Source of the DNA: Macrostomum lignano
Taxonomy: Eukaryota
Direction of reading: 5' to 3'
DNA length: 64,000 bases
Assembly (NCBI GenBank): GCA_002269645.1
Contig: NIVC01001925.1
Location: forward strand, 157,225 to 221,224
Below the pieces are notes generated by a model. The model did not search any database. It saw nothing but the letters and a program-made list of their open reading frames with translations, and was not told the DNA's origin. Position 1 is the stretch's first letter. Each line of letters starts with the position of its first letter. Shown in pieces: positions 1 through 64,000 of this stretch. Made by a program: the position numbers and the translations under genes.

Positions 1-81
1 CTTCCTAGTCGCTCACGTGACTATAATACCGATACGGAAGGCATACTTGAGTATCAAGTGTTGAAAATACCCATCATCGAA

Positions 82-2806
82 TCAAAGCTCCAGTTCTTCT
101 TCGTCCGGCTCAGCTGGCCCGTCTCCAACCGTATCCGGCGCTGTTGCTGACCGACTCTCGTGACGCCAGAACTCGCTCGCATCAATAAGAATGCTGACAA
201 TGGTTGCGCCCTGACCGCTGTTAATCAAATCATCAAGTCCAATCCTACAGCATTAGGATAACGATTGAAATTAATTGAACCCGTGTTAGTCCAGTCAATT
301 CAAAGGTCTTTGTTACAGTACAAATGGAAAAAAATACCGAATGTGATTCCGTGCTACAAGGAAGAAACCGAAAGATTCGCCTCTGCTTGTGTGGGAATGA
401 CGTGAATATAATAATTAGTGAGCGCCGTCAGGCGGTTGTGGAGTATTATGTGCCCCGAGGTGGTGGCTGTTGTGGAGTATTATTTGCCCCGAGGTGGTGG
501 CTGTTGTGGAGTATTATTTGCCCCGAGGTGGTGGCTGTTGTGGGAGTATTATGTGTCCCGAGGTGATGGCTGTTGTGGGAGTATTATGTGTCCCGAGGCG
601 GTGGCTGTTGTGGGAGTATTATGTGCCCCGAGGTGGTGGCTGTTGTGGAGTATTATGTGCCCCGAGGTGGTGGCTGTTTGTGGGAGTATTATGTGCCCCG
701 AGGTGGTGGCTGTTGTGGAGTATTATGTGCCCCGAGGTGGTGGCTGTTTGTGGGAGTATTATGTGCCCCGAGGTGGTGGCTGTTGTGGAGTATTATGTGC
801 CCCGAGGTGGTGGCTGTTGTGGAGTATTATGTGCCCCGAGGTGGTGGCTGTTGTGGAGTATTATTTGCCCCGAGGTGGTGGCTGTTGTGGAGTATTATTT
901 GCCCCGAGGTGGTGGCTGTTGTGGAGTATTATTTGCCCCGAGGAGGTGGCTGTTGTGGAGTATTATGTGCCCCGAGGTGGTGGCTGTTGTGGAGTATTAT
1001 GTGCCCCGAGGTGGTGGCTGTTGTGGAGTATTGCTACATGAGGTGGAAGCGGTATAGGTACAGCAAAGCAAGACAAGGACAAGAACACGGAATAAAGAAA
1101 GGTCATCCGCTTTTTCTTTTAGCAGTTACCTGCAAGGATCGGCCGGTCTCGCCATAACAAAAATCTCGTCCATTAGGTCTGGCAGCCTCAGCGGCTCAAC
1201 GCCGTGCGACCGCAGACGACGCTGCAGGCCGCGGTAGAAATAGTTGACTGACCAGGCGGTGATGGCGCCGCAGCTGTCAATATCAAGGATGCGGAAGAAA
1301 TAGCTAAGCGACTGGGGAGCCGACCGGCACTCCATGGCCAGACAGAAATCCAGGTAGGCCTGGTAGTCCATCTCGCCATTGAGAGTAACGCAAGTCTGAA
1401 ACAGCCGGTCCAGAAACGCGTCAGTCAGGAAGCCGGCGCCGTAGCCAGCCAGCTCCGTTTTGCTCAGCAATCCGTTAGCGTCTTTGTCCAGAGCGAGGAA
1501 CGATCCGTAGAGCCGCAGGGTTTTATAGGCGCTAAACCAGTTGGTTTTGGACGGAGACGAAGTCTCTAGTTGCAGCTCGGCGAAATCGTCCAGAAACGAA
1601 CTGGTCAGAATGTCGAAGATCCGGACGCGACCGGTGCGCAATGGGTCGAGGAAGAAGACAAACTTGCGCACCGCAGTGCAAACGTAGTAGCTGTAAAACA
1701 GTTTGTCCAGCTTGCGCAGCTGATACAGCGTTGGTATCAGATTGGTAACGTAGTTCTCCAGATCCGATTCGCTTAGAGACCCGTCTCCGGAAAAGTCGTA
1801 AAGCGACAGACAAACTCGAGTCTGCAGCAGCCAAGTCTTCCTGGAGATAAACTCGTATAAGTGATCCGTGCTCACTCTGCCCAGCGGATCGGCCTGCAGC
1901 AGCTTGAAGAAGAGACTGGGCGACAGGAGTTTTGAGCACTTCGGCCCGGCAGCTTTGCACACTTTCAAATAATCGAGATAGTTGATGAACCGCTCTCCAT
2001 CGGCTGAGTCTGGTAGAGTTCGGTGAGCTACAAGCAGGTGCCAGATAGTCTGTTGAGAAAAAAACATGCCAATCTATTTTTCATAACTTTGCACTGCTAA
2101 GTCCAATAATTTGAAGAAAACGCTTTTTCAGAAAATGTGAAGACTGATAGACAAAGAAGGACAGACGGTAAGAGGCGGAAAGAACAACAATCTCGACAGA
2201 TGAAATAGTAAAAGTCAAGTCTTCGAAAGAGATCGTCAACTGAAGAGTTATCTATCGCTCCCTTTGTACATCAATTGCATCACTTGATGGCTCATCTAAA
2301 ATAGACCAGCCTTTATTGTTTGCCAATACAGGTAGCGCGCACTGGCTCTGCGGTTAAGACCAGCTGGCAATAAGTAAGGATTCATAAAATGGTCCTGGCC
2401 AAGCTCACACACGGGCGCAGGTATCCGCAAGGTTAATTCACGTGCATTGTGCACGCGATATCTGACACAGACTCCCCCCTAAAGCATTACAACCCAATTA
2501 GGCAATTTTACATCAAACTGCAATCGTCACCTTCAATTCCTCGCTATTCAACAGCTCGCCGCACTTTCTCTGCAGATGAGCAGCCCGAGCCTCTTTAACT
2601 AGGCGAGCGCGCAGCTCGGCGCCCAATTCGGTGGTCTGCATTCTGTGCCTGGGCCGGCACAGCGCTGACATGCAGACGTCGGTAGCAGTACGATTAAACA
2701 AATCCCCAGCCATCTGCTGGTAGTGCTTGTTAAAGAGCCTGGCCTCCTCCTTAGGATTGACAGCCTTCATCACAGATCTGTTGCCAGCAGCCATCTCTGA
2801 CGCCAT
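82..2806 (-). CDS. PPP2R3C: Serine/threonine protein phosphatase 2A regulatory subunit B'' gamma (EF-hand); 3 coding exons 2806-2531, 2049-1130, 244-82; 452 aa
   Basis: Motifs LQRKCGELLNSEEL, YYVCTAVRKFVFFLDPLRTGRV, TNWFSA, LDKDANGLLSK and IGLDDLINSGQGATIVSILID match PPP2R3C throughout. Both introns are GT-AG with consistent phases (AAG|gtgacg...aacag|ACT; AG|gtaact...ctgtag|G). Length from ATG 2806 is close to the roughly 450 aa vertebrate protein. Confidence 0.95.
433..1032. repeat. 34-bp minisatellite (GTGGTGGCTGTTGTGGAGTATTATGTGCCCCGAG), about 17-18 copies, in the last PPP2R3C intron
   Basis: Direct tandem units visible; produces four overlapping spurious repetitive ORFs. Confidence 0.97.
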
Positions 2807-2812
2807 AGCAAC
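2799..2812. promoter_or_regulatory. RFX X-box-like motif GACGCCATAGCAAC overlapping the PPP2R3C ATG
   Basis: Matches 11 of 14 positions of the palindromic X-box GTTGCCATGGCAAC, with an intact AGCAAC half-site; motif match only. Confidence 0.4.
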
Positions 2813-3152
2813 CCGTTGAAGACGCAGCTTTAGGCTGCTGCAATCCGCGTAACTGCTGAGGAGAGCCTGAAATTGGTCGTTGCAGCTCACTGTTAAATTT
2901 TGAGCCAATTACAGAATGAGCCAAGGAACTTCAAAATTAGAAGGATTAGAAAAACATTTTAGAACCTCATTCACTACTAATAATAACTACTAAAAGTAAC
3001 ATGATAGCGCCGGATAAATCTAGTCGAAGGTAAGAGGAAAAAGGAAGAAGTGACTGCTTTGTACGAGTATCTACTATAATTTGAAAGAAAGGACGAATTA
3101 CATTATCAGGAAAAGCAAAAGACCAACGCGGGTTCAATACGTTTCCGATTGA

Positions 3153-3310
3153 TTAGGGCTAAGGTAAGATTAGGGTTAGCGTTAGGGTTCAACCATAAAA
3201 GATTATAGGCTCATGGGGAATTGCTGAGATGTCAAGACGTATGGGGGGGATCGCTGAAATGCTTGGCTCATGGGGGTTGTTGCCAAAGCTCATAGGGGAT
3301 CTGATATCTT
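3153..3310. repeat. Dispersed repeat fragment with degenerate TTAGGG tract
   Basis: TTAGGGCTAAGGTAAGATTAGGGTTAGCGTTAGGGTT at 3153-3189. The 24-mer GGGGAATTGCTGAGATGTCAAGAC (3215-3238) recurs exactly as reverse complement at 24206-24229. Confidence 0.6.
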
Positions 3311-4093
3311 AGGCTAGATAGCTGGCTTTCAGAGTGAATGCATATTTACTTTAAACATCACTTATCTTAAAAAATTAATAAAGGCGATTATACAAAGTCA
3401 AAACCTACATTTAGTTTATTCAAAAAATAATATTTCTTTCCTTGTTGTCGCCCCAACGGGGACGCAGATTGCTAGTTCTCAACAGCTAAAACAGTTCCTC
3501 AACGGTTGAGAGCCACACTCGAATACTTGAGATTCTTACCTTCTACTGGCCTGGAGGAAAGGAACAGCTGACTAACTGCTGCCCATAAAACGAGCAAAAG
3601 AGCAAGCTTTATGCCGTAATACAATTTGAGCATTCTTAAGGGTACTGTGACTTACATGCCTGCTGTTGTAAAGAGTTCTGTAGCGCTGTTAGGCTTAAAA
3701 TTTGGGTGGGGCCTGAGTAGTTTTACTGCTTGCCACAAGGAAAAAAACTTCAAGAAGTCTTTGGTTGGGATTGAGAAATTAAGAAGCGAGGCGTGTGCTT
3801 GCTTAGTAGTAAAAAGGGAAGACGAGACGCAACAGTCCCTGCGTTGCTGAGCTAAATTCAACGACTCGTGAATCCACTCACAGCCCCCCCACAGCCCGCG
3901 CCAACCCTGATCCGACCCCACCCTGCACAGCTGTGATCGGTGTGTAAGGGAAAATCAATCGGCAACATCAGGAAGAGGACCAAGTGGGACGTGGAATCGA
4001 TTTAAGCGCAAGCGCACACAAGGGGCGGTACCCGCATTCTCGGCTGTACCGACTGCAGGCATTTAAAGTAAACTTGCACAGGGGAAGGCCGGA

Positions 4094-7000
4094 ATGCAAT
4101 CCAAACGAGGGACGGGCAGGCCAGCCAGCGCCGCAATGACAAGCAACTTCAAACTGGCCAGGCGGTGGCCGCAGAACCCGCCACCAGTGCCTAAAAAGCC
4201 CTCAATTGAATTCCAAGAGAAGCAGAGACGCTTCGAGCAGAAAGCGGCAATGGAGGGCCAGCAGCAGACGGCTATTCCGCCGCCGCCACCGGGGCCGCCA
4301 CCACCGCCGCCACCGCCGCCAGTAGGGTACAACGATGCAGACCGGTTCTACGTAGCCAGCCCGCCGCCTAGTGAGAACTCGCTAGTTGTCGATCACCAGG
4401 AGCCGCACCAACAGAAATTCAGCAGCCGGCCAGGAAATGATCCGTTGAATTCGGCATGGTTGAGCAAGAAATTGGACAGGATAGACGAGAAGCAAAAAGA
4501 TTCGGCCAAATTGCCGACGAACGCACAGACGGACACAAAAGACCTGCCAAACGATGAAGAGAATCGCAGGCGAAAGATGGAAGAACAATTGGGCGATTTG
4601 AAGGCCGAGAACCGAGCCAAAACACGCGAGTTGAAGACCAACAAGTACATCGAGAACGAAATGAACAGGAAACTTAAAACTGCAGATGATGCCTACGTGT
4701 TGCGTCATACTGTGAAGGACAAGGACCGGCTCATCAACAATCAGGAGAAGATAATTGCTGAGCTCACTGCAGAAAATGCTAAATTGGCTGAAGACCTTGC
4801 CGAGCGAGACCGGCAGGTTTTTCAGCTGCAGTCCGAAGTCGACAACCTGGACAGGGTTATAGTAGCCAAGAAGGCACTCAAGGAGGCTGAGCGGTTGCAA
4901 GCAGTGGGCGAAGATTTGGACAAGGCAAAGGACGATCTGGCAAATGCAAACTTTGAAATCGAAACGGCTAGAAATGAGTTGAAGAATGTTCAGGGTGTTG
5001 TCGCTAGAAAAGACAGAGAAATAAAAAGCAAAAATGATCATATCGAACAGCTGACAAAACAGCTGACTCAAGCAGAAACTAAAATTGCGGGATTAGAGAA
5101 CGAAAAATTAGTGGCCGACAACCACAGCAAAGCAGCTAATCGAGAGGCGAAGCTTCTTAAAGAGCAAAATGATAAACTAGTGGACTTCAAAGAGCGATGC
5201 AACAACTTGGAGGAAGAAAATGCGTACATGGCCGAAGCTATTCGAACACTAGAAGCCAAAATACTGCAGCTAGAATCTATCAAGCATGACAAGGAAGTGC
5301 TTGATGACCTAGTGCACGACTTGAAGTCCGCGATTAAGGATAAGAACCAGATTGCCAAGGAGAGGCGTAATCTGATGATTGAAACGCAGCAGCTAAGAGA
5401 CCTGCTTCGAGAGAAAACTGTAGATGAGGAAGCCCTGCAGAAGGAGCTATATAAGCTAAAGGAAGTGCTAAGCGAGCTGGAAAAAGAGAACAACTTTTAC
5501 AGAGACCTGGACGTCGACTTTCGACGACTCAAACAAAAATACGAGGAGATAGAAAGAGAACGCTTCAAGAACGAGCTGGTACTGGCAAAACTGAGGCCGA
5601 GAGTTGAGCGGCTTCAGAATCGCTGCAAAGAAAAGGACGACCTCATACGCAGACTAGCTAATGAACTTAGATCAGGTGGCGATCGTTATCCAAGGGACCT
5701 GCTACAAGAGGCTGATAGGAATCAGAACAGCGCACTGAATGACTATATCGACATGGACGATTACCTGGACGGCGAACCACTATCCGCTCAAGTGAGACGA
5801 TCTAGGGATAGGCGTCCGCACGCAAGTGCTCATGCTCAACGATCTCCGATGGCGGCATACGAACCCGCCAAAGGCTCGCGAAAGGCTTCAAAGTCGCCGT
5901 CGCGAGGGTATGAACAGGATCGAGCACCATCGCGGCCGCCCGAAAGATACAGCTACGGCCAGCAGCAACCGGAACGCCACTTTCCTAGTAGAGAATTTCC
6001 CCAAACTGAAGAGCCGAGAAGAGCTCAACACCAGCAGAACAGCCAACAACCAACAAGTAGTGGTAGAGATCCACAGAGAAACGGAGAAAATTATGATAAT
6101 CCGGCCAGACAGCAGCCCCCAAGAAAGGAGCAAAGCAATTCTAGACACCCGCCACCAACCGCTTGGGAGATTCCCAGAAACGAGAGTTCTCCACAAAATG
6201 TTCCAGAAGCCAGGACAAACGATGGAGTCTACGAGGAAACAATTCGACCAACAAAAAGAGAAGACGAAGAGGCCAGGAAACAACCTCGAGGTTACGATCC
6301 GACTCGCCTAGCGGATAAGGACGATCCGCATCAATACGCGCGCGAACAGCCGGTTCGTCAGTATCCGAATCATTCGGAGCCTAATGCGCAACCAGGTGCT
6401 TACGAACCTTCAATACAACGCGGTTATCAAGAACCGAACCAGAGAGACGCGGAAGGTGATCGGAAGCCTGATTTGACCCGCAATGAGACGTACCCCGTGC
6501 TGGACCAACGGCAGTCTCCGGTGGACAACGGCAGAATGCCTTATTCGGCAGAAAAATCTCCGGCATACCAGGAACTACATCAACCGAACGAACACAATCA
6601 GCCGTTGGATCATCAAAACCAGCATCAGCAAGCCATACCGCAGCACATGGATCCTCCTGTGAATGTACGAGCCCAGTATGTGCCGGACAGTGGCAACCTA
6701 CAAATAGAGTGGGACATCCCTGCGCTTGACGAACTAGACAGGAGTAATGGAGTTGTAGTGGCTGGCTACAAAATCTTCGTTAACGGCACGGAGCAGCAGC
6801 CCGTGGTGAGTTCTCGCGTCACCAAGTCTATTGTGCCGAGATCAGCATTGGGCGAAGTGGACGTCAATGCGCTTAGAATAAGCGTGCAATCTTACAGCTA
6901 CGACGGAGATACCTCGGACAAGGCCAACATAAGCGTAGCGCCTCCGCCTCCACGCCCGGCGGTGGAAAACGACAATCGTGAACAACAACGCGAGCTAACA

Positions 7001-7453
7001 CCAACAGCCCCGTTGACTGTGGAGATAGAGCAACTGACTCAGCATCAACCAGCCAACAATGATCCACCGATTGACAGCAACAAGCCAACGAATCAAGAAG
7101 ATCCTTCTAGTGACAGGCCAGCATCTCCTGAGCAGCAGCAACAGCAGAAGCAGCCGGTGTCATCGGCTGAGGCACCCGAAGACGACCGTTTCCGCACGCG
7201 CGACAACTCGCCAGCAGGCGCGGCCGCTCGTTTAGGCCTCCCGCCACCGTCTCCGCAGTCGTTCGTGCGCAAGGCGCTGTACGACTACCAGCCTAGTCAG
7301 CACTCGCAATCCGCGTTTCCTCCATTCGAGCTGGAGCTGCACCGGGGTGACGATGTCCAAACCTTTGGACCGGTCAGGCCGGACGGGATGTACAATGCGG
7401 AGGTGAACGGCAAGAGAGGACTGGTGCCAGCGCAGTATCTGAAGCTCAACTAG
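4094..7453 (+). CDS. Intronless RIMS-binding-protein-like scaffold: polyproline, long coiled coil, disordered P/Q/R region, one FN3 domain, C-terminal SH3; 1119 aa
   Basis: 3.36-kb uninterrupted ORF; heptad-rich aa about 150-520; FN3 PPVNVRAQ...LQIEWDIP..SNGVVVAGYKIFVNG resembles the RIMBP FN3 (SNG..V.GY); SH3 KALYDYQP...ELELHRGD...DGMYNAEVNGKRGLVPAQYL resembles RIMBP SH3s. Confidence 0.8.
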   Translation: MQSKRGTGRPASAAMTSNFKLARRWPQNPPPVPKKPSIEFQEKQRRFEQKAAMEGQQQTAIPPPPPGPPPPPPPPPVGYNDADRFYVASPPPSENSLVVDHQEPHQQKFSSRPGNDPLNSAWLSKKLDRIDEKQKDSAKLPTNAQTDTKDLPNDEENRRRKMEEQLGDLKAENRAKTRELKTNKYIENEMNRKLKTADDAYVLRHTVKDKDRLINNQEKIIAELTAENAKLAEDLAERDRQVFQLQSEVDNLDRVIVAKKALKEAERLQAVGEDLDKAKDDLANANFEIETARNELKNVQGVVARKDREIKSKNDHIEQLTKQLTQAETKIAGLENEKLVADNHSKAANREAKLLKEQNDKLVDFKERCNNLEEENAYMAEAIRTLEAKILQLESIKHDKEVLDDLVHDLKSAIKDKNQIAKERRNLMIETQQLRDLLREKTVDEEALQKELYKLKEVLSELEKENNFYRDLDVDFRRLKQKYEEIERERFKNELVLAKLRPRVERLQNRCKEKDDLIRRLANELRSGGDRYPRDLLQEADRNQNSALNDYIDMDDYLDGEPLSAQVRRSRDRRPHASAHAQRSPMAAYEPAKGSRKASKSPSRGYEQDRAPSRPPERYSYGQQQPERHFPSREFPQTEEPRRAQHQQNSQQPTSSGRDPQRNGENYDNPARQQPPRKEQSNSRHPPPTAWEIPRNESSPQNVPEARTNDGVYEETIRPTKREDEEARKQPRGYDPTRLADKDDPHQYAREQPVRQYPNHSEPNAQPGAYEPSIQRGYQEPNQRDAEGDRKPDLTRNETYPVLDQRQSPVDNGRMPYSAEKSPAYQELHQPNEHNQPLDHQNQHQQAIPQHMDPPVNVRAQYVPDSGNLQIEWDIPALDELDRSNGVVVAGYKIFVNGTEQQPVVSSRVTKSIVPRSALGEVDVNALRISVQSYSYDGDTSDKANISVAPPPPRPAVENDNREQQRELTPTAPLTVEIEQLTQHQPANNDPPIDSNKPTNQEDPSSDRPASPEQQQQQKQPVSSAEAPEDDRFRTRDNSPAGAAARLGLPPPSPQSFVRKALYDYQPSQHSQSAFPPFELELHRGDDVQTFGPVRPDGMYNAEVNGKRGLVPAQYLKLN

Positions 7454-8787
7454 ACTAATGGTATGCGAGCCTACAGTAAGAAAGCTTTGAAAGAAAGAAA
7501 TCCAGGAAGATATCGAGTTAACAATAAATCACGTTTCTTTCCTACTAAATCACCTAAAGTCTTCCATTGCTAACGAATTCCCTCTTATAGTTAGTTACCT
7601 GGCTAATTTTATGCATGTATTCTAATGATATATAAGTTGTGGCGGTCCAATTTCTCAGTAGCTACTAGTACGGTTGTACAGTAGCAGAACTTCATACCGT
7701 ACAATGCGAGCGCTTAAAGCAGCGGTGCTGCTAAGCTATAAGCCCCGTTTCCTACTCACTTTTTGTGTATTACCTCACTATTTAGAATAGTAAATATTGC
7801 TTTAATATATCAACGCTTAGCCTATGCGAAACGATATTATTTCACTCATTTATTTAAGATAAAGTTTGCAGAATTATACTTTTTTATTTAATAGTACAAT
7901 CGAATATATAATAAATAAACGCTACATTTGTTAAGAGTACCTTGTTATCAATATTTTCTATTTTATTTACTAAGAGTAAACCAAACTGTTAACAAGAAAC
8001 TAAAAATATTAACACTTGATTACAAGTGATTAAGTGAAAACACATGAAAGATGGATGCAATCAAAATTGGCGTAGCATGCATGCGTGTTTATTTGGTGTA
8101 TTTTGTTGACAGATCAATCTACAATAGCTCGGTTAATAACGGTAGTATTTTTAACCCTAGAGCGATGGATGTCCTATTCTATGACATTAAAATGTTCAAA
8201 GCAGGAACCACTCAAGTAAGGACGGGAAACCTCCTTTCTTGGAAAGTTTTAGAAGGCAGGCTTTTCCGAAAAAATACACTACGGAGATAGGAAGTTTTCA
8301 TTTTTTCAGCACAAAAATTGTGTTATTGCTTTCGGTAGGAGGCAGACCAAATGTTTTTCTTTTGATATGTTGTGCCTTTCTTATAGCTCTATTAATATTC
8401 ATATTTTGTTCAGGAAATTAGCGTACTATGTTAATTTTTATTCTTTGTACATTCCCTGTACCCAGAAATAATAAAAACGCATGGCACAGATCGACTCTTA
8501 ACTTTGGTTTCATAAATCTATTTTATCATCTGTTACACGTATTGTTACACAGTCAGCTAAGAATGAAAAAATTGATTTATAAAACCAATGAGCTGAACCG
8601 AACCGAATCGAAAGCAATAAAAATTTTTGTGCTTAAAAAAAGAAAACTTCCTATCTCCGTAGTGTATTTTTCGGAGAAACGAGGTTTATCGTCCTTCTAA
8701 GGACTTGAGCAGTCCTTGATTCGAAAGTGTAGAAAGAAAAGCTAAACACAAAATTGCGGTTAACATTGAGTCAACTAGACAAAGACG

Positions 8788-9450
8788 TCATTTTTTCGGC
8801 AATACGAACCGACCGTGCCGGTTTACTTCGGGTTCGCCTAGCGCCTTTGGCGGCGTTGGAAACCTCGCCAATAGCGCGTTGATCTGCGGCGCCGCCAGCC
8901 TGCCGCCAACGCTGCGGCCAGTTTCCGGTTTCTTAATCAGCTCCTTCCGTCGGCGTCGTTTCGCTTCTTCAACTTCTACGCAGCGTTGGAACGTGCCAAT
9001 CTGAGCTGTGCACCTGCGCTGATTGTAGTCGGCGCCGTTGAGGCACTCCAATAGGCTGAGCATCTCGTTCACGCAGACGGCTCGGAGGCCTTTCTCGCCG
9101 CGACCGGAGACGACGTTTCTCAAAGCTGGATGGCGGAGAAACACCGTCGGAAAGGTGCGGGCGATGTCCTCGCGTACGGCTTTGGACAGCGGCTTTGTGT
9201 CAATGCTGACATTGTGCAGCTCCTCTTCTTGCCGCTGCTGCTGCTTCTGACTACTGGCTGGCATGCCAGCACCAGTAGCATTTGTAGCAGCGGTCTGTTC
9301 AACAGTCTTCTTTAACAATTTGCTTCCAGCGCTAGCGGCCGCTTTGCCGCCAGAAGATGCTGCGGAAGACATCCGGGATTTGTATTGGTCTGACTGGATT
9401 GAGGATGCGGCAGCTCGGGCATGAATGCGCAATGGGATGAATTTGTCCAT
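8788..9450 (-). CDS. CHCHD1: CHCH-domain protein, mitoribosomal mS37/CHCHD1-like, with N-terminal extension (first ATG 9450; alternative 9372)
   Basis: Twin CX9C motif CVNEMLSLLEC...CTAQIGTFQRC, preceded by LRNVVSGRGEK and followed by QINALLARFP, as in CHCHD1. Confidence 0.85.
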   Translation of the reverse strand: MDKFIPLRIHARAAASSIQSDQYKSRMSSAASSGGKAAASAGSKLLKKTVEQTAATNATGAGMPASSQKQQQRQEEELHNVSIDTKPLSKAVREDIARTFPTVFLRHPALRNVVSGRGEKGLRAVCVNEMLSLLECLNGADYNQRRCTAQIGTFQRCVEVEEAKRRRRKELIKKPETGRSVGGRLAAPQINALLARFPTPPKALGEPEVNRHGRFVLPKK

Positions 9451-9601
9451 GATCCCATCATTCACTGGTCAAAAATTATTTAACGCAAACGAGCGAAGTG
9501 GATTAGAATTCAAAACACACAAATATGAGACAACAATGAAACTGTCGAATCGTACAACTTACAGTCTATAATAATCAAAGTCTTGGATCCAAAGATTCCA
9601 C

Positions 9602-10498
9602 ATCTACAATCCCCCCGATACACAGTTCATAGATCTACAATCCCCCCGATACACAGTTCATAGATCTACAATCCCCCCGATACACAGTTCATAGATCTAC
9701 AATCCCCCAATACACAGTTCATAGATCTACAATCCCCCCGATACACAGTTCATAGATCTACAATCCCCCCGATACACAGTTCATAGATCTACAATCCCCC
9801 CGATACACAGTTCATAGATCTACAATCCCCCCGATACACAGTTCATAGATCGATACATAGTTCATAGATCTACAATCCTCACAATACACAGTTCATAGAT
9901 CTACAATCCTCACAATACACAGTTCATAGACCTACAATCCCCCCGATACACAGTCTATAGATCTACATTCCTTTCAATACACAGTCCATAGATCTACAAT
10001 CCTCACAATACACAGTCCATAGATCTACAATCCTCACAATACACAGTCCATAGATTTACAATCCTCACAATACACAGTCCATAGATCTACAATACCTCAA
10101 TGCACAGTGCATAGATCTACAATCCCCCCGATACACAGTCCATAGATCTACATTCCTTTCAATACACAGTCCATAGATCTACAATCCTCACAATACACAG
10201 TCCATAGATCTACAATACCTCAATGCACAGTGCATAGATCTACAATCCCCCCGATACACAGTCCATAGATCTACAATCCTCACAATACACAGTTAATAGA
10301 TCTACAATCCTCACAATACACAGTCCATAGACCTACAATCCCCCCGATACACAGTCTATAGATCTACATTCCTTTCAATACACAGTCCATAGATCTACAA
10401 TCCTCACAATACACAGTCCATAGATCTACAATCCTCACAATACACAGTCCATAGATCTACAATCCTCACAATAGACAGTCCATAGATCTACAATCCCC
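9602..10498. repeat. 31-bp minisatellite (ATAGATCTACAATCCCCCCGATACACAGTTC and variants), about 29 copies, between POLR3C 3' end and CHCHD1
   Basis: Tandem units, nearly all containing AGATCT; left and right halves dominated by different variants. Confidence 0.97.
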
Positions 10499-10744
10499 TC
10501 AGTTGGACACCTGAATCGAATATTAACTACTAAAACATTGTTTAAAATTGTTTGATAAGTTAAAAAAAATTAATTTAAACGGACTCAGTAAAAATTAATT
10601 GGCGAAATGCTTAGCAAACAAGGCAATGTATATTTTTTGCTTGAGCACACAAAAGTTACGTCATAATTAAGTGACCTGACACTCGTGACTGCATAAATCC
10701 ACAATGCTAAGAAGCAAACGAACTTGAATTTTAGGGTTTGCTGT

Positions 10745-12590
10745 TCAATTGTGCTGACTAGCGAACTCAAGAAACAATTCGTACAGAAAGATATTCTCTT
10801 CTAGGAGAAGCTCCCCAGCGCGAAGAGCGGTGCGGCTTCGCTTCAGGGTCTCCAGCTGCTCCCGTTCCGGCGGCGTCAGCAGCTGAGCAGCCTGAGCTCG
10901 TTGCTCGCTTAGCTCGGCCGATGCGTCCGAGTTCCCGGCCGAATCGGCGGCCGAGATTTGAGCATCGAGATTTTTTAAAAGCTCTTTGACGCGCTGCCTC
11001 TTGTCCAGCAGGCGCCGGTTGGTGGCCACCTCGGCAAGGCGGCGGGTGAGCAGCCGGTCCTGAGCAGTGAGGGGCGGTTGAGAAGGGACGACTCTTTGTG
11101 CCGAATTGAGTAGCTTAAAGTGAGATTCTTTGAGGGACTGAGTAGCTTGAAGTGAGATTCATTGAGAGATTGAGTAGCTTGAAGTGAGATTCATTGAGGG
11201 ATTGAGTAGCTTGAAGTGAGATTCATTGAGATTGAGTAGCTTGAAGTGAGATTCATTGAGATTGAGTAGCTTGAAGTGAGATTCATTGAGATTGAGTAGC
11301 TTAAAGTGAGATTCATTGAGTGATTGAGCAGCTTAAAGTGAGAATCTGAGAGACTGAGTAGCTTAAAGTGAGATTCTTTGAGAGACTGAGTAGCTTGAAG
11401 TGAGATTCATTGAGATTGAGTAGCTTAAAGTGAGATTTATTGAGGGATTGAGTAGCTTGAAGTGAGATTCATTGAGATTGAGTAGCTTAAAGTGAGATTT
11501 ATTGAGGGATTGAGTAGCTTGAAGTGAGATTCATTGAGGGATTGAGTAGCTTAAAGTGAGATTTATTGAGGTATTGAGTAGCTTGAAGTGAGATTCATTG
11601 AGATTGAGTAGCTTAAAGTGAGATTTATTGAGGGATTGAGTAGCTTGAAGTGGGATTCATTCAGAGACTGAGTAGCTTAAAGTAAGAATCTTTGAGATTG
11701 AGTAGCTTAAAGTGAGAATCTTTGAGAGACTGAGTAGCTTAAAGTGAGATTCTTTAAGAGACTGAGTAGCTTAAAGTGAGATTCTTTAAGAGACTGAGCA
11801 GCTTAAAGTGAGATTCTGTGAGTGATTGAGCAGCTTAAAGTGAGATTCTGTGAGTGATTGAGCAGCTTAAAGTGAAATTCTTTGAGGGACTGAGTAGCTT
11901 AAAGTGAGATTCTTTGATACATTGAATAACTTAAGACGATTTTAAGTATTTCGTCTTGGCCTAGGTGACATCATACAAGCCCGTTTTACCTGATAAGCGT
12001 GCATGTTGAGCAGCAGTTTCCTGGTTGTCTGCTCTAAATTAACGTGAAACAAATAGTAGGCGGTGTTGGGCCGGGGGTTCATGAAGTCGGCGGCCCGGCT
12101 GAGCTCGGCGCAGTGGACGAAGCCGTCAACCAGCAGGCGGTAGAGCAGCTCCTTGCAGTCGCGGCCGCCGATCAGGACGTGCGACTCCAGCTCCGCCTGG
12201 GTGAGATTCGGCTCCTCGGACAGCGCATTGAACACTCGGACGGCCTTGTCGCCGAGGCGTTGGCGAATCACCGCGGCTACGGACTGGCGAGTGAGGCTGA
12301 AAATGGCGCGCCTGAACAGAATGCGGAACTGGCCGCCCGCTGCGCCCGACTGCCGCTCGATGAAGCCGTCTTCTGCCAGGCTGGACAGGTGCTGGTCCAG
12401 CTGGGCGGGGAGGCAGGTGAAAATGTTGATAGATAATAGATAAAAGACAGAAAGACAGACAGCCAGACAGGCAGATACTAAGAAAGACAGACAGCCAGAC
12501 AGACAGACAGAAGTCAGTCAGACAGACAGACAGACAGACAGACGGACAGACAGTCAGTCAGACAGACAGACAGACAGAAGTTAGTCAGTC

Positions 12591-12631
<41 letters not shown>

Positions 12632-15600
12632 GGCAGGCAGACAGACAGACCAACAGACAGGCAGACAGACAGACAGACCAACAGACAGGCAGACAGACAG
12701 ACAGACAGACAGACAGGCAGGCAGGCAGACAGACAGACCAACAGACAGGCACACAAACATTCTCACCCCAGATCTGGCATCGCCGGCAGCGGAGGCGGCC
12801 AACTGGGCCACAATGTCGGCATGTGCCAACACCTCGGACTCGGCGGACTGCGCGTGACCCAGCCGGACCCTCTCGTCCACAATGTCCAGCATGGCGGCAA
12901 GCACGCGGCTCGCCTGGGCGCCGAGAACGGACGCCGCGGCCCTGGTGAGGATCGAATCGCGCCAACGGAATCGGAGCTGCTGCGCGTTGGCCGAGAATTC
13001 CTGCGCTGCCTCCTCAGGACGACGGGCGTCGGCAACTGATGTGGTCTCGGCGGCGACTCGGGGGCGCTTGGCAGGCGGTTCCTGTTGTGGGGGCCGGGAT
13101 TTGCACCGGGACTGTTACTGGATTCTCACCTGGCATCTCTCTCTCCTTTGGCATTTCTCTCACCTGTCATCTTTCTCTCACCTGGCCTCTCTCTCATTTG
13201 GCATCTCTCTCTCACCTGGCCTCTCTCTCACTTGGCATCTCTCTTACTTGGCATCTCTCTTACTTGGCATCTCTCTCTCTAGTCTCTTACCTGGCATCCC
13301 TTTTTCACCTTGAATCTCATTCCCATTGGCCATCGATACATACATCAATGTTTTCCATCTTTTTCCCCTTTGGCATCCCACTGTCAACAATCCAATCCTA
13401 CAGGGCCAACAAAAACAGTTTTTTTAAATTGATTTTCCGCACACACCAGCGACTCGTTGGACAGTTTAACAGCCGGCCCCAGCGACTCTCGAATATGTCG
13501 AAGAGCGGCCTCTCGCTCAGCCCGACTCAACGGGGCGAACGGCTTTTCAACGCGATAAATCTTGCTGCTGCCAATGACGTCATCATCTTCGAACTCGTCG
13601 TCGTCTTCGAGACGGCCGCCGCTGCCACATCCGCTGTTGTCAGCAACTGGCAGCGGGGGGACAACGGAGCCGCGGCGTTGAATAAATCGCAGCTCCAACA
13701 GGCTGGCGAAGGCGTTCAATGCGCGCAGTCCGGGATCCACGGCGGCTGGTGCCGCTGCGGCGCTAGAGGAAGCTTCATCCTCTTCGGCAAGTCGCTTAGC
13801 AACGGTTGCTAGGCAGGCTAGGAGGCCCAGCCGGCCAGAGTACAGCAGCTCCTCGATTACCAGCTCGGCAGCGTGGCCCAGCTGAGTTCGAGTCAGGCAG
13901 AGAAAAGCTGGAGCTCGATTCAGCACTCGAACTTGCGCCCAGTTGATCGAATATTCAATGGCTGAGTCTTTGCGTCGACTCAAAATTAACAGGTCGTGTG
14001 TGAGCAGCAGAGTCAGGCACTGTTGCACCTGGTTAAATATTAGTTTGAGTGGATTGAGGCTTTTTTTATTAGAGGCAGGGGGGTTGTGTGCATCCTGGCG
14101 CACTTTAAGCGACATAGGCACACTTGCTGCCCATTGCTGCCCATTCCGCCGACTCCCCTGAGCAGGCACACAAGCGCGCGGATACGTACGCAGGCACACA
14201 CTCACACAGGAGTGTACAGCAGCCCTAACTTTATATTATTGTTACGTACACTTCACTGCGCCTTGGGGGGTTGGCTTTCAAGGCTGTTAATTGCACAAGC
14301 AGAGCCAAGCCGAGATTCCAATTCAGCCCCAAATTAATGTGGCTGCACTTGGAATCGAGCCTGGGTTGCTGGCACACCAGAGCAGCTGCGCTACCACTGG
14401 GCTACGGCCTCCCTAGATTGAGGCTAACCTAACGATTAGTATATACCTGTATGATAAATTACCACTGCAACCAAAATTTCCCATATCCATATTCATAGCT
14501 AATTAATTTCCTATTACTTGCCATTACTTTATTATCATTCTCTACATAGTGCCCAATGTGGGACTATATTTCACTATAATATAATAAGGAAATATAGAAT
14601 AATAGCAATAGCTTAACCTATCACTAATTAATTGTCTCATTTATTAATTGTGCAAGAAATATGGATGGGACTGCACTGCATTCATCTTGATTTTAGCCAT
14701 CACCAATCACAATGTGTATATAGCATAAAAATCTGTTGCTTGAAACTGGCTACATTTGTTTATTTCCATTGTCTTGTCCCTTTCACCACCTATAAAATCA
14801 AGGGCTATAATAGATCTGGTAGTCTTAGCTATTAAATGGCTAATATTATTAGACATAGGAATTGTGTTTCTATAAACATCCATATCTATATATTCTACCT
14901 TAAAGATTAGTTAAGAATAAAAAAGTTTGTTATACTTGTTTGACACTTTATAATTATAATGACCTTATATGCTAAAAATATAAGAACCATTTTTGTAACT
15001 TTTTTAAGTGTTTAAAAAATTGGTTTTTATAAAGAATGACATTATATATTTTTTCATATTAACATCAAAAGATCCTAATAAGATAGGCCCTACAAATATA
15101 AGATAACAAAAGATATTGGCATCCCAATCAAACCTAGCTAGAATCTCTAAATATATATTTTAAAAAATTCTCTCTATGAAATAGTATTTTTCACTTTCTT
15201 CTAATTTATATTTGCTTTTTATTTTATTCAACTGCATTTCAAAGTTAGGCCTACCCATTTGCAAAAAAACTAGTTTTTATTGCAATCTGCCTTTTGATTA
15301 TGATTGCTAGCATTGGCATTATTAAATAATGCCAATGCTAGCAATGGCAAGTCATGGGATTCTTGTTGATAAATCTTATTGAAATTTATAATCAAAATGA
15401 TATATATGGTTATAAAAGAATAATTTTTAACTTTTAGAAATCATATAAATAGATATTTCAATATGAAATTGTCTTGATTGAAACAACATTTCAATTTTCT
15501 AAGACTTTCTAGCCCCTAGGCATACTTTAAAAAGCTCAGTTTAGCTTAATAGTGCATTAAAAATAGGCCTAACCATAATAAAAATATTTAAAAAGCTTAT

Positions 15601-15937
15601 TCATTTGATTATGACAATGTACAAATTTATAAATTAATATATAAAATTCAAAATACTGGCTTACCATTTGTAAAACTTGATTATTTGTGCTCATAGTTTC
15701 AAAAGCAAGAGATGGGCTACTTTTTTCAAAGTATTTTAAAAGTCTTAAAGATGATGAATGTGCAAGATTTTCTGCTGGAAAAAATGAGACTTTTTCACTT
15801 GGTAGCCTAAACTGCTGCATGATCATTTGTAGTGGTGATTTGCTATTTTTGCTAATGTAGAGAAAGACTGCAGCAGTTTCAGGGCCAAGGTGGACCCTTA
15901 AAAACGAGGTAATTTGATCAACAGCACTAACTGCCAT
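10745..15937 (-). CDS. POLR3C: RNA polymerase III subunit RPC3/RPC62; exons 15937-15791, 14028-13447, 13111-12767, 12400-11990, 11059-10745; 599 aa
   Basis: Winged-helix RPC3 motifs: LRVHLGPETAAV, VQQCLTLLLTHDLL, AELVIEELLYSGRL, FSANAQQLRFRWRD, IRQRLGDKAVRVF, CKELLYRLL, YYLFHVNLE, LLTPPEREQLETLKR. All joins are phase 0. The exon 1 donor is atypical, so that junction is less certain. Confidence 0.93.
11107..11925. repeat. 30-32-bp minisatellite (TGAGTAGCTTRAAGTGAGATTCATTGAG..), about 26 copies, POLR3C intron 4
   Basis: Tandem units fill almost the whole intron. Confidence 0.96.
12445..12750. repeat. (GACA)n/(GGCA)n microsatellite, POLR3C intron 3
   Basis: Direct inspection. Confidence 0.97.
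13106..13320. repeat. 16-18-bp degenerate minisatellite (CTCACCTGGCATCTCT), POLR3C intron 2
   Basis: About 9-11 degenerate units; on the transcribed strand they read AGAGATGCCAGGTGAG. Confidence 0.9.
14062..14415 (-). mobile_element. Full-length tRNA-derived SINE (354 bp) in POLR3C intron 1, sense to the host gene
   Basis: Minus strand: A-box TAGCCCAGTGG, B-box-like GGCTCGATTCC, degenerate cloverleaf head, TAATAAAAAAA tail. Perfect 10-bp TSD GATTGAGGCT at 14052-14061 and 14416-14425. Confidence 0.88.
15303..15345. other. Perfect 21-bp inverted repeat with 1-nt spacer (43-bp palindrome) in POLR3C intron 1
   Basis: ATTGCTAGCATTGGCATTATT-A-AATAATGCCAATGCTAGCAAT. Confidence 0.95.
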
Positions 15938-17755
15938 AGTTATTTTTTGCTATCCTAAATCATAATTCTACACCAATTTATCTATGGTACTTTTTAAATT
16001 TCCAATAAGTCTAAGTCCTACATATTTATTCGATGCATTCTTAAATTCTAACCTAACATTTTATACATTTGTATTATATTATGACTAATGCTATATGCAA
16101 ATTTAATAAACGAGCAATTTCTTATTAAAAACGATTACATGACCACCTCCATGAGGACTCGGACTCATTTTTTACTTGACGGAACTAACATTCGGCTTAG
16201 CAACATGCCAAGCCGTTTTGTTGGTTTTTAGTCTTAATTATTTTGCTGAAGTTTTTAAGCCAATAAATCCGAGTCACTTTCTAAAGTTATTTACATTTTT
16301 TACTTTGCGTTTGAGATAAACTTTGTTTAAACGGACTATTGTTTACAAAGGATGCAGGCAACAACGTCTAAAATTTAACATGAAAAATTTGTTCACTTTG
16401 TTCACACTAGCTAACTGTGCAGAGCGGCTGTTCTCGAAGCAAATAATGAATTCGAAAAATAACTAAAGGTAAGAAAAAATAAATATTAAAATTCATTTTT
16501 GGGAAATCTCTGGTTGGAATCGCTATGGCGTTTACTATTACATGTTTCTAGCACAGCATTTGAGTACAATGTGGAATCCCATACTTAAGAAACGCTAACT
16601 CCTTAAAAAAATTTTATTCCTGGAGCCCAAAATTAGTAGTAGGTCTTAATTACTACATCTCCTAAGTTTGACTTTCCAAGTTTCTATTAGGTTTTTTTTC
16701 TGCGACTTCATGCAACCATGTTCATATAATTTCACATGGCTATTAAAACATTCCAGGTTGCCATAAACTCCAGAATTCATAAGATCGATTTGATATGGAT
16801 AATCATCCAATGTATGTTTATCTTTCTTTAACAACGAATATTTATTAAAAATTATGTAACCTTTGCTAGCCGTTACCTGCCTTTTATTTATTCATCTTGT
16901 TGTCTCCGTACTACGAGCTATCTTATTTTCTCTCATAGTCATAGGAACTGCTTCAATGCAAAACAAAATCATAATTAAAATTCGACTTATACAATTCAAA
17001 TTGATCCGAAGAAGTTTCAGTTGCAGTTCTGATTATTTTATTAACTGAACCAGCCACTGGTACCTTAACTATTTATTATTTAATGTCGTGTTACAAACTA
17101 TACAAAACACCTGCTAGATGCACATTAATCACAACCCCCAAAGATCTGTCTAAATTGCGCTATCTACTAACAAGCAATCAATTTTTCTATGCTGTTGGTT
17201 TGGTTGATTTTCCATGATAAATATTACTCGCCTGTACAGAATATTAATTGAAGTATTAATTCATTCACTTTAATTTTTTATTGCAACAACAAATACGAAT
17301 TTATCTTTTTATTTTGACATATTTTGACAAAAAGTCCAGTTTAAGTAGCTTAAATTGTTTACAATGATTCTCACATATTAAATTGATAACCGAAAGAGGG
17401 AAGTGAACAGAAATGCGTGTGCAGATGCAGATGCAGCTCAGGTTTGAGGAGCAGTGATCAGCTAGAACTGGAAGGACTGCATAAAATACCTTTAAAAAGC
17501 ACTACGTGGAATATTTTGCCCTATATTTCGAGCAGCACCCTGCTGGAGCGGAACGGCAGTTTCTACCCCTCAGTGGAGCCCAGCTGGTCGCAGCAAGCAG
17601 CAGCAGCAGCAGCCGGCAGAGACCTGGATTATTCTCCGTACGCCAGGGCCGCTCCGGCGGCCGCCGCTCGTGTGGATGAATTCGACCTGATCCGGGCGAG
17701 TCACGTGCTCACAAGGCCGCCACCGGCTCCGGGTGGGCAGCACCAGCACCGCGGC

Positions 17756-20700
17756 ATGATGATTAGCCGGCCGCGGTCGCCAGCGGTCTCGTTGGGCAGC
17801 CTGCAGCAGCAGCAGCAGGTGAACCGGAGAAGCGGTTCGGCACCGTCGCTGAAACGGAAAGCGCCGCCGTATGCAGGTGAGGCTCGAGTCTATAACTGAT
17901 TGGCCTGTCTGGCAAATTTCATCACCACCTGAGCTAGCTCATCTCAGCTCATGGGATTTTGCATCGGTATCGATAAGTCTCTTAGTGATTGAGAGGCATG
18001 GCGGGCAGTGGACGCTTGTGGCAAAGGCTCTGGACCAGTCCAGGGGTCCAGAGGGCAAGATGCTCACGGGTTCGTAGATCTCATCGAAAGCCCGAGATGG
18101 TGCAGCTGATCCTTGTTAAAGGCTGGGCATTGGCAGACAAAATTCTGGGAATTTTTATTGTCTAGGCCACAGAAGGGGTTAAGTTCGCTAATGAGGTTTG
18201 CACGGAGGAGGTACGAGCGTATCACTAAGCAACTTAAAAGCAAAGGACAAATGAATAGAGTGAACGGGATGTGGAGCTTCTAGGAAAACTTTTAAATGTT
18301 CGTCTTTAAAGACAAGATTTTATTGGAGGCCAAAATAAGAGACAATAGAACTTTGTTGCTATCTACTAGTATTTTTGAGTCAGGAAATAAGGTGTGAACA
18401 TGAACTCTTTCTTCACATTTAAAACATTTTTTCACAAGCAATCAAAAGCCTGGCATTTGATCGACTCCATATCGATCAAAGTCTCGGAAACGGAAAGGCT
18501 TTGTCGCATCCTGATTGTGCACATGAAATTTCTGTGTCAGATATAGAATGAGGGACAGTCCCTTCTGTCTCTGTCTCACTCTGCTCAATCTGGCCGCGCC
18601 AGTCTTCAAAGTGTTTCTTTGGGAAACGTGGCACATTAAAAAAACACATCCAATTATTTTTCGGCCATCCGCAGAGCGAGTGTCCACAAACCCGCGCATT
18701 GACGCGGGCTTCGGCCCCGACCTCAAGGCAGCCTCCCCCCTGGCCGGCTACTCCGCCCTGTGCGATCCCCATCTGGTGGAATACTTCGATCGTAAATTTA
18801 CTAGCGCAGCCGGTGGCGCCGTGCAGGTGTGCTCAACTAAGCGCGAGTTCGGTCGACACGGCGAAGCTGAGCATATTGGCCTGCGGCCGAGATCCAGGTG
18901 AGACTTGTTGGACCAATTCCTTAACTTTGATCCATAGTACGCTCGGATGCAGGTGTGTGCAGGGGGCCGTCTGTACAGTGCTGAGACTGTGAAGGGTCGC
19001 AACTTGCATTCTTTTGCAGTGTGAACTAAGCTGAGCTGGCTTAACTTTCCACTCAATCACTCACGATGGCTGCACTGGGCTAGTGATCAATTCTGAGTAC
19101 TACACGATTCAGGATCTCAATTCTCAACTGAATCCAGTTCTAGATGCTGTGTCAGAATTTCTGGTTTAGGTCTGCTTACCAAAAATAATCAAGCTCAGTA
19201 AACAGCGTCTCTTGATTGTTCTTTAACCATCAAACAACTTTCGATGCGACAGCCAGCACCGCTGTACACCATGTGCTAGTGTGCCTTCCAATGTGTCTGT
19301 TAGCGTGATCAGGGGTCAGCAGAACGGGCATGACTGCGTGCCTCCTTGCTGGCTGTGAGTCAGCTTGACCATCTAACAAACCAACCATAAAACTGCCACC
19401 CGCATGCAGATCGGAGGCGCTGATCCGTCGCGATTTCACCTACAAGGTGTCCGTCACCACCAGCGACGCCAATGGTTCCGGCACGGACGCGCCCGTCTAC
19501 TTCGCCATGCGCGGCACCCTGGGCCTGATGCCGCGGCGCCGGCTGGCCAAGAAGACTTCAACAGCCAAGCGGGCCCGGTTTCGATTCAGTCGAGGCTCGA
19601 CTCAGACGTTCCGGTTTAACCTGCCAGATCTGGGCGATCTGGAGTCCGTGTCTATCGAGGTAGCTTTTCCTAGCATCCTACCGCACTATTAGTGCCTTGC
19701 AAAATACTAATTAATCAGCAGCTTACATTGTACGTCTAAAGGGTTGCTGGCTCCCGCTATTTGTTTGAAAGGCGGTGAGGCCGTGGTCAGAAAGGCGGTA
19801 GTCAGTCCAGATCACGTTCAGTATATCTAACTACGAGCGTAAGCCTAACTAATGAGGTTCTGTTGTTTTCGCAACGCACTGGCTTTTTAGCCGACCAATT
19901 ATTAATCACTATGCGTGCACGATCATAGATAGTCATAAAAAACATTAAAAGTCGAGATAGTACAGTAGAAGCAAGGATACAATCAAGGTAGAAGCTAGGT
20001 GTATGGTACAGCATTCGCATCAACTGAATTCTCTCAATTTGACTCGCCAGCACACCGGCATTGAGGAGCGGGACAGCTGGCTGCTGCAGAGCATCGAGGT
20101 CACCAACCTGCAGACAAAACGCTGCTGGATGTTCCTCAACAACCACTGGCTTTCGCTCTACAAAGAGGACGGTCAAACTTGTCGGGAACTTTTTGCTGTG
20201 CGCTGCACGAAGACCAGCTACGAGGTGGTGGTGGTCACCGGGGACCAGGAGGGCGCAGGCACGGACTCGCAAGCCTTCATCACAATCTACGGTCGGACGG
20301 GCATCACCAGGAAGCTGGCTCTGAAGACGCCAGACAACGAGAATCCGGTGTTCCGTCGCAACTCAACGCAACGCTTCGTCCTGAATGCTCCCTGCGTTGG
20401 TCCACTGAAGAAAATCCGCGTCCAGCACGACGAGTCCGGCCGGTCCACAGACTGGTTCCTCGACCGCGTGGTCGTGTCCGACCTGAAGCACCCCAAGTGG
20501 AAGTATCATTTCGCCTGCGGCCAGTGGCTGTCAAGACGTCACGGCGACGGCCAGGTGGTCCGCGAACTCGCTGGCGGCAAGGACCCGAAATCGGTGCCGA
20601 AGGCTACCACCTTCCGGGTGACGGCTTTCACGGCCAACAAGCCGGGCGCGGGGACGGATGCCGACGTCTTCATCAAGTTGTTTGGCGAGTCCGGAGTGTC

Positions 20701-23700
20701 GAACGACTACCAGCTGAAAGTGCCCGTGTCCAACAAGAAGCCCTTCGGTCGGGGACAGGTGCGTTTGCAAGCGATTGGCGTGTTTAGGACAGACCTGGAC
20801 TGGTCCTTATTTCACCTTTTCTGGCAATGCTTTCATCCTGGCTGGAAGACCAAAAACTGTTATCGATGAGACAAAATGAATCAAATATGAACCGTCAAGC
20901 TTAAAAATCGTGGGTGATTGAATTAAAACATTGACTGAAAGCATTTGGCTCAGTAAAATGTGACCCTGCTTAATGAAACTGTTTAAAAAGATCAATTTCC
21001 TCGAGTCAACTCTAATTTATTTCATCCCCAAAATCGCCTCACACCGCCAGGTGGACGAGTTCATGTGCAAGGGCCGTCAGCTGGGCCCCCTCAGCAAAGT
21101 TCGAATCTGGCACAACAACCTTGGCTTCGCGGCCTCCTGGTACCTCGACAAACTCATCATTGACGACTTGGCCTTGTCCAAGGTGTACGAGGTGCCCTGC
21201 TATCAGTGGTTCTCCCAGTCGGAAGGCGACCACAAGCTCTGTCGCGATCTTCCCGTCCGAAGCGGCGTTAGCGGCCTCGGGCCCTACAAAGAGGGCTCGG
21301 ATGTGTCTTATGACATCCGTGTGAAGACGAGCGACCGGAAAAACGCCGGCACGTCTGCTCGCGTCTATATCGTTCTGCACCGCGACAGTAAGAAGGCCAA
21401 GAAGCCGAAACGAAGCGACAAGATCTGGCTGAAGTCTGGCAAGTTCGACCGCGGCAGCATCGACCGATTCGCCATCACGCTGCAGGACATGCTGTCGCCA
21501 GTAACCAAGCTGGACATCGGGCAAGACAACAGCGGCGTGGGGCCCGGCTGGCACCTGGAATCGGTTTGTGCATTTTACGAGATCTTAGAAACTGATGCTA
21601 CCGTTTGAAATTTGCACAGCTTATCCCTATTGAAAAAGAGTGAAACGTTAGCTCTTAAAGTCAGTGTAAAGTCCAGACCAATGTGCTTCCCACTTAAGTC
21701 CTCTTTGGTCTTCTTTGGTAGAAGGTTGGGGAAAGTACATGTCAATTACACTCATGTGGCGGTAAAATGACCCGGCTGTGGATATTTACTAAACATTCTT
21801 GGTGGCTAAACGCAACATTTATGTACTCTGCTTCTTAGGATTTACTTCCCTTCCAGGGGTCGGCAAACTCCGGCCCGCGGACCACATGCGGCCCGAAAAG
21901 CCTCTCTAACCGGCTCTCGGGTCCTTTGAAACTTCACAATATCTATAACAATCCGGCCCGCTCAAGGCTAGTGTCTATTCTCAGCTCTGCTGTCTCTAAT
22001 CTCCTTCTCATCGCTTTTCTCTACTCTCTCCTCTCCCTTCTCTCCTCTCCTCTCCTCTCCTCTCCTCTCCTCTCCTCTCCTCTCCTCTCCTCTCCTCTCC
22101 TCTCCTCTCCTCTCCTCTCCTCTCCTCTCCTCTCCTCTCCTCTCCTCTCCTCTCCTCTCCTCTCCTCTCCTCTCCTCTCCTCTTGTCTTCTCATTTATTC
22201 TCTCGCCTCTCCTTTCTCCATTTCTCTTCTCTATTCCCTCTCCACTCTCCCCTCCTCTGGCCCGCGGTCATGCGCAAGGATCTCTGTCTGACCCTTGAGG
22301 TAAAAAATGTTTACAGACCCCTGTTTTACTTTAATAGACACTACGAGAATGTGCAACAAAAAGGAAGACATTTTGCTTTCAATGCTACTGTTCGTGAGTA
22401 GAGTTGCTGTTTGCATTTCCATTATTTCTTTCCCAGGTGGTGATCTACTGCCCAATGACGGGCATAGAGCAGACATTTGTCTGCAAGGAGTGGCTCAACA
22501 CGGAGAACGGCTGCGAGAGAACCCTGATTGAAGACAAATCGCTTAGGAAGCAGAGAGATCAGCGTAAGCAGATAATCGATTTTGTAATTATTTAAAAATT
22601 CATTCATCTGACATGAGTACGAAATCGAAACAATTATTATCTGACGTATTCGCTTTAAAATTTCATTGCAGAAGGTAAGGCGAAAATGAAAACACCAGCT
22701 TTATTTAGATGTTTCCCCATAAACCTGTAAAAATATTGTGGACAACCGTTTGGCATCATCATTTCGCCAATTAAGATTCACCTTTTTGTTGTCTATCCCA
22801 TTCTCGTTTTTAACTTTTATTTCCAGAATTATTTTCTGTTCATGTTGTCTCTGAATTGCCAAATGTCTTTCTTATTAATTTTAGCTGAGAAATATTTTAG
22901 TCTTCATCCTGTAGAGTTACATTCGAGCGTATTGCCTAGAGTGATCTCCAGAACTCTATCAATAAAATGTTCTGAATGAGTTTCTAGAGTTGGGTAGCAG
23001 TTTCCCTCTTTGAGGGGTGTCCCAAAAGTTCCCGGAATGTCTAACGTAGCTCTTCAACGGAGCCATGATGTTTCACGCCCTTGGTGTCAAATGAAAGGAA
23101 GTTTTGTCACGAAGAAAATGAAGTTAAAAGCATGTTGATATCTGTTTTTATTCAGGAGCTGCAGCAAGAAACGTGCGCGGGGGTCGGGGGTACTGTTACA
23201 CAACCTCAAAAATCTATGGCAATGATTTTAAACAATAAAACACAGAACATTTCATACCGTTGATGAATCCTTGGGACATGCACCGATTCAAAATTCAAAG
23301 CGAATCGTCAAGCTCAGCCTGCGGCTTCTCCACGTAGTCCCCATTCAGCTGAATACACCTCTGCCACTTTGAAAGCATGCCGTCGATGGCCTGGGCAAAA
23401 ACAGTTCGAGGCATTTCATGATGCAGGATGACGCGACGAGTGAAGCCTTCAAGTTCACTGCGGTTCTGGAACACCCGGCCACGAATTTTCTGGACCGTCT
23501 CTAAAGCGTTCGATCCATTCGTAAATGGCAGTTTTTTTCAGGCTGTTCTCACCGTGGATGGAGAATAAGTGGTCAGAAATCTTGGCTCCACTCCATCCTA
23601 CTGACCAAAGCCTCGCAAAGGACAAAAACTTGACTTCGCTGACTTTCAAGGCTCTGAAGAGAACCCAATTTGGCAAAGAGATTTCAAGTTGAAAGCAAGC

Positions 23701-26700
23701 GCTTGGTAAGAATTATCTGCACTCGCGCAAAAGCTCAGATTAGCTTAATGAGCATTTCTGCTTTTTTCCATAGACACTACCACGTCTTTCTGAGACGTTA
23801 GTAGCACGAATTCAAAATGAAAATATCCAAAAACGAAGATGAAAAAATTATTTTCAGTGATATGTGAGGTTGTGTAACAGTACCCCTGACCTTTGCGCAC
23901 GTTTCTTGCTGCAGCTCCTGAATAAAAACAGATATCAACATGCTTTTAACTTCATTTTCTTCGTGACAAAACTTCCTTTCATTTGACACCAAGGGCGTGA
24001 AACATCATGGCTCCGTTGAGGAGCTGCGTTAGACATTCCGGGAACTTTACATTAAATAATGTAAAGACAGTCAGCAGAAGGGACAAAGCCCTCTAGGTTT
24101 CTATTTTTAGATTTAGTATATTTGGATTAGCAATCTAGTGCCCCCCTTCGGGGTCGGGTCGCCCAATAAGCAAGGGACAAACCGATATTCATGTGAATCC
24201 TATTTGTCTTGACATCTCAGCAATTCCCCCCGTAAGCTGTCCCCCAGTAAGTTATACCGATTAGTGGTATTGAGTATTTCTCTCATGGCTGCAATCCCAT
24301 TGAAAATCACCTCTGCCGCGCAGAGGAGGAGTGGGCGGTGGAGGTGCACACTGGCAACAAGCAGAGCGCCGGCACCGACGCCCGAGTCTTCCTGGCGCTC
24401 TATGGCGACAAAGGCAAATCAGACGAGATCTTCCTCGACTCTGTCCGGGGCAGCTTCGAGCGCGGCAAGGTGGACAGCTTCAAGATTCACACGCCGCTGG
24501 TGGGGACGCCGTTCAAAGTGCGGATCGGACACGACAACTCCGGGGCCGCGGCTGGCTGGTTCCTGGAGCGCCTGCTGATGAGGCGCACAGCTGACGGCAG
24601 CGACGATGCGGGCTTCGAGTTCCAGTGCGGACGGTGGCTGGCCGAGAGCGAGGACGACAAGTGCATCGTGCGGGAGCTGCCGGCAGAGGGAAAAGGCATC
24701 AGGAGCGTCCTGTCAGGTGAGAGGGGGCCGTAGTTAAGTAGACAATCATAAGTCTTCTTATTCGACACATTGCATATGTATTGTCAAGGTGGCCTTCATA
24801 AACAAGTTTTTCTAGTCGTTCTTCATATTCTCACAGATTTCTGGATTTATCAGCCTTCATTAATCCAATCTTCAAAAAATCGGCCTTCAAAAACCAGTCT
24901 TCATAAACCGTTCTTTAAAATCGGCCTTCTTAAATCGGCTTTCATAAATCGGCCTTCTTAAATCGGCTTTCATAAATCGGCCTTCATAAATCGGCCTTCA
25001 TAAATCGGTCTTCATAAATCGGGCTTCAAAAATCAGTCTTCATAAACCGTCCTTTAAAGAATCGGCCTTCATACACCGGCCTTCATAAATCGGCCTTGAT
25101 AAATCGGCCTTGATAAATCGGCCTTCAAAAAATTGGCTTTAAAAAATCGGCCTTCGAAGAACGGCCTTTAAAACTCGATTCATAAGAAGCCCCACAATCC
25201 ACCTCACGCTCTCATCCCACAGTGCACAAGTACCATGTGCTGGTGAAGACAGGCAAGGTTCGCTACGCAGGCACGGACGCGAACGTCTACTGCAATCTGT
25301 TTGGCAGCAAATCCGACACTGGCAACCGGGCATTGAAATACTCAAGTTCTCACAAGAATCCGTTTGAGAAGGGCAATGTGAGTGAAGCTTTTTTTTATTA
25401 TTATAATATTGATTACAGCGCCGACTCCTTAGCTACAGTTGGCGCCGACTCCTTAACTACAGTTGGCGCCGATTCCTTAGCTACAGTTGGCGCCGACTCC
25501 TTAACTACAGTTGGCGCCGATTCCAGTAGCTACAGTTGGCACCGATTCCAGTAGCTACAGTTGGCACCGATTCCAGTAGCTACAGTTGGCACCGATTCCA
25601 GTAGCTACAGTTGGCGCCGATTCCTTAGCTACAGTTGGCGCCCATTTCATTAGCTACAGTTGGCGCCGATTCTTTAGCTACAGTTGGCGCCGATTCCATT
25701 AGCTACAGCTGGCGCCGATTCCAGTAGCTACAGTTGGCGCCGATTCTTTAGCTACAGTTGGCGCCGATTCCTTAAGCTACAATTGGCGCCGATTCCAGTA
25801 GCTACAGTTGGCGCCGATTCCAGTAGCTACAGTTGGCACCGACTCCATTAGCTACAGTTGGCGCCGACTCCATTAGCTACAGTTGGCGCCCATTTCATTA
25901 GCTACAGTTGGCGCCCATTCCATTAGCTACAGTTGGCGCCCATTTCATTAGCTACAGTTGGCGCCGATTCCAAAACTGCAGTTGGCGCCGATTCCAAAAC
26001 TGCAGTTGGCGCCGATTCCAAAACTGCAGTTGGCGCCGATTCCATTAGCGGCGTCACTCTACGCCCAATCATCTTAGCTAGCCAGGGTTTCCAGTACATT
26101 TCTTTGAGACAATCATATCAGTTGACATCTGCGGCCTCAAAGCAAGCTACATTGCAGCCTTTGATTGGCTATTTTTTACCCTTAAATTGTAGCAACTCAA
26201 ACTAACCGGTTCCTGGGAAGCAGCAGAGAACGAGATTATCGCTATTATATGTCATGCAACCGGTTTTGATAGCAAGATATGGGAAGTCTGGTTTGGTTCA
26301 AGCAAGCCGCGACATTTACCAGCTTAGTAGCGAATTCGACATTGAATCTGAGTCAAGAGAACTTTTATAGAGAGAACCTGAGAATCGCCCATTCCCCACC
26401 TGAGAATCGCCCATTCCCCACCTGAGAATCGCCCATTCCCCACCTGAGAATAGCCCTCCCTGACACCTGAGAATAGCCCTTCCTGACACCTAAGAATCGC
26501 CCTTACCTGACACCTGACAATCGCCCTTCCCTGACACCTGAGAATCGCCCCTCCTGACACCTGACAATCGCCCTTCCTGACACCTGAGAATCGCCCTCCC
26601 TGACACCTGAGAATCGCCCTTACCTGACACCTGACAATCGCCCTTCCCTGACACCTGAGAATCGCCCCTCCTGACACCTGACAATCGCCCTTCCTGACAC

Positions 26701-29700
26701 CTGAGAATCGCCCTCCCTGACACCTGAGAATCGCCCTTACCTGACACCTGACAATCGCCCTTACCTGACACCTGAGAATCGCCCTCCCTGACACCTGAGA
26801 ATCGCCCTTACCTGACACCTGACAATCGCCCTTACCTGACACCTGACAATCGCCCTTCCCTGACACCTGAGAATCGCCCCTCCTGACACCTGACAATCGC
26901 CCTTACCTGACAGCTGACAATCGCCCTTCCCTGACACCTGAGAATCGCCCTCCCTGACACCTGACAATCGCGCTCCCTGACACCTGAGAATCGCCCTCCC
27001 TGACACCTGAGAATCGCCCTCCCTGACACCTGAGAATCGCCCTCCCTGACACCTAACAATCGCCCTCCCTGACACCTGAGAATCGCCCTCCCTGACACCT
27101 GACAATCGCGCTCCCTGACACTTGAGAGTCGCTCTTTCACCGTCTTCCGTCACCTGAGATCCCATTGAAGAACGGAAGCTCTGCTCCCCGGTCCCGCAGG
27201 AGGACGAGTTCGTGCTCGAAGCGGTCGGACTCGGCAAGCGAATCGACAAAGTTCGTATCGGACACGACGGGAAGAACGCCGGCAGCGGTTGGTACCTGGA
27301 CAAGGTGACCGTCTGGCGGGAGGACCAGCCTGATAATAAATTCGAGTTCATCTGCGATAGGTCAGTTTAATCTGCTTGGTTTTATACAAATGTATATTCT
27401 TTACATTCATTTCAAACTAATCACTACACAATCACGTTGGATAATCCCAATCAATAACCTGTGCTGAGTTTTACTCAGTTTAATAAACCGCATTATTTTG
27501 CTACCTTTTCTACAGGTGGCTGGATTCCAAGGAAGATGACGGCTGCATTGAACGGGACCTCACAGCTTCTGGAACCCTGCTGGACAGTGAGTTGCCGAAG
27601 ACAAAAACTGCTTTCAAACTGATATCAAGAATCAGATCGCAATGCTAGAAACTGAGCACAACTCCAGAATCTCTGAGCACAACAATAGAATCTCTGAGCA
27701 CAAATCTACAATCTCTGAGCACAACAATAGAGTTTCTGAGCACAACCCGAGAATCTCTGAGCACAACCCCAGAATCTCTGAGCGCAACAATAGAATCTCT
27801 GAGCACAACAATAGAATCTCTGAGCACAACAATAGAATATCTGAGCACAACCCCAGAATCTCTGAGCACAACCCCAGAATCTCTGAGAGCAACAATAGAA
27901 CCTCTGAGCACAAATCTACAATCTCTGAGCACAACCCGAGAATCTCTGAGCACAACCCCAGAATCTCTGAGCGCAACAATAGAATCTCTGAGCACAACAA
28001 TAGAATCTCTGAGCGCAACAATAGAATCTCTGAGCACAACCCCAGAATCTCTGAGCACAACCCCAGAATCTCTGAGCACAACCCCAGAATCTCTGAGCGC
28101 AACAATAGAATCTCTGAGCACAACCCGAGAATCTCTGAGCACAACAATAGAATCTCTGAGCACAACCCCAGAATCTCTGAGCGCAACAATATAATCTCTG
28201 AGCACAACCCGAGAATCTCTGAGCACAACAATAGAATCTCTGAGCACAACCCTAGAATCTCTGAGCACAACCCGAGAATCTCTGAGCACAACAATAGAAT
28301 CTCTGAGCACAACCCCAGAATCTCTGAGCACAACCCTAGAATCTCTGAGCACAACCCTAGATTCTCTGAGCACAACCTTATAGAATCTCTGTGCTTATTC
28401 CAAAGAATTCCTAATCACAATTCCTAGAAACTATGATAGAAATCTACAGTCAGCTCTAACTCTCACATTCACTCCACAGAGCTCACCTACAACGTGTCGG
28501 TGAAAACAGGCGACGTGTCAGGCGCCGGCACCGACGCGAACGTCTTTCTCAACATCTTCGGCGACAAAGGCGAAACTGGCGAACGCCAGCTGAAAGCCTC
28601 CGAGGCAGCTTTCAATAAATTCGAGCGGAACCGCACCGACCTGTTTCGGATTGAGAGTCCCGATATTGGAAAGGTGGGCGGCTGTTTTGGCTGGCGTTGA
28701 ACACTTTGTTGGAAGCTCAATTGTCTTATAGTCTACATGTATTTGTACGCCTGAAACACTACTAGCTTGTACAAAGCCACACCGCCACTCAACTTCAAAG
28801 TGACGTCACCACTCAGCACCAAAGCCACACCACATCTCAGCACCAAAGCCACACCACCACTCAACAACAATGCCACACCACCACTCAGCAACAATGCCAC
28901 ACCACCACTCAGCACCAAAGCCACGTCACCAATCAGCACCAAAGCCACGTCACCACTCAGCACCAAAGCCACGTCACCACTCAGCACTAAAGCCACGTCA
29001 CCACTCAGCACCAAAGCCACGTCACCACTCAGCACCAAAGCCACGTCACCACTCAGCACTAAAGCCACACCACCACTCAGCACTAAAGCCACGTCACCAC
29101 TCAGCATCAAAGCCACACCACCACTCAGCATCAAAGCCACACCACCACTCAGCATCAAAGCCACACCACCACTCAGCACCAAAATGACGCCACCACTCAG
29201 CATCCAAGCTACACCTCCACTAAGCGCCGAAGATGCACCTTTAGCAGAGTCAACTATTGCAATATTTGGCGGACGATAACAAAAACACGAGGGCTCAAAA
29301 GCCAGAATCAGTCGATATATATATTTTAATATTAGGCATGCACAAAGTATGTGCGTACATTACAATCGATAAATCAAAAGACAACTTGAGCGTGCCCCCA
29401 ACCCCCCCCAGCGCAGGCCAACCCCAAAACCGCAAATGCAAACTCTCAATATCAAGTCATCACATCCCTTCGCACTTAAGTATGAAAGTAAGATTAACAA
29501 AAATTAACACTATTAGTAATAATTAAAAAAAATATTGAAGCGAGCAACACAACTAAGGTACTAAAATCGAGTTCATCAAGAACAGTTACTTCAGCTGTAA
29601 GTCAGTCGCTCAGGTGCAGCGCACTTCCTCATCGAACGGCGAAGCTGCGGTATGGCGTCAGGCTCTGCCGCAGCCTCAGTAGCAACGCCGTCAGCAAAAA

Positions 29701-32700
29701 CTTCGGATGCGCCCTTCGGCACCGCATCGCACTGCGGCACCGCTGCCGCTGGTACCGCTGGCTCGGTCGGAAGCTGACTGACCGCGGCCGGCTTGCGCAC
29801 CTGGTCCACGTGCCTGTGTGCGTCTCTGCCGTCATCGAACCGGCACGTGAAGTCGGCCGCACCAGAACTGTCCGTGACTGTCGCCGGTCTCCAGCGTCCG
29901 TCTCTCGCGAAGTCTCGCGCCAGCACCGAGTCGCCGACATTAATGCGGCGGTCGTGCGCGTGGGCATCGTGCTGCTCCTTCTGCAGTGCCTGCTGGACGG
30001 CCACCCGGGCGGGCAGGTCAGGGCGGACTCGGTCGAGCAACGATTTCAGCCTCCGCCCCATCAGCAGCTCGCAGGGAGCCGTCCCGGTAGTCGCATGCGG
30101 CGTGACTCGGTACGTCAGGAGGAACCGGGAGACTCGCTCCTCCAGAGAGCCGCTTCGCTGCTTGGCCAGCGCACGCTTCAGAGTCTGAACTGCTCGCTCT
30201 GCTTGGCCGTTGGACGCCGGGTGGTACGGAGCCGTGCGCACGTGCCGGATGCCGTTCTTGCTCAGGAATGTCTCCATCTCCGCGCTGACCAGGTTCGGAC
30301 CGTTGTCGGAGACGATCACGTCCGGCAGACCGTGAGTTGCAAAGCTCGACCGCAGCTTCTCGATAGTCGCAGTCGACGACGTCGAAGACATCACATGCAC
30401 GTCCATCCACTTGGAGTGAGCGTCCACGACAACCAGCAACATCCGGCCCTGGACTGGCCCGGCGTAGTCAATGTGCAGGCGCGACCACGGCTTGTCCGGC
30501 CACGCCCACGGCTGCAGTGGAAACGGACCTGGCGACTTCTGCATCTCCTGGCACTCGGTGCACGCGGCGACCAGCCGCTCGATCGCCTCGTCCAGCTTAG
30601 GCCACCAGAAAACGCTTCGAGCCAGCGCCTTCATTCTCGTGGCGCCCTGGTGCCCCTGGTGCAGGCAGTGCAGCAGCGCCTCTCGACCGGCCTCGGGAAC
30701 TACGACTCGGCAGCCCCAGAGCAGACAGCCATCTTGGGTGCTCAGCTGGTCGGCTCGCGTGCAGTACGGCTGCAGCTCAGGCGGCGGCCGCTCTGGCCAG
30801 CAGCCGGTCTCAGTGAAACGCAGAACTCGGGACAAGTCCGGGTCTGTCCGAGTCCACGTCCGGATGTGCCGAGCCGTCACCGGTCCCTCGTCCAGGAAGT
30901 CCATGAGTAGGACGACTTCAGCTGGAGTTGGCGCTTCCTTCGGCTTCTCCGGCAGCGGCAGCCGACTCAGCGCATCGGCTCGAAGCAGCGACTTGCCCGC
31001 TCGGTGGACCATGGAGTACTGGTAGCCGGCCAGGAGCAGCGCCCACCGCTGGATTCTGCCAGAAGCCAGTGCTGGTATCGGCTTGGACTGGTGCAGCAGA
31101 CCGAGCAGCGGCTTGTGGTCGCTCACCAGCTTGAAGTCTCGCCCGAACAGGTACATGTGAAATTTCTTAACTCCGTAAATGACCGCGAGCGCCTCCTTCT
31201 CGAGCTGGGAGTATCGGGTCTCTGCTTCATGTAGCGTGCGAGAGGCGAAGGCGATCGGCCTATCGACTCCGTCGATTCGGTGGCTGATGACGGCGCCGAT
31301 GCCATAAGGCGAGGCGTCGCACTCGAGCACCAGCGGCTTCTGACGGTCGAAATGCGCAAGCACCGGTGCCTGGCTGAGTAGCGACTTGCACCTGCGAAAC
31401 GCCTCGTCCTGCACAGCGTCCCATCGCCAGGGGGCGCCCTTGTTCAGCAGCTGGTTCAGCGGCGCCAGTTCGGTTGACAGATTGGGCATGAACTTGCCGT
31501 AATAATTTACCAGCCCGAGGAAGCTGCGCAGCTGCGTCTGGTCGCGGGGCGGTGGCGCGTCCTGGATCGCCCGCACCTTGTCCTGGAGAGGGTGCAGCCC
31601 TTCGGCGTCGATTCGATGCCCGAGGTAGCTGATGCTCTGCTGCATAAAGCTGCACTTACTCAGGCCGCACCGGAGGCCGCTCTGCTGCAGTCGCCGAAGG
31701 ACCTGCTCCAGCGTCTTCAGGTGGCTGTCATCATCCACGCCGGTAACCAGCAGGTCGTCAACAAAGCAGGTGACGTGGGGAATGCCCTGCAGGAGGCAGT
31801 CCATCTGGCGCTGGAAAATGCCGACAGCGGGAGCAACTCCGAACGGCAGTCTCGTGTACCGCAGCAGCCCCTTGCTGGTGTTGATGGTGCAGAGTTCTTG
31901 CGAGGCTTCGTCCAGAGGCAGTTGCGAGTACGCTTGCGACAAGTCAAGCTTAGTGAATTTCTTTCCGCCGGCCAGTTTCGCGAAGAGCTCCTCGATTCTC
32001 GGCACCGGGTACGTGTCGGGCTCGACGTCGAGGTTCACCGTTTGTTTAAAATCAGCGCATATGCGGACCGAGCCATCTGTCTTTAAAACGGGTACGATCG
32101 GAGACGCGTAGTCCGAGCTGCTCACCGGCTTCAGCACTCCCTGTTCGATCTCTTTTTCGAGTTGCGCCTCGACCTTCTCCTTCAGCGCAAGCGGGACGTT
32201 CCTGGCTTTGAAAAACCTCGGCCGCGCTGAGGCTTTCAGCTGCAGCCGAACCGCGGGCCCGAGTACCGACCAAGGCCCGGCTCGAAGACTTCGGCGTACT
32301 TGTCCAGCAGGCTCTTGAGTCCTGGTTGCCCTGACGGATGCTGTTGCACCTGCTTGATGTCTCGCCAGTCCAGCGGAAGTTCGGCCAGCCAGTCGCGGCC
32401 AACCAGATTCGAGCCGGCACCATCGATCACGAGCAGCGGCAGCACCTTGCTGGCGATCTCGGTCTGCGCGCGAACTCGAAGTTGGCCGAGAACGGGCACC
32501 AGCTCTCCGGAGTACGTCCGCAGCTGCGTGTTGACTCGCTCGAGTCTGGGACGCCCTCGTAGTACTTCGTTGTAGGTCTTCGCAGAGATGAGTGACACAG
32601 ACGCCCCAGTATCGACCTCCATGCAGACTGGCGTGCCGTCGATGTCGATGGTGGTCTTAATTGGCGGAATCTTGCCGCCTACGGCGGCGGCCATCACGTG

Positions 32701-35700
32701 CAGCGAGAAAGCCTCCTCATCTGCCTCCTCCGCCTGCAGCTCTTGGACGGTCGAGTCGACGCGACGATTAGAAGCTCGCTGCGGCCCCGCCGATCTCTCG
32801 TCCCGCTGAGCAGGCGGCGCTGCCTTGCACGCAGCAGCGATGTGACCGGTTTTCGAGCATGCGTAGCACTTACTATTGATGAACGGGCACTTTGCAGCCA
32901 GGTGGCGCTGGGACAGGCATCGATAGCAACGCTTCGCTGGCGGCCCGCTGGCCGCCTCCCGCCGGGCAGAATGGTGAAGAGCGTGCACCATGTCAGAGCC
33001 GGCACCTTTAGCCACCAGCAGGTTGCCTTGAGCGGCCGACTCGTGGGCCTGCGCCAGCGACAGCGCCGTGTCCAGTGAGAGCTCCTTCTCTGTGAAGAGC
33101 CTCCGCTGAATGGAATCATCACTGATCCCCAGGACCAGTCGGTCCCTGAGCATGCTGCTGAGGCCAACGCCGAAATTGCAGTCCCGAGCTAGCTTACGCA
33201 GCTCAGCCAGGAACTCTGCCACCGACTCGCCTGCCTGACGGCTTCTGCTGTAGAACCTGAATCGCCGTACAATCTCTGGTGGGGTTGGATCAAAATGCTC
33301 CTTTAGCTTAGCACAGATGGCGTCGTAGGTCGTGTCCTTCGGCAGAGCCGGTGACAGCAGGTTTGATATCAGCTGGTAGGTGTCCCTGCCACAGATGCTC
33401 AGCAGCACGGCTCGTCTCTTTTCATTGCTGATTTCATTTGCTGTGAAAAACTGTTCTAAGCGCTCCTGGTACTGCTGCCAGGTCTCAGTGCCCTCTTCAA
33501 AGGGTCCTATTGAGCCTATAAGACTCATTCCTCGTCGCCACTTTAGCAGAGTCAACTATTGCAATATTTGGCGGACGATAACAAAAACACGAGGGCTCAA
33601 AAGCCAGAATCAGTCGATATATATATTTTAATATTAGGCATGCACAACGTATGTGCGTACATTACAATCGATAAATCAAAAGACAACTTGAGCGTGCCCC
33701 CAACCCCCCCCAGCGCAGGCCAACCCCAAAACCGCAAATGCAAACTCTCAATATCAAGTCATCACAGCACCACAATAACCAACCTAATAAAACATCATCC
33801 CAACGTGACTCCGATCCCCAATTCACCGCCAATATCAGCTGGAGCGAATCCGAATTCGACACGACGGCTCGAACCCCAACGCCGGCTGGTTCCTGGACTG
33901 GGTGCGCATCGCAGTGCCATCGCAGGGCAAGCAGTACAACTTTGCGGCGCACCGCTGGCTCGACACCAACGAAGCGGACAGGAAGCTTGAGGTGGATATT
34001 GACCTTAGCGAAGTCACGGACATTGAGCACAGTGAGTTGAACACATAACGGATCGTTGCAGTGGACTGCTAGAACGATACCAAGACAGATTAGGGACCGA
34101 GTAGTGGTGAGGGTTCGATTCCGAATGCACATAAATTTGGGGTGTTCGTAACGGAAATTGTCGACCATAGGGTTTGTCTCGTGATTACACCCATGAGAGC
34201 CAACCATCAAGCATGACTACTTGCCTCCTGGCCTTAGTTCCGAGGCTGTCCCTTTTCAAATGGAAATTATAAGCACTCACTGCAACCATCCGCCGCTCCG
34301 CTCCCTCGTACAGCGATTCCCTACGAGATCATCGTCCAGACTGGCAACTGCCAGGGCGCCGGCACGGACGCCAACGTGTTCGTGCAGATCTACGGCGAAG
34401 ATGGCCTTAAAACTGAGCAGACTCCGCTGCGCTCGCGGTCCGACACCTTCGAGAAGGGCAAGCTGGAAAAGTTCAAGCTCGACCTGCTCGACGTCGGTCC
34501 AATTCAGAAACTTCGCATTGGCCACGACGGCACCGGCTTCGGCGATGGCTGGTTCCTTGATCACGTGATCATCCGGCGCCACGCCATGAAGGGCTCGAAG
34601 CGGCTCCGGGCGAGCCTCGCCAATGCTGGCCGACGCCGCAAGTCGAAACAGGCGCCGGGCTACGACAGACGCGCAGAGGATGACGGCGATGAAGACGCTG
34701 ATTACGGCGACTTCCAGTCGCGTCGGGCCTCGTCCGCCTCTGGACCGTCCTCCCGTCAGCGGCCGCGCTCCGCCGCCGGTCGAGGCAGCCTCAGAGCTGG
34801 CGGTCGCGGTGGCAAGAGGGACAAGAGAGTCGACGACTATGACGATGAAGACGACTTTAATGACGGCTATGATGACGACAGGTGGTCCGACGATCGCAGT
34901 CGCAAAGGTCGTCGAGGCACCACGGCGTCCTCATCGCGGTCTCCCAGCGCTGCAGGCAGCACGCGCCATCGCCAGTCGGTTCGCTCTGCAGCTGGCGGCT
35001 CAAGCCGTCGCGGCAGTCGCTACGCTAGCGACGACGACGATGAAAACTACGACGAAGAATTCGATGACAGCGCGGACAACTTTGACGATCGTCGATCCGT
35101 GCAGTCGCGTCGAGCTAGCTCGGCAGCCGCCTCGCGTCGACGATCCTCGGTGAGGTCCCCGTCAGTTTCTGGCCCCCGTCGCGGCGGTGGCAAAAACAAC
35201 TACGACATCGACGAGGATGACCAAGACGATGCGGATAACTTCGACGCCAGGACGCGAGTAGACGGCGGCGAGGACGATGGCGAGGAGGAGGTGGTGGAGG
35301 AGTACTGGTTCTACTGCAACCGCTGGCTCGCTCGGGACGAAGACGACAAGCTCATCGTGCGCGAACTGCTGCCGACCACCAAGGACGGCAAGCCTCTGTC
35401 GCGGCTCAGCGAGCTGGTTTACGAAGTCCGCGTGCAGACAGGCGACAAGCTGGGCGCCGGCACAGACGCAAACGTCTTCCTGACGCTCTTTGGCTCGGAG
35501 GCAGACTCAGGCGAGCGCGAGCTCAGCTCCAGCGAGACCCATAGGAACAAATTCGAGCGCAAAAATGAGGACATCTTCAAGCTGAAAGCTGTCGATCTTG
35601 GCGAGCTGCGCAAAGTGAAGATTCGTCACGACGACAAGGGTGGCGGCGCGGACTGGTATCTGGACCACGTGATCGTATTAGACCCCAAGGCCAAGCGGGA

Positions 35701-38700
35701 GGTGTACTTCCCCTGCCACCAGTGGCTGTCCACATCGAGGGATGGAGGTCACATCTCGCGCGACCTGCTGGCGGTGGACAAGTCGCACATGGGCAAAGAC
35801 GTGCACGAGAAGCTGAAACTGGAGAAGAAAGGTGAGCAACTGCTTTTAACCTCGAACTGTACTTTGGTTTCAATTCATCTTCACTAAATATTTTTTGACT
35901 ATTGAAAACCTACAGGATTATTCACGTCACAGGTTTCGATCTGCTTTTTCTGCCTTTGAAACTCTTTAATAAATATTTTCCTAATCCTTTTCAGTCAATT
36001 GCAAAAAGGATTATAGATCATTAAATTTGTAACGCTTCTATATTTTCAGACACGACTGAAGCAGGTGAATTGTTGATGAGTGCTTGATGACTAAAAAGGA
36101 TTGATAAATAGATAGAAGCCCACCTAGTTTAAGCAAGAGAATCTTCGCACTTTAATAGTCCTGAACGTCATTAATTTTTGTTAAATCGCTCCCCAGCGGA
36201 GAGCCAACCGGGTCGATAAGTCAGCCAGAATATTCGCACGCTGTTCGCACTGTTGATTTCGGCAGAATTGCTGCACAGTTTTGTAAACATATTTTCCAAT
36301 CCGAACGTTTAGCTGTGCTACTTATCGGCATGAAAGTCATTGGAAATTCCTGCATGTAAAACTCCTACGTTTGTACGGAACAACCTTCTAATACGCTCTT
36401 GAGTTTGCTTGTCATTGATATCGGAGTACTTTAATTTAGCTACTTGTATTTAACTAAAATTTAGTAGACTAAGCAAAAACCAAAGGTGAGATCAAAGGCA
36501 AAGTCTTCAGGTTCCAGTATGAACCGGACAATTTCATTTTTACTTTTGACATTTGGCATCTGTTTGGCAGACTTTCCTAGCTGTAGTTCTTGGGGTCTAG
36601 GGGCAGTAAGTAACGGGGTTCGATTCCGTGCATAGCCACATCGATTCGTGCTCGTGCATGCGCACAAAAATTGGCTATTGAGAGCAGCCTTCAAGAGACA
36701 GAGCGTACGAGAGGCATGCGATCAAGAAATTCAGGGCCGCTGTACACCCTGTGTGTGCTCAAGAGTCAGCGGAATGGACATGACATGCCACCTTGATTAG
36801 CGACAACGCCCAAAGCCCCCTGCGAGCTAACGAAAGAAAGCCAGTGGCATTTAACTGGGATTAGTTTGACAATCTTGGACTGCGACATTCTGTATCTAAG
36901 GATTCTTTGCTCTCACTATGCCGCCGCTCAGAAGTATCTTTATAATTTATCACCCGATTACCACCGCAGCCGCGTCCGAAACCTACCACGTGAAAATTTA
37001 CACTGGCGATGTTTATGGAGCCGGCACTGATGCCAACTGCCACATCGTTCTGTTCGGCGACTCGGGCGACTCAGGCGTGGTGCCGCTGCAGCGGAGTAAG
37101 ACCTATTCGGACAAATTCGAGCGAGGCCACTGCGACGAGTTCGAAATCGAACTGGTGGACATCGGCGAACTGAAGAAAATCAAGCTGGGGCACGACAACT
37201 CCAATCCCAGACCAGACTGGTATGTAGAAAAGGTTGAGATCGACTGTCCGAAGTTGGGCACCTCCTGGCTGTTCAATGTCGGCGAGTGGATTGGCAAGAG
37301 CAAAGGCGACGGCCAGTTGGAGAAGACGCTCTACCCGCAGCAGGGCGCCACCAGGATTTACGCCAACCGTGAGTCCAAGAGTGCATAGAAGCGGACTGGC
37401 CTCAGTGCCTCAGTGTAGCGCAATCTGAAATGGTCTTGGTCTCAGCTCTCACGGTTCGCAACTGTATTTCTACCGTAATTCAGAGCTGCTGCTACCGTAC
37501 CATATCAGTTACGGGGGTTGGACAAGTATCCCCTCTAGGGTGTGATTCCGCGTCCGTCCGCCTCAACGTTTATTTCGTAGAAGTTAGGGCCACTGTACAC
37601 ACTGTGTGAGCGCGTTTCGAACTCTCAATGGAGTCAAACTAATCCAGCCTATATATAGGTTGTGCTCAACTATGCTTTGGTAAAGACTAAAGGCTTTGAT
37701 AAGTCACTGGAGACAGTGACGTACGAGGTCAGAGATTCAATAAAATAACCCTACCCATCAATCAACAACAGGTGTGCCATACGAGATCACGACCTACACG
37801 TCGGACAAGAGCAGCGCCGGCACCAGCGCCAATGTGTTCATCCAGATCTACGGCAGGGAGACTCAGACGGAGCAGAAGCTGCTCTGTTCCAAGACCGATC
37901 GGTCGGGAAAATTCAAACGAGGCAGCGTAGACAAATTTGTGCTGGAGGTGAGCGCCGGGGATTGACCGCTCTGGCTGGACTTTTTAAGGGATTTTTTATT
38001 TTATTTTATTTGCCATAGAAAAGGGATCAGGCTCAATCAGATTTGTAGCTTCGGTTTGTAGCTGCAACTGGGAAAATCCTGTCGATCGGCTAGGAAACAT
38101 GACTTAATAGATAGTGTGTATAACAGGTAACAACCTGTCTAAAATGTAGTACTTTGTCCAACAAGTAACACCTAACATGTATCTAGCAGTCTCTTTTCTC
38201 ATCTATCAGGTGACGCACCTCTAGCACCGAAGATCCTGTCTAAGAAGCAGTCATCTGTCTAACACCTTTCTATTTGGGCTCAAAAAGTTTATTTATGGCA
38301 ATTATATTCATATCATAGTTCACGCACCGCCCGATTGTTCCCAATTTTTCCTATCCAGCTTGAAGACGTGGACGACCCGATTGAAAAGATTCGCATCGGC
38401 CACGACGACGAGGGCCTTCGATCTGGCTGGCACCTGGACAAGGTGGAGATAAGAAAGTTCATCGAGGGCAAGGTAGGTACAAGTAGTTTTTTTAAGCAAA
38501 GCTATTTATCTCTATAGAAATGTATTTTTAGCACTGTAGGTGGTCGAAGTTCCAACCCTGCATTTCTACAACAGCGACCCTATCACAACAAAGTTAAATT
38601 GAGCTCTAGCTTGAGAGGGATGACGATGACTCTGGTTGACTTGCAGACACTGAGCTAACAACTGGCGCTATTGTACCTCATCTGGTACTTCTGGTACAAC

Positions 38701-41700
38701 GCAATAGAACAGCTAAAAAAAAGCAGTTACACAATCGCATCAACTACGCCTCCTTAATATCCCTGGCAGACCTCGGTTACCTACGTGTTCCCATGCGGCC
38801 ACTGGCTCGCCCGGGACGAAGAGGACCACGAGATCGTGCGCGAACTCGTGCCCAGCAAAGTGATTGAAGAAGACGACCGAATCGGCGGCAAAGGCAAGCG
38901 CCGTGAAAAAGATATGAAAGGCTCGCTGAAGAAGAAGACCTACAAGGTTCACGTGTTCACCGGGGACAAGAGCGGCGCCGGGACCAACGCTGACGTTTTC
39001 CTGACGGTCTTTGGCGAGAAAGGCGATACTGGCGAGCGCGAGCTCATCAACTCGGAGACGTACACGGACAAGTTTGAGAAGGGCCACGAGGACATCTTCA
39101 CCTGGGAAGCTGTTGACCTGGGCAAGCTTTACAAGATCAAAATCAGGCACAACGACAAGGGCTTCTTCTCCGACTGGTTCCTCGACCATGTCGAAGTGCA
39201 CGACACCGCGACGGGCGAGAAAACGTCGTTCTTTGCCGAGCGCTGGCTGTCCAAGAAGAAGGAGGACAAGAAGCTGCAGGTGACGGTCTATGCCCAGGGC
39301 TACGAGGGTGACATGGCCTCGTCCGCTTCCAGCATGCGCAGCCTGGGCTCCAATCTCAGTGGTGTTGAGCGGGACAAGAGTCCTCGTGGCAGCTTGAGAA
39401 GAGCCTCGTCAACGTTGGAAAAAATTGCCGAGGGGCCGAGTGAGTTCTGAGCTTTTATACACAATAGTTATTTGAATTACACGGAGAGCAATCTCTATGA
39501 CAGACAGAGTAATTCGCATGACAGGTGACTAATAATCTCGTCGAGATCTAATCTGACCTTCCCAATGTAACCCCGCCCCTCAGCCGGTGACTACAACATC
39601 ACGTTCACCACTGGCCGAGCGAAGGGCGGCACCGCCACGGAGGGTCCAATCTGGGTGCGACTGTACGGCTACCAGCCGCCGACGAAGGAGTCCAGCATCG
39701 GCCGGCGACAGTCCTTGTCGGCGGCATCTTCGTCATCTTCAAGGCGTCAAAAACGCGGCGAGGAGGTGAATACGGGCCAGGTGGACTTGCCGCTGGAAGG
39801 CACGGATAAGGCTCTGCTGCCAGGCAGCACTGTGCAGTTCTCATTCGAAGCACTGAAGCTCGAGGAGGTCACCCGGCTGGAGATCGGCAACGAGGGCATC
39901 GTGTCCGGCAAGGGCTGGTACCTGGAAGAGTTCCGCCTGGAGCTGCCGGTGCAGGGCAAGCTCTACACACAGAAGTGCAAGTGCTGGTTCGCCAAAGACA
40001 AAGAGGATAGCAAAACGGTTCGAATGTTCGAATTTTCTAAGGACGATGGCGACTCTATCGTCTCGTTCAAGCCGAGTGAGTTCGAGTTTTAAATAGGGCT
40101 TTAGATTATTAGATTAGGGTCATTGCTAATTAGTCAAAGAACACCTGGATTTAATTATTTGATCATCAGTCATAGAAAATGTGCATTTAGGTCCTTTATC
40201 ATCTTATTTTTGCTTTCCTTCAACCATTCAGAGGTGCCCTACGAAGTCCAGGTGGAGACGGCCAATGAAAAGGACGCTGGCACGGACTGTCGCGTGATGC
40301 TCACAGTCTATGGCCAGCAGGGCCACTCTGAACCGGTCTACTTGGACAAGGAAGAGACTCGGTTTGAACGCGGTCGCCGAGATCTAATCAAGGTGAGCTG
40401 GTTCATAACTAAGATCAAACTGCACCTGAGCTAATTAAGCTCTGGCATGAATAAATGAAGCTATTTGAAAATTATAAACTTATAATCATCTACACAGCGT
40501 TCCTGAAATGCATACAATAATTAACTCTAACAGGTTTACATTGAGGACGTCGGCCAGGTGCACAAGATCCGCCTTGGACACGACGGCAAGGGCCACCGCA
40601 AGAAGTGGCTGGTCGACCGGGTGACCCTCACCAACACGGACACAGCCGAGTTGTACACGTTCGAGTGCGGCCAGTGTATCGGTAAGGATGGCAAGAACTA
40701 CGTCGATCTGGAGGCTCGAGTCAACAACAAGTCGGTGTTGTCGAAAGTCAAATACCGCGTGACCGTCAAGACGTCTGAAGATCGCGGAGCGGGCACTGAC
40801 GCCAAGGTGTTCGTCCGGCTGTTTGGTGAACTCGGTGACAGTGGAGAGCTGCGCTTGAAGAAGGCCGTCAGCGAGAATCGTCGGCCGTTCCAGGCTGGTC
40901 AGAAGGACGAATTTGAGTTTGAGCTGCTCGACCTCGGCGGGCTTTTCCGCTGTGTCGTGTGGCACGACGACACAGGTCTGGGCTCCGATTGGAAGCTGGA
41001 CTCCATCACCGTGGAGGATGTGCGCAAGAAGCGCTCCTACGAGTTCCCGTGTGGAAAGTGGCTGTCGTTGAGCAAGGACGACCGGGTAATCAAGCGCGAC
41101 CTTGTCTGCGACGTGCCGGAAGGTGAGCGACGCGAGGAGTCTGGCCGCAAGGTGACGTACGAAATCGCGGTGACCACCAGCGACAAGGCTGAGGCCGGCA
41201 TGTCGCACAACGCCTGGATCATGCTAGACGGTGACACCGACTCGATGAACCGTGAGTTTCTGATGGAGAACAGCCGCGACCGGCGGGTCTTCCAGCGGGG
41301 CGACACCGACACTTTCAAGCTGAAGACGCGGAACCTGGGCCGCCTGCGCACGCTTCACATTGGCGCCGTCGAGCAGGAGGGCCGCTCCGTGCGCCAGGAG
41401 GCCGGCAAGAAGGCCAGATGGCACGTATTCCAGGTGCTGGTGACGGATACGGCCAAGGGCACCGAGTATCGCTTCCCGGTGAACTCCTGGATACCAATCA
41501 AACCGAAGCTGCGCCGAGACGACGGGCTCGAGGTGGAGGCGGAAGACTTCAAAGAGACCGGGACGAAAGGTCGCTTGGCCAAGCAGAGAGGTGAGCCAAA
41601 GCCACGAATGTTCACATAGAATTTTAGTGCTCAAAATTCTTTTTGAATGGCGCATATCAACAGCTCGCTGTTTGAATTCGTTGGCTTTCCATCCCTTGTC

Positions 41701-43303
41701 CGCCTCTTGTTTTAGTGTCATTTCAAATCAGTGCCGAAGTAGGTAAATTGACGCACGAGGTTTTCCAGCGGGACAATGTGATACTATTTTACTTGCGCCC
41801 CGCTAGTCCACGGTACCCGCATACCGGTAGCAACCAGATGGATTCGTTACTTTTAGTTGCAAAAACAGCAAACCGTAAAAAATTTAATTAGGACACTACA
41901 CTCAATTTTATTAGAAATGAGATTCATTTACCGGCCTCCAGCAGAATCTCGAAAAAAAAGTTTTTTTGACTTGGTTAAGGCCTAAAAAATGCGTAACTTT
42001 TTATCCAACGAAATTTGTAACAGCAATGTAACAAAAACGTGCGGGAATAACAAACAGCGCATATTTGAAAACTCTTCGGGTCGCTCTTAAAAGTCTCTTT
42101 CTTATGCAAGCAGAAGTTGCATTTGTGAGGTCGTAAATTTGCGACGCTTCAGAGACACGTCAGAGTACTTTACGGAGTACGATCGATGGACTTGTAGTAT
42201 TTTTCCTAGTTAGTGACTGACGTGCGCATTCCCTCCTGATGCACTCAGACAGAGTATTTGCTCAAATTTTGTGTAAAAAGGTTCATTTTGTTTTGATACC
42301 CAGAAGCTCCAATCTACATGTGTGTTTTCAACATACTCGTACGCTTCTCGCTTCCCCAAACATTCCGCAGAGCTCAATGTAATCAAGTATGAAGTTGAAG
42401 TTGAAACTGGCGACGAATTCGGATCCGGCACAAACGCCGATGTGTCTTTAAACATTTTTGGCGAATTCGGCGAACTGGGCGTCACACCGCTGAAGATGAA
42501 AGGCCGAGATCTGTTCGAGCGCAACCAGGTGGACAAGTTTACGATTGAAAGCCGCGACTTGGGTAAGCTTTGAGGCGTCGAACCTCTGCCTCACCTGAAA
42601 TCCCTCACGGCCTTACCTGACATCTCTCACAGCCTTACCTGACATCCCTCACAGCCTTACGTGACATCCCTCACAGCCTTACCTGACATCCCTCAGTCTC
42701 AACTGACATCCCTTATAGTCTCACTTGACATCCCTCACAGCCTCACCTGACATCCCTCCCAGCCTCACCTGACATCCCTCTCAGCCTCACCTGACATCCC
42801 TCCCAGCCTCACCTGACATCCCTCACAGTCTCACCTGACATCCCCACAGTCTCATCTGACATCCCTCCCAGCCTCACCTGACATCCCCACAGTCTCACCT
42901 GACATGCCAAATCTAGCGTCCATCACAGCCTCATCTAAAGCCCTTTTCAGCATCACTTGACATCCTTCTGAACATTATGAACTTCAGTTGACATCTCTCA
43001 TCTCACAGTCTTGTGGTTGTGACTCCCACATGTACATGCCTGACGATCTTCTGTCACAAAATTTAAATGTATACGTGTACTAGTCTTATACCCCTTATCG
43101 CTAACCTCAATTCTCCAGGTGAGCTCAAGAAGATCCGCATCGAGCACAATGACTCCGGCTTTCGGTCGGACTGGCTGCTAGCCAAGGTGACAGTGAAGGA
43201 CTCGAGCAGCGGTAAAGTTTGGGTCTTCAACTGCAACCAGTGGCTGTCAAAGAAGAAAGGCGACAAGCAGATATTCAAGGAGCTGTATCCGACTCAGGGC
43301 TGA
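17756..43303 (+). CDS. LOXHD1: Lipoxygenase homology domain-containing protein 1 ortholog, 17 PLAT repeats, at least about 2,690 aa, 22 coding exons; start codon uncertain (ORF open from 17417)
   Basis: Exons ...17876, 18675-18897, 19410-19659, 20051-20758, 21051-21563, 22437-22563, 24324-24716, 25223-25377, 27200-27360, 27516-27586, 28480-28673, 33839-34031, 34314-35831, 36970-37368, 37772-37947, 38359-38472, 38770-39439, 39584-40075, 40232-40392, 40534-41590, 42371-42562, 43119-43303. All joins are GT-AG and in frame. PLAT signature Y.V...TG...GAGTDANV...G...HD..G...GW.LD.V...C..WL repeated 17 times, in an order colinear with vertebrate LOXHD1 (e.g. LSPV...YCPMTGIEQTF; VPSQGKQYNF; FLMENSRDRRVF). 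Confidence 0.93.
19240..19335 (+). mobile_element. Degenerate SINE core fragment related to the 14062-14415 element
   Basis: GCTGTACACCATGTGCTAGTGTGCC and TCAGGGGTCAGCAGAACGGGCA align with GCTGTACACTCCTGTGTGAGTGTGTGCC and TCAGGGGAGTCGGCGGAATGGGCA. Confidence 0.55.
21854..22298 (+). mobile_element. hAT/Charlie-like non-autonomous remnant with internal (CTCTC)n expansion
   Basis: Starts CAGGGGTCGGCAAACTCCGGCCCGCGG..CACATGCGGCCC, a typical hAT MITE 5' end. Degenerate right end GGCCCGCGG...TGTCTGACCCTTG; no TSD found. Confidence 0.55.
22035..22182. repeat. (CTCTC)n pure pyrimidine microsatellite, LOXHD1 intron 5
   Basis: Direct inspection. Confidence 0.97.
23011..24048 (-). mobile_element. Internally deleted mariner-family element with about 184-bp inverted repeats (23025-23208 / 23865-24048)
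   Basis: Left end GAGGGGTGTCCCAAAAGTTCC is mariner-like. Minus-strand remnants encode the N-terminal HTH (KISDHLFSIHGENSLKKTAIYEWIERFRDG) and C-terminus (AIDGMLSKWQRCIQLNGDYVEK); catalytic core missing. Confidence 0.88.
24850..25165. repeat. 14-bp minisatellite (ATAAATCGGCCTTC), LOXHD1 intron 7
   Basis: About 20 degenerate tandem units. Confidence 0.93.
25418..26048. repeat. 24-25-bp minisatellite (GTTGGCGCCGATTCCATTAGCTACA), LOXHD1 intron 8, 5' part
   Basis: About 26 tandem units. Confidence 0.96.
26377..27125. repeat. 22-24-bp minisatellite (CCTGACACCTGAGAATCGCCCTC), LOXHD1 intron 8, 3' part
   Basis: About 32 tandem units. Confidence 0.96.
27652..28390. repeat. 21-bp minisatellite (TCTCTGAGCACAACAATAGAA / ..AACCCCAGAA), LOXHD1 intron 10
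   Basis: About 35 units; the length is a multiple of 3, which explains the spurious long ORFs. Confidence 0.97.
28775..29225. repeat. 24-bp minisatellite (CAGCACCAAAGCCACGTCACCACT), LOXHD1 intron 11
   Basis: About 18 units directly upstream of the LTR element. Confidence 0.96.
29591..32250 (-). CDS. Retrotransposon pol: reverse transcriptase (FVDD), RNase H, integrase (HHCC, DDE); open from about 32250, no own ATG
   Basis: KLDLSQAYSQL, YTRLPFGVAPAVGIFQ, CFVDDLLV, CDASPYGIGAV, HQGHQG...CTEC, SDNGP, SNGQAERAV. Confidence 0.95.
32236..33528 (-). CDS. Retrotransposon gag (two CCHC knuckles) plus aspartic protease
   Basis: ATG 33528 immediately after the PBS; CYRCLSQRHLAAKC, CYACSKTGHIAAAC; protease EVDTGAS. 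Confidence 0.95.
   Translation of the reverse strand: MSLIGSIGPFEEGTETWQQYQERLEQFFTANEISNEKRRAVLLSICGRDTYQLISNLLSPALPKDTTYDAICAKLKEHFDPTPPEIVRRFRFYSRSRQAGESVAEFLAELRKLARDCNFGVGLSSMLRDRLVLGISDDSIQRRLFTEKELSLDTALSLAQAHESAAQGNLLVAKGAGSDMVHALHHSARREAASGPPAKRCYRCLSQRHLAAKCPFINSKCYACSKTGHIAAACKAAPPAQRDERSAGPQRASNRRVDSTVQELQAEEADEEAFSLHVMAAAVGGKIPPIKTTIDIDGTPVCMEVDTGASVSLISAKTYNEVLRGRPRLERVNTQLRTYSGELVPVLGQLRVRAQTEIASKVLPLLVIDGAGSNLVGRDWLAELPLDWRDIKQVQQHPSGQPGLKSLLDKYAEVFEPGLGRYSGPRFGCS
34045..34210 (+). mobile_element. Degenerate tRNA-derived SINE fragment, LOXHD1 intron 12
   Basis: B-box GGTTCGATTCC (34112-34122) followed by GCACATAAATTTGGGG, similar to GCCACATTAATTTGGGG of the 14062-14415 SINE. 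Confidence 0.55.
36560..36840 (+). mobile_element. tRNA-derived SINE relative, LOXHD1 intron 13
   Basis: B-box GGTTCGATTCC (36617-36627), AGCCACAT, CAGCCTT, core AGGGCCGCTGTACACCCTGTGTG and GAGTCAGCGGAATGGACA in the same order as in the POLR3C SINE. Confidence 0.7.
37395..37660 (+). mobile_element. tRNA-derived SINE relative, LOXHD1 intron 14
   Basis: Degenerate A/B boxes (TGGCCTCAGTG; GGTTCGCAA) and core AGTTAGGGCCACTGTACACACTGTGTGAG (37582-37610), nearly identical to the POLR3C SINE core. Confidence 0.65.
42585..42905. repeat. 21-22-bp minisatellite (TCACAGCCTCACCTGACATCCC), LOXHD1 intron 21
   Basis: About 15 units. Confidence 0.94.
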
Positions 43304-45248
43304 GGCTGTGTAGATCTCTCGAGATGCTATATTAAAAAGCTTTGCGCACCTGTTATTTAATCGAATTTATAACATTTTCACACCGTTATATGATATTCTT
43401 ATGCCAATTTTGCTTGGTTCAAACTCTCGGTGTAAATGTAGAGTTCATGCTTCAACCAAATTTAATATTAAAAAGCTAAAAAGCTGACAAGAAAAAATTA
43501 TTTTATTTCTTGGAAATATTGCAGCTAATTTAAACCACACAATTAATACTTCTGGGATACCTAATAATTTAAAGATCCAAGTCAAGTCAAAATTTGAAAT
43601 TGAGTTATTTTTTAAGCTTTAATATATCAAATTTTGCGATTTTCTGATCTGAAAGGTTATTTTGTTTTTATTGCGCTCCATGTATCAAAGTTTGTGCAGC
43701 AAGTGACCTTCTGTTTGCCTTAGCCACTATTATAGTCTTCTTTCTGCCTTAACTGAACGTGATTGTGCCTACACTGGACCACCTGGGAACTTATTGCACC
43801 ACTTCCATTAATTTTTAATTTATTATGTTTAATTTTGCCTTTATAAGATTTCAGAAGATCTATAATTTATTGTTTCATATTTATGATTGATTTCTATTTT
43901 CCTCTTTTTAAGGTTGAATTTTACCCGGCCTGGCTTTATAATCTGCTTGCAAGTTACTGTATGATATGATACACTCTGCTTATCTACATGTACTTATTCT
44001 GCTTCTGAGACTGCTTCTACATTAAACTGTGTAATAAATTAATTACTATACTAATATATGCGGTTCAACTAATTATGACCAACAATAGTGGCTTAGTAGA
44101 TTTTCTTAGTGGCTTTCGGTATTCGATCTGTGCTGGGCACACAAGTAAAGGCTTTTTCATAACATTATGCAAAATGAATAGTGGCTGTAAAAATCGTGGA
44201 AAGTAATTTAACTAAAAAAAGTTTGTTTAAAATAATAAAATGACGAGAATTCTTAGTAACAATCTGTTTTAACAAAAAGTAATTTGTATTAATTTTCAAA
44301 CGGTTATTGTTTTAAATTTTGTCAACAATTTTCCGGTTTGCTTTTTGTTTGATAATTGACGGGTAAATGTTTAAATATGTTTAAAATGTTTAAATATATT
44401 AAGCTGAAATATAGATCAGACTTGTGAAATATTGCTATAATAAATATTATCGAATTGAAATATTTATCAAGACTCATTCTCTGATTTTATTTCATTTCTT
44501 ATAAGTCTTGCATTCTCTGTTGATGTTTATGAACCTTTGAATTTCCCCTACTACGGTCTTATTTATAACTGTGTTTACAGGCCACTTCATCAATTTTTTT
44601 CGCCATAATTTCCTGTTAACTCTAACAATAACAATTGTCCCGGGAGCTCAGGCACTCCAGCCATTGTTGATTGATCGTTTCTTTGGTAACGAGATTTGCC
44701 TTGCCTTGTGGGTTCAAAATACTTCAGTTTTTCTGAACATTCTGTAGTTGAAATCTGAATGCAGGCTTGGTTTTAAATTTCTGACTTTTGAGCCTAACGG
44801 CCCGGAAAGGGGCTTCAGTCATTTGATAGTTGTTTAAAGACAATTTTTTCTGAATCAGTTTCCTGACACGAACTTAATGAAAAAATAGCCTTTTTTAAAA
44901 AGCCGAATTAAAAGCAAGAAAAGCTACAATGAGTTACAAAAGCCTCATGATACTCAGGAGAGGCTGAGCAGAATTCAATGCAAAGTTAAAATTGAGGCGC
45001 TCACACAGAATAATGGCTTGTATGAAGAATCAAAAATGTCTGTGATGTATTGCATCATCTGGAAGATTTAAATTGCACGACAAGTAAGCTAGCGTTTAAA
45101 ATTGCCAAAATTACAATTACGTTAGAATATAACAAAATTTACACAAAATTTAACTGAAAATTGCAAAATTTCAGCAAACAAGCATGTCCTTCAGAAGGAA
45201 GGATGTCCTTCAGGTTCATTCACGGACACGGTTCGATTTTCCCCGTCG

Positions 45249-47477
<2,229 letters not shown>

Positions 47478-47967
47478 CGCTGACAAACCAGCTGAGACAA
47501 AGGAGATTTGGGGAATATCATTCCATGCAAAAGTTAGAGATCCCCTCTTATTTGGCTTTAAATAGCCCGTCTGGGCGGCAATCCTCTTGTGCGCGAAAGC
47601 AGAGAGGGGGAGAGAGTACAGCCGGAGGAAATGACAAAAGGAGGGAGTCGACAGCCCGCAGCTGAGCTCACCTATAGGAATTTTCTTTACCTAAAATGGA
47701 CGCGGCATGTTTATGACGGGCGGGGTGGCCTGAATCACTCAAAATTTGCCCCGGTGTGAGTGGGGTGCGGCTTGAGTTTGCTGGGGATTTGGGCTGAGTA
47801 ATGGAATATTTAATCTGGACTCGGGGGGAGCGGAACTGCCAGCTGCTGCAGTCTGCAAATCTGATTTACTATGATGACAGCCATCTGTCAGCACACCTGT
47901 CTGATACCTGCCTGTGTCTGCTTGCCTTCCTTCTGCCATCCATTCTGTTAATGTCTTTGATAATGCG

Positions 47968-48409
<442 letters not shown>

Positions 48410-48879
48410 TTTATCGGCATTCTGTCAGCAATAGATCAGCATGCGCACTCGGTTGGTAAAAATAGCCTCTGACTTGAGCTCCACCCCTGAGCTGTACTAT
48501 TGTTTAAGTCTAGCTGACTTTTATTCTGCTTTACATGGCAGAAAAGCTTTTTAAACACTCTCAATCAGACCATGCAGCTACCGAGCTGTCTCAAAAGCTT
48601 CTGCAAAATTTGTTTTTCTTCTCTCAGCAAGTTGCGAACTGAATTGAAACTGCTGGCACGGAATCTGCGAGCTGTGAGAGGCACTTTATATTTGTTTTCG
48701 TTCGGGGGATTCGTGCCTCTGGCAGCTTAGCGACCGATGGAAAGAATTTGTTGCGCGGTGGGCAGCTGCGTGAATGCGTGTGAGTCTGCAGCAGCTCATG
48801 CAGGATGCCTGGCCTGTCCTGAGAGAGCGTCCTGAGCATAGGGAGTCACAACTGGCTGCTTGAGCAAAGACTGGGACTG

Positions 48880-51800
48880 CACTGAGACAGACACTGGGAC
48901 AGACACTGGGACAGACACTGAGACAGACACTGGGACAGACACTGAGACAGACACTGAGACAGACACTGGACAGACACTGAGACAGACACTGGGACAGACA
49001 CTGGGACAGACACTGAGACTGACACTGAGACAGACACTGAGACAGACACTGAGACAGACACTGGGACAGACACTGAGACTGACACTGAGACAGACACTGA
49101 GACAGACACTGAGACAGACACTGGGACAGACACTGAGACAGACACTGGGACAGACACTGAGACAGACACTGGGACAGACACTGAGACAGACACTGGGACA
49201 GACACTGAGACAGACACTGAGACAGACACTGAGACAGACACTGAGACAGACACTGGGACAGACACTGAGACAGACACTGGGACAGACACTGAGACTGACA
49301 CTGAGACAGACACTGAGACAGACACTGAGACAGACACTGGGACAGACACTGAGACTGACACTGAGACTGACACTGAGACAGACACTGAGACAGACACTGG
49401 GACAGACACTGGGACAGACACTGAGACAGACACTGAGACAGACACTGAGACAGACACTGAGACAGACACTGGACAGACACTGAGACAGACACTGAGACTG
49501 ACACTGAGACAGACACTGAGACAGACACTGGACAGACACTGGGACAGACACTGAGACAGACACTGGACAGACACTGGGACAGACACTGAGACAGACACTG
49601 AGACAGACACTGAGACAGACACTGGGACAGACACTGGGACAGACACTAAGACAGACACTGAGACAGACACTGGGACAGACACTGGGACAGACACTGGGAC
49701 AGACACTGAGACAGACACTGGGACAGACACTGAGACAGACACTGGGACAGACACTGAGACAGACACTGGGACAGACACTGAGACAGACACTGGGACAGAC
49801 ACTGAGACAGACACTGGACAGACACTGAGACAGACACTGGGACAGACACTGAGACAGACACTGAGACAGACACTGAGACAGACACTGGGACAGACACTGA
49901 GACAGACACTGACAGACACTGAGACAGACACTGGGACAGACACTGGGACAGACACTGGACAGACACTGAGACAGACACTGGGACAGACACTGGGACAGAC
50001 ACTGAGACAGACACTGAGACAGACACTGGACAGACACTGGGACAGACACTGAGACAGACACTGACAGACACTGACAGACACTGAGACAGACACTGGGACA
50101 GACACTGAGACAGACACTGGGACAGACACTGAGACTGACACTGAGACAGACACTGAGACAGACACTGAGACAGACACTGGGACAGACACTGAGACAGACA
50201 CTGAGACAGACACTGAGACTGACACTGAGACAGACACTGAGACAGACACTGAGACAGACACTGGGACAGACACTGAGACTGACACTGAGACAGACACTGA
50301 GACAGACACTGAGACAGACACTGAGACAGACACTGAGACAGACACTGGACAGACACTGAGACAGACACTGAGACAGACACTGAGACAGACACTGAGACAG
50401 ACACTGGGACAGACACTGAGACTGACACTGAGACAGACACTGAGACAGACACTGAGACAGACACTGGGACAGACACTGGGACAGACACTGAGACAGACAC
50501 TGAGACAGACACTGAGACAGACACTGAGACAGACACTGAGACAGACACTGAGACAGACACTGAGACAGACACTGACAGACACTGAGACAGACACTGGACA
50601 GACACTGGGACAGACACTGAGACAGACACTGAGACAGACACTGAGACAGACACTGGGACAGACACTGGGACAGACACTGGGACAGACACTGGGACAGACA
50701 CTGAGACAGACACTAAGACAGACACTGAGACAGACACTGAGACAGACACTGAGACAGACACTGGGACAGACACTAAGACAGACACTGAGACAGACACTGG
50801 GACAGACACTGGGACAGACACTGGGACAGACACTGAGACAGACACTGAGACAGACACTGGGACAGACACTGGGACAGACACTGGGACAGACACTGGGACA
50901 GACACTGAGACAGACACTGGGACAGACACTGGGACAGACACTGGGACAGACACTGGACAGACACTGGGACAGACACTGGGACAGACACTGAGACAGACAC
51001 TGAGACAGACACTGGGACAGACACTGAGACAGACACTGGACAGACACTGAGACAGACACTGGGACAGACACTGGACAGACACTGAGACAGACACTGAGAC
51101 AGACACTGGGACAGACACTGAGACAGACACTGAGACAGACACTGAGACAGACACTGGGACAGACACTGGACAGACACTGGACAGACACTGAGACAGACAC
51201 TGGGACAGACACTGGGACAGACACTGAGACAGACACTGAGACAGACACTGGGACAGACACTGGGACAGACACTGAGACAGACACTGACAGACACTGAGAC
51301 AGACACTGAGACAGACACTGGACAGACACTGAGACAGACACTGGGACAGACACTGAGACAGACACTGAGACAGACACTGAGACAGACACTGAGACAGACA
51401 CTGGGACAGACACTGAGACAGACACTGGACAGACACTGAGACTGACACTGAGACAGACACTGAGACAGACACTGAGACAGACACTGGGACAGACACTGAG
51501 ACTGACACTGAGACAGACACTGAGACAGACACTGAGACAGACACTGAGACAGACACTGAGACAGACACTGGGACAGACACTGAGACTGACACTGAGACAG
51601 ACACTGAGACAGACACTGAGACAGACACTGGGACAGACACTGAGACTGACACTGAGACAGACACTGAGACAGACACTGAGACAGACACTGGGACAGACAC
51701 TGAGACAGACACTGGGACAGACACTGAGACAGACACTGAGACAGACACTGGACAGACACTGGGACAGACACTGGGACAGACACTGAGACTGACACTGAGA

Positions 51801-52790
51801 CAGACACTGGACAGACACTGGGACAGACACTGGGACAGACACTGACAGACACTGAGACAGACACTGGGACAGACACTGGGACAGACACTGGGACAGACAC
51901 TGGACAGACACTGGGACAGACACTGGGACAGACACTGACAGACACTGACAGACACTGGGACAGACACTGGGACAGACACTGGGACAGACACTGGGACAGA
52001 CACTGGGACAGACACTGGGACAGACACTGAGACAGACACTGGGACAGACACTGGGACAGACACTGACAGACACTGGACAGACACTGGGACAGACACTGGA
52101 CAGACACTGAGACAGACACTGGACAGACACTGGACAGACACTGACAGACACTGGACAGACACTGGGACAGACACTGAGACAGACACTGAGACAGACACTG
52201 AGACAGACACTGGACAGACACTGGACAGACACTGAGACAGACACTGGACAGACACTGGACAGACACTGAGACAGACACTGGGACAGACACTGAGACAGAC
52301 ACTGGACAGACACTGGGACAGACACTGGACAGACACTGGGACAGACACTGAGACAGACACTGGGACAGACACTGAGACAGACACTGGGACAGACACTAGG
52401 ACAGACACTGGGACAGACACTGGACAGACACTAGACAGACACTGGGACAGACACTGGACAGACACTGAGACAGACACTGGGACAGACACTGGACAGACAC
52501 TGGGACAGACACTAAGACAGACACTGGGACAGACACTGGACAGACACTGAGACAGACACTGGGACAGACACTGGGACAGACACTGACAGACACTGGGACA
52601 GACACTGGGACAGACACTGAGACAGATACTAAGACAGACACTGGGACAGACACTAAGACAGACACTGGGACAGACACTGAGACTGACACTGAGACAGATA
52701 CTAAGACAGACACTGGGACAGACACTAAGACAGACACTGGGACAGATACTGAGACAGACACTAAGACAGGCTAAGACAGACACTGGGACA
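48880..52790. repeat. 12-bp satellite (GAGACAGACACT / GGGACAGACACT, with 10-11-bp variants), about 3.9 kb, about 330 units
   Basis: Direct inspection; decays into longer GCTAAGACAG-containing units at 52750-52985. Confidence 0.98.
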
Positions 52791-53439
52791 GACAGAGACT
52801 GGACAGATACTAAGACAGACAGACACTAAGACAGGCGCTAAGACTGACGGAAGGCAGAGACTGGAACAGTTACTAAGACAGACAGACACTAAGACAGGCG
52901 CTAAGACTGACAGGAAGGCAGAGAACAGTTACTAAGACAGACAGACTAAGACAGGCGCTAAGACCGACAGTTTACTAAGACAGAAGCTACTCAAGCTGAG
53001 TTCGCCATCCCAGACAGCGTGACAGGCAGCTCCTAGCCGGTGTCGTCTGTCAGTCACGGTCTTCACAACTGTTTTCTGGTTGAGTGGCCTCAAACTCGAG
53101 CTCAGTGTGGAATGCAGTCGTGTTGCAATGATTCATGTTCGACAGAGCGTGAAATTAGCATAAGGGAGGCTAAAAGCGAGAGTAGCAAGTGATGCAGCAG
53201 TCCGATCAAGTTTCCATCCTAATTTTTTGGCTACCGAGTCAAGCCACACTGAAATATTCCCCTAGCGATCCCAACGCCTTTCTCAAATTATTTTCTGCCA
53301 GCATAATCTCATTAATTATGCCGCGGTTGGGTGCCGCATTCCAATGAAGCGGTATTCGCTAGTTGGACAATTTCTGCCATCCAGAAAAAATGTGTGTCCG
53401 TTTTCTGTTTCTGCTATTCTCTGAAAATAATGCTGGTGA

Positions 53440-53452
53440 GTTGCTAAGCAAC
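53440..53452. promoter_or_regulatory. Palindromic RFX X-box GTTGCTAAGCAAC
   Basis: Both half-sites (GTTGCT / AGCAAC) intact, in a short unique island between repeat arrays. Confidence 0.5.
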
Positions 53453-53764
53453 ATGGCAGTGCAGCATTGGAGGGCAGAAATTTGACAAAAAAACTAGGCA
53501 GAGGCACGGAGCGAGGGGAACGAAAATTTGAAAAATCCTACATCAGTAAAAGAAAAAGCTTGCAGAGATCTTTACAATTGCTGACAAAGACAGCTTTTGC
53601 TCCTAGCATATTTTGCAGCGCTTGGCGTTCTGGCACGCAAATTCAGCAGCCGAGAGACTAACTGGAAATAAAAAAGTAAAAGTCTGGAAACATCCTCTAT
53701 AACCAACCAGGAAGCATGCTCAATGACCGAGAAATTTATACTGTATGACAAGTCGACAAACGAT

Positions 53765-54098
53765 ATGACCCATTGAGAAACATTCTCATGACACATTAGG
53801 AAACACCCTCTATGACCCATTAGGAAACACCCTCTATGACCCATTAGGAAACACTCTCATGACCCATTAGGAAACACTCTCTATGACCCATTAGGAAACA
53901 CTCTCATGACCCATTAGGAAACACTCTCTATGACCCATTAGGAAACACTCTCTATGACCCATTAGGAAACACTCTCTATGACCCATTAGGAAACACTCTC
54001 TATGACCCATTAGGAAACACTCTCTATGACCCATTAGGAAACACTCTCTATGACCCATTAGGAAACACTCTCTATGACCCATTAGGAAACACTCTCTA
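53765..54098. repeat. 24-bp minisatellite (ATGACCCATTAGGAAACACTCTCT), about 14 copies
   Basis: Direct inspection. Confidence 0.97.
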
Positions 54099-54418
54099 GA
54101 AAACATCGAAAACTCTCTATGAACGATCAGGAAAAAAACTTTTATAAAAGCTCAGCAAAAGAATGTGACAAAAACTTTTTATCCATAGCAGAGCAGCGTT
54201 TCATCTAAGCTACCACATGTGCTAGTACACCAGCTCACTAGATTAAGCGCAGACCAGGCCTCTTCTTCCTTCCCCCAATTCGAATAACTGCTCCCACTAC
54301 AGAATCTCTCGGCCGCCTGTGAAGAAAATTCAATTAACTTGACCCAGAGATCTCGCAATGCCGGCTGGTGCTGATGTTCCCTGCGATATTTGCGATTTGC
54401 ATGCGGATGGGGAGCGGC

Positions 54419-54419
54419 T

Positions 54420-54498
<79 letters not shown>

Positions 54499-54499
54499 T

Positions 54500-54575
<76 letters not shown>
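54419..54575 (+). repeat. (GACA)n microsatellite
   Basis: Direct inspection. Confidence 0.98.
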
Positions 54576-55646
54576 CTCTTACGACTGTCTGTGTGTTTAG
54601 CGGGACCTGAGTTATGTTAATGCGTTACGTGGACCACGCAATTCCGGTTAAAAAATAGAGTCTGTTTTGACAACGCGAAAGGCTAGCTAGGGTTATCTTT
54701 TTGTTAACTTGACGGAATAGCCAGTTCGGGGAAACTGTGGTGGTTCACTAACTACGTTTTGGGGACCGGGTTAGGTGGACCGCAAAAAAACAGTTGGTTT
54801 AGTTAGACCTCTTTCGTTGTAGAAAATTTATTGCTTTAAACTGTTCTTTTGAACTAATTAAAACAGAAATTCTCAAAAAGAACAGATAAAAGGGTTACGA
54901 CGTCATTTAATGAAAATATCCCAAGTTCAAACCAATTTATTTAGCATTATTAATCGGGTTAATCGGGTTAAACAAATGTACGATCGCATTAGTTAGTTGC
55001 GTCGCGTGAATACAAGAAGGTGAATGAAAATAAAACATTTTGAAAATAAATACAGAATCATATCAAATGACTGTAAAGTCATTAAAACTAATTTAGGTCA
55101 AAATGTATGCTTCAAATACATGTTAACAAACGTAAGATTCCATTAGTTAAAAAAGGTCATCCGAGTACGAGCCTACAAGAAGTTGAAGGGCATTTTTAAT
55201 AACGACAAAAGTTACTAAAACTGAAATTAAATTGATTTGACTACATCAGTCCTATTATACTGAATGAGTTGGTGAGCAATCATATGATAAGCCAATCATT
55301 TTACCGACTTTCATCTTTTCGTTCACGCAGATGATGGCTTAATCTTCTTATTTTTCTACGAAATATTCTCCTGGACCTTCCCTGCCTCCGTGGTCCCGGA
55401 CCGCTTCTGTTATTGATCTGTCATTGCCTCTCTCACGAATTTCAGCTTACTCAGCCATCGAATCCGCTTTCGTCAGCTCAGCTCTATGATGAACCTTTCT
55501 ATATTTCTCGTCAATTAGTGGTTTGAATCTTCTTTTACAGTTCGTTTTAACCTTCATCTCGGTGAAACGCAGTCAGTCTCGTCGAGCTCAGGCGAACAAA
55601 ATCAACCACAGGCTCCTACAAAGGTAGAAAATAAAATTAACTGACA

Positions 55647-55982
55647 ATCAAACAGACACAGAAATCTGTTCCAGTTGTGTCTGTAGGTTATGTGGACCAC
55701 CTGAGAGCCAGAGCCTCAAACAGACAGAGAAATCTGTTCGAGTTGTGTCTGTAGGTGAGGTGAACCACCTTCTGAGAGCCAAAGCTCAAACAGACTGAGA
55801 GAGCTGCTTCAGTTGTGTCTATAGGTTATGTGGACCACCTAAGAGCCAGAGCCTCAAACAGACAGAGAAATCTGTTCGAGTTGTGTCTGTAGGTTAGGTG
55901 GACCACCTTCTGAGAGCCAAAGCCTCAAACAGACTGAGAGAGCTGCTTCAGTTGTGTCTGTAGGTTATGTGGACCACCTAAG
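55647..55982. repeat. About five diverged 65-69-bp units (AAACAGACAGAGAAATCTGTTCGAGTTGTGTCTGTAGGTTAGGTGGACCACCT..GAGAGCCAGAGCCTC) at the satellite edge
   Basis: Alternating variants, homologous to part of the 238-bp unit. Confidence 0.88.
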
Positions 55983-58900
55983 AGCCAGAGCCTCAAACAG
56001 ACAGAGAAATCTGTTCGAGTTGTGTCTGTAGGTTAGGTGGACCAGCTACTCCAAAGCACTTCTAGGCGATAATCTGAGCCAGGAATCTCCGAGAGCCTCT
56101 CGTTACACATCCAGATGTTCTGCCTTGATGCTGGACTAGCTCACTTTCTAGGAATATGTTCTGATTGCATTCTAACAAACTGAAGCATTCTCGGCACTAA
56201 ACTTTCTCGGCGGCTCTGAGAGCCAGAGCCTCAAACAGACAGAGAAATCTGTTCGAGTTGTGTCTGTAGGTTAGGTGGACCAGCTACTCCAAAGCACTTC
56301 TAGGCGATAATCTAAGCCATGAATCTCCGAGAGCCTCTCGTTACACATCCAGATGTTCTGCCTTGATGCTGGACTAGCTCACTTTCTAGGAATCTGTTCT
56401 GATTGCATTCTAACAAACTGAAGCATTCTCGGCACTAAACTTTCTCGGCGGCTCTGAGAGCCAGAGCCTCAAACAGACAGAGAAATCTGTTCGAGTTGTG
56501 TCTGTAGGTTAGGTGGACCAGCTACTCCAAAGCACTTCTAGGCGATAATCTGAGCCAGGAATCTCCGAGAGCCTCTCGTTACACATACAGATGTTCTGCC
56601 TTGATGCTGGACTAGCTCACTTTCTAGGAATCTGTTCTGATTGCATTCTAACAAACTGAAGCATTCTCGGCACTAAACTTTCTCGGCGGCTCTGAGAGCC
56701 AGAGCCTCAAACAGACAGAGAAATCTGTTCGAGTTGTGTCTGTAGGTTAGGTGGACCAGCTACTCCAAAGCACTTCTAGGCGATAATCTGAGCCAGGAAT
56801 CTCCGAGAGCCTCTCGTTACACATACAGATGTTCTGCCTTGATGCTGGACTAGCTCACTTTCTAGGAATCTGTTCTGATTGCATTCTAACAAACTGAAGC
56901 ATTCTCGGCACTAAACTTTCTCGGCGGCTCTGAGAGCCAGAGCCTCAAACAGACAGAGAAATCTGTTCGAGTTGTGTCTGTAGGTTAGGTGGACCAGCTA
57001 CTCCAAAGCACTTCTAGGCGATAATCTGAGCCAGGAATCTCCGAGAGCCTCTCGTTACACATCCAGATGTTCTGCCTTGATGCTGGACTAGCTCACTTTC
57101 TAGGAATATGTTCTGATTGCATTCTAACAAACTGAAGCATTCTCGGCACTAAACTTTCTCGGCGGCTCTGAGAGCCAGAGCCTCAAACAGACAGACAAAT
57201 CTGTTCGAGTTGTGTCTGTAGGTTAGGTGGACCAGCTACTCCAAAGCACTTCTAGGCGATAATCTAAGCCATGAATCTCCGAGAGCCTCTCGTTACACAT
57301 CCAGATGTTCTGCCTTGATGCTGGACTAGCTCACTTTCTAGGAATCTGTTCTGATTGCATTCTAACAAACTGAAGCATTCTCGGCACTAAACTTTCTCGG
57401 CGGCTCTGAGAGCCAGAGCCTCAAACAGACAGAGAAATCTGTTCGAGTTGTGTCTGTAGGTTAGGTGGACCAGCTACTCCAAAGCACTTCTAGGCGATAA
57501 TCTGAGCCAGGAATCTCCGAGAGCCTCTCGTTACACATACAGATGTTCTGCCTTGATGCTGGACTAGCTCACTTTCTAGGAATCTGTTCTGATTGCATTC
57601 TAACAAACTGAAGCATTCTCGGCACTAAACTTTCTCGGCGGCTCTGAGAGCCAGAGCCTCAAACAGACAGAGAAATCTGTTCGAGTTGTGTCTGTAGGTT
57701 AGGTGGACCAGCTACTCCAAAGCACTTCTAGGCGATAATCTGAGCCAGGAGTCTCCGAGAGACTTTCGTTACACATCCAGATGTTCTGCCTTGATGCTGG
57801 ACTAGCTCACTTTCTAGGAATCTGTTCTGATTGCATTCTAACAAACTGAAGCATTCTCGGCACTAAACTTTCTCGGCGGCTCTGAGAGCCAGAGCCTCAA
57901 ACAGACAGAAATCTGTTCGAGTTGTGTCTGTAGGTTAGGTGGACCAGCTACTCCAAAGCACTTCTAGGCGATAATCTGAGCCAGGAATCTCCGAGAGCCT
58001 CTCGTTACACATCCAGATGTTCTGCCTTGATGCTGGACTAGCTCACTTTCTAGGAATCTGTTCTGATTGCATTCTAACAAACTGAAGCATTCTCGGCACT
58101 AAACTTTCTCGGCGGCTCTGAGAGCCAGAGCCTCAAACAGACAGAGAAATCTGTTCGAGTTGTGTCTGTAGGTTAGGTGGACCAGCTACTCCAAAGCACT
58201 TCTAGGCGATAATCTGAGCCAGGAATCTCCGAGAGCCTCTCGTTACACATCCAGATGTTCTGCCTTGATGCTGGACTAGCTCACTTTCTAGGAATCTGTT
58301 CTGATTGCATTCTAACAAACTGAAGCATTCTCGGCACTAAACTTTCTCGGCGGCTCTGAGAGCCAGAGCCTCAAACAGACAGAGAAATCTGTTCGAGTTG
58401 TGTCTGTAGGTTAGGTGGACCAGCTACTCCAAAGCACTTCTAGGCGATAATCTGAGCCAGGAATCTCCGAGAGCCTCTCGTTACACATCCATGTTCTACC
58501 TTGATGCTGGACTAGCTCACTTTCTAGGAATCTGTTCTGATTGCATTCTAACAAACTGAAGCATTCTCGGCACTAAACTTTCTCGGCGGCTCTGAGAGCC
58601 AGAGCCTCAAACAGACAGACAAATCTGTTCGAGTTGTGTCTGTAGGTTAGGTGGACCAGCTACTCCAAAGCACTTCTAGGCGATAATCTGAGCCAGGAAT
58701 CTCCGAGAGCCTCTCGTTACACATACAGATGTTCTGCCTTGATGCTGGACTAGCTCACTTTCTAGGAATCTGTTCTGATTGCATTCTAACAAACTGAAGC
58801 ATTCTCGGCACTAAACTTTCTCGGCGGCTCTGAGAGCCAGAGCCTCAAACAGACAGAGAAATCTGTTCGAGTTGTGTCTGTAGGTTAGGTGGACCAGCTA

Positions 58901-61900
58901 CTCCAAAGCACTTCTAGGCGATAATCTGAGCCAGGAATCTCCGAGAGCCTCTCGTTACACATCCAGATGTTCTGCCTTGATGCTGGACTAGCTCACTTTC
59001 TAGGAATCTGTTCTGATTGCATTCTAACAAACTGAAGCATTCTCGGCACTAAACTTTCTCGGCGGCTCTGAGAGCCAGAGCCTCAAACAGACAGAGAAAT
59101 CTGTTCGAGTTGTGTCTGTAGGTTAGGTGGACCAGCTATTCTACAGCACTTCTAGGCGATAATCTGAGCCAGGAATCTCCAAGAGCCTCTCGTTACACAT
59201 CCATGTTCTACCTTAATGCTGGACTAGCTCACTTTCTAGGAATCTGTTCTGATTGCATTCTAACAAACTGAAGCATTCTCGGCACTAAACTTTCTCGGCG
59301 GCTCTGAGAGCCAGAGCCTCAAACAGACAGAGAAATCTGTTCGAGTTGTGTCTGTAGGTTAGGTGGACCAGCTACTCCAAAGCACTTCTAGGCGATAATC
59401 TGAGCCAGGAATCTCCGAGAGCCTCTCGTTACACATACAGATGTTCTGCCTTGATGCTGGACTAGCTCACTTTCTAGGAATATGTTCTGATTGCATTCTA
59501 ACAAACTGAAGCATTCTCGGCACTAAACTTTCTCGGCGGCTCTGACATCCAGAGCCTCAAACAGACAGAAATCTGTTCGAGTTGTGTCTGTAGGTTAGGT
59601 GGACCAGCTACTCCAAAGCACTTCTAGGCGATAATCTAAGCCATGAATCTCCGAGAGCCTCTCGTTACACATCCAGATGTTTTGCCTTGATGCTGGACTA
59701 GCTCACTTTCTAGGAATCTGTTCTGATTGCATTCTAACAAACTGAAGCATTCTCGGCACTAAACTTTCTCGGCGGCTCTGAGAGCCAGAGCCTCAAACAG
59801 ACAGAAATCTGTTCGAGTTGTGTCTGTAGGTTAGGTGGACCAGCTACTCCAAAGCACTTCTAGGCGATAATCTGAGCCAGGAATCTCCGAGAGCCTCTCG
59901 TTACACATCCATGTTCTACCTTGATGCTGGACTAGCTCACTTTCTAGGAATCTGTTCTGATTGCATTCTAACAAACTGAAGCATTCTCGCACTAAACTTT
60001 CTCGGCGGCTCTGAGAGCCAGAGCCTCAAACAGACAGAGAAATCTGTTCGAGTTGTGTCTGTAGTTAGGTGGACCAGCTATTCTACAGCACTTCTAGGCG
60101 ATAATCTGAGCCAGGAATCTCCAAGAGCCTCTCGTTACACATCCATGTTCTACCTTAATGCTGGACTAGCTCACTTTCTAGGAATCTGTTCTGATTGCAT
60201 TCTAACAAACTGAAGCATTCTCGCACTAAACTTTCTCGGCGGCTCTGAGAGCCAGAGCCTCAAACAGACAGAGAAATCTGTTCGAGTTGTGTCTGTAGGT
60301 TAGGTGGACCAGCTACTCCAAAGCACTTCTAGGCGATAATCTGAGCCAGGAATCTCCGAGAGCCTCTCGTTACACATCCAGATGTTCTGCCTTGATGCTG
60401 GACTAGCTCACTTTCTAGGAATCTGTTCTGATTGCATTCTAACAAACTGAAGCATTCTCGGCACTAAACTTTCTCGGCGGCTCTGAGATCCAGAGCCTCA
60501 AACAGACAGAAATCTGTTCGAGTTGTGTCTGTAGGTTAGGTGGACCAGCTACTCCAAAGCACTTCTAGCGATAATCTGAGCCAGGAATCTCCGAGAGCCT
60601 CTCGTTACACATCCATGTTCTACCTTGATGCTGGACTAGCTCACTTTCTAGGAATCTGTTCTGATTGCATTCTAACAAACTGAAGCATTCTCGGCACTAA
60701 ACTTTCTCGGCGGCTCTCAGAGCCAGAGCCTCAAACAGACAGAGAAATCTGTTCGAGTTGTGTCTGTAGGTTAGGTACCAGCTATTCTACAGCACTTCTA
60801 GGCGATAATCTGAGCCAGGAATCTCCAAGAGCCTCTCGTTACACATCATGTTCTACCTTAATGCTGGACTAGCTCACTTTCTAGGAATCTGTTCTGATTG
60901 CATTCTAACAAACTGAAGCATTCTCGGCACTAAACTTTCTCGGCGGCTCTGAGAGCCAGAGCCTCAAACAGACAGAGAAATTTGTTCGAGTTGTGTCTGT
61001 AGGTTAGGTGGACCAGCTACTCCAAAGCACTTCTAGGCGATAATCTAAGCCATGAATCTCCGAGAGCTCTCGTTACACATCCAGATGTTTGCCTTGATGC
61101 TGGACTAGCTCACTTTCTAGGAATCTGTTCTGACTGCATTCTAACAAACTGAAGCATTCTCGGCACTAAACTTTCTCGGCGGCTCTGAGAGCCAGAGCCT
61201 CAAACAGACAGAGAAATCTGTTCGAGTTGTGTCTGTAGGTTAGGTGGACCAGCTACTCCAAAGCACTTCTAGGCGATAATCTGAGCCAGGAATCTCCGAG
61301 AGCCTCTCGTTACACATCCAGATGTTCTGCCTTTGATGCTGGACTAGCTCACTTTCTAGGAATCTGTTCTGATTGCATTCTAACAAACTGAAGCATTCTC
61401 GGCACTAAACTTTCTCGGCGGCTCTGAGAGCCAGAGCCTCAAACAGACAGAAATCTGTTCGAGTTGTGTCTGTAGGTTAGAGTGGACCAGCTACTCCAAA
61501 GCACTTCTAGGCGATAATCTGAGCCAGGAATCTCCGAGAGCCTCTCGTTACACATCCAGATGTTCTGCCTTGATGCTGGACTAGCTCACTTTCTAGGAAT
61601 ATGTTCTGATTGCATTCTAACAAACTGAAGCATTCTCGGCACTAAACTTTCTCGGCGGCCCTGAGAGCCAGAGCCTCAAACAGACAGAGAAATCTGTTCG
61701 AGTTGTGTCTGTAGGTTAGGTGGACCAGCTACTCCACAGCACTTCTAGGCGATAATCTGAGCCAGGAATCTCCGAGAGCCTCTCGTTACACATCCAGATG
61801 TTCTGCCTTGATGCTGGACTAGCTCACTTTCTAGGAATCTGTTCTGATTGCATTCTAACAAACTGAAGCATTCTCGGCACTAAACTTTCTCGGCGGCTCT

Positions 61901-64000
61901 GAGAGCCAGAGCCTCAAACAGACAGAGAAATCTGTTCGAGTTGTGTCTGTAGGTTAGGTGGACCAGCTACTCCAGCACTTCTAGGCGATAATCTGAGCCA
62001 GGAATCTCCGAGAGCCTCTCGTTACACATCCAGATGTTCTGCCTTGATGCTGGACTAGCTCACTTTCTAGGAATCTGTTCTGATTGCATTCTAACAAACT
62101 GAAGCATTCTCGGCACTAAACTTTCTCGGCGGCTCTGAGAGCCAGAGCCTCAAACAGACAGAGAAATCTGTTCGAGTTGTGTCTGTAGGTTAGGTGGACC
62201 AGCTACTCCAAAGCACTTCTAGGCGATAATCTGAGCCAGGAATCTCCGAGAGCCTCTCGTTACACATCCAGATGTTCTGCCTTGATGCTGGACTAGCTCA
62301 CTTTCTAGGAATCTGTTCTGATTGCATTCTAACAAACTGAAGCATTCTCGGCACTAAACTTTCTCGGCGGCTCTGAGAGCCAGAGCCTCAAACAGACAGA
62401 GAAATCTGTTCGAGTTGTGTCTGTAGGTTAGGTGGACCAGCTACTCAAGCACTTCTAGGCGATAATCTGAGCCAGGAATCTCCGAGAGCCTCTCGTTACA
62501 CATCCAGATGTTCTGCCTTGATGCTGGACTAGCTCACTTTCTAGGAATCTGTTCTGATTGCATTCTAACAAACTGAAGCATTCTCGGCACTAAACTTTCT
62601 CGGCGGCTCTGAGAGCCAGAGCCTCAAACAGACAGAGAAATCTGTTCGAGTTGTGTCTGTAGGTTAGGTGGACCAGCTACTCAAGCACTTCTAGGCGATA
62701 ATCTGAGCCAGGAATCTCCGAGAGCCTCTCGTTACACATCCAGATGTTCTGCCTTGATGCTGGACTAGCTCACTTTCTAGGAATCTGTTCTGATTGCATT
62801 CTAACAAACTGAAGCATTCTCGGCACTAAACTTTCTCGGCGGCTCTGAGAGCCAGAGCCTCAAACAGACAGAGAAATCTGTTCGAGTTGTGTCTGTAGGT
62901 TAGGTGGACCAGCTACTCTACAGCACTTCTAGGCGATAATCTGAGCCAGGAATCTCCGAGAGCCTCTCGTTACACATCCAGATGTTCTGCCTTGATGCTG
63001 GACTAGCTCACTTTCTAGGAATCTGTTCTGATTGCATTCTAACAAACTGAAGCATTCTCGGCACTAAACTTTCTCGGCGGCTCTGAGAGCCAGAGCCTCA
63101 ACAGACAGAGAAATCTGTTCGAGTTGTGTCTGTAGGTTAGGTGACCAGCTACTACAGCACTTCTAGGCGATAATCTGAGCCAGGAATCTCCGAGAGCCTC
63201 TCGTTACACATCCAGATGTTCTGCCTTGATGCTGGACTAGCTCACTTTCTAGGAATCTGTTCTGATTGCATTCTAACAAACTGAAGCATTCTCGGCACTA
63301 AACTTTCTCGGCGGCTCTGAGAGCCAGAGCCTCAAACAGACAGAGAAATCTGTTCGAGTTGTGTCTGTAGGTTAGGTGGACCAGCTACTCCAAGCACTTC
63401 TAGGCGATAATCTGAGCCAGGAATCTCGAGAGCCTCTCGTTACACATCCAGATGTTCTGCCTTGATGCTGGACTAGCTCACTTTCTAGGAATCTGTTCTG
63501 ATTGCATTCTAACAAACTGAAGCATTCTCGGCACTAAACTTTCTCGGCGGCTCTGAGAGCCAGAGCCTCAAACAGACAGAGAAATCTGTTCGAGTTGTGT
63601 CTGTAGGTTAGGTGGACCAGCTACTCCAAAGCACTTCTAGGCGATAATCTGAGCCAGGAATCTCCGAGAGCCTCTCGTTACACATCCATGTTCTGCCTTG
63701 ATGCTGGACTAGCTCACTTTCTAGGAATCTGTTCTGATTGCATTCTAACAAACTGAAGCATTCTCGGCACTAAACTTTCTCGGCGGCTCTGAGAGCCAGA
63801 GCCTCAAACAGACAGAGAAATCTGTTCGAGTTGTGTCTGTAGGTTAGGTGGACCAGCTACTCCAAGCACTTCTAGGCGATAATCTGAGCCAGGAATCTCC
63901 GAGAGCCTCTCGTTACACACAGATGTTCTGCCTTGATGCTGGACTAGCTCACTTTCTAGGAATCTGTTCTGATTGCATTCTAACAAACTGAAGCATTCTC
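55983..64000. repeat. 238-bp satellite DNA, about 34 highly similar copies, truncated by the window end
   Basis: CCAGAGCC anchor at 55985, 56223, 56461, 56699 (period 238); no recognisable RNA gene or conserved ORF. Confidence 0.98.

What the first reader, a model, noticed from the sequence alone, without database searches (positions are those of the whole stretch)
13982..14425. A Pol III-type SINE inside intron 1 of a Pol III subunit gene: possible autoregulatory circuit
A full-length tRNA-derived SINE (A-box, B-box-like, polyA, perfect 10-bp TSD) ends 33 nt before the POLR3C exon 2 acceptor, in sense orientation. It has no T4 terminator, so a Pol III transcript would cross the 3' splice site and stop at the first TTTT (13985-13982) inside exon 2. 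In mammals a Pol III-transcribed MIR in Polr3e intron 1 (antisense) interferes with host Pol II transcription. An independent insertion in another Pol III subunit gene could give convergent feedback through TFIIIC/Pol III occupancy or splice interference (inference). The clean TSD suggests a recent insertion, so it may be neutral.
Basis: partly seen in the sequence, partly recalled or inferred. Interest (0 to 1): 0.7.

Follow-up and report, generated by a model that had tools for sequence, protein, structure and literature searches.

The report
Ordinary SINE in flatworm POLR3C intron

Summary
The window is Macrostomum lignano DNA. On the minus strand a 354-nt SINE (14415-14062) has a perfect A box, a 10/11 B box, an A-rich tail and 10-bp target-site duplications. 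It lies in the sense orientation, 33 nt upstream of the exon 2 acceptor of a POLR3C (RPC3) homologue. There is no T4 run before 13985-13982 in exon 2.

It belongs to a repeated family. Five M. lignano gene models carry peptides derived from it, and three degenerate relatives lie in other introns of the same window. The same insertion is present in assembly Mlig_3_7.

The autoregulation idea has no support here and two points against it:
- In the Polr3e study the MIR is antisense, conserved across mammals and Pol III-occupied, and a sense-oriented MIR had no measurable effect in the reporter.
- Published SINE content (0.39% of 764 Mb) predicts several SINE copies in Pol III subunit genes by chance. 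The same intron also tolerates a MITE in the other assembly.

Pol III occupancy, transcripts and effects on the host gene cannot be tested with these tools.

Verdict: a real SINE, most likely neutral. Low interest.

The parts
14416..14425 (-). 5' target-site duplication AGCCTCAATC
   Evidence: Exact 10-mer, one of only two copies in the window. It directly abuts the 5' end of the element.
14062..14415 (-). SINE, 354 nt: promoter head, roughly 270-nt body, A-rich tail
   Evidence: The same element with the same flanks is at L001 8480-8832 in Mlig_3_7, with 0 mismatches and a 1-nt indel in a C run. Peptides derived from it occur in five M. lignano gene models.
14341..14409 (-). 69-nt tRNA-like unit (GGCCGTA...TGCAGCC)
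   Evidence: The ends can pair at 6 of 7 positions (read directly from the sequence). The Rfam tRNA model and ARAGORN do not recognise it. Its fold energy is no better than that of shuffles (z = -0.42).
14394..14404 (-). A box TAGCCCAGTGG
   Evidence: 11/11 to TRGCNNAGTGG.
14351..14361 (-). B box GGCTCGATTCC
   Evidence: 10/11 to GGTTCGANNCC, with C at the position of tRNA T54. Copy P0002 encodes RLDS at this point, which also requires that C, so the C is probably a family feature.
14212..14226 (-). Body core motif AGGGCTGCTGTACAC, shared with three degenerate relatives in the window
   Evidence: AGGRCYRCTGTACA occurs four times in the window, against about 0.004 expected by my estimate.
14062..14070 (-). 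Tail AATAAAAAA, containing an AATAAA hexamer (14070-14065) in the sense orientation
14052..14061 (-). 3' target-site duplication AGCCTCAATC
14029..14051 (-). Last 23 nt of intron 1 after the duplication, with a CTAAT branch-point-like motif (14043-14039) and the acceptor AG (14030-14029)
   Evidence: The branch-point assignment is an inference.
14440..14445 (-). TATATA in the flank, at -30 to -25 from the first base of the element
   Evidence: It lies in DNA of 27% G+C, so it may well be there by chance. Any role in TFIIIB binding is an inference.
13982..13985 (-). First TTTT downstream in the sense direction, inside exon 2. A read-through Pol III RNA ending here would be about 434 nt.
   Evidence: The transcript itself is an inference.
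15791..15937 (-). POLR3C exon 1 (ATG at 15937, 49 codons, phase 0; donor GT at 15790-15789)
   Evidence: Exon 2 alone aligns from human RPC3 residue 51 (37.8 bits). Adding exon 1 extends the alignment to residue 10 (50.5 bits). Exon 1 alone is not significant.
13402..14028 (-). POLR3C exon 2 (3' end approximate; the donor is either CCT|GTAGGA at 13402/13401 or ACT|GT at 13417/13416)
10748..12892 (-). POLR3C exons 3 (part), 4 and 5: 12892-12764, 12400-11990, 11062-10748
   Evidence: tblastn of NCBI protein BOX15_Mlig006743g2 (P0001), 98-100% identity.

Best explanation
This is one retrotransposed copy of a Macrostomum lignano SINE with a tRNA-type (A box / B box) internal Pol III promoter.

How it got there (inferred from established SINE biology): a source copy was transcribed by Pol III. 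A LINE enzyme reverse-transcribed that RNA at a nick in the AT-rich first intron of POLR3C, which produced the 9-10-bp target-site duplication.

What it does now (inferred): it is carried as a passenger. Pol II transcribes it as part of the pre-mRNA and it is removed with intron 1. Its effect on POLR3C is nil or negligible.

Its promoter is intact in sequence, so if chromatin allowed, Pol III could start near the first base of the element and run to the T4 at 13985-13982, giving an RNA of about 434 nt. That is what any A-tailed SINE copy would do, and it does not imply regulation.
For: Shown:
- Full SINE anatomy with exact target-site duplications.
- Family membership. Five different M. lignano gene models contain peptides 74-90% identical to translations of the element, in both orientations. 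Three degenerate relatives share a body core, and one also shares a B box and the 3' tail. They lie in introns of the LOXHD1-like and calmodulin-like genes of the same window.
- The same insertion is present in the independent assembly Mlig_3_7, so it is not an assembly artefact.
- Intron 1 tolerates other insertions. Mlig_3_7 has a 296-bp MITE there, with a 14-bp terminal inverted repeat and an 8-bp target-site duplication. The window has the empty site.

Base rates:
- SINEs make up 0.39% of the 764-Mb assembly and the mean gene length is 7.5-9.4 kb. That is about 8,400 element equivalents, or one per roughly 90 kb.
- For 17 Pol III subunit genes this gives about 1.4 copies expected in a non-redundant set. 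It gives 3-4 in an assembly with two to three paralogous copies. This is my arithmetic and assumes uniform density.
- In human cells only 1,301 of about 578,000 MIRs were expression-positive (PMC5381342).
- A sense-oriented MIR had no measurable effect in the Polr3e study's reporter.
Against: - No expression, occupancy or population data could be examined, so neutrality is the default reading and has not been demonstrated.
- The promoter boxes are unusually intact.
- A TATA-like hexamer sits at -30 to -25.
- The insertion is only 33 nt from a 3' splice site, and the element carries AATAAA in the sense orientation. Some cis effect on RNA processing is therefore possible.
- The Polr3e paper also shows Pol II accumulating at some sense-oriented Pol III units in human cells.
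Confidence: 0.85

Rival explanations
1. The SINE is an active Pol III unit whose occupancy (a TFIIIC/TFIIIB roadblock, or co-directional Pol III transcription across the 3' splice site) lowers POLR3C output in proportion to Pol III activity. This would be a negative feedback convergent with the mammalian Polr3e-MIR arrangement.
For: - Intact A and B boxes with normal spacing, and no terminator before exon 2.
- A TATA-like hexamer at -30.
- The element is in the first intron of a Pol III subunit gene, as in Polr3e.
- Pol II accumulation was seen at some sense-oriented Pol III units in human cells, and the tRNA-gene roadblock in yeast is orientation-independent, as discussed in PMC5358760.
Against: - The orientation is sense. 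In the only direct test, a sense MIR had no measurable effect, and the authors favour head-on collision as the mechanism.
- There is no evidence of conservation. The exact target-site duplication suggests, though only weakly, a young insertion.
- The family is scattered through other introns, and chance co-occurrence is expected.
- Most SINE copies are not Pol III-occupied.
- M. lignano has three subgenome copies of most loci (PMC10733133), which would dilute any single-copy effect.
Confidence: 0.04
2. A cis effect on RNA processing that does not involve Pol III. The insertion 33 nt from the acceptor, with an A-rich tract and an AATAAA hexamer in sense, weakens use of the intron 1 3' splice site. 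Alternatively it causes some intronic polyadenylation or exonisation, making this POLR3C copy slightly hypomorphic.
For: - The geometry and the AATAAA hexamer at 14070-14065.
- SINE-derived segments appear inside five M. lignano gene models, which could reflect exonisation.
- Redundancy from three subgenomes would relax selection against such an effect.
Against: - The 33 nt retained between the element and the exon still contain a branch-point-like CTAAT and the AG.
- The exon 1 and exon 2 reading frames are intact in the window.
- The insertion is shared by two sequence versions.
- The SINE-containing gene models may simply be annotation errors.
- No RNA data were available.
Confidence: 0.08
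3. It is not a mobile element at all: a chance resemblance, a tRNA pseudogene, or an assembly artefact.
For: The tRNA covariance model and ARAGORN do not recognise the head. Its fold is no better than that of shuffles.
Against: - Exact target-site duplications abut both ends.
- The A+B box pair is unique in 128 kb of searched strand.
- Homologous segments occur in five other M. lignano genes and three other introns.
- The element is present in a second assembly.
Confidence: 0.02

Closest known systems
tRNA-promoter SINEs (SINE2 / type-2 Pol III promoter SINEs), as defined in SINEBase (PMC3531059); for example MIR, B2, and mollusc and cnidarian SINE2 families
   Same: Short (354 nt) and non-coding. 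Internal A and B boxes at tRNA-like spacing. A unique body, an A-rich tail, target-site duplications, and multiple copies in the genome.
   Different: The head is too diverged for tRNA models to recognise it. The B box carries C where tRNAs have T54. The partner LINE, the copy number and the family name are unknown here. So far it has been seen only in M. lignano.
Polr3e intron 1 MIR (Yeganeh et al. 2017, PMC5358760)
   Same: A SINE with a Pol III promoter in the first intron of a gene for a Pol III subunit.
   Different: [quoted passage not shown] Deleting it raises Polr3e expression. Here the element is in sense orientation and probably young, nothing is known about occupancy, and the host subunit is a different one (RPC3 rather than RPC5).
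SINE superfamilies with conserved central domains (CORE, V, Deu, Ceph, Meta; PMC4824008)
   Same: The body contains a short core (AGGRCYRCTGTACA and flanking bases) shared by copies that otherwise differ. This is the behaviour of a central domain.
   Different: The sharing is shown only within M. lignano.
Schistosome SM-alpha-type SINE-like elements (from my own knowledge, not tested)
   Same: Flatworm short retroposons with Pol III promoter boxes.
   Different: SM-alpha carries a hammerhead ribozyme. No CTGATGA...GAAA hammerhead core is visible in this element on direct reading of the sequence.

Membership tests
tRNA-promoter SINE (SINE2) | Internal A box TRGCNNAGTGG | tested here: met
   TAGCCCAGTGG at 14404-14394, 11/11.
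tRNA-promoter SINE (SINE2) | Internal B box GGTTCGANNCC about 30-60 nt downstream of the A box | tested here: met
   GGCTCGATTCC at 14361-14351, 10/11, with a 32-nt gap. It is the only such pair in the window.
tRNA-promoter SINE (SINE2) | Head recognisably homologous to a tRNA (cloverleaf) | tested here: not met
   ARAGORN finds nothing. Rfam RF00005 gives no hit even at E <= 10. The minimum-free-energy fold is not a cloverleaf (z = -0.42). Only the ends of the 69-nt unit pair, at 6 of 7 positions. Degenerate heads are common in SINEs, so this lowers the claim 'derived from an identifiable tRNA'. It does not lower the claim 'type-2 promoter SINE'.
tRNA-promoter SINE (SINE2) | Short, non-coding, with an A-rich or LINE-like 3' tail and target-site duplications | tested here: met
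   354 nt, longest open frame 56 aa. Tail AATAAAAAA(A). Exact 10-bp duplication.
tRNA-promoter SINE (SINE2) | Many dispersed copies in the genome | tested here: inconclusive
   At least five other copies are inferred from gene models, plus three degenerate relatives in the window. The genome itself could not be searched, so copy number and consensus are unknown.
tRNA-promoter SINE (SINE2) | 3' end shared with a partner LINE | not testable with these tools
   No M. lignano LINE library was available. The relic at 36816-36835 shares the tail motif CCCCCTGC..CTAA..AAA.
Polr3e-MIR-type transcriptional interference | Pol III unit antisense to the host gene (head-on collision) | tested here: not met
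   The element and POLR3C are both on the minus strand. A sense MIR had no measurable effect in the reporter.
Polr3e-MIR-type transcriptional interference | High Pol III occupancy of the element | not testable with these tools
   No ChIP or RNA data for M. lignano were accessible.
Polr3e-MIR-type transcriptional interference | Arrangement conserved across species | tested here: inconclusive
   The insertion is present in the window and in Mlig_3_7. Locally these differ by about 0.25% in substitutions and by a MITE. No other species or strain could be examined.
Polr3e-MIR-type transcriptional interference | Located in the first intron of a Pol III subunit gene | tested here: met
   Intron 1 spans 15790-14029 of an RPC3 homologue.
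POLR3C / RPC3 / RPC62 (host gene) | Homology to RPC3 winged-helix domains over the N- and C-terminal halves | tested here: met
   Human RPC3 (PDB 2xub) at E = 2.3e-12 over residues 10-170. Pfam WHD_POLR3C and RPC3_helical on the C-terminal half.
Central-domain SINE superfamilies (CORE, V, Deu, Ceph, Meta) | Sequence similarity of the body to a superfamily central domain | not testable with these tools
   The consensus sequences are printed only in figures of PMC4824008. Repbase and Dfam were not available.

The most novel reading that the evidence does not exclude
The element is a Pol III-occupied unit that throttles POLR3C in proportion to Pol III or TFIIIC activity. This would be a second, independently evolved case of a Pol III subunit gene regulated by a SINE in its first intron. 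It would work in the sense orientation, and so by a roadblock or by interference at the splice site rather than by head-on collision.
Probability: 0.03. Interest if true: 0.65.

Novelty: new member of a known kind. Interest (0 to 1): 0.12.

Why it matters
As it stands it matters little. It is one copy of a lineage-restricted flatworm SINE in an intron.

It has two modest practical uses:
- It documents the anatomy of a SINE family in M. lignano, a transgenic flatworm model whose SINEs (0.39% of the genome) are essentially undescribed in the papers I could search.
- It shows that the NCBI model of M. lignano POLR3C is N-terminally truncated.

If the feedback idea were true, it would be a convergent second example of Pol III sensing its own activity through an embedded SINE, in a model where reporter and deletion tests are feasible.

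Tried and rejected
- **tRNA and RNA-family scans.** ARAGORN and Rfam on the window and on 13900-14500 gave no tRNA or other credible family. The only hits were sub-threshold miRNA and U6 noise.
- **Protein search with exon 2.** It found nothing. The C-terminal half then identified the organism.
- **Exact-protein look-ups to obtain more M. lignano DNA.** The CHCH protein, P0002, P0003, the RIMBP-like ORF and two SINE-exon 2 ORFs were not on record. No genome-wide copy set, consensus or age estimate could therefore be made.
- **Metagenome scans.** The first found nothing. The second hit only a bacterial M23-peptidase gene through a chance 24-mer. This was rejected as unrelated.
- **Literature.** No description of M. 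lignano SINE families was found. Only the 0.39% figure turned up.
- **Doubt about exon 1.** I considered that exon 1 might be spurious because it lies in a block of 27% G+C and is not significant alone. I kept it for three reasons: it adds 12.7 bits, it extends the human alignment exactly from residue 51 back to residue 10, and its phase and length fit.
- **Timing of the insertion.** I considered using the window-versus-L001 comparison to date it. Local divergence is too low for this: about 0.25%, so under one difference is expected in 354 nt.
- **Orientation of the SINE-related copies.** All four in the window are sense to their host genes. With n = 4 (p about 0.06-0.12) I draw no conclusion.

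Full report
**Organism and host gene**

The window is Macrostomum lignano DNA. The C-terminal half of the gene's product matches NCBI protein BOX15_Mlig006743g2 at 99%. That protein's locus in assembly Mlig_3_7 (NIVC01000632.1, fetched as L001) is collinear with window 22586-431 at 95-99.7% identity.

The gene lies on the minus strand and has five exons:
- Exon 1 is 15937-15791: ATG at 15937, 49 codons, phase 0, donor GT at 15790-15789.
- Exon 2 starts at 14028, after the acceptor AG at 14030-14029.
- Exons 3 to 5 map at 12892-12764, 12400-11990 and 11062-10748.

The evidence that this is POLR3C is as follows:
- Exons 1 and 2 together match human RPC3 (PDB 2xub) at E = 2.3e-12 (50.5 bits), collinear over residues 10-170.
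- Exon 2 alone scores 37.8 bits and starts exactly at human residue 51.
- Exon 1 alone is not significant. Its length, phase and added score support it.
- Pfam WHD_POLR3C and RPC3_helical hit the C-terminal half.

So 'intron 1 of POLR3C' is right. Intron 1 is 1,762 nt, 15790-14029.

**The element**

On the minus strand a 354-nt element runs from 14415 to 14062. It is flanked by AGCCTCAATC at 14425-14416 and 14061-14052, the only two copies of that 10-mer in the window. Its features are:
- A perfect A box at 14404-14394.
- A B box with one mismatch at 14361-14351, 32 nt downstream. This is the only A+B box pair on either strand of the window.
- A 69-nt unit whose ends can pair.
- A body of about 270 nt.
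- The tail CTCTAATAAAAAAA.

The tail ends 33 nt before exon 2. In the sense direction the first T4 is at 13985-13982 and the next at 13906-13903.

Two qualifications apply. First, ARAGORN and the Rfam tRNA model do not recognise the head even at E <= 10, and its fold is unremarkable. 'tRNA-derived' thus rests on the promoter boxes. Second, an exact 10-bp duplication is only weak evidence of youth.

**It is a member of a repeated family**

A six-frame translation of the element hit three M. lignano gene models. A single-frame search of 1.84 billion representative proteins hit two more. All five are M. lignano and none is from another species. The matches are 74-90% identical and occur in both orientations. 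One copy (P0004) matches through to the first three bases of the element, so this copy looks complete at its 5' end.

Copy P0002 encodes RLDS across the B box. That requires the same C at the T54 position, so the C is probably a family feature rather than damage to this copy.

Within the window, three degenerate relatives share the body core AGGRCYRCTGTACA. That makes four occurrences against about 0.004 expected (my estimate):
- 36540-36850 (+). This one also has a canonical B box GGTTCGATTCC and the same tail motif.
- 37385-37640 (+).
- 45410-45330 (-).

All three lie in introns of the LOXHD1-like and calmodulin-like genes, in sense to their hosts.

**Comparison with Mlig_3_7**

The same insertion, with the same duplications, is at L001 8480-8832. 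It has no mismatches and one 1-nt difference in a C run.

Over window 16300-13300 the two versions differ by seven substitutions and a few indels. This is too little to date the insertion. The two may be the same locus in two assemblies, or paralogues from the three subgenomes described for this species (PMC10733133).

Mlig_3_7 carries a 296-bp MITE in the same intron, with a 14-bp perfect terminal inverted repeat and an 8-bp duplication TTAGAGAT. The window has the empty site at 15151-15144. Intron 1 therefore accepts transposon insertions without visible consequence.

**The proposed circuit**

The precedent is real. [quoted passage not shown]

The same paper reports that a sense-oriented MIR had no measurable effect in the intron reporter, and it favours head-on collision as the mechanism. 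It does note Pol II accumulation at a few sense-oriented Pol III units. Here the element is in sense, nothing is known of its occupancy, and conservation is untested.

Lack of an internal terminator is the normal state of A-tailed SINEs (established knowledge), so read-through into exon 2 is not a designed feature.

Base rates point the same way:
- SINEs are 0.39% of the 764-Mb assembly and genes average 7.5-9.4 kb. That gives about one element equivalent per 90 kb.
- This predicts roughly 1.4 copies in a non-redundant set of 17 Pol III subunit genes, and 3-4 in the redundant assembly. This is my arithmetic and assumes uniform density.
- In human cells only about 0.2% of MIRs were expression-positive.

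**What keeps the idea alive**

The boxes are intact. A TATATA hexamer happens to lie at -30 to -25 from the start of the element, although it sits in DNA of 27% G+C. The insertion is close to the 3' splice site and carries AATAAA in sense.

I therefore keep two minority readings: Pol III-dependent feedback (about 0.04) and a Pol III-independent effect on splicing or polyadenylation (about 0.08).

**Verdict**

This is a real SINE copy and a new member of a known kind. It most likely arrived by LINE-mediated retroposition and now sits as a neutral passenger that is spliced out with intron 1 (confidence 0.85). The autoregulatory reading cannot be excluded without occupancy and expression data. 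It is disfavoured by orientation, by base rate and by the absence of any sign of conservation.

Noticed in passing
window 14426-17400: A 3-kb AT-rich block (23-36% G+C) holds the POLR3C promoter region, exon 1 (GC3 0.37) and intron 1. Exons 2-5 have GC3 of 0.59-0.84. The compositional step falls exactly at the start of exon 2. Similar AT-rich stretches occur at 43000-45000.
   Followed up: partly
L001 7449-7744 (empty site at window 15144-15151): A 296-bp MITE in POLR3C intron 1, with a perfect 14-bp terminal inverted repeat (CATACATGCGCAAC) and an 8-bp target duplication TTAGAGAT. It is present in Mlig_3_7 and absent from the window.
   Followed up: partly
window 13660 (L001 about 9233): A C6 versus C5 homopolymer difference inside exon 2 frameshifts the Mlig_3_7 copy. 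This may be an assembly error or a real change. It probably explains why the NCBI model BOX15_Mlig006743g2 (283 aa) lacks the N-terminal half of POLR3C.
   Followed up: partly
window 36540-36850 (+), 37385-37640 (+), 45330-45410 (-): Three old, degenerate relatives of the SINE, in introns of the LOXHD1-like and calmodulin-like genes. All are in sense to their host, as is the POLR3C copy. Four of four in sense is too few to interpret.
   Followed up: partly
proteins P0002-P0006 (UniRef A0A1I8IQ49, A0A1I8FTS2, A0A1I8HHG8, A0A1I8GNL1; MetaClust UPI0007A2091B): Five M. lignano gene models contain SINE-derived peptide segments. These are either exonisations or, more likely, annotation artefacts of the repeat-rich genome.
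   Followed up: partly
window 55877-64000: A tandem satellite of 236/238-bp units with at least 31 copies, many 98-100% identical. It runs to the end of the window.
   Followed up: no
window 12430-12800; 46100-48415; 48800-52800: Long (AGAC)n-type microsatellite and 12-nt-period arrays. One lies inside POLR3C intron 3. The arrays at 46236-46687 and 47964-48415 are inverted relative to each other (452-nt arms, 92% complementary).
   Followed up: no
window 11105-11934 (POLR3C intron 4) and 27547-28455: A minisatellite of about 30 bp in intron 4, whose copy number differs from L001. A 21-bp repeat array of about 34 units that stays open in one frame (SEHNPRI...).
   Followed up: no
L002 2432-2455, L003 1746-1769: A 24-nt exact match to the SINE body inside a bacterial M23-peptidase-like gene from metagenomes. 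It is a chance match, not a SINE copy.
   Followed up: yes
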